From NCBI GenBank assembly GCA_965153355.1, contig OZ231126.1, positions 49,662,001 through 49,726,000 on the forward strand: DNA of 64,000 nucleotides, written 5' to 3'. Positions within the stretch are counted from its first letter, which is position 1. Each line of letters begins with the position of its first letter. The position numbers and the translations under genes were made by a program. The DNA comes from Flaccisagitta enflata. Lineage: Eukaryota. Under the pieces are notes generated by a model. It made no database searches. It was given only the letters and a program-made list of their open reading frames with translations, and had not been told where the DNA came from. Shown here one piece after another: positions 1 to 64,000 of this stretch.

Positions 1-18
1 GGGATTTTGTTCCACCTA

Positions 19-143
<125 letters not shown>

Positions 144-228
144 CTGACATAGCAGACTTACCGATTTGGACATACCTGGCTGGTGTCATGCTAAGCCAAC
201 CATGGACGGGGTGAAATTCATCAATTTT

Positions 229-1190
229 AACCTTGGGGAAATAAAAAATGGCGGATTTTTAAAACCTTTCTTCTGAACCTCAACGTAAGAAAAATAGGTT
301 AAAATTGGTGATGCCTGGAAAGCTCTTCGAAAGATCTTTCATTTGAGTTGTGTCTGGAAATTCTAGCTCAAATGGTTTGGAAGCTACAGTGATTTGAATA
401 AGACTACTCATTTTCTGGTCTGCCCGTATCTCAATGGAAAGGAATTGGAAAAAAATTTAAAGTCATAATAAAGATAGAAGACTTAATCCGATTGTCACAA
501 AATTTTAGGTGGTAATTAGGTTGTATGTCATCTCATACCAGTTAAAATTTTGTGTTAATCGGATGATTTTTACTATGGTTTTCATACTTTTTTATTCCAG
601 ATCTTAGAAAAATAGACCAAAATTGACATCCTTTGCTTCAGTTGCATATATTTCTCTACTGTCTTAACAAAACATTTTCTTTGATGATCCAGCCTAAAGA
701 TCTTTCCCAGAGCTTAAAAACCATCATGAATTTGATATGATTTTTATCAAATTTTCTTTGTCATAATGATTTAAAATGAAACAGGTTGTTGTCTCATTAC
801 CTCTGGTTTTTCTTGCAAATTTCCAAATCTTTCTCATGATAAAAAGGATAGAAAAAATTGACCGATTTGGATCATTTTTTAGGAGCTGTTAGATGAAGGT
901 ATGTATTGCTTTCAGTTCAAATTTGATCTAAATCAGAGAAGTTTTACTATGGTTTTTGGATATTCTTTTTTAAGCAATCATTCTTCATATGAGGTCAGAG
1001 CAGAAAAGGGGTAGTCTCATTTAAATAGCTCTAACTTTTAAACGGTTTGAGCCAGAGTTTCCAGACACATCTCAAATGAAAGATCTTTCGAAGAACTTTC
1101 TAAACATCACCAATTTTGATTAGTTTTTCTCAATTTAAGGTAGATAGAATTAGTTTTCAAAATTCCGCCATTTTTTATTTCCCCAAGGTT
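229..1190. mobile_element. Degenerate foldback/MITE-like element with long imperfect inverted arms
   Basis: AACCTTGGGGAAATAAAAAATGGCGGA (~229-255) is the reverse complement of 1164-1190; ~301-390 mirrors ~1030-1118. True termini and TSD not resolved. Confidence 0.65.
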
Positions 1191-1515
1191 ACATGTTTGA
1201 AAATTGAGCAAGACCATACGTCATCATGTAGCTTAGCTATTATTACATACGGATCCGGTTACGAATCGTCATCGCAAGCACCGGTAGTATAATACTGAAA
1301 ACGATTTGTATTTTCATGATGGAGAGTACAGTGCAGAAAGCAAAAAACGAACAATTTTGCCTAAATTTTCGATAACCACTTTGGGCATCATCATCAGAGG
1401 CAGAATGGGAGAAAGAGAGAGAGAGAGGAGAATTTAAAGGGTAAAGAGAGACAATTGGGGATTGGAGAGAGAGGAGAGAAACAGATGGTTTGGTCAAATG
1501 ACCAGAAAGCCCAAG

Positions 1516-2505
1516 AATGAAGTCCATCCCCGGGTTCAATTCACCCGGGAAGAGGAAGAGGACAAGTCCATTGCTTTTCTAGACGTCTACCTAACCCGCC
1601 AAGATAATGGTTCCATCTCCACCCGTGTTTACCGTAAAAGCAGCAATACAAACATTACCATCAAGCCCCAATCTTGCCAAAACCCCCTAACCATCATAGC
1701 CACATTTAAGGGTGAACTTTGCCGTGCCCACAAGCTCTGCTCCTCCCCTGAACAAACCCAAAAAGAAATTAACTTCCTCTTAGATTTATATCAAGACAAT
1801 GGCCATGACAGAGCCAAACTCGCGGCCATTGCTGCCGAATATAAACCCCCATCCACATCTCAGGCCAAGAAAAAAGATCGAACCAAACGCATACAAACCA
1901 GCAGACAAGGCAACAATGAGGAAACCATACCCGAGAATCTGTTTGATGTGCTCCCTTTTAAAGATGATAACTCAACAGACGAGGAATATAAACCATTCGC
2001 ACGCATTCCATTCATCCCAGGAGGCACCTCTTACCGCATTAAACGCGCACTCACTAAAGCAGGGGTCAACACATGCTTCACATCAGGCACCAAACTAAAG
2101 GATATATTATGTAGTAAGAATAAAAGCAAGATTGACCCGTCCAAAAAGCCAGGAATTTACAAACACGTCTGCCCCAAATGCAAGAAAGTTTATATTGGCC
2201 AAACTCGCCGTTGCTGCGAGACCCGGTGGCGAGAGCACCAACGCGCCATTGAGAAAGGTAATTGGTCTCACAGTGGCATAAGCCAACACTACAAGGAGTG
2301 CGACGAGCCATTTGACATTTCCAACTTTGAAGTCGTTCAAACTATGACTGACAAAAATAAGAAAAAATTGGACTACAACCTCAAGGTCGGGGAAGCCCTT
2401 GAGATAAAAAAGGAAAACTGCGGGCCAGGAAGAGGGATGAACGAAGACTGGGGGTCATATGTCAAAACTGACGCATGGAATCCCGTCTTCAACACTATGG
2501 ACTAG
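1516..2505 (+). CDS. Penelope-like RT C-terminus/thumb plus GIY-YIG endonuclease (5'-truncated)
   Basis: NEVHPRVQFTREEE..IAFLDV..VYRK (PLE RT end), then GIYKHVCPKCKKVYIGQT..RWREH..SQH (GIY-YIG). The first ~18 codons of the track ORF come from the inverted pLTR. Confidence 0.92.
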   Translation, partial: NEVHPRVQFTREEEEDKSIAFLDVYLTRQDNGSISTRVYRKSSNTNITIKPQSCQNPLTIIATFKGELCRAHKLCSSPEQTQKEINFLLDLYQDNGHDRAKLAAIAAEYKPPSTSQAKKKDRTKRIQTSRQGNNEETIPENLFDVLPFKDDNSTDEEYKPFARIPFIPGGTSYRIKRALTKAGVNTCFTSGTKLKDILCSKNKSKIDPSKKPGIYKHVCPKCKKVYIGQTRRCCETRWREHQRAIEKGNWSHSGISQHYKECDEPFDISNFEVVQTMTDKNKKKLDYNLKVGEALEIKKENCGPGRGMNEDWGSYVKTDAWNPVFNTMD

Positions 2506-2654
2506 GGCGGTTGGCGTAGCATGGGGGCTGGGGGCCCAGCCCTTCTTGGGCTTTCTGGTCATTTGACCAAACCATCTGTTTCTCTCCTCTCTCTCCAATC
2601 CCCAATTGTCTCTCTTTACCCTTTAAATTCTCCTCTCTCTCTCTCTTTCTCCCA

Positions 2655-2705
2655 TTCTGCCTCTGATGATGATGCCCAAAGTGGTTATCGAAAATTTAGG
2701 CAAAA
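2655..2705 (+). ncRNA. Candidate minimal type I hammerhead ribozyme in the pLTR (mirror copy on the minus strand at ~1355-1405)
   Basis: TGCCT-CTGATGA-[GATGCC..GGTTATC]-GAAA-ATTT-AGGCA: core boxes, stem I TGCCT/AGGCA, short palindromic stem III. Stem II closing pair is imperfect. Confidence 0.6.
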
Positions 2706-4429
2706 TTGTTCGTTTTTTGCTTTCTGCACTGTACTCTCCATCATGAAAATACAAATCGTTTTCAGTACATACGGATCCATACTTGGATTTTCTTAAGTAC
2801 GCTCATTTTTCATGCAAATTAGGCTTAAATAGATTATGTTGGCAATTTTACTACTAGAAAAATTAGCTAAATACAATTAAGAAATCAATATGACAGTGAA
2901 ATTCTTAATGATAACGTCCAAGCAAACATGTGTGATCATGTTTCTGAAATTTTTTTAAATTTTTAAAGTTTTTTAAAAAAATCTCTATAAGTACCACTTC
3001 TGGCTGGATGGGCTGTTGGAAGAAAAAATCATTTCCCCAAGCTCTTTTTTATGCCCGCGACGAGGAATCTTTTAAGGAAGCTTCATGCAAAATTTCAACC
3101 AGATCCGACAATTATTTTAGAAGTTATGCCATTTTTTCATTTTTTCATCTGGTAGGCTGGTTGGTCTGGTTGGACTACTCGACATTCTTTACGTCGCATC
3201 AGAATTTAGGCAAAGGATCCTGTTGGTCCAGGTATCAACCATGCAAAATTTCAACGGGCTAGCTCGAACAGTTACTGAGATATGCCAATTTTGATTTCAA
3301 GAAATTTTACCAAATTAAGAAACAAAAGCATTGCGCATTTGTGTGTGAAGCGCTGTGTGGAAACAAAGAATTAACCACGATGACCCGTCGATGAGCGTAT
3401 CAATTCTGTTCACACTTCAGGACCAACAAAATATGAAATTTCATTGTGGCTAAACGCTTGAGAGTTAAGATTTCAAATTATCAGGGTAGAATCAAAATTT
3501 CACGCTCTTTCACATGGTGTTGTCAGTTTTCATGTGAATTTTGTCACTTTGACACAATAGTGGCATATCTCAAGCGTTAGGTAAGCGTTAGGAAGAAGTT
3601 TGGGGGTGTGCGCGAATTGATACGCTTCAAGAAAAATGCTATTTCTCTGCTTAGGATCAACCCAGTAACATGAAAATGGAGGGGAATGCCCTTCAAGTAG
3701 TTGTCCAACGAATGGCAAAAAAAAAAAATGCTTAATGTTAAAGACAAAGGAGGTTTTAAGAAATAAGTATCATGACATTCAGCCTTGAGAGAAAAAAAGC
3801 AAAAAACCGAGAAGGGTTAAATCTGATTTATTTACCATTTTTTGGTAACTTATCGTTGGCGTAATGAGTTAAATTTTTTTGTGTATGCTGTTGGATTGAT
3901 ACTGGTTGGGGAAAACTCATAATTTCATACAACAAGACATTTTTTGATTGGTCTTGCTTGCTTTTTTCTACTGGAGACAGAATGAAGACATGCCAAAAAT
4001 AGCCCTTTGATTGAATTTTTGGACCCCCTAGGGATAGGGAGGGTCACAAAAAAAGGTTTGAAATTGTGCACTGGGTAGTTATAGATGTATTTGAACCGTT
4101 AAAATCATTTACAATGATGTACCGGAAGCTTGAGCTAACATAGATTGGCAGAAAGTCGGGCCCTCAAGCATGCTGTGGAACCGTGACATCTGCCACTTTC
4201 ATGAATGCGTCCTCGCATCTGTGTAAGAAGGTGCGTCCCTGGGTACTGGGTAGGTTCGTCCGGCCGTCCGTCCGTCCGTAACAAGATAATCTCTTAATTT
4301 GATGGTTTTCCCTCAATTTCTTCATCTCTCTTCCTGATATTATCCTCTATCTAACTCGTCATCCAAGGATCGCACATGGTCAGCGTTACCCGATGCCCTG
4401 CTTGGAGTGATCAAGCGAAGTAGTGGAGT

Positions 4430-4865
4430 GAGAGCAGGACACAGGGGGGAATTTCGAGACGTCCTGAGGCGGATTTGAAGTCGGGATGGCAGAATTTAGT
4501 CCAAAAGAGCAGATGTAAGGTGGGGGGGGGGCAGACTTGAGGCCTAGAGGACAAATTTGAGGGCTAAAGAGTTGATTTGAGGCCTGGAGGGCGGATTTGA
4601 GGTCTGGAGGGCTGATTTGAGGTCTTGAGGGCAGATATGAGGTCTAGAGAGCTGATTTGAGCTCTAAAAGGCTAAACTGAGGTCTGAAAGGGCTAATTTG
4701 AGGGCTCAGAGGGCCAAAATCAGGCCTGAGACTGCAGACTTGAAGCTTCGATGGCCAAGGGGGGGGGGGACGGAAGGATGGAAGGACGGAAGGATGGACG
4801 GACATCTCAAAATTCCCCCCTGTGTCCTACAAGACATCGGCCCTTTGGGGCCGCTGCCCAAAAAG
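4430..4865 (-). mobile_element. HINE-like family 2 copy with ~21-bp internal tandem array, nested in another HINE-like copy (~4203-4900)
   Basis: Ends in GGGGCCGCTGCCCAAAAA; (GGAY)n tract; GATTTGAGGYCTGRAGGGC-type repeats; same family as 57475-58045. Confidence 0.6.
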
Positions 4866-6066
4866 GACGCATGTATTGAACACTCTTGGCCTTGTTTTCT
4901 ACTAAACCACAACAATAGGACCTGTCTGAAAAATCCCCTGCGTCGTCTCTTCTAATTCTATCGTTCGGACAAATGAGAAACAACAAAGACCTCATGAATA
5001 AGTGCCTACATTAATTATTCACGGTTGATTGTGTGGTTTACCGCGACATAACCATGGAATTATGACGGTTTGATAGTTGTAGTTGCGTTGAATAGCGGTG
5101 ACAGAAGAGAGCCCGGCCCGGGTGGTAAAGTAAAGCAATGGAGGTTTATGCCAATTATGAAATAAAGGTGTGGTTGTGTGTTTGTGTGTATATATGTATT
5201 TGTGTAGCGAAATTTCATCCATAATGACATATCAACTATTCTATTTAGTTTGGATAATAACTTATCAACTATTCTATTTAGTTTGGATTTTTGCGACTCA
5301 ATCAGGCGCACATAATTGCATAATTTACAGATATTGCCCTTGTCCACCTCAAGCTAAGTCTCACTGGCTAAATGTTTCGGATTTTAGCGTAGATAAGTTC
5401 TGTCTCGATCGCATGCATCAACCAAAAATCGCCGCATTTCTATGTTTATTGCGTGTTCTTATTTATGAAATAGGGGAAGTTTTCTGAACTACAATTAGGG
5501 TTTAGATAACAATTAACTCTAGCACAAACAATTAAGCTGAATTCCAATATGATGAATGATTTTCTCCTACGAACAATGGTGAATGAACAACCATACAGTT
5601 GGTCGACAAAACATAATAGATACATATCATACAGTTCACTTTGATCCAACATACTGGTCATAAACAAAATACTGTTTGCAACAATTAGTTATTGAAATTA
5701 CAGCCGGCTGTAATGAACAAAACATTGTTTGAAATAATTCGTTTTTAGAATTACATCCGGCTGTAATGCTTCAATTTTGTATCAAAACAGCTGGTTGATA
5801 TTTCATCCACCAGTTGTTACACACAATATTTTGTTTATTATCAGTAAATTGGATTAAAGCTAATAGTATGATATATACAATGTTTTGTCCATAGACTGCA
5901 TAGTTACTTCGCAGTTGAATCTAAAATACAGTTGCGGGTAATAATGTACTAATGTTGTTCAACTTTCACATACAGACGTAAGATTTACAGTAATCGTCTC
6001 TAAATATTGTCAGTAAGAATGAAAGACTCTGAGAGAAACAAATGTCGATGAATCTCTCATCAAACT

Positions 6067-7780
6067 TTACAGCTGTTCTTGGCCGGTGGCTTCTTTCCCA
6101 GCCGTCATGCATTTGTGACCGTCATATTTCAACGTGGCGTGATTCGCGTATTCTTTACAGTAAAAGCAGCCGCCGGCACATGGACTCTTATTCGTTCCCG
6201 TGACGGTGCAAATCTGGCCGTATTTTTTATATCTCTGCGAATACACGAAATTGTTGGGTTTGTGGCAATTATTCCACTTTTTGTAGCATCTGACGCGCAT
6301 CATCGGACAAGAGAAGAGTGAGATGTCATTGAGCAAATTGATGGAACATTGTTCTATGGAGATTTGTAATGGGGGACAAATGAGTTCCGCTAATTGGGTG
6401 TTGAGGACGCCGTTGACGAGATACTTCTTCCCAACGACGGGACCCTGGCTGACGCTGTGGGAAAAAGAAATGTCCAATTTAGTTGAGAATCTCCAAGTCT
6501 GAATGGTGGAGGCATTTTTAGATGCGTCCACGCATCTCTATAAGAGGCTTTGTCCGTCCGTCCATCCGTCCGAACGGTCCGTTGGTGAGCATGAGTCATA
6601 CATGGTGAAAACTCGAGGAAATCACGCAAAATGATAAGTAATTGCATCATTCCACATGATTGATGCAATATTGCATCATTCTTAACAAGCTAAGGAGCAT
6701 GTGGACGCATCGTTGTACCCCCGGGGTACTTGTTTTTCACGGACGATCAATGATTACACATCATTATATCAGACAGACTTTATGAATTTACATTGAACTG
6801 TCTCAAAAAGGCATGCATTCGACTCAAAGTGGGAACTTTGAAAAGCGTAGGTGATGGGAACCCGAATTTTGGCGCGCTTTCTCAATTCGGAATATTATAT
6901 TATTTAATATATAACAAAACAAATGGCCACATGACATTGTCGCAAACCTGTAAACGTCTCCGGCCCCGTAGTGATTGCAAACGGCCTGACCAACGTGCAG
7001 GTCGTTGCCTTTGTAGCAGAATTCCACGCGGTTGACTTGCTGGATCATTTCAGGCTGCTTGTTGACGGTTGGGTTGAAGTAACGCGGAGAGCTGATCGTT
7101 CGTTGCAACGTTAGATTGTGGTATGTGTATTCGCTTTTTGGGGCTCCGAGGGAAGCTAAACCCAAACGGAGACCTGAGAGGCAAAAAATGAAAGCGTTCG
7201 CAAACACTACTCACTAGGCTGTTCTCTTTTTTGTCAAGAGGATGTGTCAGTTCATCCGTTGGAAGGAAGCATTTAAGGCCCCCAAATCAGGCCTTTTAAA
7301 CCTTAAATCGATTGGACTATTTTTGCAGGTTTTATGCCTGTTTTAAGCTTTGCCCAGATATCAATTTACATAATCATTCTTCTTGAAAAATAGTTATAAA
7401 ACCTGTAAAAATAGTCCGATTGCCCGCCAGCGACTACTTATTGGTCGTGTTTTTCATTCATTCATTCATTCATTCATTCATTCATTCATTCATTCATTCA
7501 TTCATTCATTCATTCATTCATCCATTCATTCATTCATTCATTCATTCATTCATTCATTCATTCTTTCATTCATTCATTCATTCATCCATTTATTCATCAT
7601 TCATTCATTAATTTACTTACTGCCACATTCGAACCCGGAGCACCAATTTTTGACAGTGAACAAGGATCTCTTTGAAACATGATGCGTCTGTGCCGTTTGT
7701 GATTCTGATTCAAGCTTGAATGCATGGTTTTGTTTCATAAAAGCAGTCATTGACAGAATGAGGAGAAAGTACACAGTCAT
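6067..7780 (-). CDS. Host gene: secreted cysteine-rich protein, SRCR-like domain; exons 7621-7780, 6948-7173, 6067-6454 (257 aa)
   Basis: Signal-peptide-like MTVYFLLILSMTAF; donors A|GTAAGT and AG|GTTTGC; acceptors tgcctctcag and tttttcccacag; phases 1 and 2 match; 160+226+388=774 nt open to TAA. Confidence 0.85.
6515..6737 (+). mobile_element. DINE-1/HINE-like element in intron 2 of the host gene
   Basis: T-run, AGATGCGTCCACGCATCT 5' hairpin, (GTCC)n, 3' subTIR GGACGCATC, hairpin GTACCCCCGGGGTAC, TTGTTTT. Confidence 0.7.
7453..7609. repeat. (TTCA)n microsatellite in intron 1
   Basis: Direct tetranucleotide run. Confidence 0.97.
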
Positions 7781-8851
7781 CTTTTTTTTTCTTCGAAAGG
7801 ATTGGATCTTTTGCTTTGTATGGAATGCTTTGTATCCAATGCCTTTTAAAAAAGGTTGCAGCCTGCAGATCGCAGCTAGCAGATCACTTGGTGAATACAA
7901 GGTGATCGACCCCCTTGTGAGTTCTATTTGAATTGTATTTTTCTTTAGTATTCTTTTTATGTCAAAAGATTCATATAATCATGTTCCTTCCCAGTTTCAT
8001 AATGATTTTTTTTTGTCCTGAATATCGGTTTATCAGTTTTTTATATGCCGGGATTTGAATTATAATTTATCGCAAGATATACAATTCACCTTCGTAATTT
8101 GACTCTTGCAAAAAAGTGTCACAGCCTCCTTATCGTAAGTCTTTTCATATATTTAAAGATATTCCAATCGAGCCAATTCAATTGGGATTTTTGATAAGTC
8201 ATGTCACTTGTGTCACAAGTCGAGAAGAATCGTTTGGTATGACTCGTTCACTGACACTCCCTAAGAGCATCAACGCATATATCTCCGACTCTGTTAGACT
8301 ATATACTGGCTTTAAACCTTTCATTTACTGCACATCAAAAGCATTAAAGGTATTGGTAGAGGGCTTATTTTCAGGCCACGTGCACCCGACTCGGTATGTT
8401 GCTGAGTCGGTCAGTCCACCCATCGGTCAGTCTGTCATCATTGAATTGCATGGTAGTGTAACGCGGCACAGTCTCTCGATCAGTCTGTCCGTCTTTACCT
8501 GTCTTTCTGGCCTTGGTAAATCTGTGTCCCCACCCAACCGTTGTTTATATCATAGTTCTGCGGACGGCGCGACAGATAAAACGTATGACATGAGGACCTT
8601 GCTTCCCTCACAGTAATTGGGCAATTCCTCTGATACCGATAAATAAGCAAACTCTTAAGTCTAAAAATAGTGGTTTACCGACAATGATTTTACTATTTAT
8701 CATATCTATCAAAAGCATTTTCGTAACAAATCACAATATACTTCGAGAAGCCCGTGAAATTCGAGGGATTCGATAGTCATAGGTGAAAACCAGAGGATAC
8801 TGCCACAGTACCGGAAAAATAATCCCGAAATGAGATTTTTTTTTTTTAAAT

Positions 8852-8853
<2 letters not shown>

Positions 8854-8934
<81 letters not shown>

Positions 8935-8955
8935 TGTGCGCGTGTGTGTGTGTGT
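8854..8955. repeat. (GT)n microsatellite
   Basis: Direct run. Confidence 0.97.
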
Positions 8956-9584
8956 GGTTAAGGATAGAGGGGTGTCCCACCCCGGGTGGGAGGGTTTTAC
9001 GCCGCTGACCACTTCACAAGAGACTGCAAGAGGGAAAGGGTGGATTTCCTAAATTTAAACCAATCAACTGTTGATTTTTAGTATATCGCAAAAGAAGCGA
9101 CTGCCAATTCTTTTACTCATTATCAACTTGCTGGATAAATGTTCACTTTACTTTTATTTTCTGCTTTGGTCTTTAAGGAATCAATAATAATTTCTGTATC
9201 CATCGATGCTCTTGTATTTATCACGCATGTCCAATGATTTAACAAAAAAAAATTATTCTTAGAATTTGTTCCTTTAATGAAATCTTCTTGTCCGGTGCAC
9301 AGTAATCATCTTAGGAATTAGGTCTTTTAATCAATATGTATTGCACCAAAGGTTGATAGAGAAACTTCATGCCTAGCAGTAGAACTCATTGAGAAGTATG
9401 ATGTATGATGTACGATCACGACGGCACAACGCTGGATATATCTGCCCCCAGACTATGTTCAGTCTTCATGCAAAACCGTTTTGTTCGGCCCGATCCTCGT
9501 GTCATCCTCTTGATGTCGTTAATATGTTTGTCGTCAACCCACCAAAGATTCTTTATACTCTTACTTTTCTTCTCCCCCATTAAG

Positions 9585-9672
9585 TCAAGGCGCGCGCGCG
9601 CGACAATTTCGTATTGGTTGACACTCTCTCTGATTGGCTGATAACGAGAAACGGCACCTTCTGATTGGTCTT
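9585..9672. promoter_or_regulatory. Candidate promoter: (CG)n tract plus three inverted CCAAT boxes
   Basis: GCGCGCGCGCGC at ~9590; ATTGG at 9613, 9633 and 9664 (two in a CTGATTGG context). Confidence 0.4.
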
Positions 9673-10479
9673 TTCCCATATATTTTCTCTCACTCTTTCC
9701 TTTTTTTTCCCTCCTTTTTTTCTACTAGTCTATTTTTTTTCTTCTTTACTTCCGTTTTCTCATTTCTTCCTTTGTCGTTCCTCCTCTTACTTCACCTCTT
9801 CTTCTCCATCTTCTTCCTCTTCTTTTTCCTCCTCTTCCTCCTCCTTTCCTCTTCCCCCTCCCGGTTTCCATCCTCTCGCTACCATGGCGACGGTCGATAA
9901 CGTGAAAATCTCCTCACGTCTCCAAGAGAGAAAAGGAAAGGAAGAAATCAAGAAAAGGAAAGGAATTATGTGACGAATTTCGACGATAACGACTTGTTTC
10001 CTTTCCTCCCATTCTTTTCTCATTTGCTCCCTTTTTTTTTCTTTTTTCTTTCTTTTCCCTTCATCAATCTGTCCAATAGTCTAATTGTGTTGGTCTGATT
10101 GAACTGAGGCCTCTCCCTCTATGGCCACTTTTTGAATTTTGCCCGTGAAGTATTGCCTTATCTGTCTGACGGTCTGTCTGTGTATCTCTCTGCCTCTCGT
10201 TTCGTCTGAAAAAATCTATGTCTGTCAGTCTGTGTGGTTGTCTTTCTGCCTGTCGGTGTGTCGGTCTTTAATTCTGTTTGTTTGTCTTTCTGTCTCTCTG
10301 TCTGTCAGTTTTCTTGTTTTTCTTTCTATCAAATCTGTGAGTCTACCGTTTGGAACTTATATCATCGCTTGACATGCGACTTTGTTTCTGTCTGTCTGCG
10401 TGCCTGTCTGTCTGTCCACGTGAATCTTTGTCCTATCCATTCTGCGTTTTTCCCTTTAAGGAAATTGCTTGTTCGTTAG

Positions 10480-11425
<946 letters not shown>

Positions 11426-12068
11426 ACCAGCTTATCCGTAGCAAAGAGCATCGGCACTGGATGTTAGCTTGTCACGTTCTTATCGGTCATCGAACGCCTT
11501 TTCGGATTCGTAAACAAATTCTTTCCGCCTGAATTATTTACCAATTTGTGTTCGTGAAAATGCCTTTCATGATCAAAAGCATGCGGATTTCTGACTTGAC
11601 AAGAAGTTAACATGGACAGCTTGGACATGTTATAATTGTTTAAGTATGTAAGCACTGGTTTCATACTTTCGCTGGAATCACAAAATCATTTTAAAAAAAT
11701 CTCGCGTTCGCCGTCAGAAGAATTACACCATTTGACATAAATATGCTCCCTTTATGACAAATCTTTATTTTCAAATTTTTTTAACATTCGCGGACACTTT
11801 TAGATTTCTAGTCTCGCACAAATCCTTTCAAAGGAATCTCGATCTCGCAACTTCAACCATGTAGACCCGTAAAGAATTGTGACTTGCGTTTATGGCATAC
11901 AAAAAAGAAACTACTATGGTTTGAGCAATCACGCATTTACGCGGTATGCGGCATTTATGCGTCAAAGACAAATGAATTGTTCAATCTAACCTAAACAATT
12001 GCGCACGCGCAGATGCGTCATAGGACTTACAAACCTCCCGTATAACCTTCCTTACTTTTCAACAACGC

Positions 12069-12230
<162 letters not shown>

Positions 12231-12249
12231 TTTCCTCTCAGTATGTCAC

Positions 12250-12875
12250 TTTTTAGGTGCGGCAAAGCACCTCTATAACTAGCTATGTCCGTTGGTCGGT
12301 CGGTTAGTTGGTCGGGTAACGCATTCGTTCGACGATCCACACGTCGCACGGTATTGGCCTACTTGGCCTTGGCTCTCCATGTTTAATGAGCCGCTTTTAT
12401 TTTTTTCTTGCTGAACAGTCAATAAATCGGCCTTTCAGCGTTTGACAGTTTCTTCGCAACTCTAGAAGAGGCCTTGTCCGTCCGCCGGTCAGTTGATCCG
12501 TTGGTCCTTCGCGGGTCATCGAGTTGAAAAGTGGGAAAGTGGTTTTAGATACTCTTTGCGCATGCTGGAATGTTGGGGGTGGGTTGGGGTTCGGATGGGA
12601 GTTGGATGCCTCTACCCACCCTGCCACAACAATGCTGTGACCTCGCGTCACTTGTCCGTGTAATAACTAATCACAGCCACTGCGATTTCATTACTCCTGC
12701 TTTACTTACTGTAATGACATGAAACAAGGCCGGATACACGGCAATATAGTTAAGTCGCGGACGGTTGGGCAGGAGCAGTAGTGCGAAAACCGCTCGGAAT
12801 TAAAAAAATGTGACCTACCGACTTTCCTACCGACCGACACGGCAAGTTCTAGAGTCGCGTGTCCGCGACTAAAAA
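12250..12875. mobile_element. Cluster of three short HINE-like elements (~12250-12371 +, ~12450-12655 +, 12722-12875 -)
   Basis: Where preserved, each has a T-run plus 5' hairpin, a GTCG/GTCC microsatellite and a 3' hairpin followed by TTG(T). Confidence 0.65.
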
Positions 12876-12880
12876 CGTGG

Positions 12881-12940
<60 letters not shown>

Positions 12941-13237
12941 ACAACCTACCGTGCATATTGAAGAGACCTTAAAAACTTAAAAAGTAGCTGCTGAACGATG
13001 TGTGCTCAAGCCTTGCAAAAATCAGTTTTCATTTCTATTCTTTTAGATTCTGAAGTTCATCCAATACCACTGACTTCTCTCTCAGTTCATTGCATATATG
13101 CTACTAAACACGCGCCATATCTTTGCCATAAATTGCGCACTGTGGGCCGGTGTAGAGTGATTTGCCAAACCAGAAAGCCAACGGCTCACTCTTTTGACAG
13201 ATAATGAGCGATATCAGCTACCGCGCTGCACGTGCAA

Positions 13238-15707
13238 TACGTCTAGTCGGTTACTGAAATTCTTTGATTTGACTGCTCAAGTGGCTTCCATTTTTTAATA
13301 CATGATATACTGAGCCTAAACTATAAGTTTCATCATCATAGCTTGTCAAAATCAATCGCCGATTTCACTTTATTTATCACCACTCCAAGGTGGTTGTTGT
13401 GAAAATGTTGAAATTATTGTACTTTGGGCTCAAAATCGGGCCACTTCGCTTTTGAAATTTAAACCAAAATCCATGAGATTATGAAACTAGCTCTCAAGAT
13501 CTAACCAGTAGTGCAATCCGCATGTCGCTATCATTTTTTGTTAAGATTTGAGAGCTCATCAAAGATAGAAGGGTATGAGGGTTATTTTTCCAGATGAATT
13601 GGATGGTCAATTTTGACATTTTTTACAATTTTTGATATATCTCCGCTTTGAATGGACTAATTTGGACAAAATTGGTGACCAAATTGAAGATTTTTTGATG
13701 CTTTAAATGAATCTGATAACATTTTTGATCGATATGACCCTCAAAAGTTTTAAAAGACTCAAGAAATAGGTGCTAAAAAGTAAATTTTTCGCCATATTGA
13801 CTACTTTGGTCACACGATATGGGCACTTCCAAGCTAGAAAAAGACAAAAAATCCATGCTCAAGTGGTTTCCAATTTTTAATACGTGATGCACTGAGCCTA
13901 CGCCTTGGATAAAAAAAAAGACGCACCTATCTATTAATTGATAAAACATAAAAAAAAAATAATTTTAGTTATTTTCAAGAGAGACATTTTGAAAGCTTTT
14001 CAAAAGATCTTTCATTCTAGACCAATCCCAGATCTGTATCTCAAACGGTTTGGGAGCTAGAGCTCTGCAAAAAGAAGTACTATTTTGCTAAAATGCACAT
14101 TTTTCATAGGGATTGCGAAACTGAAATAGGCAACGTTTTTACTCAAAGTGATGCCATTTCTGAACAAAAAAAGATAGCAATACCAGATTGGCGCCAAATG
14201 AAAGTACTTTCAAAGGGCTTCAAAATGATCTAAGATTTTCTATAGTTTTTGGAAGATTTATTGGCTAAATTAACCATTTAATAGTGCGTCTTTTTTTTTA
14301 TTCGCGTGGTAGAATATCAATTTCATCATCAAAGCTTGACAAAACCAATCGCTGAAATGATTCAAAAGCTTCAAAATGTAGTTTGAAATAAACTATTTAA
14401 ATACTTCATTCTTGTAACCATTAGACACTTTGGCCGAGTCTGTACAGATGTTAGCCCAGCATTTAGACTTTTTTTCTAGCTCTAACCATTTTTTTAAACA
14501 TTCATGGTAAGATCATGAGCTGTAGTTTGATTTGCTCATAGATTTTTTGTCTTTTCCTTGCTCGGTAGTGCCCAAATTGTGTGATCAAAGTAGCCAAAAT
14601 GGCGAGAAAATTTACTTTTTAGCACCTACTTCATATCATATCGATCAAAAATTTTACCAGATTCATTTAGAGCATCAAAAAATCTTCAATTTGGTCACCA
14701 ATTTTGTCCAAATTGGTCCATCCAAAGCGGAGATATATCAAAACTTGTAAAAAATGTCAAAAAAGACCACCAAATTCATTTTGTAAAATAACCCTCACAC
14801 CCTTCCATCTTTGAAGAACTCGCAAATCCTAACAAAAAATGATAGCTCCATACAGATTGTACCACTGATTAGTTCTTGAGCTCTTGTTTTTTAATCTCAT
14901 AGATTCTGGGTTAAATTTCTAAAGCAAAGTGGTTCGATTTTTAGCCCAAAATTACCAAAATTGCCAAAGAATGTCATTTTATTACACCCACTGATCTTTG
15001 AAGCTCTGCCAAATCTATATGCTTCAACATATTGTCATGCCAATTGCACCACTGGTTAGATCTTGAGCTGTAGTTTAGTTTGCTCATGGATCTTTTGTCT
15101 TTTTCTAGCTCGGAAGTGCTCAAATTGTGTGGCTAAAGTTGCCAAAATGGCGGAAAAAATTACTTTTTAGCACCTGCTTCTAGAGTCTTCCAAAAGTTTT
15201 GAGGGTCATATCGTTCAAAAATTTTACCAGATTCATTTAGAGCATCAAAAAATATTCAATTTGGTCACCAATTTCGTCCAAATTGGTCCATCCAAAGTGG
15301 AGATATATCAAAGATTGTAAAAAATATGAAAATTGACCATCAATTTCATCTGGTAAAATAACCCTCATTCCCTTCTATCTTCAAAAAGCTCTCAAATCTT
15401 AACAAAAAATGACAGCAACCTGCGGATTGCACCACTGGTAAGCTCTTGAGCTCTAGTTTCATAATCTCATGGATTTTGGGTCAAATTTCAAAAGCGAAGT
15501 GGTCTGATCTTATGCCCAAAGTGACCAAATTTCACCAAATTTCACCACAACCACCTTGGAATGGTCATAAATACAGGGAAATCGGCGGTTGGTTTTGTTA
15601 AGCTATGATGATGAAATTTAGAGTTTAGGCTCAGTACATCATGTATCAAAGATAGGAAGCCACTTGAGCAGTCAAACTAAAAATTTACAGTGGTTGACTA
15701 TTCGTAG
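13238..15707. mobile_element. Non-autonomous long-TIR (foldback) DNA transposon, TACG...CGTA termini
   Basis: ~600-bp inverted arms with internally repeated blocks; ACGTGCAA at 13230-13237 and 15708-15715 (8-bp TSD); homologous to 56366-59161. Confidence 0.85.
13901..14309. mobile_element. TA-flanked MITE nested in the foldback element
   Basis: Imperfect TIR ..ATAAAAAAAAAGACGCAC / GTGCGTCTTTTTTTTTAT..; TA on both sides; host element sequence resumes after it. Confidence 0.7.
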
Positions 15708-16431
15708 ACGTGCAATACCGTCAATTCCGTTCAGCATCTCTGGCTTTCTAAGCGCGCCACATCATACAGAGGATTACATAACACTCGCCTTTTATTCGCA
15801 CACGCGCCTCCATCTAAGCTACGTGGGTTGCCTTTTCGGTGCAATATGGTGTGGTGTTTTGGCGTTGACTCTTTTTTTAGTCACGCGCTACGCAAATCTA
15901 CACCCCGCTTTGTCCGTCCGTTCGTCCGTGCATCGGTCTTTTGGTTGGTTGATCAGTCACATTTTTTGGAAAAAAGTCGAAGAAACGAAGTTTTTCGGCT
16001 TTTTTTTTTTTTTTTTGGAAAAAAGTCAAAAAAACGAAGTTCTTTCAGCTTTTTGAGACCAGCAGAATTTTTTGGAATTCCCCTTTTTCTCATGAAGCGC
16101 TTGTGGAAGTTGTTGGGGCTGAATGGGACTACGCATGAAATTATAAGCTAAACAACACCAAACTTTTCTCTTTCAGATGGCGCCATTTTTCCTTATTGTT
16201 CGCATTTTTCATAAAGATCAATATTTTTCATTGATCCTAATTTCGGGCACTCTGTAACAGAAAAGGAAAAACGACAACCTGCTCTGTCCGTCGGTCCGTT
16301 GGTCCGTCCGTCGGTCATGCTTAGCTTTTTTCGGCATTTACAGGCGGTTTTAGGGTTACTGCTCCTGCCCAACTGCTTGGTTGGTCAATTTCATCACTGC
16401 CCCTGCCCACCCGCACGCGACTATGGTAGCC

Positions 16432-16475
<44 letters not shown>

Positions 16476-17315
16476 GGGGTAGCCGTTTATCCGGCCTTGT
16501 TCTATCACGCCGTATTCTTCTTTTTGTCGTGTTGTGCTATTATTTGGGCTTTCCACTTTATCACAAACTCTGATGTAAAGTTTTCCCTGAGGTGGATTGT
16601 GGTCAGGCAACTTGCCATTCGTCATCCCAGACATTTCTAGATGTGTCCGTCAGGAACGCATCTCTGTATTTATTTGCGGTATTTGTTTTCATCCTCCAAT
16701 TCTACTAAAAACAGTGACTTGAGCAATTGATCTTTTTTCTTCAAATGTAGATTGAAGCCAAACTACTTGACGCCTGTAGCTATTAGCTAATATTACGCAC
16801 AAGTTAATGCAAGAATACACTCTTTAAGGTTTTGTTTCAGAATTTGATTATATTTTTTGGTTCTAGAACTATGCATTTGAAAAAAAAAAAAACATACTGT
16901 ATAATTAACCAAGTTCATCACCAATTTCATTTTTTTCTGACACGTTTCCACACATATACGTCATCGCTTCCTCATGTTTCTCCTGCTGTTATTGACTCAA
17001 TTCCTTTACCTCTTTTTTTTCTGTTGCCAATATTTTCTTGTTGCTTTCTCGACGCTCTCGGCTGTGTTTATTTGCGGTATTTGTTTTCATCTTGAGGAAG
17101 AAGAAGAAGAAGATTCTCCTCGTCTTTCCATTCTGTTTTATTTTGCGGTTCTGCCAATTTTGTCAGCGTCTGTCAGTTTCTGCGACTGCGATTGTCGACG
17201 ATTCTGACGTTTTATGTCATGGCCTCCTTTTGTTTTGCGCGGAAAGATTGAAACGTTGAATCTATCGGCGATTTATTCAGCCGGAAAAAAAAACCGCGCA
17301 ATGATACAAAAGAAT

Positions 17316-19502
17316 AACAAGGCCAACACCTATAAGTCGCGTGCGAGACTTACAGATTGACTTAGAATGACTTAGAATGACTTAGAATAACTTGGTATAC
17401 CCTAAAATGACTTAAATGACTTAAAGAAATTGATGAAAAACAAGGCCAACACCTATAAGTCGCGTGCAGGACAAAAATAACTGAACTGACCTGACTCCTT
17501 ATTGTATCTTTTTATCGAAAATCAGACTTAAACGCAACCCAAAACAGACCCAAACCAGACTCAAACCAGACTCAAACCAGACTCAAACCAGACTCAAACC
17601 AGACTCAAACCAGACTCAAACCAGAATTAAACCAGACCGAAAACAGACCTAAATCAGACATAAACCAGACATAAACCAGATTTAAGCCAGACTCAAACCA
17701 GACTCAAACCAGACTCAATCCAGACTCAAACCAGACTCAAACCAGACTCAAACCAGACTCAATCCAGACTCAAAACCAGACTCAAACCAGACTCAAACCA
17801 GACTCAAACCAGACTCAAACCAGACTCAAACCAGACTTAAACCAGACTTAAACCAGGTTCAAACCAGGCTCAAACCAGGCTCAAACCAGACTCAAACCAG
17901 ACCAAAACCAGACCGAAACCAGACCTAAATCAGACCTAAGTCAAATATAAACCAGACAAAAACCAGACATACACCAGACCTAAACCAGACCTAACCCAGA
18001 CCTAGACCAGACATTAATCAGACATGAACCAGTCTTAAACCAGACTTAAACCAGACTTTAACCAGACTTAAACCATACTTAAACCAGACTTAAACCAGAC
18101 TTAAACCAGACTTAAACCAGACTTAAACCATACTTAAACCATACTTATCTTTAATATCATTTTAACCAGCAGACTTAAACCATTAGACCAGCAGACTTAA
18201 CCCATTAGATTTAAACCAGCAGACTTAAACCAGCAGATTTAAACCAGCAGACTTTAACCAGCAGACTTAACCCATTAGATTTAAACCAGCAGACTTAAAC
18301 CAGCAGATTTAAACCAGCAGATTTAAACCAGCAGACTTTAACCATCAGACTTTACCCAGCAGACTTTAACCAGCAGACTTTAACCAGCAGACTTAAACCA
18401 GCAGACTTTAACCAGCAGACTTTAACCAAAAATGACCAAAAATGACCAAAAATGACCAAAATGACCAAAAATGACCAAAAATGACCAAAAATGACCAAAA
18501 ATGACCAAAAATGACCAAAATGACCAAAATGACCAAAGATGACCAAAAATGACCAAAATGACCAAAATGACCAAAATGACCAAAAATGACCAAAAAGACC
18601 AAAAATTACCAAAAATTACCAAAAATGATCAAAATGATCAAAATGACCAAATGACCAAAATGACCAAAAAAAAAAAATGACCAAAAATGACCAAATGACC
18701 AAAATGACCAAAAATGACCAAAAATGACCAAAAATGACCAAAAATGACTGACAATGATCAAAATGATCAAAATGATCAAAATGACCAAAAATGACCGAAA
18801 ATGACCAAAAATGACCAAAAATGACCAAAATGACCAAAACGACCAAAACGACCAAAAATGACTAAAAATGACTAAAAATGACCAAAAATGACCAAAAATG
18901 ACCCAAAATGACCAATATGACTAAAATGACCAAAATGACCAAAAATGATCATAAATGACCAAAAATGATCATAAATGACCAAAAATGACCAAAAATGATC
19001 ACAAATGATCACAAATGGCCAAAAATGACCAAAATGACCAAAATGACCAAAATGATCATAATGACCAAAAATGACCAAGAATGACCAAAATGACCAAAAA
19101 TGACCAAAAATAATCAGAAATAATCAAAAATAATAAAAAATAATAAAAAATGACCAAAAATGACCAAAAATGACCAAAATGACCAAAATGACCAAAATGA
19201 CCAAAATGACCAAAACTGACCAAAACTGACCAAAAATAACCAAAAATGACTAAAAGCAACCAATAATTCCCAAAAACAACAAAAAAATGACTCAAAATAA
19301 CTCCAGACGACCCAAAAAGACGAAAAAAAGCAAAGTGTTACGGACCGACCGACAGACCGACCGACCGACTGACTGACCGACTGACCGACGGAGCGGGTTG
19401 TAGAGTCGCGTGCACGCGACTAAAAAGTGTTACGGACTGACAGACCGACGGACAGACCGACGGACAAAGCGGGGCATAGAGTCGCGTGCACGCGACTAAA
19501 AA
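17316..19502 (-). mobile_element. HINE-like element (17439-19425) with three tandem arrays, nested in a related HINE (17316-17438 + 19426-19502)
   Basis: Two 3' ends (AACAAGGCCAACACCTATAAGTCGCGTGC) and two 5' ends (AGTCGCGTGCACGCGACTAAAAA); the joined outer halves match the uninterrupted copy at 24059-24408. Confidence 0.85.
17545..19290. repeat. Minisatellite arrays: 11-mer CCAGACTYAAA, 14-mer CCAGCAGACTTAAA, 9-10-mer ATGACCAAA(A)
   Basis: Consecutive arrays at ~17545-18145, ~18165-18425 and ~18426-19290. Confidence 0.95.
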
Positions 19503-19761
19503 CAGAGAGAGAAAAAAAAGCGTAAAAAAAAAAGGAAGAAGATAAAGCAAACAAGTACAGTTACACGCCGCTATAACGGATCCGAGAGTAACGAAATTGC
19601 GCTTATAGCGGATATAAAACTTGGGTCCTTTCCATTCATTTACTTTGGATTTCTTTATTGGCAGTAACATTATGACAGAAATCCGCCTAAAATAGATCAA
19701 ATTTGTTGGTCCCTTGGAATCCGTTATTGTGACCTTTTTGTGGGGTTTAACGGTTTGAAAT

Positions 19762-19927
19762 AACAAGGCCGGATACACGGCCAATACCAGTCGCGGAGAG
19801 TGGGCAGGGGCGGAAATGCGTGTTTTCCCACTTTCCGACTCGATCACCACGGACCGACCAACCAACCGACCGACCAACCAACGGACGGACAAAGCCTCTT
19901 ATAGAGTCGCTAGTCCGCGACTAAAAA
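19762..19927 (-). mobile_element. HINE-like family 1 copy
   Basis: AACAAGGCCGGATACACGGCC hairpin, subTIR, (GACC)n, AGTCGCTAGTCCGCGACTAAAAA. Confidence 0.75.
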
Positions 19928-20189
19928 GCAAAATGAAAATCTCTAACAATCTCATGAAAACAGGAGCAGTAAATTAACACGAAGAACGATCATCAACGTG
20001 TTTCCCGTCGCCTTTTTATATCATTCCAAACGTCCTACTGTAACATGAAAAGCTGACGAACATGCAACATGTACATGTACATGTACATGTACATGTACAT
20101 GCTGCATGTACATGCTGTGAAGGACAAACCGCTCTGCATATCTTGTTCAATGATACATGCTGCTACACGTTACACGCTACATGTGCCTC

Positions 20190-20399
20190 TTTTTAGTCGC
20201 GTGCTACGCGACTCTACACCCCGCTATGTTTGTCCGTCGGTTGGTCGGTCGGTCTGTCCCCTTTTTTACTTTTTCGGCGTTTTTTTTGCTTTTGAGCTCA
20301 CCGCTTCTGCCCAAATGCCCAAGACCCCCAAGTGACTTTTTCTATCAATGCCCCTGCCCACCCGCACGCGACTGGGGTAGCCGTGAATCCGGCCTTGTT
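20190..20399 (+). mobile_element. HINE-like family 1 copy
   Basis: TTTTTAGTCGCGTGCTACGCGACT, (GTCG)n, GCACGCGACT, GCCGTGAATCCGGC hairpin, TTGTT. Confidence 0.8.
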
Positions 20400-20625
20400 C
20401 CTTTCCTCACCACTCGTCGTGGTTTAAGCCCCAGAAGACAAATTGTGAGAATAACGAAGATGGAATATCGACGATAACAAATTCACGGATTCATTAGTCA
20501 CGGTTTTCTTCATCACCAAGAAAGGCTTTGCCAGCCTACCAACCAGTTTCCTTTCCATTTCCTCTCGATTTGCAATGATTGTTTTCTTTATTCTCTTCGT
20601 TGGTTTGTCTGTCTCTGTCTCTCTG

Positions 20626-20671
<46 letters not shown>

Positions 20672-20676
20672 ACCTA

Positions 20677-21077
20677 CACGCTTTTCTTTTTATAAGAACT
20701 CTGTTTATAAGAACATCAGCCTCAGATCTTAAGAACATGCTGAGCCTTAGATTTGAAGATAAGAATACAAATTTTCAAAAAAGTAGTAAAATTAGATGAA
20801 AAACCTTGAATGATGTATATTTTAATAATGCTTTCTAAAATTATGATTTTATTGTTTATTAAATATTAATCTTACATTTCTTTTTATTTAATGAAAAATG
20901 TTTTCTTTTTTACAATTGCTTAAAAAAAAACTTTTATACTAATATAGATACATAATTAAAGAGATTATCTAATTAAAAAATAAGAACAAGTTAAGAACGC
21001 TTGAGCTTCAAAGGGGCTGAAAATACGAATGCTGAGGCTGACTTTAAAAACCATGTTCTTATAAAATGAAAAGCGTG
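20677..21077. mobile_element. Tc1/mariner-type MITE
   Basis: TA-CACGCTTTTCTTTTTATAAGAAC ... GTTCTTATAAAATGAAAAGCGTG-TA (23-bp TIR, 1 mismatch). Confidence 0.88.
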
Positions 21078-21610
21078 TATTGGCCGTGGATCCGGTCTTG
21101 TTCAATTTATGATTACTTGTCGCTATGAAGGAAATTCAACAATTAAGGATCACTCCAATGAACTCCAAGGGACTAATAAAACATTTCGTTTTAGACATTT
21201 TGCTTTAAAGCATAGTATAATCTATATCCATCGTCAAGAAAAAAATCTAAGATGGTACTCATAATACTTATTTCTTTACCGGCAAAATTTCGTTGCAAGC
21301 GTGAACGTTATTTGACTGTACTTGAAAAAAAAAATCCCTCTTTTCCTTTTTTCCCGCGATTCATTTTTTCATGTCAAGATTTTTGATCCATCATAAATTC
21401 TGTATCGTAACCCCTTTAAACTCCGCATGAAAGGTTTTTTGCATCAACTGCGTCAAAAGAAAACGGAAAACTTTTGATTGGAATTCGAAACAGTGTGCTC
21501 TGCCCAACAAATTTTGTGATAAATAGGGAAAAAATATTTGAAAGATTTCTGTATGGTTGTTGGACTAAAGGTGAAATGCAAGAAATATACAATAGTATCT
21601 ATTTCATTAT

Positions 21611-21719
<109 letters not shown>

Positions 21720-21720
<1 letters not shown>

Positions 21721-21934
21721 TCTAGTCGCGTGCTACGCGACTATAAGACCCGCTGTGTCGGAGCGTCGATCCGTCGGTCCGTCCGTCGGTCCGTCCGTCC
21801 GTCCGTCACACTTTACTTTTTTGGGGGTTTTGCGGTTTTTGGCCTCACTGTTCCTGCCCAAATGATCTGGTGACCTCAATTACAGCCCCTGCCCACCCGC
21901 ACGCGACTGGGGTAGCCGTGTATCCGGCCTTGTT
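21720..21934 (+). mobile_element. HINE-like family 1 copy
   Basis: Same architecture as 20190-20399; hairpin GCCGTGTATCCGGC at 21915-21928. Confidence 0.8.
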
Positions 21935-23152
21935 GAAGAAGAGTGCAACAATGCAACTTTTGTGGCGTAAAATGATGAAGAAGTCTAATTGGTTTAAAGC
22001 CTCATAAATCATCAAATCTGGGACCACCGTTTGCAATATTCATCGTCCAGGAAGAACCATTTCGAAAAATCTCATAAACGATGAATCGATTATGACTTTT
22101 TAACGATTTTCTTTTTACCATTTAACTATTCAATTGTTGTTTTGATCCATACCCAACATCCATAACCCATTTTAGAAGCGGTCTTTCTATATTTTCTCTA
22201 CACCCAAACATTGTTCCATCATGAACATCTTGAAACTTAAATTTCTCGCCTTCATGTTTTCATACAATTTTTCGTACTATCACCATTTCTACCCGAGAAC
22301 GCATCCATGTCAACCATAAATGTGATTTGGTTGAGAACATTTTCCTTCTCGTTCCTTCCTGATTCTTTTTCGTCTCTTCTTTTTTCTCTCCTAAAAATAA
22401 ACGAATGATTTCGTCCCCCAAAGAAAACAAATGGCGTCTTAATCGCTTTTTTCTTTCGTTTGGATTTTTCCCTTTTTTATGCAGCGGCCCTGCTTTGGCG
22501 CATGTCATGGCATTAGAAAAGTTTAAGACTTAAATACTAAGTGTTACAACTGTTACATTATTCTCTTTTTTTGTTTTCAGCCAATTTTTCTGTGTCCCTG
22601 TTTTGAGCGAACTGAACAATCGCGTGCGTTGGGCAGGGGCTGTAAACATCAAAAGTGGACAGACAGATAGACAGACCAGAATGACCAAAAAGTGCCTGAT
22701 GGAGTCGCGTGTATTTGACTAAATCGACCTTCTAAAAATGCGATGACAAAGTATTGGCAACGGGTACATCGGTCCATTCACAGTTGAGAATGTTTGTTTT
22801 CCTCCTTCATTATTCCGTCTCTGTCGTTTCTATGCGTCTGAATACATTTGATGGTCGTTTGTTGGGTCTTGTTTATTTATTTGCTTGTTTCCTTTTAGCT
22901 TACCAGTTTTTTTTCTCTCGTTATTTGTCAGCTGTAACAAGAATGTGGCAGCCCTCTTTGGTCATAACACTCTTAAAAAGCCTTAGTACGAATATATCAT
23001 GTATTGAAGCTTGAATGTTTTCTAAGTCAGACCAAGTGAAAGTCTGAGGCCTGTGTCTTAGCCTTTCAATTTTAAACTTGGAGCTTTGCATATCCATGCA
23101 CCAAATACCAATAAAGGCGGCTAATCGCCGTAGGAAAAAAGTCGTAAATGTC

Positions 23153-23580
<428 letters not shown>

Positions 23581-24058
23581 CTTCAATTAACTCGATTCCG
23601 CGTTTTTGGGAAAAATGCGAAAAAAGCGAAAAAATATAAAAAGATTTAAAAAATCATAGCTCCAAAATTATCGATCGCACAGAGTTCTGCTTAGCGTCAT
23701 CTGAAAGAGGAGAATTAGATCTTTCTTAGCTATTAATTTCATGCGTAGTACCAATTGGCCCCAAAAGCTTACCAACTTTCCCAAACGCTTCATGAGAAAA
23801 AGGGAAATCCAAAAAACTCTGCAGGACTCAAAAAGACCGAAGGGACTTCGTCTCTTCGACTTTTCAATTTTAAACTTGGAGCTTTTCAATTTTAAACTTG
23901 GAGCTTTGCATATCCATGCACCAAATACAAACATATTTAAGAGAGGAAACGCCTAACTGTTGAGTCTGCCTTGACTAAGGTTTCATTACAGTGAAGTGAA
24001 ACTTTCCCTCTTTAGCTTTCTCCATCACATCGGCTACTGACATCACAGATTATTACCT

Positions 24059-24408
24059 TTTTAGTCGCGCTCTACACCCCGCTTTGTCCGTCCATCTGTC
24101 AGTTGGTTGGTTGGTTGGTTGGTTGGTTGGTCGGTCAGTCGGTTGGTCGGTCGGTCGGTCAGTCGGTCGGTCGGTTGGTCTGTCGGTCGGTCGGTCGGTC
24201 GGTCGGTTGGTTGGTTGGTCGGTTGGTCGGTCGGTCGGTTGGTCCGCTGGTTGGTTGGTTAATCGGTCCGTCACACTTTTACTTTTTTTTTTATCAATTT
24301 TATTTCTTTAAGTCATTTAAAGTCATTTAAAAGTATACTGAGTCATTCTAAGTCATTCTAAGTCAATCTGTAAGTCTCGCAGGCGACTTATAGGTGTTGG
24401 CCTTGTTT
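24059..24408 (+). mobile_element. HINE-like copy with expanded (GGTY)n tract
   Basis: Uninterrupted counterpart of the outer element at 17316-19502. Confidence 0.8.
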
Positions 24409-24782
24409 TAATTTTAGTTTCTGTTTTGGTTAGTCAAAATATTCGCCTGAATGAATTACCCAATAAGAATTCCAGTACAGTACAGTAGAGTATTTTTTTC
24501 GTGACAGATTTTTCTTATTCCCAATAAGGAAAAAATTAATCTTGAAAAAAAATCTAATTTTGCTTTGACTAAGACAATATAAGCTTCACCTAAGCAACGA
24601 GTGTTCTGAGAATTTTCCTATGATTGATACTTTGGTTTGGACTTGAGTACTTTTTGGTCCCATGCGACCCTCAAATACATAATTGAGTCTGAGAAAGCAC
24701 ATCGGGTAAACCAACGGAGAAAAAGCAGCTCTAAAGTTCCTTATCACTCGGAGTGTTATCTATATTCGTTATTTCTATCGCG

Positions 24783-24921
<139 letters not shown>

Positions 24922-27834
24922 TTTTTTCATCATTTTTTTCTTTTCCATCGTCCTCTTCTTTTTCGTCTCATGCATTTCTCATGTTTTATGTGCCATTGGT
25001 CGTTACTCGTTAGTAGTTTGGTCTGTATGTATCGGAAATTTCCGCTTCATTGAGGCGCGATAAACATTATTGGTATTCGTTTCTCGCTTTTTCCCGCCTT
25101 CTTCCCCCGTCGTCTTTTTTTGCTCCCTTCATTCATGGAAGGGGAAAAACAAGAAAAATTAGTAAAAAGAATAAGAAAAGAAAAAAAGAAATGGGTGGGG
25201 AGGAAAAGAAAAGGAAATTAAATATAAAAAACTCAGTACTGCGTATTTCCATGCTGCGTCCTCGCATCACTATCAAGCAGATATCAGATATCAGGCGTTT
25301 GTGAGTTGGCTAATGACTTACGCCCAAGCAAGATATATGACAATGTGCTTTATTCACCGCAACTAACTGGTAACTAAGCTTTGTTTTTGATAAAGAATTA
25401 CTATCTGATAGAACATTCATTTTGGGCGCAACCCATATCCTTCAAAATTATAAGACCTTAAGTCAATCAAGGGGAACCTCCATAAAAACGGATACCTTAA
25501 GATGGTCAATCAACCAACATTACAAGACACGTAAAAAGATAAGACGGAAAACCACTAATGTCTTATGCAATGAAATTGTGGAAAGCCTACTTCCTGTTAG
25601 GCCAGTGAGATGAAATTTCGACCGAAATCTTCTGAAATATTTGGGCTACTTCAGTTGAAATTTGTTCACTAAAAGTATGCCTTTTTCACTCTTCCATTAT
25701 GTGGTTTTCCGCCTAATTTTTTCCACATGTGTTATCCTTGTTATCCATGTTTTACCGTTTTTGAGATTTTGGGCAATTCTCTGACTGCGAAACAAATGTC
25801 ACGGACCAACAAACGTACTGGTTGACTACCAAAGCCTCCATACGGAAAGAGAGTGTGAGTCGACATCTGAATAAAATAATTTCCTAGAGGAGCGACTGTT
25901 AGGAGGAGGAAGACTGCCTTCATAGGAAAGGAGGGGAATTTAAGATGCATGAAAAAATAAAAGGGAGGAAAATCAAATAATTTCAAGGCCGCCTAGACAT
26001 GGGTGCGTCTTGTGTGGATATGTGCGGGGTGGGGGCAAGAAGGAAGGGCGTAGGGTCTCGTTGGGTTATGAGGATCTCATGAAAAGCATAAACACAAACT
26101 CTCGATACGTTTACAATTTTGCAAATGCACTCGGATACAGAAACGCTGAGACAGAAATGGATGGATGATCAACTGATCATGAAGGAATGACCAACTCTTT
26201 AGAAGGGACGATTGACTCACTTGTGACTAGAGATCAACTTAAATGTCCCTCGGTTGGTTTTCACACCTTAGGCAGATGATTATATCACATAATATACGCC
26301 AATCTAACTACCTACCTTTCCCCTTGGTGATAAAGGGGTGACCAAGAAAGGGGCCTTAGGGAACATGGATGAGCTTGTAAGGAGATCGTGCTGGCGCCAC
26401 CATTTTTCACACTCCCTGCATGGGACCAACAAAAGCGCGGCGGCCACTCGGTTTGTTTAGGAGCACTCGAGCGTGCTGCAACGCCTGCACACCAAGACGC
26501 CAATTTCGTGGGGGCTATTCACCAGTCAGTGACTACTACAAATCAAAAGTCACAAAAGTATAGAGACACAACTAGCTCAATCTCTCTCTCTCTCTCTCTC
26601 TCTCTCAAATGAAGCTGGCGGGTCAAAGGTGCAACTGACCAACAATTTGAGGGGGAAAAACGTCCTTGCGTGGCGCGCGTCAAAAACAAAAACCCACCGC
26701 TTTCAATTTTTTTATTCCGGTTTCCCCCTCCAAATTGGATTATTATCGACAAATTTATGCCATCGAATTTCCAATTGTCATTAATTTGAGGTTTAAGCCA
26801 ATCATTTGAAAGCTTGTCACATTATTTCTTTCGTCGGAATAATGAACACATAATCAAAAATGAAATTAAGATAAAAAAAATCACCGTGTTGAAAGAAGTT
26901 AAATTTGAACCCCGCAATAACGGATGCCAAGGGAGTATGTGTGTTTTAGCAGCACCATTGGCCCAGCAGCCCCCTTGACTCTTAAAGAGCCAGAAATAGG
27001 AGATAGTCACAGCAGCCCCTTAGCAGCCCCCTATGTTTTTGTTAAGTAGGGAAAGGATCAGCAGCCCCTTAGACCTCTCAGCAGCCCCCCCCTTAAAAAC
27101 ACTGGGATATACTCAGCAGCCCCCCAGCAGCCCCTATTCTCAACATTGCAGTGAAGTCTAGCAGCCCTATCTTACAACTGTGGGGATAGGACCAGCAGCC
27201 CCCCAGCAGCCCCCTAATTCAAATACTGGGATAGACTCAGCAGCCCCCCGGCAGCCTTTATACTCCTCATTGCAGTTAAGACTAGCAGCACTATCTTACA
27301 ACTCTGGGGATAGGACCAGCAGCCCCCCAGCAGCCCCCAACTAGAAACATTGGGATAGACACAGCAGCCCCCCAGCAGCCCCCACTATCAGTATATGTGT
27401 TGATTTTAAGTCTAGCAGCCCCTTCTACAACTCTGGGGATAGGACCAGCAGCCCCCCAGCAGCTACCCACTACAAATACGGGGATAGACTCAGCAGCCCC
27501 CCAGCAGCCCCTAGACTCAACATTGCAGTGAAGTCTAGCAGCCCTATCTTACAACTGTGGGGATAGGACCAGCAGCCCCCCAGCAGCCCCCCACTACAAA
27601 TACGGGGATAGACTCAGCAGCCCCCCAGCAGCCCCTAGACTCAACATTGCAGTGAAGTCTAGCAGCCCTATCTTACAACTGTGGGGATAGGACCAGCAGC
27701 CCCCCAGCAGCCCCCCAATTCAAATACTGGGATAGACTCAGCAGCCCCCCGGCAGCCTTTATACTCCTCATTGCAGTTAAGACTAGCAGCACTATCTTAC
27801 AACTCTGGGGATAGGACCAGCAGCCCCCCAGCAG

Positions 27835-28182
27835 TACGTCCCGTGAAGCGCCCCAAACTTTGACTATGGCTCTCACCAATCTTACCACAGTTGAGGCTTG
27901 GTAAAAAAACATTCCATGCAAAATTTTGGGCCTCTGAGATAGCAGGAACCTTCGTCAGGGTGAGGTTGAAGTTTGTATTGAATTAACATTGGAATCAATA
28001 TTTCTTTTATGCAAATTTTGTCTCTGCCATAGGTTTCTATGGAAACTTCATGGTCACCCTGACAAAGGTTCCTGCTGTTCCAGAGGCCTGAAATTTTGCA
28101 TGGGATGTTTTTTTACCAAACCTCAACCATGGTAAGATTGGTGAGAGTCAGCGTCGAAGTTTGGGGCGGTTCATGGGACGTA
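27835..28182. mobile_element. 348-bp palindromic MITE, TACGT...ACGTA termini, 8-bp TSD
   Basis: CCCAGCAG at 27827-27834 and 28183-28190; ~130-bp imperfect TIRs. Confidence 0.93.
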
Positions 28183-28493
28183 CCCAGCAGCCTCCAACTA
28201 GAAACATTGGGATAGACACAGCAGCCCCCCAGCAGCCCCCATTATCAGTATGTGTGTTGATTTTAAGTCTAGCAGCCCCTTCTACAACTTTGGGGATAGG
28301 ACCAGCAGCCCCCCAGCAGCCCCCCACTACAAATACGGGGATAGACTCAGCAGCCCCCCAGCAGCCCCTAGACTCAACATTGCAGTGAAGTCTAGCAGCC
28401 CTATCTTACAACTGTGGGGATAGGAACAGCAGCCCCCCAGCAGCCCCCCACTTAAAAATACGGGGATAGACTCAGCAGCCCCCCAGCAGCCCC

Positions 28494-28875
28494 TGTCAGG
28501 TTTAAAGTCCCCGCTGACTGTATCTGGTCAACCCTAGTTTCAGTATCGCCTAAGTATCTATTCAAATGAGTCGAAACGCGCGTAACTTTACGGACTTTAG
28601 CTTTATTCCGAATTGGTTACACTGTAAAGGAAAAGAAAGTATCATGAGAAACTGACAAATAGTGACAGACTGACATACTGACTGACAATTCATTACCGCA
28701 ATAACATACCGAGGTATTCGACGTAATATTCCAACAGATGTCAAATATCAATTTGGTTCAAGAAGATGATTCTTACGACTATCAAGCTAAGAAGGATTCA
28801 GAAGTCTAAAAGCATTATCTATCAATCTGTCTATCATCCGCGTAGTCTCTGTGATTCGACGATGCGTAACTAACA
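28494..28875 (-). repeat. 3' LTR
   Basis: Direct repeat of 38145-38526; minus-strand AATAAA at 28602-28607. Confidence 0.98.
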
Positions 28876-29653
28876 CCACCACCAATCAATGGTGGATTGA
28901 TTTCACTCCAACGTATCGTCCTTCCAGGTTCCGGTTCCAGCTCTGTTGTCTTGCTGCGGCTCCGGCGTGCAGCAGCAGTCGAAAGGCGGCAACTCCGTTG
29001 ATCAGTCGGTACTTCCGCGAAATTTGTTTCCAGATCCATTTTGACGTTCTTATCCAACTCCAGCATTCGTATCCAACTCCAGCATTCGTATCCAACTCCA
29101 GCATTCAGACAGACGGCTAGTTTGAATGTTTTCCATTCAAAGGGCTTGCTAATCATGTTCAGTAATTGATCCCATTACTTAAGATAAATAATGATCCGTG
29201 GACTAGCTTATGAATGATAAACCATTCATCTCATCATATATCTCTTTGTTTGTGTTTGAATACAATTGATTAAGAGAACAAAACGCTTTTTCTATTTAAG
29301 CATAAAGTAGAAGGGAGGCAGTGAAGGAGGCGAAGGCAAAAAGAGCAAGAATAAGGGAGAATCAATCTGTCGCCGAATTATCCTAGGCTCACAGATATAT
29401 AAAAAAATTGATCAAGGAAGTTTGGGAAAATGGGTCCAGCAAAGGGGGAAGGTTTCATTTTCGGGTTCAGACATAAATGGGGGTTTGTTAAAAATGAAAT
29501 AATTTCGCGTGTAGCAGCGGGGCATCTGAATTTCTCCCCGGCAGTAGCGATCAAAGTTGCGAGGTGTGATGCAGATGTAGCCCAGGTCAATCCCTGGGCG
29601 TAGTTTGGGGAGCGGACTGTGATAGCCTGAGGGAGATAAGGGAAATTTCAAGC

Positions 29654-30663
29654 TCAGATTAAACTGTTATTTTGCCAATTTCTACGCTTGATTCGATCGC
29701 GCTCTCTTTTCATTTCTTCAAGACGGCGCTTCATTCCTCGAACAGAGTTTTCCTGTTCCATAACAGCAGCTTCTAGTGTGCAAATCGCCCTTTTGAGGTA
29801 ATGATCCGCATTACCGTTATGAATGTAGCCTGAGACGATATTTCCCGAGTCTTGGGAGAAGTCGAGGATCGCGGCTTCCGAAGGTCGCGCGCGAGGTTGA
29901 CCCTCCGCTGGGACGACGGTCACGTCGGCAACATCGGCGGGATGCTCGGTCGTGAGATCGATGGACTCGACCGGTGGGAGGTTATCAGACTGTAAAGAGG
30001 AGGGAAATAATGATGAGTCTGAGGTACTTTTGCTAGGTAAATGTAAAGGCGTTTGTTTCCCGTAGAAATTGATATTAGTGATTTTAGATTTTACCTCCGT
30101 CGAAGGTGGTGTGGGTTCGGCGGTGGTGCATGAGGGCGACGCTGTGAAGCTTCTCAGCAGTCGCACGTCGGCTGCGTGTATTTGTCTGTTGTGGGGAAGG
30201 TGATAATGGATAAGGATACCTTATCATCATGTTGTTATATGCAAGTGTCTTGTCAAACGCTTAACATTTGGTTGCACTTACTATCTCCAAATTTTACGAG
30301 TCCAACGTTGTAGTCGTAGTCCTCTATGTCCTTCAGATCGTCGTCGTCGCTAGCGGCAGCAGCGGTGACAGCAGCAGCGGCGTCTTCCGTCGCAGCGGCG
30401 TCTTCCGTCGCAGCGGCAGAAGCAGCGGCGCTTCGGTTGTCGTCGTCGTCTGTGACGGCGCAGTCGCTGTCGATCAATTCCTCTTCGTCGTCGTCGGGTC
30501 CCGTGACGAGGACGTCCGGAATCGAATCTTTCTTCTGAGGGGAATAGTGGTTAAGTTGAGGATAATGGTTTTTCCTATGGGGTTGTGAGTGAATCGTCAT
30601 TTAGAGAGAAAGAAGAATTAATGGTTCCATTAATTCATTTACCTCAACGATACGCCTATCCAT
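29654..30663 (-). CDS. Putative spliced accessory gene in the LTR element; exons 30643-30663, 30282-30534, 30095-30171, 29654-29989 (228 aa; acidic N-terminal half, coiled-coil-like C-terminus)
   Basis: Three GT-AG introns of 108, 110 and 105 nt with compatible phases (0,1,0) join three ORF-track fragments into one frame. Confidence 0.7.
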
Positions 30664-31000
30664 GATGAGAGAGGAGGAGGAGGCGATGATGCGTGTGAGG
30701 AGGTGAGGAAGAGGAGGAGGAGGGGGCGCGGGATTGTTGTTGTTATTGTCACTGTTGATTGTTTGTTTTTGTTTTTTGATGAGAGTATAGCTAAACACTC
30801 TGTTGAGCAAAGGAAATCAATGAGAGGAAGTTTTAGCAAAGTTTGAAATGTAATTTAATGACAGAGGATAATTTTAGCGGAGGAAATCAAAGAAGGAAAG
30901 TTTTAATGAGGATGAGATTTCTAAAAGAGGCGATTTGAAACTTAAATGTAATTTGGCGACATAGGATGATATTTGAGAGATACTAATGATTTCCATTAGT

Positions 31001-32374
31001 TTATTCATCCAGTTCCAAAGGGACGATTTTACACAGATGTCTTTCGAGTTTTGTCCCATTTGGTAAGTCAATTTCCACTCGGCGAACATGATTCTTATCG
31101 GCGGTAAGAATCTTACTTATCCTCCCAATTCGCCAGAGCTCGCGCGGCTGAAGCTCATCAACTAGGATGACTAATTGTCCCAGGCGCGGATTTTTTGTGG
31201 AGGACGTCCACTTTGTCCGTCGTTGCAATTCAATCACATATTCTTGTTGCCAACGTTGCCAGAATTCTTCGATGACTTCGCGGACGCGGCGCCATGAAGC
31301 CCTCAAGTGATCACCTGAGGATAATGGAGGAAGGATATTGACAGAGGTAGGTGTGATCATGTACGGGTACAAGAAGTTAGCGGGAGAAAGAGTTTGAGGG
31401 TCTGAGGGATCAGAAGACATAGGGGTGATAGGTCTGCGATTCAAAATCCCCATGACCTCTGACAAGATAGTTTCAAAACTGTCAAGGTCAAGTTCGCTTT
31501 TTTGCTCATAAATGATAGCTGCAATGTGTTTTTTAGCGCTTTGTACACAGCGCTCCCAAACTCCACCCGCGTGAGGGGTGTGGGGTGGACCAAAATGCCA
31601 AGTCAGTCCCTTGACAGCTAGTTCTTTGTTTGTCTGTTCGTTGTCCCAGAGTGCAACACTTTCAGCCAATTCTCGGGATGCCCATTTGAAGTTTGAACCA
31701 CAATCACACCAAAGTGATTCAAGGCCCGGGAATTGATTGTGAAACCGAATCAGAGCATTTATGAAAGATTCCGTTGACATGTCTTTCAAACTGATCAGAC
31801 TAATGGCCCTTGTTGAAAAACAAGTAAACAATAACACATAGCGTTTCTTTAACCCTCTGCCTGTGTACTTTAGGGAAAAGGGACCAAAAACGTCGCAACC
31901 TGTTTCAGCAAAGGGCTGGGTGAGTTCTAACCTTTCTGCTGGGAGATCGGCCTCCCGCTGGTGTTGTGGTTGTTTGTCTCTCCTTTGGCAGTAGGTGCAA
32001 GTGTCCACAACGCGTTTGATGGCCGATTTTCCGCCAAAGATAAAGAACCTTTGGAGTAATCCGTGGAAGGTCTGTAAACGAGAGGAATGAGCGTTAGATT
32101 CATGTTCAAAACGGATAAGAGATTTAACAATCTCTTCTTTGCATGGGTTGGGAAGAATCAAAGAGAATTTTTGGTCAAAGGAGTAAGTGGTGGAATTTCC
32201 CAGCCTTCCACCCGTCCTTAAACAGAGGTTTTCATCGAGAAATGGGCTCAAATTTCTCAGGTGAGAATCTTTCCTTCTCAATTCAAATTGGGCGTTGGGT
32301 GTATTGACCCCCAACTTGACCAAAGACTCAATTTCAGGTTGGAAATGTTTGTACTGAATCGCACGTACTATCAT
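31001..32374 (-). CDS. BEL integrase region (HHCC, DDE core, C-terminal domain), frameshifted from the rest of pol
   Basis: HESNAH..CTYC; DVFGP; CDCGSNF; GGVWER; FWQRWQQEY. Confidence 0.95.
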   Translation of the reverse strand: MIVRAIQYKHFQPEIESLVKLGVNTPNAQFELRRKDSHLRNLSPFLDENLCLRTGGRLGNSTTYSFDQKFSLILPNPCKEEIVKSLIRFEHESNAHSSRLQTFHGLLQRFFIFGGKSAIKRVVDTCTYCQRRDKQPQHQREADLPAERLELTQPFAETGCDVFGPFSLKYTGRGLKKRYVLLFTCFSTRAISLISLKDMSTESFINALIRFHNQFPGLESLWCDCGSNFKWASRELAESVALWDNEQTNKELAVKGLTWHFGPPHTPHAGGVWERCVQSAKKHIAAIIYEQKSELDLDSFETILSEVMGILNRRPITPMSSDPSDPQTLSPANFLYPYMITPTSVNILPPLSSGDHLRASWRRVREVIEEFWQRWQQEYVIELQRRTKWTSSTKNPRLGQLVILVDELQPRELWRIGRISKILTADKNHVRRVEIDLPNGTKLERHLCKIVPLELDE

Positions 32375-35330
32375 TGTCTAGAAAACTAGGTTTCAATTTC
32401 CTCTCCTTCTTATCTTTCACATTAAAAATGCGTTTGGCACTGTCATTGTCTAGAAAACTAGGTTTCAATTTCCTCTCCTTCTTATCTTTCACATTAAAAA
32501 TGCGTTTGGCACTGAGAAACAAAAAACGCGAAAAGATCGCTACTCTTCTCACCTTTTTGTCCCAATGTTCAATTTTCTTTGTCACTTCCAACGACCAGTG
32601 AGGAGGAGGAGGAGAAGGAGGAGGAGGAATTGAAGGGATTTCCCTTTCCGCTTCATCTACTCTGATTGTGAGTAGTTCCAGTGGAGAAAATTCTGCTTCG
32701 CGGCTTGCTTCCATCGCGGCAGGATTGTTCGCTTTTTGCGGAGTGGGCGTGATGGGCCAATTTTCCATTGGCTCTCGCAAATAGTCCGGCCCTGAATGAA
32801 ATGGAGTCCATCTAGGGTCACCAGCGGTCAATCCACGAGAGCACCAATCCGCGGGATTGTGCTCTCCTGGAATGTGTTTCCATTCCAACGTGTCCGTCAG
32901 AGTCCAGATGTCTTTGAGTCTGAAATGTTCATAGGTTTTCTTTCGTCCGTCATAGTCATTGAGCCAGTTGATGACGCACATTGAATCTGTCATCAGAATC
33001 ATCTTTGAGTAGTTTTCCCCAGAGAGTCTTACTAATTCATCTCGTTTTCTGGCTAAAAGACGGGCAGCTTCAAGTTCAATTTTTGGGATAGAATCTTTAT
33101 GATCTTCCTGATTTTTCAAAATTCGTTTGTGCATGTTCAGGGGGACAACATGCGACTTGCTCAGTAAAAAGGCTACATGGGCGGGCTTATCCCCCCCACC
33201 TTTTACTGATTTACGGACATAGATAATACACCCATATCCTACTAAACTCGCATCACTGAAGCCCACAAGCCAGTTTTCAGCGTCTTCATAACCCAGAGCT
33301 GAGGTCCATCTGGATATTCTCAAATTTCTCAAGTTTTGCAAAGAGATCCGCCAGTCATTAACCTCTTTGCGCATTTCTGTTGGTAATTCTTCATCGTACT
33401 TCAAACCCATATCATTGACAATTTGGTACAAAATTTTCCCTTGTAATGTACAAGGGGCGTAAGCTCCATAAGGATCGAAATTACTGGCAGTTAAACGCAA
33501 AAAATCTCTTCTAGTCAAAACTGGCACATCGGCTTTAGCCGAGACTCTGACATAGAGTGAATCAGTTTTAGGGTCATACCCAGTTCCCAATATCTTACTT
33601 GTTGGGGTGGTTTCACTCGTCGGTTTCATCATATTGTTCACGTCCTGTTTGAAATATTCGGGAGTATGGAATATTTCACTGATTTTTTCTACGTTTCCTT
33701 CGCCGTCGAATTCTTCAAAATCGACTTCCAAGGGCTCGGCGAAGTTCTCATCCTCCTCCGGCTCTGTCACGTGATTTTCCACGTCATTTTTCTGAGGAGA
33801 AGAATCAGTTTCATCGGTTAAAATTTCAGGGTAGGGTGACTCCCACTTGGTGAGTTCAAACCCACCAAGCTTACAAGCCATGGTCAAGTCTTTCCGCATT
33901 TGTCTGGCTTCCTCAATGGAGTCTAGACTGTCAATATAATCGTCCATGTAAAATTGCTCTAGAATGGCGCGCACAATATCGCTCACAAACAGGTCAGCTA
34001 CCTCTTTGGCGTGATGTTGGAGCGTGAAGTTCGATACTGGAGGGCTGCTGGAAGCTCCAAAAATGTGCACAAGATGTTCGGCCACGACGATGTTTTCCAT
34101 CGTCTCACTTTCAAACCACAGAAACCTGAATGCAGAAATGTCAAGGGGGTGGATTAAAATTTGGTGAAAGAATCCTTTCACGTCCGCGCTGAGTGGATAT
34201 CTTTTCCTCCGCCAGCGCCACAGTACCCCAAGTAAGTTGTTAAGTAGATCCGGGCCACTTAACAATTCACCATTCAAGAAAATGCCTTTGTTCTTGGAGG
34301 CGGCGTCTAGACAAATTCTATATTTATTTGGCTTATCAGCCCGCCAAACTACGTGTATAGGTAAGTATACGCATGGGCTTCCTTCTGGTGCTTTCAGGTC
34401 AGTAATGATTCGTGCATGTCCAAGTGAAAGAGTTTCATTCATTTGGGCAAAGACACCAGCCTTTCTAACGGGATCCTTCTCAAATTTGACTTTTTCTTTC
34501 AATAATCTATTCTTAGCATTTGTAAAAGTGTCAACGGAGTTCAACCTTTTGGCTGCAGCTTCCCTCCCATTTTTCCATGGGACGCCGCATACCCAATGGC
34601 CTGATTCTAAATCAAAATATAGTGTATCCTTCATTTGTTTCAAAGAATAGTAATCATTTACTGAAAGATGGGTTTGTTCAGGGGAAAAGGCTTCATGACC
34701 TTTCATGATAAAATCATGTCTTAGCATGTAATCAACTTCCTTCTGTAGTGATTTTTCTTCTGTTTCAATCATAGCAAATCCCGTAGAAAGACTAGTGGTT
34801 TTATCCAAGGTTTCTAATGGGGGTCCAATGAGACACCAAGAGAACATAGTCTTGATTGCGAGAGGTTTAGATTCACTTTCAAATCTAAATTCATTTGTCG
34901 CCCAAGTATAGGCATATCGTGATCCCAATATCACCCCAATGGTTTTATTAGGCAATTCTTCAATGGTTATATCTGAAAGGTAATCTAACCCTTTCACATC
35001 ACTTTGACCTAAAGGTCTTTCGTTTTCAGCGGAGAGAATATTTCCCACCAGAGCTTTATTGACATCGATAGAAAAAGAGCCATCTAAAGGTTCAACTGTG
35101 AATTTAGCAAATTCAGTGTCAGGGTTATAAATTTTAGAGTTGAAAGTTGACAAGTTGCATGGTCTGGATTCAATTTCAGCATCAATTTCATATGCCACTT
35201 CATCTAAAATAGCTTCACAAGTGGCTCCTGAATCTAAAAGGGCGTAAGTAGTAGTGGAGCGATCCCCCCACTTAACTCGCACTGGCACTACAGGGCGAAT
35301 CGCACCACGTTCTACAAACGCCGCCGCTAG
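32334..35330 (-). CDS. pol: BEL pol: aspartic protease, reverse transcriptase, RNase H
   Basis: ALLDSGAT; RICLDAA, ADVKGFFHQI, FGASSSP, FYMDD; GFSDAS..GYG, IPKIELEAA, MTDS, NPADWCSRG. The frame opens right after the gag stop. Confidence 0.97.
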   Translation of the reverse strand, partial: LAAAFVERGAIRPVVPVRVKWGDRSTTTYALLDSGATCEAILDEVAYEIDAEIESRPCNLSTFNSKIYNPDTEFAKFTVEPLDGSFSIDVNKALVGNILSAENERPLGQSDVKGLDYLSDITIEELPNKTIGVILGSRYAYTWATNEFRFESESKPLAIKTMFSWCLIGPPLETLDKTTSLSTGFAMIETEEKSLQKEVDYMLRHDFIMKGHEAFSPEQTHLSVNDYYSLKQMKDTLYFDLESGHWVCGVPWKNGREAAAKRLNSVDTFTNAKNRLLKEKVKFEKDPVRKAGVFAQMNETLSLGHARIITDLKAPEGSPCVYLPIHVVWRADKPNKYRICLDAASKNKGIFLNGELLSGPDLLNNLLGVLWRWRRKRYPLSADVKGFFHQILIHPLDISAFRFLWFESETMENIVVAEHLVHIFGASSSPPVSNFTLQHHAKEVADLFVSDIVRAILEQFYMDDYIDSLDSIEEARQMRKDLTMACKLGGFELTKWESPYPEILTDETDSSPQKNDVENHVTEPEEDENFAEPLEVDFEEFDGEGNVEKISEIFHTPEYFKQDVNNMMKPTSETTPTSKILGTGYDPKTDSLYVRVSAKADVPVLTRRDFLRLTASNFDPYGAYAPCTLQGKILYQIVNDMGLKYDEELPTEMRKEVNDWRISLQNLRNLRISRWTSALGYEDAENWLVGFSDASLVGYGCIIYVRKSVKGGGDKPAHVAFLLSKSHVVPLNMHKRILKNQEDHKDSIPKIELEAARLLARKRDELVRLSGENYSKMILMTDSMCVINWLNDYDGRKKTYEHFRLKDIWTLTDTLEWKHIPGEHNPADWCSRGLTAGDPRWTPFHSGPDYLREPMENWPITPTPQKANNPAAMEASREAEFSPLELLTIRVDEAEREIPSIPPPPSPPPPHWSLEVTKKIEHWDKKVRRVAIFSRFLFLSAKRIFNVKDKKERKLKPSFLDNDSAKRIFNVKDKKERKLKPSFLDNDSTCDSVQTFPT

Positions 35331-37952
35331 TCATTTCTTTTCTACCGAAGGCTTTCCTTCGGGTCTTTCTGCACCATGCAACAGGTCATGGTGGCGTTTG
35401 CCACAAACTGAGCAAGTTTGATCTGAGGGACATGAGGAGGCCATGTGGCCCTTGCATAAGCATCTGTAGCAATAACCCTTGCTAAAACATAGGATAAACT
35501 TTTTGTCGCTGTCAATAAAGCTCTTACACTGGTCCAAACAGTGTTGCTCTTTGCCGTTACATACCTGGCATGAAGGAGGATCAGAAGGATTTTTTCCTTC
35601 TGGTTTTCCCGGTCGTTTGTCATTTCTTGGTCCGGTTTTTTGTTTCATGTGCTGTCGCTTCGGCGCGGCCGCAGCAGCAGCAGCAGCTGCAACGACCTCC
35701 GTGTCGATTTCTTCGTCGCATTCTTCAGAGTCGTCTTCGTCGGCCTCTGGATTCACGGCCGCGATACGGGCCGTCGTTTTCTTGTGTCCATTTCTGTGAA
35801 AGGACTGGGATCCATTCCCCCCAACGGATTTCCCATTGGGAGTCTGTCCGCCCGCGGTCTTAGCAGCCGCGGCCGATTGGTCGGAAATTTCCGCCTTCCT
35901 CTCCGCAATCCTGTATTGGGTTTTTAAGAAGGCAAGGAAATCTTTAAATGTTATGTCAGGAATATCCTGACCATCTCTCAAAAAACGATCTTCGTGTTTT
36001 TGGCTTTCTACTGCCCAACGCAAAATCAGAGAGGGCAGTTTCTTATTCAAGACTGTATTATATGTGTCTGAGGTGTTGAACGTGGCTTCCCGGTTTGTTT
36101 CAATCGATCTGAGGTGGGCATTTTGCAGGTGGAAAATGAAAGTCTGTAAGGCTTTATGATCTTTGGCATTGATCTGAGGCCCGGTCAACGTGTCATCTAA
36201 CATTTTTCTAGCTGTGTCCTTTCTACGTCCATATTCAGCCTTTAATTGTGTCAGGGTTCTGTCTATGTTTTCTTGTGCATTTGTTCCATTGCTATAGTTT
36301 TTAACAATGATGCCGGCGGGCCCACCAAACCAATGTTTAAGTTCCAAGGCTATCATTGTAGGGTTTGACCCCTCAATCTGTGTCACTTGGTGGAATTCTT
36401 GTACATGGGATTCAAAATCGATTCTCTTGTCTAAACCCGTGAAAACCTTGTCCTTCGGGGGACGGTTTTGAGACATGAGTTGGTGAGCAAGCAGGGCTTG
36501 TTGGCTAACTGCTACTTTATCGGTCGAGGTTTGGGCAGTGTGAACACTGCTCTTTGGTGGTTCGGGTTGGTGTATTGGTGGGTCTTTAGGTTGGTGGTAG
36601 GAGGGGTAGGTGTAACTATGATCTGACCAGGTCACATTTGTGGACGTGGAAGTTGGTTTCACTACATATGGGGTCCCGGTCGGTACGTAGATTGTGTTTC
36701 CTATGGTGATGTATGCTGGGGCTTCAATTGTTCGGGGCGGAAGGTGTGGACCATCCTCATGACTTATCTGAAAGGTTCTGTAGGCTGGGTTTTGAGGTCT
36801 TGGGGGTGACGCGGTTGTCCCTGAGAGTTTCATTAGGTTCTCCCTAATGTTAGAGGTCTGATCTGAGGTTGGGGTCGGGTTCCTTTTCTGGTTTGAATTT
36901 GAGGTCATATCTGAGGTCGTATTTTCTGGCAGATTCGCCCCCAGGGTCTGATCCCCTGGGGAGGAAGTGGTCTTGGTCGCTACCCCGGGGGGTGGTGGGA
37001 TAGAATCTACGAGTGGGTTATCAGCCACAATGTTGTCCGAGTTACTTTGCTTACCTACGGTAGAGTCCAAGGGCGACGGAGTAGGAGTGGTGTTCAGAGG
37101 CGTTTCCTCCGTCAAATTCGCGTTGTTGTTGTTCCAAGTCTCAACCTTGGAAGTGACTGAATCGGCCTTGACCGACTTTGATTCGATCGATTCTATTTCT
37201 TCGCTTATTTCGGCGAGGCCCTCTCTTCTCCTGGCCGCGTTTTTCAAGGCTCTCCTTTTAAATTTTTCCTCTTGGGTTTGGAATCTGATTTCCAATTCGT
37301 CCTTTTTTGCTTCAAACTCGCGTTCCATCTCCAATCTCATGGCTTCCAACTGTCTCTCCTTCTCGAGTCTCTCGGCCTCGAGTTTCCTTTCTAAGTTGCG
37401 CTTCGCCGCGTCGGATTTTTTCTTGTCTAGAGATAAATCTCCTTCATCTTCCTGGAAGCGTTCTTCTATGGCGTTCTGACGTGCGACCATTTCGCAACGG
37501 GACGTAGAAGATAGAGATTGGGATTTTCGGCTCGAGGCACGGGGGTTGTCCCCCCGGCGTTCGGATGGCGTTTTGGCGGCGCCGGTGGTGCTTCCATCAT
37601 GCGCCGGCGGCGGATCATTTACGTTCGCGGCGATGTCAAGCGCGGGGAGGTCGGTGAACGTGGGTTTCGTCGCTAAAATATTTTCTATCTCGGTGATTCT
37701 ATCAGTGACGCTATCGGCGCATTGTTGCGAGACGGCGTCGGTCGGTCTAAATTGTCGGAGCGAATTTAAAACGCCTTCTAGGGCGTCGCGTCGTTCATTC
37801 GATACTCGTTTCAAAGCGACGTCTTCGTTGTCTACGGTTGCGGCATACGCCGCTTTGAATTCTGTTATCAGTTTGTTCGCGTTTCTTACGTATTTGCGTG
37901 CGGCTCTATCGTCCACGACAGGATCGGCGAACAGATTTAAGCGTTGATCCAT
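35331..37952 (-). CDS. gag: BEL Gag (873 aa) with three C-terminal Cys/His knuckles
   Basis: CQVC..H..C, CYRC..H..C, CSVC..HH..H; N-terminal coiled-coil-like stretch. Confidence 0.95.
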   Translation of the reverse strand: MDQRLNLFADPVVDDRAARKYVRNANKLITEFKAAYAATVDNEDVALKRVSNERRDALEGVLNSLRQFRPTDAVSQQCADSVTDRITEIENILATKPTFTDLPALDIAANVNDPPPAHDGSTTGAAKTPSERRGDNPRASSRKSQSLSSTSRCEMVARQNAIEERFQEDEGDLSLDKKKSDAAKRNLERKLEAERLEKERQLEAMRLEMEREFEAKKDELEIRFQTQEEKFKRRALKNAARRREGLAEISEEIESIESKSVKADSVTSKVETWNNNNANLTEETPLNTTPTPSPLDSTVGKQSNSDNIVADNPLVDSIPPPPGVATKTTSSPGDQTLGANLPENTTSDMTSNSNQKRNPTPTSDQTSNIRENLMKLSGTTASPPRPQNPAYRTFQISHEDGPHLPPRTIEAPAYITIGNTIYVPTGTPYVVKPTSTSTNVTWSDHSYTYPSYHQPKDPPIHQPEPPKSSVHTAQTSTDKVAVSQQALLAHQLMSQNRPPKDKVFTGLDKRIDFESHVQEFHQVTQIEGSNPTMIALELKHWFGGPAGIIVKNYSNGTNAQENIDRTLTQLKAEYGRRKDTARKMLDDTLTGPQINAKDHKALQTFIFHLQNAHLRSIETNREATFNTSDTYNTVLNKKLPSLILRWAVESQKHEDRFLRDGQDIPDITFKDFLAFLKTQYRIAERKAEISDQSAAAAKTAGGQTPNGKSVGGNGSQSFHRNGHKKTTARIAAVNPEADEDDSEECDEEIDTEVVAAAAAAAAAPKRQHMKQKTGPRNDKRPGKPEGKNPSDPPSCQVCNGKEQHCLDQCKSFIDSDKKFILCFSKGYCYRCLCKGHMASSCPSDQTCSVCGKRHHDLLHGAERPEGKPSVEKK

Positions 37953-38144
37953 ATTTGTTTACCTCTTATTTTCTTTCGTTGATAGCAAGTCGATGAGAAT
38001 CTTCTTCTTCGTAGTTCTGTTTTCCGGAGGGTCTTTTTCGATGGAGTTGACACAAAGGCGATCAGAAACAAAAGGGCAATCGTGTTCGGGTCCTTCCAAG
38101 ACTTTCCCTTGGAAGAGGTTCTCACGCGAGAATAACTCGTGTAA

Positions 38145-38526
38145 TGTCAGGTTTAAAGTCCCCGCTGACTGTATCTGGTCAACCCTAGTTTCAGTATCGC
38201 CTAAGTATCTATTCAAATGAGTCGAAACGCGCGTAACTTTACGGACTTTAGCTTTATTCCGAATTGGTTACACTGTAAAGGAAAAGAAAGTATCATGAGA
38301 AACTGACAAATAGTGACAGACTGACATACTGACTGACAATTCATTACCGCAATAACATACCGAGGTATTCGACGTAATATTCCAACAGATGTCAAATATC
38401 AATTTGGTTCAAGAAGATGATTCTTACGACTATCAAGCTAAGAAGGATTCAGAAGTCTAAAAGCATTATCTATCAATCTGTCTATCATCCGCGTAGTCTC
38501 TGTGATTCGACGATGCGTAACTAACA
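38145..38526 (-). repeat. 5' LTR
   Basis: Direct repeat of 28494-28875. Confidence 0.98.
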
Positions 38527-41125
38527 GCCCCTAGACTCAACATTGCAGTAAAGTCTAGCAGCCCTATCTTACAACTGTAGGGATAGGACCAGCAGCCCCC
38601 CAGCAGCCCCCCAATTCAAATACTGGGATAGACTCAGCAGCCCCCCGGCAGCCTTTATACTCCTCATTGCAGTTAAGACTAGCAGCACTATCTTACAACT
38701 CTGGGGATAGGACCAGCAGCCCCCCAGCAGCCCCCAACTAGAAACATTGGGATAGACACAGCAGCCCCCCAGCAGCCCCCATTATCAGTATGTGTGTTGA
38801 TTTTAAGTCTAGCAGCCCCTTCTACAACTCTGGGGATAGGACCAGCAGCCCCCCAGCAGCCCCCCACTACAAATACGGGGATAGACTCAGCAGCCCCCCA
38901 GCAGCCCCTAGACTCAACATTGCAGTGAAGTCTAGCAGCCCTATCTTACAACTGTGGGGATAGGACCAGCAGCCCCCCAGCAGCCCCCCACTACAAATAC
39001 GGGGATAGACTCAGCAGCCCCCCAGCAGCCCCTAGACTCAACATTGCAGTGAAGTCTAGCAGCCCTATCTTACAACTGTGGGGATAGGACCAGCAGCCCC
39101 CCAGCAGCCCCCCAATTCAAATACTGGGATAGACTCAGCAGCCCCCCGGCAGCCTTTATACTCCTCATTGCAGTTAAGACTAGCAGCACTATCTTACAAC
39201 TCTGGGGATAGGACCAGCAGCCCCCCAGCAGCCCCCAACTAGAAACATTGGGATAGACACAGCAGCCCCCCAGCAGCCCCCATTATCAGTATGTGTGTTG
39301 ATTTTAAGTCTAGCAGCCCCTTCTACAACTCTGGGGATAGGACCAGCAGCCCCCCAGCAGCCCCCCACTACAAATACGGGGATAGACTCAGCAGCCCCCC
39401 AGCAGCCCCTAGACTCAACATTGCAGTGAAGTCTAGCAGCCCTATCTTACAACTGTGGGGATAGGACCAGCAGCCCCCCAGCAGCCCCCACTACAAATAC
39501 GGGGATAGACTCAGCAGCCCCCCAGCAGCCCCTAGACTCAACATTGCAGTGAAGTCTAGCAGCCCTATCTTACAACTGTGGGGATAGGACCAGCAGCCCC
39601 CCAGCAGCCCCCCACTACAAATACGGGGATAGACTCAGCAGCCCCCCAGCAGCCCCTAGACTCAACATTGCAGTGAAGTCTAGCAGCCCTATCTTACAAC
39701 TGTGGGGATAGGACCAGCAGCCCCCCAGCAGCCCCCCAATTCAAATACTGGGATAGACTCAGCAGCCCCCCGGCAGCCTTTATACTCCTCATTGCAGTTA
39801 AGACTAGCAGCACTATCTTACAACTCTGGGGATAGGACCAGCAGCCCCCCAGCAGCCCCCAACTAGAAACATTGGGATAGACACAGCAGCCCCCCAGCAG
39901 CCCCCATTATCAGTATGTGTGTTGATTTTAAGTCTAGCAGCCCCTTCTACAACTCTGGGGATAGGACCAGCAGCCCCCCAGCAGCCCCCCACTACAAATA
40001 CAGGGATAGACTCAGCAGCCCCCCAGCAGCCCCTAGACTCAACATTGCAGTGAAGTCTAGCAGCCCTATCTTACAACTGTGGGGATAGGACCAGCAGCCC
40101 CCCAGCAGCCCCCCAATTCAAATACTGGGATAGACTCAGCAGCCCCCCGGCAGCCTTTATACTCCTCATTGCAGTTAAGACTAGCAGCACTATCTTACAA
40201 CTCTGGGGATAGGACCAGCAGCCCCCCAGCAGCCCCCAACTAGAAACATTGGGATAGACACAGCAGCCCCCCAGCAGCCCCCATTATCAGTATGTGTGTT
40301 GATTTTAAGTCTAGCAGCCCCTTCTACAACTCTGGGGATAGGACCAGCAGCCCCCCAGCAGCCCCCCACTACAAATACGGGGATAGACTCAGCAGCCCCC
40401 CAGCAGCCCCTAGACTCAACATTGCAGTGAAGTCTAGCAGCCCTATCTTACAACTGTGGGGATAGGACCAGCAGCCCCCCAGCAGCCCCCCAATTCAAAT
40501 ACTGGGATAGACTCCTCATTACGCTGATTGCATCGCCGACTTATGTCAAATCACGTCATTGCGACCAAGTTTTAATGTACCTTTGCAAAAATGTGACCAA
40601 ATGAGCCTATGCGCAACATTCCAAACATTCGGGAACCTTTTTTAGGGCGCGGTCTAAGATAAGAGGGTTGAATGTGAGTGAGGTACTGTATAGTAAAGAT
40701 GATTATTGCGTAGCATACACAGTCCAACCGTCTTAAAGGACGTATCCGGACCAGTAGAAAAAATATAAAATTCCGATAAATGCTGTTTTCTATTCCTGAT
40801 GACTTCCTGAGTCGCTGTATAAAATTTCAGCCCTCTAGCTCTACTAGATCGCTGTTTTTAGTGCCCCAAAGAAACCCGTGTTTTGTGGACGATCAGGGAA
40901 AAAAAGAAGACGAAATAAAAAGTTGCTCCGGGGTTCGAATTCCAGCAATAAGAATTTGAAAAGTTTCAAGTCAGCAATGCTAACCACTTGACCAAACACG
41001 TTCGCTGCACCAGATGGATATTTTGGTTGTATGTAATCTCCGGAGGCCAACGAGTTGGAGCAAAAAATGAGGAAGACTATTTTTTACGCATGCTTTGGCG
41101 TGAATATTGGTTGCAACTCAATCTT

Positions 41126-41208
<83 letters not shown>

Positions 41209-41917
41209 GCTAGGGACGCTGGTCAAGCAAGATGTGGGCGTTGCGTGCTCATAACCATTCATGAACGCAATCAACGATCAGTGAAACATCGCCGGATACA
41301 CGGCTAATAACCGTTGTGGACGGGTGGGCAGGGGCGGAAATGCGCGTTTTCACACTTTTCGACTCGTGTTCACGGATGGACGGATGGACCGACGGACCGA
41401 CGGACAAAGGCTCTTATAGAGTTGCATGTCCGCAGCTAATAAGGACATGATTTTCTGGACAAAACGATCGCGTTTTGAATGGGCCACTTGGTCGCTCGAT
41501 ATATTTTTTTTTTTTTTGCTTGCACCGCCCACTCCGCTCACTTGCTTTGTGACGCTCCACTTTGCCATGCTCCGTTCACGGGCTCGCCCTCTTTTTTCAC
41601 TCACTCCCTTGTAAAAAGTTGTAGTTCCTGAATTTGTGTTCATGCTGTAAACACGTTCGTCTTCATCAATTGGAACACGCCAGTATATGTGTAGTCGCAA
41701 TCACTGTGTCAATGTGCGCAGACGCGTAATCGGCCTAAAGTGCATCGCTTAGTCATCACTGGGTCAACGCCCTTGACAATTACCGATGGATCATTGGACG
41801 GAGAGACGGACACAGTAAGGATTAACCAAAGTTTTCAGACAAATATCAATGAGGCAGAGGGACAGACAGACATGCATCTGGACGAACAGACAGGTAGAGC
41901 AGCGGAGAAATAACCAA

Positions 41918-42535
41918 CACTGCTGTCTCACACAAGGTTTGAGACAAGAATGATATAGCTATGCAGTTTTTTGCATTTTTGCATAGGCCATGAGGATACA
42001 AACCAAGAACTATCAAGTAGAAAATCTATACTAAGGCGTTTTTTGAAATAAATGAAAAAATCAAAATTTTTAGCTATATTTTTCATAGAAAATTTTTCAG
42101 GTTGATTTGACCTATTTTACAGCATATTGTTAATCCTGATAAAATTCTGATTCATTTGTTGAGTCGCACTATATGGCTATCATAAGAAATGAATTTATCA
42201 TATCTTTGGTCACCGTTCTAATTTTGTAACGGTGGCTTTGAAAATGAAAATTTTCTTTCTCATAAAAATTATATAATGTGACCTATCTAATGAATAAAAA
42301 TATTATCAGGATTAACATTATGCTGTCAAAAAATAGGTCAAACCAACCTGAAAAATTGTCTAAACAAAAGAAAGCTAAAAATCTTAAATTATTCCTTTTA
42401 TTTTTTTCAAAAAACGCCTTAGGAAAGAATTCCTACTTAATGGTTCTTAGTTTGTATGGACATGATCTATGTAAAAATACAAAAAACCGCATAGTTATAT
42501 CATTACTGTCTCAAACCTTGTGTGAGAGAGCAGTG
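41918..42535. mobile_element. Palindromic MITE with CACTG...CAGTG termini (CMC/Chapaev/Transib-like)
   Basis: CACTGCTGTCTCACACAAGGTTTGAGACA mirrored at the right end; arms extend ~250 bp; flanks CCAA/CCAG. Confidence 0.82.
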
Positions 42536-42643
42536 CCAGACGAACGAGAATCCACTGCGCCAGTGCATTCGTCTCCGTTCGCGCGGCGTCGATGTCCTTC
42601 TTCCTCGAACACTGCTGCTGCTGTTGCCGCTGCTGCTTTTGTC

Positions 42644-42748
<105 letters not shown>

Positions 42749-43206
42749 GTCTCCCCCAAAAATCACTAAGCCTGGCCAAAAGAGGATCTATCTGACTGAC
42801 ATTAGAAATCATCATCTAGCTACGCACATCGCACAGGCTATTATTTTCTACTTGCCCTAACTCCCTACATGATGAGCACGAGCATGAACATTAGCATTTA
42901 GATTTGCAAATTATATGATATATGTATATATTTCAAACAAAGAAATTTTCTGGTACAAGAATTGTTCGAGCGTCTCTGTTCAGAGGCTATGTCACAGTGC
43001 AAACGAATACAAAATTTGACAAGTCAAAACGATTTATACGATATTTTCTATTTCATATATTCAAAGATTTTTTATTGAGATAAAGGATTTGTGGTTGGTA
43101 ATCATCAATTTTTTGCATAGGAAAACGTTTTTCTGTACCATATGCTTAAGAAATGTGAGAAAAAAGGATGCGAAATTGATGGATTTTTAATAAAAATTGA
43201 TTCTTG

Positions 43207-43378
43207 TGCATTGACATGTCTCGCGTGAAAAACCGAATCTGTCTCTGAATTCAAAATTTTGCATTTTGAAAAACATGGCATCAGTCTAAACGCTTTTAAG
43301 AAACAGGCCATGTGTTTAGAAATGCAAAATTTTGCATTCAGAGACAGATTCGGTTTTTCACGTGGCAACATCTCATGT
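43207..43378. repeat. Imperfect palindrome
   Basis: CGTGAAAAACCGAATCTGTCTCTGAAT..CATGGC mirrored by GCCATG..ATTCAGAGACAGATTCGGTTTTTCACG. Confidence 0.8.
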
Positions 43379-43776
43379 TTTCCGTGCAATTCTTTTTAAA
43401 GAATTCTGTTGTTTCACTAAGTATGCTGCGACTTTACCGATGCGTGATCAATACCATTGGTCAGTTAACCGTTTTTTAATTAATTTAGGGAGTATTAAGC
43501 ATGCATAAGACTTAAGTTTTTGTTATATTTCCGCTGCATAGTAGCGTATTCCATCACAGAACAGAACGATTTGTCAAATTTGACGCTGTTCTGCACCACG
43601 ACCTAAACAAAGAGTTGATGAAATTCCATAGCAAGTGTTGTGATAGAATAAGTGATGCGGGGTCACAAAATTGTTGTGGACAGGTGGGCAGGGGCATCCA
43701 ACCCCCATCCACACCCAACACTCCCATCCCTACACACATACACCAATGAATCTTAAACGTTCGTTTTTGCACTTTT

Positions 43777-43851
<75 letters not shown>

Positions 43852-44072
43852 TCGATTTTACGCGAACAAAAAAAACGCCATGGACGGATGGATCAAGGGA
43901 CCAAGGGACCAAGGGACAGATGGACCAATGGACCAACGAACAAACCAATGGACGGATGGACAACGCCTGTTATAGAGATGGGAGGACTGATATGCAACAG
44001 ATTAAGGTCACCCACTCATGTAAATGATGCAAAATGCATAAAATTGCATCATGATTTCATAATAAGCAAATA

Positions 44073-44249
44073 CAGTTGAACCCCGCTCTTACGGATTTCA
44101 AGGGACCAACAAGTTTTATCTGTTATAGATGGAATTCTGTTATAACTAACAAAATAAATAAAAGAAAACTAGTTGAAGGGACTATGAGTTTACATCTGTT
44201 ATAAGCGGAATTCCGTTGCTGGCGGGACCGTTAGAGCGGGGTTCAACTG
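44073..44249. mobile_element. 177-bp Tc1/mariner (pogo/Tigger-like) MITE
   Basis: TA-CAGTTGAACCCCGCTCTTACGG ... CCGTTAGAGCGGGGTTCAACTG-TA; related fragments at ~19557-19730 and ~21160-21320. Confidence 0.92.
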
Positions 44250-44614
44250 TATAAATAAAAGAAAACAAAAAATCTTAGACGAGGCTTTGGTCCTTCCCAA
44301 CGACCAGGAAGTTGACACCCGCTCCAATGACTTCACGCCTGTTCAAACGCCTGAAAGAAGGATAGGGAAAGAAAGATTGACAAAGTCGAGAAAAATTTTT
44401 TTAAAAAGACAACAATTGGCACAAAAACCAAGGCCAGATACACGGCTACCAAAGTCGCGTGCGGGTGGGCGGGGGCAGTGATAAAAACGGTTCACAAAGC
44501 ATTTGGGCAGGAGCAGTAATGCAAAAACCGCCGTGAAACGCCAACCGTGTACATGAATAACATTACTTACATACTCTTTTTTTAAATGAATTTCATTATC
44601 TTGTTCCTTGACTC

Positions 44615-45231
44615 CACAGTGGGCCCTAATTGGATATGAGTTAAAAAAAATCCCTGATTGTAGTGATTTTTATAAGTAGGTACAATTCATAATGAAGAAT
44701 TGATGTTGACCCTCAAAAAAAATTTCCCTTTGAAAATTTTTGCAAAAATTGTTGATAAGTATCAATTTTCTTTTACATTTATATATAGATCTAAAAGATA
44801 TATCTCTTTTGAAATACTAATTCAAGATTCATATTCCTGGTGAAATTTCCAATCATTTGATGGGTCACACTATGTATTTCATGAAAAAAAAAGATTTTAA
44901 TATTTTAGGCCAGTGTTGCTTTTTTTAACGGTGGCATAGAAAATGAAAATTTTATCTTTTTATTGAAATATATAGTGCAACCTATCAAATGAATGGAAAT
45001 TTTACCAGGAATATAAATCTTGAATCAGAATTTCAAAACACATTAGTGCTACAGTGTTAAATCAAATATTTAAAAAAATTAAAGATATTTTAGCAATTTT
45101 TACAAAAAATGTTGTAGGAAATTGTTTTTTTAAAGGTCAATATCAATCCTCTACTTGAGAATGTGCATGCTTATATAATTGAATACCTTTGAGGACTTTT
45201 TTCAACCCATATCCAATAATGGCTCACTGTG
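44615..45231. mobile_element. Palindromic MITE with CACAGTG...CACTGTG termini
   Basis: Long imperfect inverted arms; the central motif AACGGTGGC..AAAATGAAAATTTT is shared with 41918-42535. Confidence 0.8.
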
Positions 45232-45434
45232 ACCCCAAGTGAGCATAGCGCGGCACCTGGTGAAGATTGTACCATCAACAGAATCGTTAGTTGGGTGCTA
45301 CGCAACCATCAACCACATTTTTTGATCCGTCCGTCCGTCCGTCTGTCACAATGTCGTTTTGAGATTAAACTAAGAATAGTAGACAGCATATTCATAGATT
45401 ATCTTAGAAATTTTGGTCTGTCTGTCCGTCCGTA

Positions 45435-45490
<56 letters not shown>

Positions 45491-45618
45491 AGAGCATGCA
45501 GACCGACGTGGTATTGGTCCAATTGTATTACGTTTTATCAGCGCGCCATTTGGTTTATCTTTGTCCCTGTATGTTCGTGAAACTAGACACAATATCAAGG
45601 TCATTTGCACAATGCTGC

Positions 45619-45654
<36 letters not shown>

Positions 45655-45819
45655 ACTGAATGTTTATGTTGATGAAGTTCATTTACACGTAGCGACACTG
45701 GGATGTTCTTGAGCTTTTTCTATTCGCCAAGCAGGTGCTTCGCAGTTTGATCAGACCTTCGCAGTATCTGAATGCAGTTTTGTTTTCGAAATTTGCGGGT
45801 CCTTACTGCTTACTTGCAT

Positions 45820-46095
<276 letters not shown>

Positions 46096-46526
46096 AAACC
46101 TGAAAGACGTGAGAAGTATAGTCGTATTGAATCTTTTCTGTTCGGACTCCGGTGCTTCGTTTCTGCTTCCGTTCGAATTAGACATCCAGCGGCAGACATT
46201 TTTTGAACAGATTTCTTTGCCAACTTTGTCTACGTTTTTGTGCGGTACCTTGTAGATTGTACAAACTAAAGTGTATGTACACTGTTTTTTTAGTCGCAAA
46301 CACGCGACTCTAGAACTTGCCCTGATGGTCTGTCAGCCACATTCTTGATTATCGAGATTTTTCGCTCCTGAGGGGGAGTGTATACGGCCTTGTTTTATCT
46401 CTGTCTGTCTGCCAGTGCAGTGAGCGCCACCATAACTGCTTTAGTCTCTCTCTCACTCTCTCGCTCTCTGTTTCACTCTCTCGCTCTCTCACTCTCTCGC
46501 TCTCTCACTCTGTCTCGCTCTCTCAC

Positions 46527-46610
<84 letters not shown>

Positions 46611-47354
46611 TCTCGTTGCCTACCGAGCGATGGCGATTTCTGTAACGCCAAGAGACGCTTGTCCAATTCCTATCTTCTTTTGGGCGTTTTATTGAGTTTG
46701 TCTTCATATAGACGTGCTCCTCTTTGTCGAGTCTGCCTTTGCCGTGTCCGCCATCGTTCAGTAAGTGTTCGCCACGATCATCTATTCCACTATCAAATTA
46801 GCCGCGTTTGTTGTAAAAGCATTTAAATGTTATTAATCTCAAAAACGGCGAAAAAAAGTAAAGTAAAAAAAAAAAGAAGCAGAAAAAATTGTTGGCGTTA
46901 AAAGGAAAAGGGAGAACTAAGACAGGTAAAAGCAAATTCCTCTTCCATGATTTAAAACAACGGCCAAATAAAACGAGGAATTTCTCTTGCATCGAGCATT
47001 GACTAAGCCTGGAACAATTTAATGAAGAACGCGATGCACATGGTCAAAACTTTGGGGCAATTTTAGAGCATGTTCCTGTTATCGGAGCGGGGGGAAATTT
47101 TATGTGCGCGCGAATTGGAATGACAGGAAGTGAAAACAGCACTTTTTGAAATTGCAAAAAAATTTGTCACGGGCCCATGGTAGGTGATCCTACTGGGTCC
47201 GGTATGCATGCCAGCAGAGTTACATTGGTATCTAAGAGGTTTGAGTTGAACCGGTCACGTCCCTTAAACTGCCTAGAAAATTATTAGTAGCTTGATTCAA
47301 AACTCTATGGCCCACTTTGTCCGTACATCAGTTGCTTGGTCGGTTGGTCGTTCC

Positions 47355-47841
47355 TCCTATTGAGCAGTGGCCCCAAAGGAGCTGATGACCTATGCTTTCA
47401 CATATGGGGAAATTTCTCCCTCTTTTTCTCCTTTTTGGGCAGCGGCCCCAAAGGGCCGATGTCCTGTAGGACACAGGGGTGAATTTCCAGACATCCTTCC
47501 GTATGTATGTCCATCCCCCAAAGCCCCTCTAAGACCCTAAAACAGACCTCTCAGGCCCAAAACTCAGCCCTCTCAGGCCCAAAATCAGCCATCTCAAGTT
47601 CAGAATTGGCTCTCTCAAGCCCAAAACATTTATCATCAGCCCATTTAGCCCAAGCATAAGTTATCGGTCCCTTTGGGGCCGCTGTCCTACTCATGTCATC
47701 CCAACAGACACGTACTTAAAGGCATTGGGTACCGCTGACCATCTTACGCTTTTGCGTTATTGCGCTTTTGAGTGTTTTGAGCTCTATGCTCCCGCCCAAA
47801 TGCCCCAGCGACTTCTCTTGCTGTGTATTATAGTTTTTTTT

Positions 47842-47920
<79 letters not shown>

Positions 47921-48620
47921 TCTTTTTGGGTAGCGGCCCTGAAGGGGCCAATGTCCTGTGCTTTCACATAGGGGAAATTTCTCCTCCTCCTCCCCCAACC
48001 CCCTACAAAGTTCATATCGTATCCTTGAGGCTCAAATCCAAGCCTTGAGGCCCAAATCCTAGTCTAGAAGACTAAATTCTAGGCTCAAGGCCCAAATCCT
48101 AGCCTTGAGGCTCAACTCTCAACCTCAAGGCTCAAATTACAACCTCAAGGCTCAAATCCCAGCCTCGAGGCTCACATCCCAGCCTTGAGGCTCAAATCCC
48201 AACCTAAAGCCTCAAATCCCAGCCTCATGCCTCAAATCCCAGCCTCAAGGCCTAAATCCCAGTGTCTTGGCTTATATCCCAGTGTCTCCGTTACGATCAC
48301 AGCCTTGAGGCTCTAATACAGCCTCAAGGCTTAAATCACAGCCTCGAAACTAAAATCACAGCCTCGTAACTAAAATCACAGCCTTGAGGCTCAAATCATC
48401 ACCTCAAGACTAAAATCACCACCTCAAGGCTCAAATCACAGCCTCATGGCTCAAATCACAGCCTCATGGCTCAAAAATTCCATTATTGATGCTTCTGTTC
48501 AAGCCTAGAGCTTCAAAACACACTAAGCATAGGTCATCAGCCCCTTCAAGGCCGCTGCCCTTCTCACCATCACACACCCAGATATACTCACATAGGGGCA
48601 ACGGGTACCGCTGACGATTT
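47355..48620 (+). mobile_element. Cluster of nested HINE-like family 2 copies with ~21-bp arrays
   Basis: GGGCAGCGGCCCCAAAGGG-type starts at ~47362, ~47436 and ~47927; GGCTCAAATCCCAGCCTYGA array at 48025-48475; GGGTACCGCTGAC 3' motif. Confidence 0.7.
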
Positions 48621-51600
48621 ATTTTTTTTTCGGTGTGTGTGTGACTATGTATGTGTGTACGTGCTTGTGTTTGTGTGCATGTGTGCATGTGGGTGTTTGC
48701 GTGTCCTCGTGTGCATTTATCCGCATGGGTGTTATTTTTGCATGTATGCTGCTGATCATGAGTTCATATATTTCTATTTGTGTGGGACATTTGGTTTTTC
48801 ATGTAGTTGGGGATCCTGCATAGGAGATGGGACAAACGTGAAGCAAATAAATCACGGCTACCCCAGTCGAGTGCGGGTAGGCAGGGGCCGTATTTGAGTC
48901 TTGAAGCTAGGATTTGGGCTTCAAAGCCAGGAGGAGAAAAAGAAAGGGGAGGTGTCCCTTATGTGTTTTAACATCGGTCATTGGACCCTTGGAGGGGAGT
49001 GCTGCCCAAAAGTCAATCAAGACTGACCAACCAACCGAGTTTTGAACCAACTGACTGACCAACAGACGGACAAAGCGGGATGTGGAGTCACCATGAGAGA
49101 GAGACCACCTTAAAAACGTAAGCTATAAAAATTTTTTTCTTTTTTCTTTACTCTCTCCCCAAAAAAAATCTGTGAAAAAGGCCGCCAATCTGAAGAAAGT
49201 AGAGTCGGGAAACCCCTTTCTCTAACAAGTTGATCTCATGCTTGGAAAAAACTCAAATTCGCGAATCATTAACTTTATCCACGTGGAGATATATCCAAAA
49301 CTAGTGGATAAGTAAAAAAAAAGATATCCACGTGGAATAGTTTTCCAAAATTAGTGGATATTAAAAAATGATGTTTTGTAGATGTAGCATTATGATTTAT
49401 AACTAGTGGCAAAAAATGAATTCAACTTTGTTCTGTTTTCATTTATTTAACTGAAAAAAAAAAAACAATAATTCAATGAACTTTTCCTACTTAGAAATAT
49501 ATTTACAATCCCTGCATAATGACTAATTAAACTGCTTAGAAATCAGTATTTAGGACAGAAATCTCATTTCTTTTTCTAATTGGTGTGTAACACTCAGCTC
49601 AACTGTATTGATGAATAATTAACATTCAGAACTTTTGATTTCACCGCCTTTCCCTTGTCTAATTTTCATTCAAAACATTCTCTGTTATTGAATAAGAAGA
49701 AAACGACTGTCTTAAACATCAACAGGTGATGTTAGATAGACGAAGGAAGTCGTCGTCTTTCAGGGCAATTCATCAGAAATCCTTTTCACTCTTAACTTAA
49801 TAGAAAGAAATAGGAAAAAAACAAAACAAAGAAAATTCTGAACTTCATGAAATATGCAGGGTAAGACCCCTTTTTAGCCTCCCCCAGCGGCACGAGTTTT
49901 TATTCATGAGGGGGCTCATGAGGAAAGATGAAAAAAAAAAATAGACAAGGAAATTTGAACAAATATAAGTTGAAAAAAGAAGACCCCAAAATCACATCAT
50001 TTTTTCCAGTAAATCATTTTTTTTTTAACCCTATAGTGGATTTAAGCAAATATCTACAGAGACAGTTTTAAAAAACGCAAGCTAATGGCACTAGGAAGAA
50101 ATTCAGAACTAAAAAGAAATCATTGTAAGCCACATTGTTGTTAATTTCTTTTTATTATATTGTTTTACGGTCATGCTATGCCCATGCCCATGCCCTGTCT
50201 TTTACATACATGCTTTTAATTAAGAGTAATGTCCCTTATTTTGGATATATTTCTTCCTTAAGAAAGAACAGGCTTAGAACAAGAAAGAACACCAGTTTTA
50301 GATATCAGCAAACGCAACAAAGAAGCTGAGTAATCCTTAATTCTCGAGAAAGCTGATATTGAGAATTCATTATTTTACAGAGAAAGTGCTGCTTAGAGCA
50401 TGATTTGGGCTTGTGGTCGCTTATTCAGCATCATTCAAAAGAAGAATATCAGATAGTCGTTCAATTATGCCTAGAAATTGACAGAAAGTGCAGATTGAAA
50501 AATGCAAAAGAATCGTATGGACTGATCATCCACAAAGCAATATAAAAAAAAAGATATTGACGATGGTAAAAAGGCTCTTGGAAAACTGCTGGCCATACCA
50601 TTTGAGAAGAACGGTGAACATGGGAGAAATCTTGTTAATATTTTAATCATCAGAGAAGTAAGACTTGGCTGAAAGACTGAATTTATATGAAGATCGATTT
50701 TGTGAGTAGGGGCTGCCGGGCAACTGTTAAGTCCATACCAGTGTCTGTAATTGGGGGGCTGCTGGGGGCTGCTGATCCAATCCCCAGAGTTGTAAGAGGG
50801 GCAGCTAGACTTAACACCAGAGTTGATAATGGGGGCTGCTAGGGGGCTGCTGAGTCTATCCCAGTATGATTAGTGGGGAGCTGCTGGGGGGCTGCTGGTC
50901 CTATCCCCAGATTTGCAGGGAAGGCTGCTAGACTTAAATCCATTTCGATAATGGGGGCAGCTGAGGGGCTGCTGTGTCTATCCCAGCGTTTCTAGTCGGG
51001 GGCTGCTGGGAGTTGCTGGTCCCATCCCCAGAGTTGTAAGATAGTGCTGCTAGACTAAACTGAAATGTCAAGTATAAAGGCTGCTAGGTGGCTGCTGAGT
51101 CTCTCCCAATATAAGTAGTAAGGGGCTGCTGGGGGGCTGCTGGTCCTATCCCAAGAGTTGTAGGAGAAGGCTGCTAGACTAAAAATCAGTTATGAAAATG
51201 GGGGCTGCTGAGAGGCTGCTGTCTCTATCCCAGTGCTTGTAGTCAAGGGCTAACAGGGTGCTGCTGGTCCCATCCCCAGAGTTGTAGGAAAGTGCTGCTA
51301 GACTTAACTGCAATGCTGAGTCTGTCCAAGTATTTGTAGAGGGGGTCTGCTGGGGGCTGCTGGTTCTATCCCCAGAGTTGTGGGAGGGGGCTGCTAGACT
51401 CAAAATCAATAAATGTACTGATGATGGGGGCTGCTGGGGGGCTGCTGTGTCTATCCCAATGTTTCTAGGTAGGGGCTGCTGAGGGGGCTTCTGGTCCTAT
51501 CCCCAGGGTTGTAAGATAGTGCTGCTAGACATAAATGCAATGTCGAGTATACGGGCTGCTTGGGGGCTGCTGAGTCTATCCCTGTATTTGAAGTGGGGGG

Positions 51601-54600
51601 CTGCTGAACCTATCCCCAGAGTTGTAGGAGAGGGCTGCCTGACTTAACTGCAATGTGGAGTATGAAGGCTGCTGGGGGGCTGCTGAGTTTATCCCAGTAT
51701 TTGTGTTGTGGGGCTGCTGGAGGCTGCTGGTCCTATCCCCACAGTTGTAAGATAGGGCTGCTAGACTTAACTGCAATGTTGAGTATAGGGGCTGCTGGGG
51801 GGCTGCTGAGTCTATCCCAGTATTTGTAGTGGGGGGCTGCTGGGGGGCTGGTGGTCCTATCCCCAGAGTTGTAAGATAGTGCTGCTAGTCTTATCTGCAA
51901 TGTGGAGTATCAAGGCTGCTGGGGGGCTGCTTTGTCTATCCCAGTATTTGAATTGGGGGGCTACTGGGGGGCTGCTGGTCCTATCCCTGCAGTTGTAAGA
52001 TAGGGCTGCTAGACTTAACTGCAATGTTGAGTATAGGGGCTGCTGGGGGGCTGCTGAGTATATACCAGTACATCTAGTTTGGGGCTGCTGAGGGGGCTGC
52101 TGGTAATATCCCCGCAGTTGTAAGATAGGGCTGCGAGACTTAACTGCAATGTTGAGTATAAAGGCTGCTGGGGGGCTGCTGAGTATATACCAGTATATCT
52201 AGTTTGAGGCTGCTGGGGGGCTGCTGGTCCTATCCCCAGAGTTGTAAGATAGTGCTGCTAGACTTACCTGCAATGTTGAGTATAAAGGCTACTGGGGGGC
52301 TGTTGGGTCTATCCCAGTATTCGTAGCGGGTGGCTGCTGGGGGGCTGCTGGTTCTATTCCCACAATTATAAGACAGGGCTGCTAGTCTTAACTGCAATGT
52401 TGAGTGTAGGGGCTACTGGGGAGCTGCTGGTCCTATCCCCAGAGTTTTAGAATGCTGCTGGGGGGCTGCTGAGTCTATCCCAGTATTGGTAGTGGGGGGC
52501 TGCTGGGGGGCTGCTGGTCCTATTCCCACAGTTATAAGACAAGGCTGCTAGACTTAACTGCAATGTTGAGTATACGGGCTGCTGGGGGGCTGCTGGTCCT
52601 ATCCCCAGAGTTGTAGGAGGGGGCTGCTAGACATAAAATCAACAAACATACTGATAATGGGGGCTGCTGGGGGGCTGCTGTGTCTATCCCAATGTTTCTA
52701 GTTGGGGGCTGCTGGGGGGCTGCTGGTCCTATCCCCAGAGTTGTAAGATAGTGCTGCTAGACTTCACTGCAATGTTGAGTATAGGGGCTGCTGGGGGGCT
52801 GCTGAGTCTATCCCAGTATTTGTAGTGGGGGGCTGCTGGGGGGCTGCTGATCCTATTCCCACAGTTAGAAGACAGGGCTGCTAGACTTAACTGCATTGTT
52901 GAGTATAGGGGCTGCTGGGGGGCTGCTGGTCCTTTTCCCAGAGTTGTAGAAGGGGCTGCTAGACTTAAAATCAACACACATACTGATAATGGGGGCTGCT
53001 GTGTCTATCCCAATGTTTCTAGTTGGGGGCTGCTGGGGGGCTGCTGGTCCTATCCCCAGAGTTGTAAGATAGTGCTGCTAGACTTCACTCAAATGTTGAG
53101 TATAGGGGCTGCTGGGGGGCTGCTGAGTCTATCCCAGTATTTGTAGTCGGGGGCTGCTGGGGGGCTGCTGGTCCTATCCCCAGAGTTGTAAGATAGTGCT
53201 GCTAGTCTTAACTGCAATGTGGAGTATAAAGGCTGCTGGGGGGCTGCTGAGTCTATCCCAGAATTTGAATTGGGGGGCTGCTGGGGGGCTAATGGTCCTA
53301 TCCCCAGAGTTGTAGAAGGGGCTGCTAGACTCAAAATCAAGACACATACTGATAATGGGGGCTGCTGGGGGCTGCTGTGTCTATCCCAATGTTTCTAGTT
53401 GGGGGCTGCTTGGGGGCTGCTGGTCCTATCCCCAAAGTTGTAAGATAGTGCTGCTAGACTTCACTGCAATGTTGATTAAAGGGGCTGCTGGGGGGCTGCT
53501 GAGTCTATCCCAGTATTTGTAGTGGGGCTGCTGGGGCTGCTAGTCCTATCCCCAGAGTTGTAAGATAGTGCTGCTAGTCTTAACTGCAATGAGGAGTATA
53601 AAGGCTGCTGGGGGCTGCTGAGTCTATCCCAGTATTTGAATTAGGGGGCTGCTGGGGGCTGCTGATCCTATCCCCAGAGTTGTAAGATAGTGCTGCTAGA
53701 CTTCACTGCAATGTTGAGTATGGGGGCTACTCGGGGGCTGCTGAGTCTATCCCAGTATTTGTAGTGGGGGGCTGCTGGGGGGCTGCTGGTCCTATCCCCA
53801 GAGTTGTAAGATAGTGCTGCTAGTCTTAACTGCAATGTGGAGTATAAAGGCTGCTGGGGGGCTGCTGAGTCTATCCCAGTATTTGAATTGGGGGGCTGCT
53901 GGGGGGCTGCTGGTCCTATCCCTGCAGTTGTAAGATAGGGCTGCTAGACTTAACTGCAATGTTGAGTATAGGGGCTGCTGGGGGGCTGCTGAGTATATAC
54001 CAGCATCTAGTTTGGGGCTGCTGAGGGGGCTGCTGGTAATATCCCCGCAGTTGTAAGATAGGGCTGCTAGACTTAACTGCAATGTTGAGTATAAAGGCTG
54101 CTGGGGGGCTGCTGAGTACTATACCAGAATATCTAGTTAGAGGCTGCGGGGGGGCTGCTGGTCCTATCCCCAGAGTTGTAAGATAGTGCTGCTAGACTTA
54201 CCTGCAATGTTGAGTATACAGGCTACTGGGGGGCTGTTGGGTCTATCCCAGTATTCGTAGCGGGTGGCTGCTGGGGGGCTGCTGGTTCTATTCCCACAAT
54301 TATAAGAGAGGGCTGCTAGTCTTAACTGCAATGTTGAGTGTAGGGGCTACTGGGGAGCTGCTGGTCCTATCCCCAGAGTTTTAGAATGCTGCTGGGGGGC
54401 TGCTGAGTCTATCCCAGTATTGGTAGTGGGGGGCTGCTGGGGGGCTGCTGGTCCTATTCCCACAGTTAAAAGACAAGGCTGCTAGACTTAACTGCAATGT
54501 TGAGTATACGGGCTGCTAGGGGGGTGCTGGTCCTATCCCCAGAGTTGTAGGAGGGGGCTGCTAGACATAAAATCAACAAACATACTGATAATGGGGGCTG

Positions 54601-56365
54601 CTGGGGGGCTGCTGAGTCTAGCCCCATATTTTTAGTTGGGGGCTGCTGGGGGGCTGCTGGTCCTATCCCCAGAGTTGTAAGATAGTGCTGCTAGACTTCA
54701 CTCAAATGTTGAGTATAGGGGCTGCGGTGGGGGGGGCTGCTTAGTCTATCCCAGTATTTGTAGTGGGGGGGTGCTGGGGGGCTGCTGATCCCATTCCCAC
54801 AGTTAGAAGACAGGGCTGCTAGACTTAACTGCATTGTTGAGTATAGGGGCTGCTGGGGGGCTGCTGGTCCTTTTCCCAGAGTTGTAGAAGGGGCTGCTAG
54901 ACTTAAAATCAACACACATACTGATAATGGGGGCTGCTGTGTCTATCCCAATGTTTCTAGTTGGGGGCTGCTGGGGGGCTGCTGGTCCTATCCCCAGAGT
55001 TGTAAGATAGTGCTGCTAGACTTCACTGCAATGTTGAGTATAGGGGCTGCTGGGGGGCTGCTGAGTCTATCCCAGTATTTGTAGTCGGGGGCTGCTGGGG
55101 GGCTGCTGGTCCTATCCCCAGAGTTGTAAGATAGTGCTGCTAGTCTTAACTGCAATGTGGAGTATAAAGGCTGCTGGGGGGCTGCTGAGTCTATCCCAGA
55201 ATTTGAATTGGGGGGCTGCTGGGGGGCTAATGGTCCTATCCCCAGAGTTGTAGAAGGGGCTGCTAGACTCAAAATCAACACACATACTGATAATGGGGGC
55301 TGCTGGGGGGCTGCTGTGTCTATCCCAATGTTTCTAGTTGGGGGCTGCTGGGGGGCTGCTGGTCCTATCCCCAAAGTTGTAAGATAGTGCTGCTAGACTT
55401 CACTGCAATGTTGATTAAAGGGGCTGCTTGGGGGCTGCTGAGTCTATCCCAGTATTTGTAGTGGGGGGCTGCTGGGGGGCTGCTGGTCCTATCCCCAGAG
55501 TTGTAAGATAGTGCTGCTAGTCTTAACTGCAATGAGGAGTATAAAGGCTGCTGGGGGGCTGCTGAGTCTATCCCAGTATTTGAATTAGGGGGCTGCTGGT
55601 GGGCTGCTGATCCTATCCCCAGAGTTGTAAGATAGTGCTGCTAGACTTCACTGCAATGTTGAGTATGGGGGCTACTCGGGGGCTGCTGAGTCTATCCCAG
55701 TATTTGTAGTGGGGGGCTGCTGGGGGGCTGCTGGTCCTATCCCCAGAGTTGTAAGATAGTGCTGCTAGTCTTAACTGCAATGTGGAGTATAAAGGCTGCT
55801 GGGGGGCTGCTGAGTCTATCCCAGTATTTGAATGGGGGGGTTGCTGGGGGGCTGCTGGTCATATCCCCAGAGTTGTAGAAGGGGCTGCTAGACTTAAAAT
55901 CAACACGCATACTGATAATGGGGGCTGCTGGGGGGCCGCTGTGTCTATCCCAATGTTTCTAGTTGGGGGCTGCTGGGGGGCTGCTGGTCCTATCCCCAGA
56001 GTTGTAAGATAGTGCTGCTAGACTTCACTGCAATGTTGAGTATAGGGGCTGCTGGGGGGCTGCTGAGTCTATCCCAGTATTTGTAGTTGGGGGCTGCTGG
56101 GGGGCTGCTGGTCCTATCCGCAGAGTTGTAAGATAGTGCTGCTAGTCTTAACTGCAATGTGGAGTATTTAGGCTGCTGCTGGGCAGCTGAGTCTATCCCC
56201 GTATTTATAGTGGGGGGCTGCTGGGGGGCTGCGGGTCCTATCCCTACAGTTGTAGAAGGGATTGCTAGACTTAAAATCAATACACATACTGATAATGGGG
56301 GCTGCTGGGGAGCTGCTGTGTCTATCTCAATGTTTCTAGTTGGGGGCTGCTGGGGGGCTGCTGGT

Positions 56366-59161
56366 TACGTTTCTTCAAGCACTGTAATACTTGGATATCA
56401 CTACTTGTCAGCCTTTTTTATTTTGATACATGATGTACTGAGCCTAAAATACAATTTTTATCATCTTAGCTTGATAAAACCCTTTGTCGAAATCCCTTTA
56501 TTCATCACTTCTCCAAGGTGGTTGCGGTGAAAATGTTGAAATTTTGTCACTTTGGGCTCAAAATGGGGCCACTTCGCTTTTGAAATTTGACCTGAAATCC
56601 ATAAGATTATGAAACTAGAGCTCAAGAGCTAGCCAGTGGTGCAATCCGCATATTGCTATCATTTTTTGTTAAGATTTGAGAGCTCATCAATGATGGAAGT
56701 GTGAACGTTATTTTATCAGTGAATTTGGTGGCCTATTTTGACATTTTTACAGTTTTTGGGCAGCGGCCCCGAAGGGGACGAAGTCCTGTAGAACACAGGG
56801 GGAATCTGTCCGTTCGTCCGTCCGTCCGTCCGTCCGTCCGTCTGTCCGTCCCCCCCCCCGCCCCACCCTCGGCTTCGTCTCCTTTGGGGCCCAAATCCAA
56901 ACTGTATGGCCCAAATCTGAGCAAAATGGTCCAAATCCGCCCAATATTGGCCAAATCCAGGCAAAATGGCTTAAGACCAGGTAAAATGGGCCTTTTCTGG
57001 CTAGAAAACCTGAATTCTGGCCTTAGTTCTATCATCTTGGCCCCTTAAACTGAGATTCTGGCTCCAAAAACCCACATCCCAGCCTTAGAGACCCAGATCC
57101 TGACCTTTGGGACCCAGATTCTGACCTCCAAGACCTAGGTGCTGGCCTAAAAGACCTAAATCCTAGCCTCAGAGGACCAAATCCTGACCTCAGAAACTGA
57201 AATCCTTGCCTCTGAGACCAAGAAATTGGTCTCTTCCGAGATAGAAAAAGACAAAAAATCCATGAGCAAATTAAACTACAGTTCAAGATCTAACCAACTG
57301 ATCTTTGAAGCTCTGCCAAATCTATATACTTTAACATATTGATATGGCGATTGCACCATTGGTTAGATCTTGCACTGTAATTTAATTTGCTCATGGATTT
57401 TTTGTCTTCTTCTATCTCGGAAGTGCCCGAATATTTTGACCAAAGTAGCCAAAATGGCGAAAAAAATTCACTTTTTGGGCAGCGGCCCCAAAGGGGACAA
57501 AGCCCTGAAGAACACAGGGGGACTTTTATTCGTCTGTCCGTTCGTTCGTCCATTCGTCCTTCCGTTTGTCCCCCAGGCCCTCTCAGGTCTGAAATCTGCC
57601 CTCTTAGGCCTGAGATCTGCCCTCCCAGGCCCTGAAATTGGTCCTCTCAGGCCTTTAATCTGCCCTCTCAGGCCAGAAATATGCCCTCTCAGGCCTGAAA
57701 TCTGCCCTCTAAGGCCCTGAAATCTGTCCTCTCAGGCCTTGAATTTGCCCTCTCAGGCCTTGAATCTGCCCTCTAAGGCCTGACATCTGCCTGCTCAGAT
57801 TCAAGGTCAAGAGGACAGGTTTCGTGAGAGGGCTGATTTCAGGCCTGAGAGGGCAGATTTCAGACCTGAGAAGGCCTGGGGGGCGGACGGATGGGATGGA
57901 CGGACGGACAGATGACTAACAAAGTCCCCTGTATTCTCAGGACTTTGTTCTCTGGGCCGCTGCCTTGCTTCTCTCACTCCATTTCACAATCATGCAAAGC
58001 AGGGCAACGGGTATCGCTGACCACATCTTGCCCTTGGGCGACCTGTTAGCACCTGCTTCTAGAGTCTCCCAAAATTTTTGAGGGTCATATTGATCGAAAA
58101 TTTTGACAGATTCAGCTAGAGCATCAAAAACTCTTCAATTTGGTCACCAATTTCATCTAAATGTATCCAACCAATACAGAGATATATCAAAAATTGTAAA
58201 AGACGTCAAAATTGACCACCAAATTCATGTGGTAAAAAACGCTCATACCCTTCCATCTTTGAAATGCTCTCAAATCTTAACAAAAAACAATAGCAACTTG
58301 CAGATTGCACCACTGGTTAGCTCAAGAGCTCTAGTTTTATAATCTCATGGATTTTGGGTCAAATTTATAAAGTGAAGTGGCCCAAGTTCGAGCCCAAAAT
58401 GACCAAAATTACCAAAAAATGATATTTTGTCATACCCACTGATCTTTTAAGCTGTGCCAAATCTATATGCTTTAACATGTCGACATGGCGATTGCACCAT
58501 TGATTACATCTTGCACTGTAGTTTAATTTGCTCATGGATTTTTTGTCTTTTTCTATCTCGGAAGTGCCCGAATTTTTTGACCCAAATGGCCAAATGGCCA
58601 AATGGCCAAAATGGCAAAAAAATTCACTTTTTAGCACCTGCTTCTAGAGTCTCCCAAAAATTTTGAGGGTTATATTGATCAAAAATTTTACCAGATTCAA
58701 AAAGAGCATCAAAAACTCTTCAATTTGGTCACCAATTTCATCTAAATTTGTCTATCCAAAGCTGAGATATATCAAAAATTGTAAAAAATGTCAAAATTGA
58801 CCACCAAATTCATCTTGTTAAAAAAACCCTCATACCCTTCCATCTTTGAAATGCTCTCAAATCTGAACAAAAAACAATAGCAACATGCGGATTGCACCAC
58901 TGGTTAGCTCTTGAGCTCTAGTTTCATAATCTCATGGATTTGGGGTAAAACTTCAAAACCAAAGTGGCCCGATTTTGAGCCCAAATTTCAACACTTTCAC
59001 CACAACCACCTTGGAGTAGTGATAGATAAATGGATTTCGGCGAAGGGTTTTAACAAGCTAAGATGATGAAATTCGTATTTTAGGCTCAGAACATCATGTA
59101 TCAAAAGAAAAAAGGCTGACCAGTTGTGATGTCCAAGTACGACAGTGCTTGAAAAAACGTA
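56366..59161. mobile_element. 2.8-kb foldback DNA transposon, TACGT...ACGTA termini, 8-bp TSD, carrying nested HINEs
   Basis: CTGCTGGT at 56358-56365 and 59162-59169; TACGTTTCTTCAAGCACTG / CAGTGCTTGAAAAAACGTA; same internal blocks as 13238-15707. Confidence 0.92.
57475..58045 (+). mobile_element. HINE-like family 2 copy inserted in a T-run without an evident TSD
   Basis: Interrupts CACTTTTTAGCACCTG (intact paralogous site at ~58626-58640); internal inverted repeat, ~22-bp array, 3' hairpin GCCCTTGGGC. Confidence 0.82.
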
Positions 59162-62100
59162 CTGCTGGTCCTATCCCCAGAGTTGTAAGATAGTGCTGCT
59201 AGTCTTAACTGCAATGAGGAGTCTATCCCAGTATTTGAATTGGGGGGCTGCTGGGGGGGCTGCTGGTCCGATCCCCACAGTTGTAAGATAGGGCTGCTAG
59301 ATTTCACTGCAATGTTGAGTCTAGGGGCTGCTGGGGGGCTGCTGAGTCTATCCCCGTATTTGTAGTGGGGGGCTGCTGGGGGGCTGCTGGTCCTATCCCC
59401 AGAGTTGTAGAAGGGGCTGCTAGACTTAAAATCAACACACATACTGATAATTGGGGCTGCAGGGGGGCTGCTGTGTCTATCCCAATGTTTCTAGTTGGGG
59501 GCTGCTGGGGGGCTGCTGGTCCTATCTCCAGAGTTGTAAGATAGTGCTGCTAGTCTTAACTGCAATGAGGAATATAAAGGCTGCCGGGGGGCTGCTGAGT
59601 CTATCCCAGTATTTGTAGTGGGGGGCTGCTGGGGGGCTGCTGGTCCTATCCCCAGAGTTGTAAGATAGTGCTGCTAGTCTTAACTGCAATGAGGAGTATA
59701 AAGGCTGCCGGGGGGCTGCTGAGTCTATCCCAGTATTTGAATTGGGGGGCTGCTGGGGGGCTGCTGGTCCTATCCCCAGAGTTGTAAGATAGTGCTGCTA
59801 GACTTCAATGCGCAATGCTGAGTATGGGGCCACTGGGGCCTGCTGAGCTCATCCCAGCATTTGTAGTGGGGCTGCTGGGGGGGGCTGGTCCTATCCCCAG
59901 AGTTGTAAGATAGTGCTGCTAGTCTTAACTGCAATGTGGAGTATGAAAGGCTGCTGGGGCTGCTGAGTCTATCCTGCATTTGAATAGGGGTTGTTGGGGG
60001 GCTGCTGGTCATATCCCCAGAGTTGTAGAAAGGGCTGCTAGACTTAAAATCAACACACATACTGATAATTGGGGCTGCTGGGGGGCTGCTGTGTCTATCC
60101 CAATGTTTCTAGTTGGGGGCTGCTGGGGGGCTGCTGGTCCTATCCCCAGAGTTGTAAGATAGTGCTGCTAGTCTTAACTGCAATGAGGAGTATAAAGGCT
60201 GCCGGGGGGCTGCTGAGTCTATCCCAGTATTTGAATTGGGGGGCTGCTGGGGGGCTGCTGGTCCTATCCCCACAGTTGTAAGATAGGGCTGCTAGACTTC
60301 ACTGCAATGTTGAGTCTAGGGGCTGCTGGGGGGCTGCTGAGTCTATCCCCGTATTTGTAGTGGGGGGCTGCTGGGGGGCTGCTGGTCCTATCCCCAGAGT
60401 TGTAGAAGGGGCTGCTAGACTTAAAATCAACACACATACTGGTAACGGGGGCTTCTGAGGGGCTGCTGTGTCTATCCCAATGTTTCTAGTTGGGGGCTGC
60501 TGGGGGGCTGCTGGTCCTATCCCCAGAGTGGTAAAATAGTACTGCTAGTCTTAACTGCAATGAGGAATATAAAAGCTGCCGGGGGGCTGCTGAGTCTATT
60601 CCAGTATTTGAATTGGGGGGCTGCTGGGGGGCTGCTGGTCCTATCCCCACAGTTGTAAGATAGGGCTGCTAGACTTCACTGCAATGTTGAGTCTGGGGGC
60701 TGCTGAGTCTATCCCCGTATTTGTAGTGGGGGGCTGCTGGGGGGCTGCTGGTCCTATCCCCACAGTTGTAAGATAGGGCTGCTAGACTTCACTGCAATGT
60801 TGAGTCTAGGGGCTGCTGGGGGGCTGCTGAGTCTATCCCCGTATTTGTAGTGGGGGGCTGCTGGGGGGCTGCTGGTCCTATCCCCACAGTTGTAAGATAG
60901 GGCTGCTAGACTTAAAATCAACACACATACTGATAATTGGGGCTGCTGGGTGGCTGCTGTTTCATCCCAATGTTTCTAGTTGGGGGCTGCTTAGGGGCTG
61001 CTGGTCCTATCCCCAGAGTTGTAAGATAGTGCTGCTAGTCTTAACTGCAATGAGGAGTCTATCCTAGTATTTGAATTCGGGGGCTGCTGGGGGGCTGCTG
61101 GTCCTATCCCCACAGTTGTAAGATAGGGCTGCTAGACTTCACTGCAATGTTGAGTCTAGGGGCTGCTGGGGGGCTGCTGAGTCTATCCCCGTATTTGTAG
61201 TGGGGGGCTGCTGGGGGGCTGCTGGTCCTATCCCCAGAGTTGTAGAAGGGGCTGCTAGACTTAAAATCAACATACATACTGATAATGGGGGCTGCTGAGG
61301 GGCTGCTGTGTCTATCCCAATGTTTCTAGTTGGGGGCTGCTGGGGGGCTGCTGGTCCTTTCCCCAGAGTTGTAAAATAGTGCTGCTGTCTTAACTGCAAT
61401 GAGGAATATAAAGGCTGCCGGGGGGCTGCTGAGTCTATCCCAGTATTTGAATTGGGGGGCTGCTGGGGGGCTGCTGGTCCTATCCCCACAGTTGTAAGAT
61501 AGGGCTGCTAGACTTCACTGCAATGTTGAGTCTAGGGGCTGCTGGGGGGCTGCTGAGTCTATCCCCGTATTTGTAGTGGGGGGCTGCTGGGGGGCTGCTG
61601 GTCCTATCCCCACAGTTGTAAGATAGGGCTGCTAGACTTCACTGCAATGTTGAGTCTAGGGGCTGCTGGGGGGCTGCTGAGTCTATCCCCGTATATGTAG
61701 TGGCGGGCTGCTGGAAGGCTGCTGGTCCTATCCCCACAGTTGTAAGATAGGGCTGCTAGACTTCACTGCAATGTTGAGTCTAGGGGCTGCTGGGGGGCTG
61801 CTGAGTCTATCCCCGTATTTGTAGTGGGGGGCTGCTGGGGGGCTGCTGGTCCTATCCCCAGAGTTGTAGAAGGGGCTGCTAGACTTAAAATCAACACACA
61901 TACTGATAATGGGGGCTGCTGGGGGGCTGCTGTGTCTATCCCAATGTTTCTAGTTGGGGGCTGCTGGGGGGCTGCTGGTCCTATCCCCAGAGTTGTAAGA
62001 TAGTGCTGCTAGTCTTAACTGCAATGAGGAGTCTATCCCAGTATTTGAATTGGGGGGCTGCTGGGGGGCTGCTGGTCCTATCCCCACTGTTGTAAGATAG

Positions 62101-64000
62101 GGCTGCTAGACTTCACTGCAATGTTGAGTCTAGGGGCTGCTGGGGGATTGCTGAGTCTATCCCCGTATTTGTAGTGGGGGGCTGCTGGTCCTATCCCCAG
62201 AGTCGTAGAAGGGGCTGCTAGACTTAAAATAAACACACATACTGATAATGGGAGCTGCTGGGGGGCTGCAGTGTCTATCCCAATGTTTCTAGTTGGGGGC
62301 TGCTGGGGGGCTGCTGGTCCTATCCCCAGAGTTGTAAGATAGTGCTGCTAGTCTTAACTGCAATGAGGAGTCTATCCCAGTATTTGAATTGGGGGGCTGC
62401 TGGGGGGCTGCTGGTCCTATCCCCACAGTTGTAAGATAGGGCTGCTAGACTTCACTGCAATGTTGAGTCTAGGGGCTGCTGGGGGGCTGCTGAGTCTATC
62501 CCAGTATTTGTAGGGGCTGCTGGGGGCTGGTCTTATCCCCAGAGTTGTAGAAGGGGCTGCTAGACTTAAAATCAACACACATACTGATAATGGGGGCTGC
62601 TGGGGCTGCTGTGTCTATCCCAATGTTTCTAGTTAGGGCTGGGGGCTGCTGGTCCTATCCCCAGAGTGGTAAGATAGTGCTGCTAGTCTTAACTGCAATG
62701 AGGAGTATAAAGGCTGGGGCCTGAGTCTATCTCAGTATTTGAATTGGGGCTGCTGGGGGGCTGCTGGTCCTATCCCCACAGTTGTAAGATAGGGCTGCTA
62801 GACTTCACTGCAATGTTGAGTCTAGGGGCTGCTGGGGGGCTGCTGAGTCTATCCCCGTATTTGTAGTGGGGGGCTGCTGGGGGGCTGCTGGTCCTATCCC
62901 CAGAGTTGTAGAAGGGGCTGCAGACATAAAATCAACACACATACTGATAATGGGGGCTGCTGGGGGTCGCTGTGTGTCTATCCCAATGTTTCTAGTTGGG
63001 GGCTGCTGGGGCTGCTGGTCCTATCCCCAGAGTTGTAAGATAGTGCTGCTAGTCTTAACTGCAATGAGGAGTCTATCCCAGTATTTGAATTGGGGGGCTG
63101 CTGGGGGGCTGCTGGTCCTATCCCCACAGTTGTAAGATAGGGCTGCTAGACTTCACTGCAATGTTGAGTCTAGGGGCTGCTTGGGGGCTGCTGAGTCTAT
63201 CCCCGTATTTGTAATGGGGGCTGCTGGGGGGCTGCTGGTCCTATCCCCAGAGTTGTAGAAGGGGCTGCTAGACTTAAAATCAACACACATACTGATAATG
63301 GGGGCTGCTGGGGCTGCTGTGTATCCCAATGTTTCTAGTTGGGGGCTGCTGGGGGCTGCTGGTCCTATCCCCAGAGTTGTAAGATAGTGCTGCTAGTCTT
63401 AACTGCAATGAGGAGTATTTAAGCTGCCGGGGGGCTGCTGAGTCTATCCCCGTATTTGTAGTGGGGGGCTGCTGGGGGGCTGCTGGTCCTATCCCCACAG
63501 TTGTAAGATAGGGCTGCTAGACTTCACTGCAATGTTGAGTCTAGGGGCTGCTGGGGGGCTGCTGAGTCTATCCCCGTATTTGTAGTGGGGGGCTGCTGGG
63601 GGGCTGCTGGTCCTATCCCCAGAGTTGTAGAAGGGGCTGCTAGACTTAAAATCAACACACATACTGATAATGGGGGCTGCTGGGGGGCTGCTGTGTCTAT
63701 CCCAATGTTTCTAGTTGGGGGCTGCTGGGGGGCTGCTGGTCCTATCCCCAGAGTTGTAAGATAGTGCTGCTAGTCTTAACTGCAATGAGGAGTATAAAGG
63801 CTGCCGGGGGGCTGCTGAGTCTATCCCAGTATTTGAATTAGGGGGCTGCTGGGGGGCTGCTGGTCCTATCCCCACAGTTGTAAGATAGGGCTGCTAGACT
63901 TCACTGCAATGTTGAGAATAGGGGCTGCTGGGGGGCTGCTGAGTATATCCCAGTGTTTTTAAGGGGGGGCTGCTGAGAGGTCTAAGGGGCTGCTGATCCT

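Follow-up and report, generated by a model that had tools for sequence, protein, structure and literature searches.

A conserved and probably spliced non-env accessory gene in a BEL/Pao retrotransposon, and its internal deletion in one copy

The 64,000-nt stretch of DNA analysed here (the window) holds on its minus strand an LTR retrotransposon of 10,033 bp at 28494-38526, delimited by LTR comparison and by reading of the sequence. The two LTRs are 100% identical across 382 nt and have TG...CA ends, and the 5-bp target-site duplication GGGGC lies on both flanks of the element; because the LTRs are identical, we take the element to be young. It was inserted into satellite DNA, whose 124-nt arrays make up much of the window, and no second copy of it occurs elsewhere in the 64,000 nt. 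Longer LTRs (27079-28875 and 38145-40514) were considered and rejected, the 124-nt arrays being flanking satellite and not LTR sequence. By its Pfam matches the element is a member of BEL/Pao: the open reading frames (ORFs) of the window include a match to Peptidase_A17 (E 8e-26, 91 bits against a cutoff of 22.3), and the integrase ORF matches DUF5641 (E 3e-22, 79 bits) and Integrase_H2C2 (E 3e-8, 34 bits), both over their Pfam cutoffs. RVT_1 (E 2.5e-5) falls under its cutoff, as does DUF1759 in the gag ORF (E 3e-4, 21.2 bits against 25.4). Part of the pol ORF has undergone a 72-nt tandem duplication at 32367-32514. The features of the element outside the accessory gene are as follows, in the order in which the element is read; here and below, a slash within a motif marks a predicted splice boundary.

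38145-38526, minus strand: 5' LTR, 382 bp, TGTTAG...CTGACA, adjoining GGGGC at 38531-38527
37961-37965, minus strand: leader donor-like site GAG/GTAAAC; the predicted intron would start at 37962, and the gag ATG (37952) follows 10 nt later
35331-37958, minus strand: gag ORF, with ATG at 37952, in-frame TGA at 35333-35331 and a weak DUF1759 match
32334-35330, minus strand: pol ORF with reverse transcriptase and the Pao 'peptidase A17' region, assigned from Pfam and the reading frames
31001-32377, minus strand: integrase ORF, in a frame different from that of pol, with the frame change near 32370
28876-29653, minus strand: 3' untranslated region, ending at the LTR and including a short tandem repeat (29051-29106); sister copies have this region too
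28494-28875, minus strand: 3' LTR, 382 bp, with GGGGC directly after it at 28493-28489

Between the integrase stop (31001) and the 3' LTR (28875), on the sense strand of the element, lies an accessory gene. A sequence-only reading of this DNA had placed a multi-exon gene here, inside a BEL/Pao element, and the Pfam matches and LTRs bear that position out. The ORFs, GT/AG sites, compatible phases and 228-aa product that it described are all present in the window sequence; the joined coding sequence of the four-exon model is 687 nt long and ends with the TGA at 29654-29656. The parts of the gene, again in reading order, are these.

30799-30817, minus strand: acceptor-like site TTTCCTTTGCTCAACAG/AG, with the AG ending at 30800, a putative acceptor for the gene's mRNA
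30643-30663, minus strand: exon 1, 7 codons, with ATG at 30663-30661, A at -3 and G at +4
30535-30642, minus strand: putative intron 1, 108 nt, GAG/GTAAAT...CCCCTCAG
30282-30534, minus strand: exon 2, acidic and Ala-rich, pI 4.05, low complexity
30172-30281, minus strand: putative intron 2 in the sequence-only version, 110 nt, A/GTAAGT...ACGCAG
30186-30281, minus strand: putative intron 2 with an upstream acceptor, 96 nt, A/GTAAGT...CCCCACAACAG, with two in-frame stops inside
30161-30166, minus strand: deletion junction, where other copies have 537 nt (179 codons) and the window has 5 nt
30095-30171, minus strand: exon 3 of the four-exon model, the remnant of a longer exon of about 623 nt in the long form of the gene
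29990-30094, minus strand: putative intron 3, 105 nt, GAG/GTAAAA...TTTACAG, in frame and open
29654-29989, minus strand: exon 4, 111 codons plus TGA, the conserved core, containing the basic cluster KRRLEEMKRERDRIKRR and a helix with heptad repeats

Sister copies of this region, about 98% identical to it, are found in contigs of the DNA runs X1 and X2, and in sister contigs the accessory region is joined both to integrase and to the LTR. Both the X1 and the X2 contigs leave the window match at 30161/30166, and what follows in them, at least 173 to 419 letters, does not resemble the window. When longer proteins were searched for, one of 1046 candidates matched: P0008, a single sequence of 368 aa whose source may overlap that of run X1. 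P0008 is 97% identical to the window product from just past the junction to the stop, reads through intron 3 and has 179 extra residues upstream of the junction. Two 30-nt loose contig ends translate exactly to its residues 22-31 and 191-200, and both of these 30-nt strings are absent from the 64,000-nt window. Set against its sisters, the window copy is internally deleted, with 532 nt lost from the middle of the gene; this net loss is not a multiple of 3 and begins five bases into exon 3 of the four-exon model. The lost segment encodes a predicted basic helical domain and a proline-rich linker.

The deletion changes how intron 2 is to be read. The frame of exon 2 is, in the long form, also that of the long frame downstream, with two stops inside the GTAAGT...AG interval between them, and the acceptor at first assigned (AG at 30172) joins exon 2 to the long frame out of frame. 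An AG at 30186, flagged by our acceptor scan, stands 14 nt upstream of that acceptor and directly after the CCTTCCCC tract, and it gives an in-frame join and an intron of 96 nt. The introns are in this respect less uniform than had been described. In the window copy the 30186 acceptor leads to a stop after about 101 codons, so the 228-aa frame of the deleted copy needs the next AG downstream. Since 532 is not divisible by 3, no single acceptor can serve both forms in frame. By our own count the native product would be about 410 codons long, compared with 228. Judged by the X1 and X2 contigs and P0008, the 228-aa product, like its exact intron-2 acceptor, belongs to an internally deleted copy.

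The reverse polarity, in which the four-exon, 228-aa model (introns of 108, 110 and 105 nt) is native and the longer form of other copies is an insertion, seems to us improbable. All of its sites and phases do exist in the window, in a copy that is young and has identical LTRs. Against it, the extra 537 nt are open for 179 codons in the frame of exon 4 and include a predicted helical domain; X1, X2 and P0008 all carry the long form and the short junction is in no contig listed; the two lengths differ by a number that is not a multiple of 3 and leaves no common in-frame acceptor; and 14 nt upstream of the acceptor that this model would use there is another AG, preceded by a better tract.

The frame carried by P0008 has no Met between residue 1 and residue 333, and its first Met is in frame only by way of a 1-nt indel in the C-run of intron 2 that is specific to P0008's copy. 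Because the long frame has no conserved start and two in-frame stops lie upstream of it, splicing is the simplest route to its expression. The GTAAGT at the intron-2 donor is the sole GTAAGT on the sense strand of the element. Strong donor motifs number only five on the 10,033-nt sense strand, namely the three predicted donors, one in gag and one ahead of gag, and the clustering of three of the five inside 10% of the element has a post hoc probability of about 0.009 by our own arithmetic; the overall count of donor motifs is not above that of shuffled sequences (4 against a mean of 5.8). The acceptor tract of intron 3 consists of 14 pyrimidines out of 14 positions, followed by ACAG. At the 5' end of the element, the leader site GAG/GTAAAC is a candidate major 5' splice donor for a subgenomic mRNA, and downstream of the 30800 acceptor no ATG precedes that of exon 1, itself in a strong context. 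We regard the gene as real and probably spliced, splicing itself being something that we infer; its splice-motif anatomy would fit a subgenomic mRNA of retroviral style from which two or three short introns are then removed.

The three introns do not all stand on the same footing. For introns 1 and 2, all the copies known are at least 94% identical. The frame of exon 2 has an ATG of its own inside 'intron 1', at about 30600 (ORF 30600-30253), so intron 1 is not strictly needed. Three substitutions are listed for intron 1 in sister copies, and the one difference listed for exon 1 is synonymous. Exon 2 is rich in trinucleotide repeats, and several of its frames are open, as is the opposite strand; since it is of low complexity and open in this way, its ORF taken alone says little. 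The protein P0003 is 94% identical to the exon-2 product, its two in-frame indels falling at repeat units. Open frames come cheaply in sequence of low complexity, and both exon 2 and the proline-rich part of the protein are of that kind.

An alternative that we would rate at roughly one chance in several, and below splicing, is that there is no internal splicing at all. The gene would then be a conserved unspliced ORF (of P0008 type, or exon 4 by itself), expressed from a subgenomic or internal-promoter RNA with an unconventional or copy-specific start; the upstream acidic ORF would be separate or meaningless, and the GT/AG sites coincidental. Such a gene would accord with an intron 3 that is in frame, open and free of listed differences, with the in-frame ATG in P0008's copy, with an exon 2 of low complexity that has its own ATG, and with the metatranscriptome contigs of runs X18 and X20, which contain no junction reads. 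It sits poorly, however, with a long frame that has no conserved ATG and in P0008 gains one only with a 1-nt indel, with P0001-type frames (described below) that are short and unrelated upstream of exon 4, and with the placing of the only sense-strand GTAAGT exactly where two stops need to be bypassed.

As to transcripts, no RNA run is among those listed as containing the stretch 29000-31400. Among 18 contigs from the metatranscriptome runs X18 and X20, none extends across a predicted splice junction; for most of them the match is confined to the CCT/AAC low-complexity stretch at 30667-30776, with an identity below 90%. The exact pieces in these runs cover 29051-29097 (X18) and 29059-29106 and 32091-32254 (X20), and may be carry-over of DNA.

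The last exon provides the clearest view of conservation. A word-indexed protein search with a 188-codon query (exon 3, intron 3 and exon 4) against 5.8 billion proteins found two relatives of this frame among 94 candidates, P0001 and P0002. P0001 is 72% identical over 117 aligned positions and stops at the same place, its sole indel being one of 3 codons; P0002 is 88% identical over 89 residues, and P0008 is 97% identical across exon 4. In P0001 and its like, similarity begins within 6 residues of the predicted exon-4 acceptor, and these frames open just 22-28 residues before exon 4, in sequence unrelated to that of the window. Within this 72%-identity subfamily, P0001, P0004 and P0005 are identical through exon 4 but diverge ahead of it, the first 10 residues of one of them being entirely different. 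The upstream residues of P0001 are nearly all Leu, Ile, Phe, Pro and Ser, and, read back from these residues, a pyrimidine tract probably lies upstream of exon 4 in P0001's copy as well.

Substitutions among close copies are consistent with this picture. We counted them on the 40 differences listed out of 293, of which 33 were classified and seven, in the 3' untranslated region (28939-29490), were left out; over exon 4, 12 of the 13 differences of the X2 contig are listed. Among the listed differences in exon 4, seven of nine are synonymous third-position changes and the other two are conservative (I>V and S>T); by our own arithmetic, at least seven of these nine listed differences would fall at third positions by chance with a probability of 0.008. 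Taking the four exons together, 9 of the 13 differences listed from the X1 and X2 copies are synonymous, and in the integrase of the same copies 4 of 11 are. For intron 3 none is listed, and by this measure it seems no less constrained than the exons. A comparison of sister copies had been proposed as one way to judge the gene model, and for exon 4 its outcome is favourable: the reading frame is kept at 72-97% amino-acid identity, with seven of nine listed differences synonymous. Taken at the level of these alignments, exon 4 is a real coding exon under selection, and purifying selection on at least this last exon, which is conserved between subfamilies, is supported.

The absence of env-like features, also claimed in the sequence-only reading, holds for the coding pieces of the window and for P0008, neither of which has transmembrane or signal features. 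No transmembrane segment is predicted, the highest 19-residue Kyte-Doolittle mean being 0.42 in exons 2 and 4 and 0.58 in P0008. Searches for a known family of sequence or structure, recommended for the 228-aa product, returned none from Pfam, the PDB or the ESM Atlas. The accessory ORFs of the window have no Pfam match at E<=0.01, and P0008 has just two, at E 0.086 and 0.21, neither of them credible and neither an env family; a sequence search of the PDB gave no match below E 1.8; and the ESM Atlas gave no usable match for exon 4 and scores of at most 0.78 for P0008 residues 18-100. A profile search of 1.84 billion representative proteins found two true matches and no relatives beyond the element's own family. 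It also returned P0007 at E 9.5e-6, a 2960-aa repeat protein that shares one motif of 23-26 residues and was judged not homologous. No relatives were found in JGI metagenome contigs, searched with profile A1 and then with P0008, or in one scan of IMG/VR.

These results bear on two further explanations of the locus. One is that the region is a decaying remnant, for example of env, or a non-coding spacer in which ORFs occur by chance. A low-complexity exon 2, the lack of any family match and the damaged state of the window copy are what such a history would leave, but the synonymous bias in exon 4, the 72% identity with the same stop and an indel that keeps the frame, the 368-codon open frame of P0008 and the absence of transmembrane or signal features make it the least credible of the readings that we weighed. 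The other, still quite unlikely in our estimation, is that the retrotransposon captured a fragment of a host gene together with its introns, an idea that the multi-exon anatomy and the lack of any relation to env might suggest. However, all relatives look like the accessory region of this element (2 of 94, 1 of 1303 and 1 of 1046 candidates in the separate searches), the profile search found only its two true matches among 1.84 billion representatives, in libraries that may lack the host's own proteome, and the region is joined to integrase and LTR in sister contigs. No host gene with introns was identified in the repeat-rich window. The suggestion of a captured host gene, made before these searches, thus finds no support in them, no relative outside copies of the element having been found among the 1.84 billion representative proteins. 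What the evidence supports is a non-env protein gene that is specific to its family and lies on the sense strand between integrase and the 3' LTR.

Some outline of the protein can be drawn from predictions on the long form. The AlphaFold model of P0008 is poor overall (mean pLDDT 55), with helices at residues 19-89 and 318-367, of which the 50-residue C-terminal helix is confident (pLDDT up to 96). The predicted helical domain at 19-89 is basic, with a pI of about 10, and the linker is 38% proline. Read from the sequence, the C-terminal helix has hydrophobic residues at heptad spacing, and the basic cluster conserved in all three subfamilies falls within this predicted long helix. A fold search with the whole model returned only single-helix or coiled-coil matches to residues 314-368, non-specific and with Z of at most 6.3. 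Complex prediction for the exon-4 region with itself scored 0.34, against 0.32 for one control.

Genes in this position of BEL/Pao elements are familiar as env, as in Cer7, Tas and roo. The accessory gene shares that place in the element, but unlike these env genes it lacks a signal peptide or transmembrane segment and matches no env family. Complex retroviruses, through genes of the Rev, Rex and Tat type, offer another comparison: these have small introns in the 3' part of the genome, are expressed from multiply spliced mRNAs and encode small basic or oligomerising regulators. The predicted small 3' introns and the basic, predicted-helix protein of the element would resemble this arrangement; in contrast to it, there is no homology, and the element is an invertebrate-type retrotransposon without env. 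The regulatory protein like those of complex retroviruses that the sequence-only reading suggested would be an analogy of this kind.

The closest precedent is CERV, encoded by Cer1, a Ty3/gypsy element of C. elegans. CERV is a lineage-specific, non-env protein encoded in the env position; its 517 aa come from a five-exon spliced mRNA, flexible linkers connect its structured domains, it has a leucine zipper or coiled coil as well as a candidate basic NLS, and it is nuclear and required for export of unspliced genomic RNA (PMC10309623). The gene studied here is likewise a sense-strand non-env ORF in the env position without relatives outside its lineage. The differences are nonetheless substantial. 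Cer1 belongs to Ty3/gypsy and the present element to BEL/Pao; the splicing of CERV is known from mRNA, whereas ours is read from motifs; and exons 1-3 of CERV are shared with gag (PMC10309623), whereas here a separate ATG exon (30663-30643) lies past integrase and the leader donor precedes the gag ATG, so that no gag codons would be shared with the accessory gene. The GTPase-like domain and the Cys-rich, ring-forming domain described for CERV are neither of them seen here, and the profile search of 1.84 billion representatives, a library from which CERV may be absent, detected no similarity to it.

Spliced messages for additional ORFs are not new to LTR retrotransposons, and the idea is accordingly less unprecedented than the sequence-only reading implied: the ORF3s of the bdelloid rotifer elements Juno, Vesta, TelKA and Mag are 'typically expressed from spliced messages' (PMC5408684), and CERV itself has five exons (PMC10309623). 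Extra sense ORFs after pol are described as common in rotifer and plant elements, the latter as plant sense aORFs (PMC5408684, PMC7264820). As those sources present them, the rotifer and plant ORF3s are single ORFs reached by one long splice, unlike the present ORF, which would be split by short introns. A literature search, non-exhaustive, found no BEL/Pao case with internal introns.

The explanation that we prefer as a whole, and hold to be somewhat the better bet rather than a settled matter, is that the element carries a conserved non-env accessory gene read by way of splicing and that the window copy has suffered a deletion in it. On this explanation, the two-stop interval between the consensus donor A/GTAAGT and the pyrimidine-tract AG would be removed by splicing, another intron would precede the conserved last exon, and the short ATG-bearing first exon may be joined by yet another. 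The mRNA would most likely be subgenomic, running from the leader donor before the gag ATG to the acceptor about 135 nt before the gene's own ATG, or might instead start from an internal promoter. The introns could outlast retrotransposition because, as we propose, only unspliced RNA is reverse-transcribed, as in retroviruses. The protein would run from an acidic low-complexity N-terminus through a small basic helical domain and a proline-rich linker to a conserved C-terminal region, at whose end a heptad-repeat helix would carry a basic cluster resembling a bipartite NLS.

What this protein does can be approached only by analogy with CERV, from which we infer a soluble, probably nuclear, self-associating adaptor. 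Like Cer1 CERV or retroviral Rev, it may act in trans, with the RNA of the element itself or host factors as its target, while a specific function in RNA export is a guess that we think rather doubtful. An equally speculative extension would have a BEL/Pao lineage of a marine animal independently evolve expression like that of complex retroviruses, in which a spliced subgenomic mRNA yields a nuclear self-associating regulator for the export or use of intron-containing genomic RNA, and copies that have lost the gene by deletion, such as the one in the window, spread with the help of the protein supplied in trans.

At present, accessory genes interrupted by introns of their own have been described in complex retroviruses and in a single Ty3/gypsy element, Cer1. 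If splicing were confirmed, the present element would represent the third LTR-retroelement lineage known to have them; if true, this would argue for a repeated origin of regulators of intron-containing genomic RNA wherever LTR elements make use of splicing. The gene also provides a concrete conserved orphan protein to work with, made up of a basic helical domain, a proline-rich linker and a coiled-coil, basic C-terminus. For annotation, the locus illustrates that a gene model built on one copy of a retrotransposon can be an artefact of internal deletion: here the sister copies altered both the product, from 228 to about 410 codons, and one of the splice sites.

The BEL/Pao element is inserted in the interior of one array of a 124-nt satellite, and the phase of the array is unbroken from one side of the insertion to the other. 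Higher-order periods of 253 and 377 lie atop the 124-nt unit, and the satellite, which is present in both orientations, makes up a large share of the window.

Features of the window, by position
1438-2505: ORF of 355 codons with a weak GIY-YIG match
27079-28494, 38525-40514, 50754-56365 and 59219-63975: satellite arrays
29051-29106: short tandem repeat in the 3' untranslated region of the element
35331-37958: gag ORF, 875 codons

The LTRs of this copy are identical despite three features of its coding region: an in-frame TGA at 35331-35333 that separates gag from pol, a frame change from pol to integrase at about 32370 and, immediately upstream of that frame change, a 72-nt (24-codon) tandem duplication at 32367-32514. 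Within gag, some 540 residues precede a weak DUF1759 match, and this leading region combines long runs rich in Ser, Thr and Pro with a charged segment that resembles a coiled coil.

In the spacer at 30810-30990, which separates the accessory gene from the integrase stop, a ~75-nt unit can be seen by eye in two imperfect copies, AAATTACATTT... and TTGATTTCCT...; this spacer might serve as a regulatory region or an internal promoter. Downstream of the accessory-gene stop, the translation of a pyrimidine-rich stretch (29310-29366) resembles the non-conserved N-terminus of P0001, a protein related to the accessory gene, with 58% identity over 24 aligned positions (E 0.005); this likeness is probably a compositional effect. 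Exact contigs of 47-48 nt from the tandem repeat in the 3' untranslated region are present in two metatranscriptome runs, X18 and X20.

The GIY-YIG match of the 355-codon ORF at 1438-2505 fell below the cutoff (E 0.0012), and this ORF may be the remnant of a Penelope-like element.

Follow-up and report, generated by a model that had tools for sequence, protein, structure and literature searches.

The window, a 64,000-nt stretch of DNA probably from a marine animal, contains on its minus strand an LTR retrotransposon of the BEL/Pao group (Belpaoviridae-type) that was inserted recently, and sequence conservation points to a real extra gene after its integrase, with a conserved last exon. This accessory gene is lineage-restricted, is apparently interrupted by short introns, and is not an env gene. 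The best single model for its expression, unproven and given somewhat less than even credence here, is a leader-to-accessory subgenomic mRNA. In this model, transcription would start in the 5' LTR and part of the full-length RNA would use the donor GAG|GTAAAC, 10 nt ahead of the gag AUG, joining it to an acceptor in the gap that follows integrase, for which 30800/30799 is the best-placed candidate. The junction would excise 7,163 nt of gag-pol-int and leave AUG 30663 as the first AUG, and small introns of 108, ~96 and 105 nt would then be spliced out, bringing in the conserved last exon.

The element is 10,033 bp long and was inserted into a 124-nt satellite, which is present on both flanks. 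Its parts are as follows.

38527..38531 (upstream copy) and 28489-28493 (downstream copy), minus strand: target-site duplication GGGGC, 5 bp, read from the sequence
38145..38526, minus strand: 5' LTR, 382 nt, TG start, CA end
38301..38336, minus strand: TCAGTY cluster, possible initiator or transcription start region, 3 motifs within 36 nt
38253..38258 (3' LTR copy 28602-28607), minus strand: AATAAA poly(A) signal of the LTR, by sequence
35331..37952, minus strand: gag, 873 codons, ATG 37952-37950, with TGA then CTAG at the end, in frame with pol
32334..35330, minus strand: pol, with protease DSG, reverse transcriptase YMDD and a Pao-type domain, by domain matches and motifs
31001..32374, minus strand: integrase, Integrase_H2C2 34.1 bits, DUF5641 79 bits, stop TAA 31003-31001
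28494..28875, minus strand: 3' LTR, 382 nt, 100% identical to the 5' LTR over 382 nt

The insertion is young, since its LTRs are identical. Belpaoviridae are described as having two LTRs of 0.2-1.2 kb, a target-site duplication and a total length of 4.2-10 kb (ICTV profile PMC8742986); the LTR size and target duplication found here agree with this description, the length of 10,033 bp is at its upper limit, and the order protease, reverse transcriptase, integrase is that of Pao-type elements. The Peptidase_A17 match of pol is strong (91.4 bits, cut-off 22.3, E = 7.9e-26), RVT_1 scores 24.5 bits, below its cut-off of 29.6, and the DSG and YMDD motifs lie at pol residues 33 and 461, respectively. 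Gag carries two CCHC-like knuckles (residues 795-809 and 828-841) and a DUF1759 match that, at 21.2 bits, falls short of the 25.4-bit cut-off. In the protein atlas, the clusters nearest to pol have the same domain families and are mostly arthropod. The primer-binding site of Belpaoviridae is complementary to tRNA-Arg or tRNA-Gly; no tRNA genes were found in the 64,000-nt window.

Two features of the leader are central to the proposed splice.

37962..38267, minus strand: leader frame, 102 codons stop to stop, open, without ATG, same frame as gag
37958..37965, minus strand: candidate major splice donor GAG|GTAAAC, by motif, exon end 37963

The original prediction had placed a donor, AAGAG|GTAAAC, at a distance of 10 nt upstream of gag, and its letters and coordinates are correct (exon end 37963, GT 37962-37961). 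By chance, the 192-nt leader would contain AG|GTRA with P ~0.05 and AG|GTAA with P ~0.03, both estimated from the window's own rates. The donor 8-mer, GAGGTAAA, occurs 4 times on both strands of the window against 2.44 expected, and three of the four copies are on the sense strand of the element, at 37965-37958, 30645-30638 and 30097-30090 (Poisson P ~0.001 for a motif that was picked post hoc). The leader donor thus has its 8-mer in common with the two putative accessory donors that would close exons A and C.

The leader frame had been listed as 85 codons without ATG at 38216-37959, which we confirm; its terminating TAA sits within the donor motif, and there is no ATG from 38295 down to the gag ATG. 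It is unusual for a frame to stay open over 102 codons: elsewhere in the window, 1.5% of 4,888 stop-to-stop intervals are at least this long, as are 45 of 20,000 shuffles of the leader. An open frame of ~100 codons between LTR and gag resembles sORF1 and sORF2 of the Drosophila MDG1 group, but those ORFs each begin with a start codon and are translated from RNA that is not spliced (bioRxiv 10.1101/2025.03.14.642691), whereas the leader frame has no ATG and none of the 94 candidate database proteins is a relative of it or a fusion with it. A small ORF of the MDG1 type is ruled out by the lack of any ATG in 38267-37962.

On the acceptor side, the prediction had named TTTCCTTTGCTCAACAG|, and this too is correct, with AG at 30801-30800 and the exon starting at 30799, 201 nt past the integrase stop.

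30799..30817, minus strand: candidate acceptor ...TTTGCTCAACAG|AG, last intron base 30800, not above chance

Acceptor-like sites are expected 0.58 times in the 338-nt gap between integrase and ATG 30663 (P(>=1) = 0.44), and 12 similar sites lie inside gag-pol-int. Only the donor exceeds chance; the acceptor at 30800 is at the chance level. We infer both the use of the leader donor and its pairing with 30800. Joining 37963 to 30799 does, as predicted, preserve the leader frame and run into ATG 30663 (MDRRIVE), a match of phase to which we likewise assign a 1-in-3 chance. ATG 30663 is the only ATG past the acceptor and the first AUG after the junction, and has A at -3 and G at +4.

In a rival model, an internal promoter in the 338-nt gap would drive the accessory mRNA, the leader GT would be a chance or cryptic site and only the short accessory introns would be spliced; the chance-level acceptor counts in its favour. 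Retroelements with internal promoters include foamy virus and the Oikopleura Tor elements, and repeated AT-rich motifs occur in the gap. This reading, which we consider unlikely, could draw on the 3-5% probability of the leader donor by accident and on the lack of any RNA or fused protein that connects the leader with the accessory exons, but it leaves aside the 8-mer that the leader donor shares with two internal donors. TCAGTY, the arthropod initiator consensus, has three sense-strand matches in each LTR and none between integrase and ATG 30663; this contrast counts for a start in the LTR and weakly against an internal promoter, as other promoter types fall outside the motif.

The accessory gene that the leader splice would express is modelled as four exons.

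30643..30799, minus strand: putative exon A, 136 untranslated nt followed by ATG 30663, 7 codons (MDRRIVE), donor GAG|GTAAAT
30282..30534, minus strand: putative exon B, acceptor CCCCTCAG|, donor ATA|GTAAGT, acidic, 27 D+E of 84 residues
30095..30185, minus strand: putative exon C, strong acceptor CACAACAG|, donor GAG|GTAAAA
29654..29989, minus strand: exon D, 111 codons and stop, the conserved part

We infer the structure of exons A, B and C from conservation together with motifs and open frames. In the conserved frame (30220-29657) the first ATG comes no earlier than residue 154 and the listed start is GTG, so the start codon has to come from an exon further upstream; read without splicing, ATG 30663 opens 20 codons only. 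The strongest sites join exon B to exon C out of phase and yield a product of 101 residues that stops short of exon D, and in-frame routes require weak sites or exon skipping. Exon B has near-identical ENA copies (P0005 and P0008).

Exon D is matched by two of the 94 candidates, unnamed ENA proteins with 72% and 88% identity, and a phmmer search of 1,835,955,588 representatives returned only the same two, P0001 and P0002, plus one chance-level 24-residue stretch. Similarity to the relatives starts at the exon D acceptor, and three close copies are identical across 108 exon-D residues and variable upstream of that acceptor. In the structural model, exon D is predicted to form a β-hairpin followed in the description by a helix of 53 residues whose end is basic. 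No hydrophobic or transmembrane segment is present in exons A-D (top 19-residue hydropathy 0.42), and the protein has no Pfam family and no fold match. Env was tried as the identity of this product and rejected, given the missing hydrophobic segment and the lack of an env family match; the product is an orphan without a transmembrane segment and hence not env. Since it would combine an acidic exon with a long helix that has a basic end, our guess is that it may be a nuclear, RNA-handling or regulatory protein.

The general arrangement has precedents. In simple retroviruses env is expressed from a spliced mRNA (PMC10309623, available in part), and, as in the env mRNAs of simple retroviruses and insect errantiviruses, where a leader donor is spliced to an acceptor at the pol end, a donor motif lies here just before the gag AUG and an acceptor motif after integrase. 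As with retroviral env, the 3' gene would gain the first AUG only once gag-pol is removed. Unlike retroviral or errantivirus env, the 3' gene is itself intron-split and non-env, and the candidate junction was seen in none of the four RNA runs. Within BEL/Pao, roo, Tas and mosquito elements similarly have an extra gene after pol (PMC8742986, PMC13524379, PMC3118150), but those third genes encode env-like fusion glycoproteins, and that of the window a small soluble protein, acidic and basic, with introns. Splicing of a BEL/Pao third gene is not described in the available parts of these three sources, and 'splice' and 'spliced' are absent from the main text of the last two. More broadly, it has been stated that 'ORF3s ... 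are expressed from spliced messages' (PMC5408684, available in part).

A further close analogue is CERV, encoded by the C. elegans Ty3/gypsy element Cer1 and made from a five-exon spliced mRNA (PMC10309623). Both CERV and the accessory gene, the latter with putative exons, would use a multi-exon spliced mRNA with different frames and encode helical, zipper-like and basic elements; the element here is BEL/Pao rather than Ty3/gypsy, and its product would have at most ~244 residues against 517. No sequence relation to CERV was detected by phmmer over the 1,835,955,588 representatives, an unnamed library in which CERV's presence is unconfirmed. Spliced regulatory genes are the hallmark dividing complex retroviruses from simple retroelements. 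Outside Retroviridae, a worked example is Cer1 CERV (PMC10309623). A BEL/Pao element whose own DNA copy retains introns must export and package unspliced RNA while producing spliced mRNA, and so would face the problem solved by Rev, constitutive transport elements and CERV. The leader frame shares its phase with gag, with exon A when joined via 30799, and, via the strong acceptor 30186, with the conserved frame of exons C and D. A 'complex' belpaovirus, akin to a complex retrovirus or Cer1, with several spliced mRNAs, a Rev/CERV-like nuclear RNA-handling protein and non-AUG translation of the leader frame into leader-fused isoforms, is in our estimate very improbable.

GT..AG joints do occur in natural RNA of the element family. 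RNA libraries contain this family at >=99% identity, with 10 contig records placed from metatranscriptome runs X1-X3; the marine contigs cover gag-pol-int only, and no leader end was found in the JGI contigs. Among 12,162,974 sampled reads (~6%) of the poly(A) run X4 there were no genuine element reads, the 1 read placed falling where other runs give 18-26-nt low-complexity pieces. The search of RNA for the junction found no reads or contigs covering 37963 or 30799 in any of the four runs (X1-X4). The only splice joints in the RNA libraries are inside gag-pol, both in one 181-nt contig (run X2, record 7, depth 3) that is colinear with the sense strand in three pieces.

34126..35564, minus strand: skipped stretch, 1,439 nt, joint 35565>34125, CAG|GTATGT and TTCAG|G
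33792..34001, minus strand: skipped stretch, 210 nt, in frame in pol, joint 34002>33791, GAG|GTAGCT and CTCAG|A, YMDD region lost

As the joints fall inside gag-pol, some spliced RNAs at least retain gag sequence. The acceptor at 34126, seen in RNA, was missed by our acceptor filter, which therefore discriminates poorly.

These joints bear on a second alternative, that the accessory mRNA is multiply spliced and begins with gag-derived exons, as in Cer1 CERV, with gag and pol donors feeding the 3' exons. Both joints are canonical GT..AG in good context on the sense strand, gag contains a consensus donor, TAG|GTAAGC, at 37055, and exons 1-3 of CERV are common to gag (PMC10309623, available in part). 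However, the evidence is a single contig at depth 3 that has outer pieces of only 26 and 33 nt and does not reach the accessory exons; moreover, reading from the gag ATG across the first joint meets a stop within 4 codons of it, and the YMDD region is lost at the second. Cryptic splicing, or a defective processed copy, would account better for the joints, and we regard gag-derived first exons as quite unlikely.

Trans-splicing of a spliced leader is found in copepods, tunicates and nematodes. A host spliced leader added to the accessory acceptors could express the gene from a long transcript without a cis donor, and each of the exons A, B, C and D has a good acceptor in front of it, the nearest pol clusters are mostly arthropod and the element is found in marine metatranscriptomes. 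Such a route would leave the donor before gag unexplained, and we hold it to be highly improbable.

It is also very unlikely, in our view, that the window copy has no working subgenomic mRNA, its 3' region being decaying or captured and the motif and phase matches coincidental. The integrase frame differs from the pol frame in this copy, exons B and C are out of phase at strong sites, the 12.2 million sampled poly(A) reads include zero genuine ones, and the protein lacks a known family or fold match. Decay is, however, at odds with an exon D that is 72-88% identical in diverged relatives and invariant in three copies with a variable, intron-like upstream part, as it is with a young insertion with identical LTRs from a family in RNA libraries at >=99% identity.

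Of the env-style subgenomic mRNA originally proposed for the accessory gene, the subgenomic part is favoured by the extra gene after integrase, the required upstream exon and the recurring donor 8-mer; the product is not env, the acceptor is at chance and the junction was seen in none of the RNA runs. Should both the leader splice and the accessory protein prove genuine, the strategy known from Rev and CERV would extend to the third metazoan LTR lineage and a small, tractable orphan protein would become available for study; otherwise, the window holds a young BEL/Pao insertion of the ordinary kind whose 3' region is odd.

The motif predicted as a second acceptor, opening a 70-codon frame, is likewise present, with AG at 29628-29627 and another frame of 82 codons.

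29381..29628, minus strand: putative further acceptor and open frames of 70 and 82 codons, by motif and frames

Near this acceptor, the tail of P0002 has no map position here, and the end of P0001 matches that of the window.

The element occupies 10,033 bp of the minus strand and is complete, with 100% identity between its LTRs over 382 nt and a 5-bp target-site duplication, GGGGC, flanking both LTRs. Its components are as follows.

Components of the retrotransposon
38526-38145, minus strand: 5' LTR, 382 nt, begins TG and ends CA
37952-35331, minus strand: gag, 873 codons, weak DUF1759 match, two CCHC-like knuckles
35330-32334, minus strand: pol, Peptidase_A17 (E = 7.9e-26), sub-threshold RVT_1, DSG and YMDD
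32374-31001, minus strand: integrase, Integrase_H2C2 and DUF5641
28875-28494, minus strand: 3' LTR, 382 nt, begins TG and ends CA

As judged from these annotations, the gene order together with the LTRs is the BEL/Pao (Belpaoviridae) architecture of the ICTV profile (PMC8742986). For pol, the closest clusters in the protein atlas are mostly arthropod and contain the same families, at most a lead to the host. The insertion lies within a 124-nt satellite array that is present on both sides (27079-28494 and 38525-40514, with 6 copies on one flank and about 16 on the opposite one), is also scored at periods of 253 and 377, and is rich in the motif CCAGCAGCCCC; long (GA)n, (GTT)n and (GGTC)n microsatellites lie on the flanks of the element. 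Gag and pol share one frame, parted by a single TGA followed directly by CTAG (35325-35336, minus strand), and UGA-CUAG is a strong context for stop-codon read-through. Because of this arrangement, pol may be produced by read-through instead of frameshifting, a route unlisted for Belpaoviridae in the ICTV profile (PMC8742986). A 72-nt tandem duplication (32334-32514, minus strand; 2.1 copies, 98% alike) gives the end of pol 24 repeated codons, the pol and integrase frames differ with the break just past this duplication, and at 32379 an indel distinguishes a 175-nt metatranscriptome contig from the window; this copy may thus be defective despite its identical LTRs. A 41-nt mini-intron joining the two frames (donor 32553, acceptor 32512) was rejected, as it runs into a stop. 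Searches of Rfam and for tRNA genes returned no matches and no genes, respectively.

The original prediction proposed a splice from the leader, just before gag, to a site beyond integrase, and re-reading of the sequence found all of its letters and coordinates correct. The donor-like GAG/GTAAAC (slashes mark splice points) ends its exon at 37963, with the gag ATG 10 nt further on, and the acceptor-like site, ...CAACAG/, ends at 30800, 201 nt past the integrase stop, where about 200 nt had been given. Joining 37963 to 30799 would excise 7,163 nt and, as predicted, would leave ATG 30663 (MDRRIVE) in phase with the leader frame; the second proposed acceptor, at 29628/29627, is also present with open frames behind it.

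The two ends of this candidate junction differ in how they compare with chance. At the window's own rates, the probability of AG/GTRA in the 192-nt leader is ~0.05 and that of AG/GTAA ~0.03. The 8-mer GAGGTAAA occurs four times on both strands of the window against 2.44 expected, and three of these are on the sense strand of the element, one at the leader site and the others at the donors that end exons A and C as inferred for the downstream (accessory) gene, a clustering with a Poisson P of ~0.001 for a motif picked post hoc, after it had been seen. Across the whole window AGGTAA is scarce, with 18 occurrences against 33.05 expected and at least 18 in 100 of 100 shuffles. The acceptor at 30800 is not special against chance: sites of acceptor quality occur at 1.7 per kb, the probability of at least one in the 338-nt gap between the integrase stop and ATG 30663 is 0.44, and gag-pol-int carries 12 acceptor-like sites of similar quality. 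The best acceptor-like site of the element is found in the LTRs (38273-38290 and 28622-28639, minus strand), where 12 of 13 pyrimidines precede CAG, 15 nt upstream of AATAAA; its 3' LTR copy could be a candidate last-exon acceptor.

Upstream of the donor, 102 codons of the leader frame are free of stops, running from the first codon past TAA 38270-38268 to the TAA within the donor. Stop-to-stop intervals this long make up 1.5% of the 4,888 outside the element, and 45 of 20,000 leader shuffles remain open. The frame is that of gag and contains no ATG, and its phase at the donor suits exon A as well as the conserved exon C/D frame when the latter is entered through the strong acceptor 30186. None of 94 candidates among longer proteins is a relative of the leader frame, its codon-usage score does not separate from noise (30% of stop-free null windows equal it), the fold of the leader RNA is ordinary (z = 0.35), and the 23-nt leader end had no match in JGI metagenomes.

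The 2.1 kb between integrase and the 3' LTR contains the downstream gene, which, on its reading frames, would only make sense if spliced. ATG 30663 is followed by GAG/GTAAAT after 7 codons, and its unspliced reading stops after 20 codons. The exons take the following form.

Inferred exons of the downstream gene
30799-30643, minus strand: exon A
30534-30282, minus strand: exon B, acceptor 30535, donor ATA/GTAAGT, acidic (27 D+E in 84 residues)
30185-30095, minus strand: exon C, strong acceptor 30186, donor GAG/GTAAAA
29989-29657, minus strand: exon D, 111 codons

Exons C and D would be separated by a 105-nt in-frame intron. The junction from exon B to exon C is the weak point of the model: its two strongest sites are out of phase and give a 101-residue product, the in-frame alternatives use the weak donor 30278 or the weak acceptor 30220, and in-frame routes that skip exons give 118 residues (A-D) or 197 residues (A-B'-D). 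Depending on the exon model, the predicted product would be 101, 118, 197, 234 or 244 residues long. ENA assemblies contain near-identical unspliced exon B frames that end at the same point, and the exon B search retained one of 1,303 candidates, near-identical unspliced copies only; protein searches with the leader, exon B and exon D frames found no spliced-form protein. In the conserved frame the first 153 residues include no ATG codon, which means that an earlier exon must provide its start codon. Further downstream, an ATG-started frame of 113 codons (28815-29156, minus strand) extends from the 3' untranslated region into the 3' LTR and contains a 19-nt repeat in 3.2 copies (29047-29106).

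Conservation is concentrated in exon D. Of 94 candidates from a word-indexed search, two proved to be relatives (72% and 88% identical), and an exhaustive phmmer search of 1.84 billion representatives returned the same two and no other credible relative. Similarity to both begins at the exon D acceptor, and the residues just upstream are, in both sequences, a translated pyrimidine tract plus CAG. Within one cluster, three close copies agree at all 108 exon D residues but vary upstream of the acceptor, where one has two substitutions and another has wholly different first 11 residues. As read from these alignments, this is the pattern of a constrained exon beside an unconstrained intron, and exon D is the solid portion of the downstream gene. 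Coincidence in a decaying region seems to us very unlikely. Pattern matches to the exon D alignment in JGI metagenomes (280 stretches) and, in IMG/VR, to integrase (3) and exon D (73) included no relatives.

The accessory frames match no Pfam family, leaving an orphan protein, and no 19-residue hydropathy window in exons A-D exceeds 0.42; the product is therefore not an envelope protein. A predicted model of exon D, built from three sequences (mean pLDDT 71.7), consists of a disordered start, a beta-hairpin and a 53-residue helix, of which the helix is the confident part and carries 11 K+R in its last 35 residues. Foldseek found no PDB match at E <= 0.001 (best E = 1.8), and a homodimer prediction for exon D residues 36-111 scored 0.27 against a mark of 0.32. 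The acidic exon and the long helix with its basic end suggest a protein that may be nuclear, nucleic-acid-handling or regulatory.

The element is silent in the sampled portion of the poly(A) run X4, since 12.2 million reads (~6% of the run) held no genuine element read; the single read placed fell in a low-complexity spot where other runs give 18-26-nt pieces and was discounted. The marine metatranscriptomes X1-X3 gave 10 short records in total, none of which extends to the leader donor or into an accessory exon. Five are X1 contigs, 155-225 nt long, that fall in gag, pol and integrase; four are at least 99% and one is 95-99% like the element, and the family is thus present in marine RNA libraries, as RNA or possibly as carried-over DNA. 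A 181-nt X2 contig (depth 3) consists of three colinear sense-strand pieces (33759-35588, minus strand) that skip 1,439 nt (CAG/GTATGT ... TTCAG/G) and 210 nt (GAG/GTAGCT ... CTCAG/A), both with canonical sites in good context. What is skipped includes the nucleocapsid knuckles, the protease and the YMDD region, and reading through the first joint from the gag ATG meets a stop after four codons. The contig is direct evidence of splicing in RNA of this family or a processed copy thereof, but one modest observation, as its outer pieces span no more than 26 and 33 nt. It also hints that gag-internal donors could feed the accessory mRNA, as in Cer1 CERV, an arrangement that we regard as quite unlikely.

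We rank splicing from the leader donor to 30799 first among the models, at somewhat less than even confidence, on several grounds. The 5' end of the 3' gene has to be supplied, and the leader donor resembles the gene's own donors; trans-splicing, which could also supply that 5' end, is the least probable of the models. There is no AUG from 38295 to gag, so the leader junction would make ATG 30663, in good context, the first AUG of the message. The LTR holds a cluster of initiator-like TCAGTY motifs, the arthropod initiator consensus, upstream of AATAAA, whereas the gap after integrase has no such cluster, and transcription of the accessory mRNA from an internal promoter is, in our view, unlikely. 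The leader splice would also follow precedent, as retroviruses express their 3' genes from spliced mRNA, as described in a section of PMC10309623, and ORF3s of LTR elements in general are said to use spliced messages in one author's statement within PMC5408684.

The mechanism would match that of env mRNAs, although the product here is not env. In the sections of the literature drawn on here, the closest worked example is Cer1 CERV, an orphan accessory protein that is made from a five-exon mRNA and required for exporting unspliced genomic RNA (PMC10309623); CERV differs in element family, in size and in its sharing of exons with gag. Third genes are known from BEL/Pao elements, and the relevant passages of PMC8742986, PMC13524379 and PMC3118150 describe them as env-like. 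In literature outside subscription journals, we found no description of a spliced non-env accessory gene in BEL/Pao.

None of the 133 ORFs outside the element reaches a Pfam curated cut-off. A 355-codon open frame (1438-2505, plus strand) matches GIY-YIG weakly (E = 0.0012; 19.5 bits against a cut-off of 22.6) and may be a remnant of a Penelope-like element. Open frames in 52000-64000 match no Pfam family, and this stretch has a G+C of 0.53-0.55, against 0.37-0.42 in the remaining window, together with a strong positive GC skew of 0.22-0.27.
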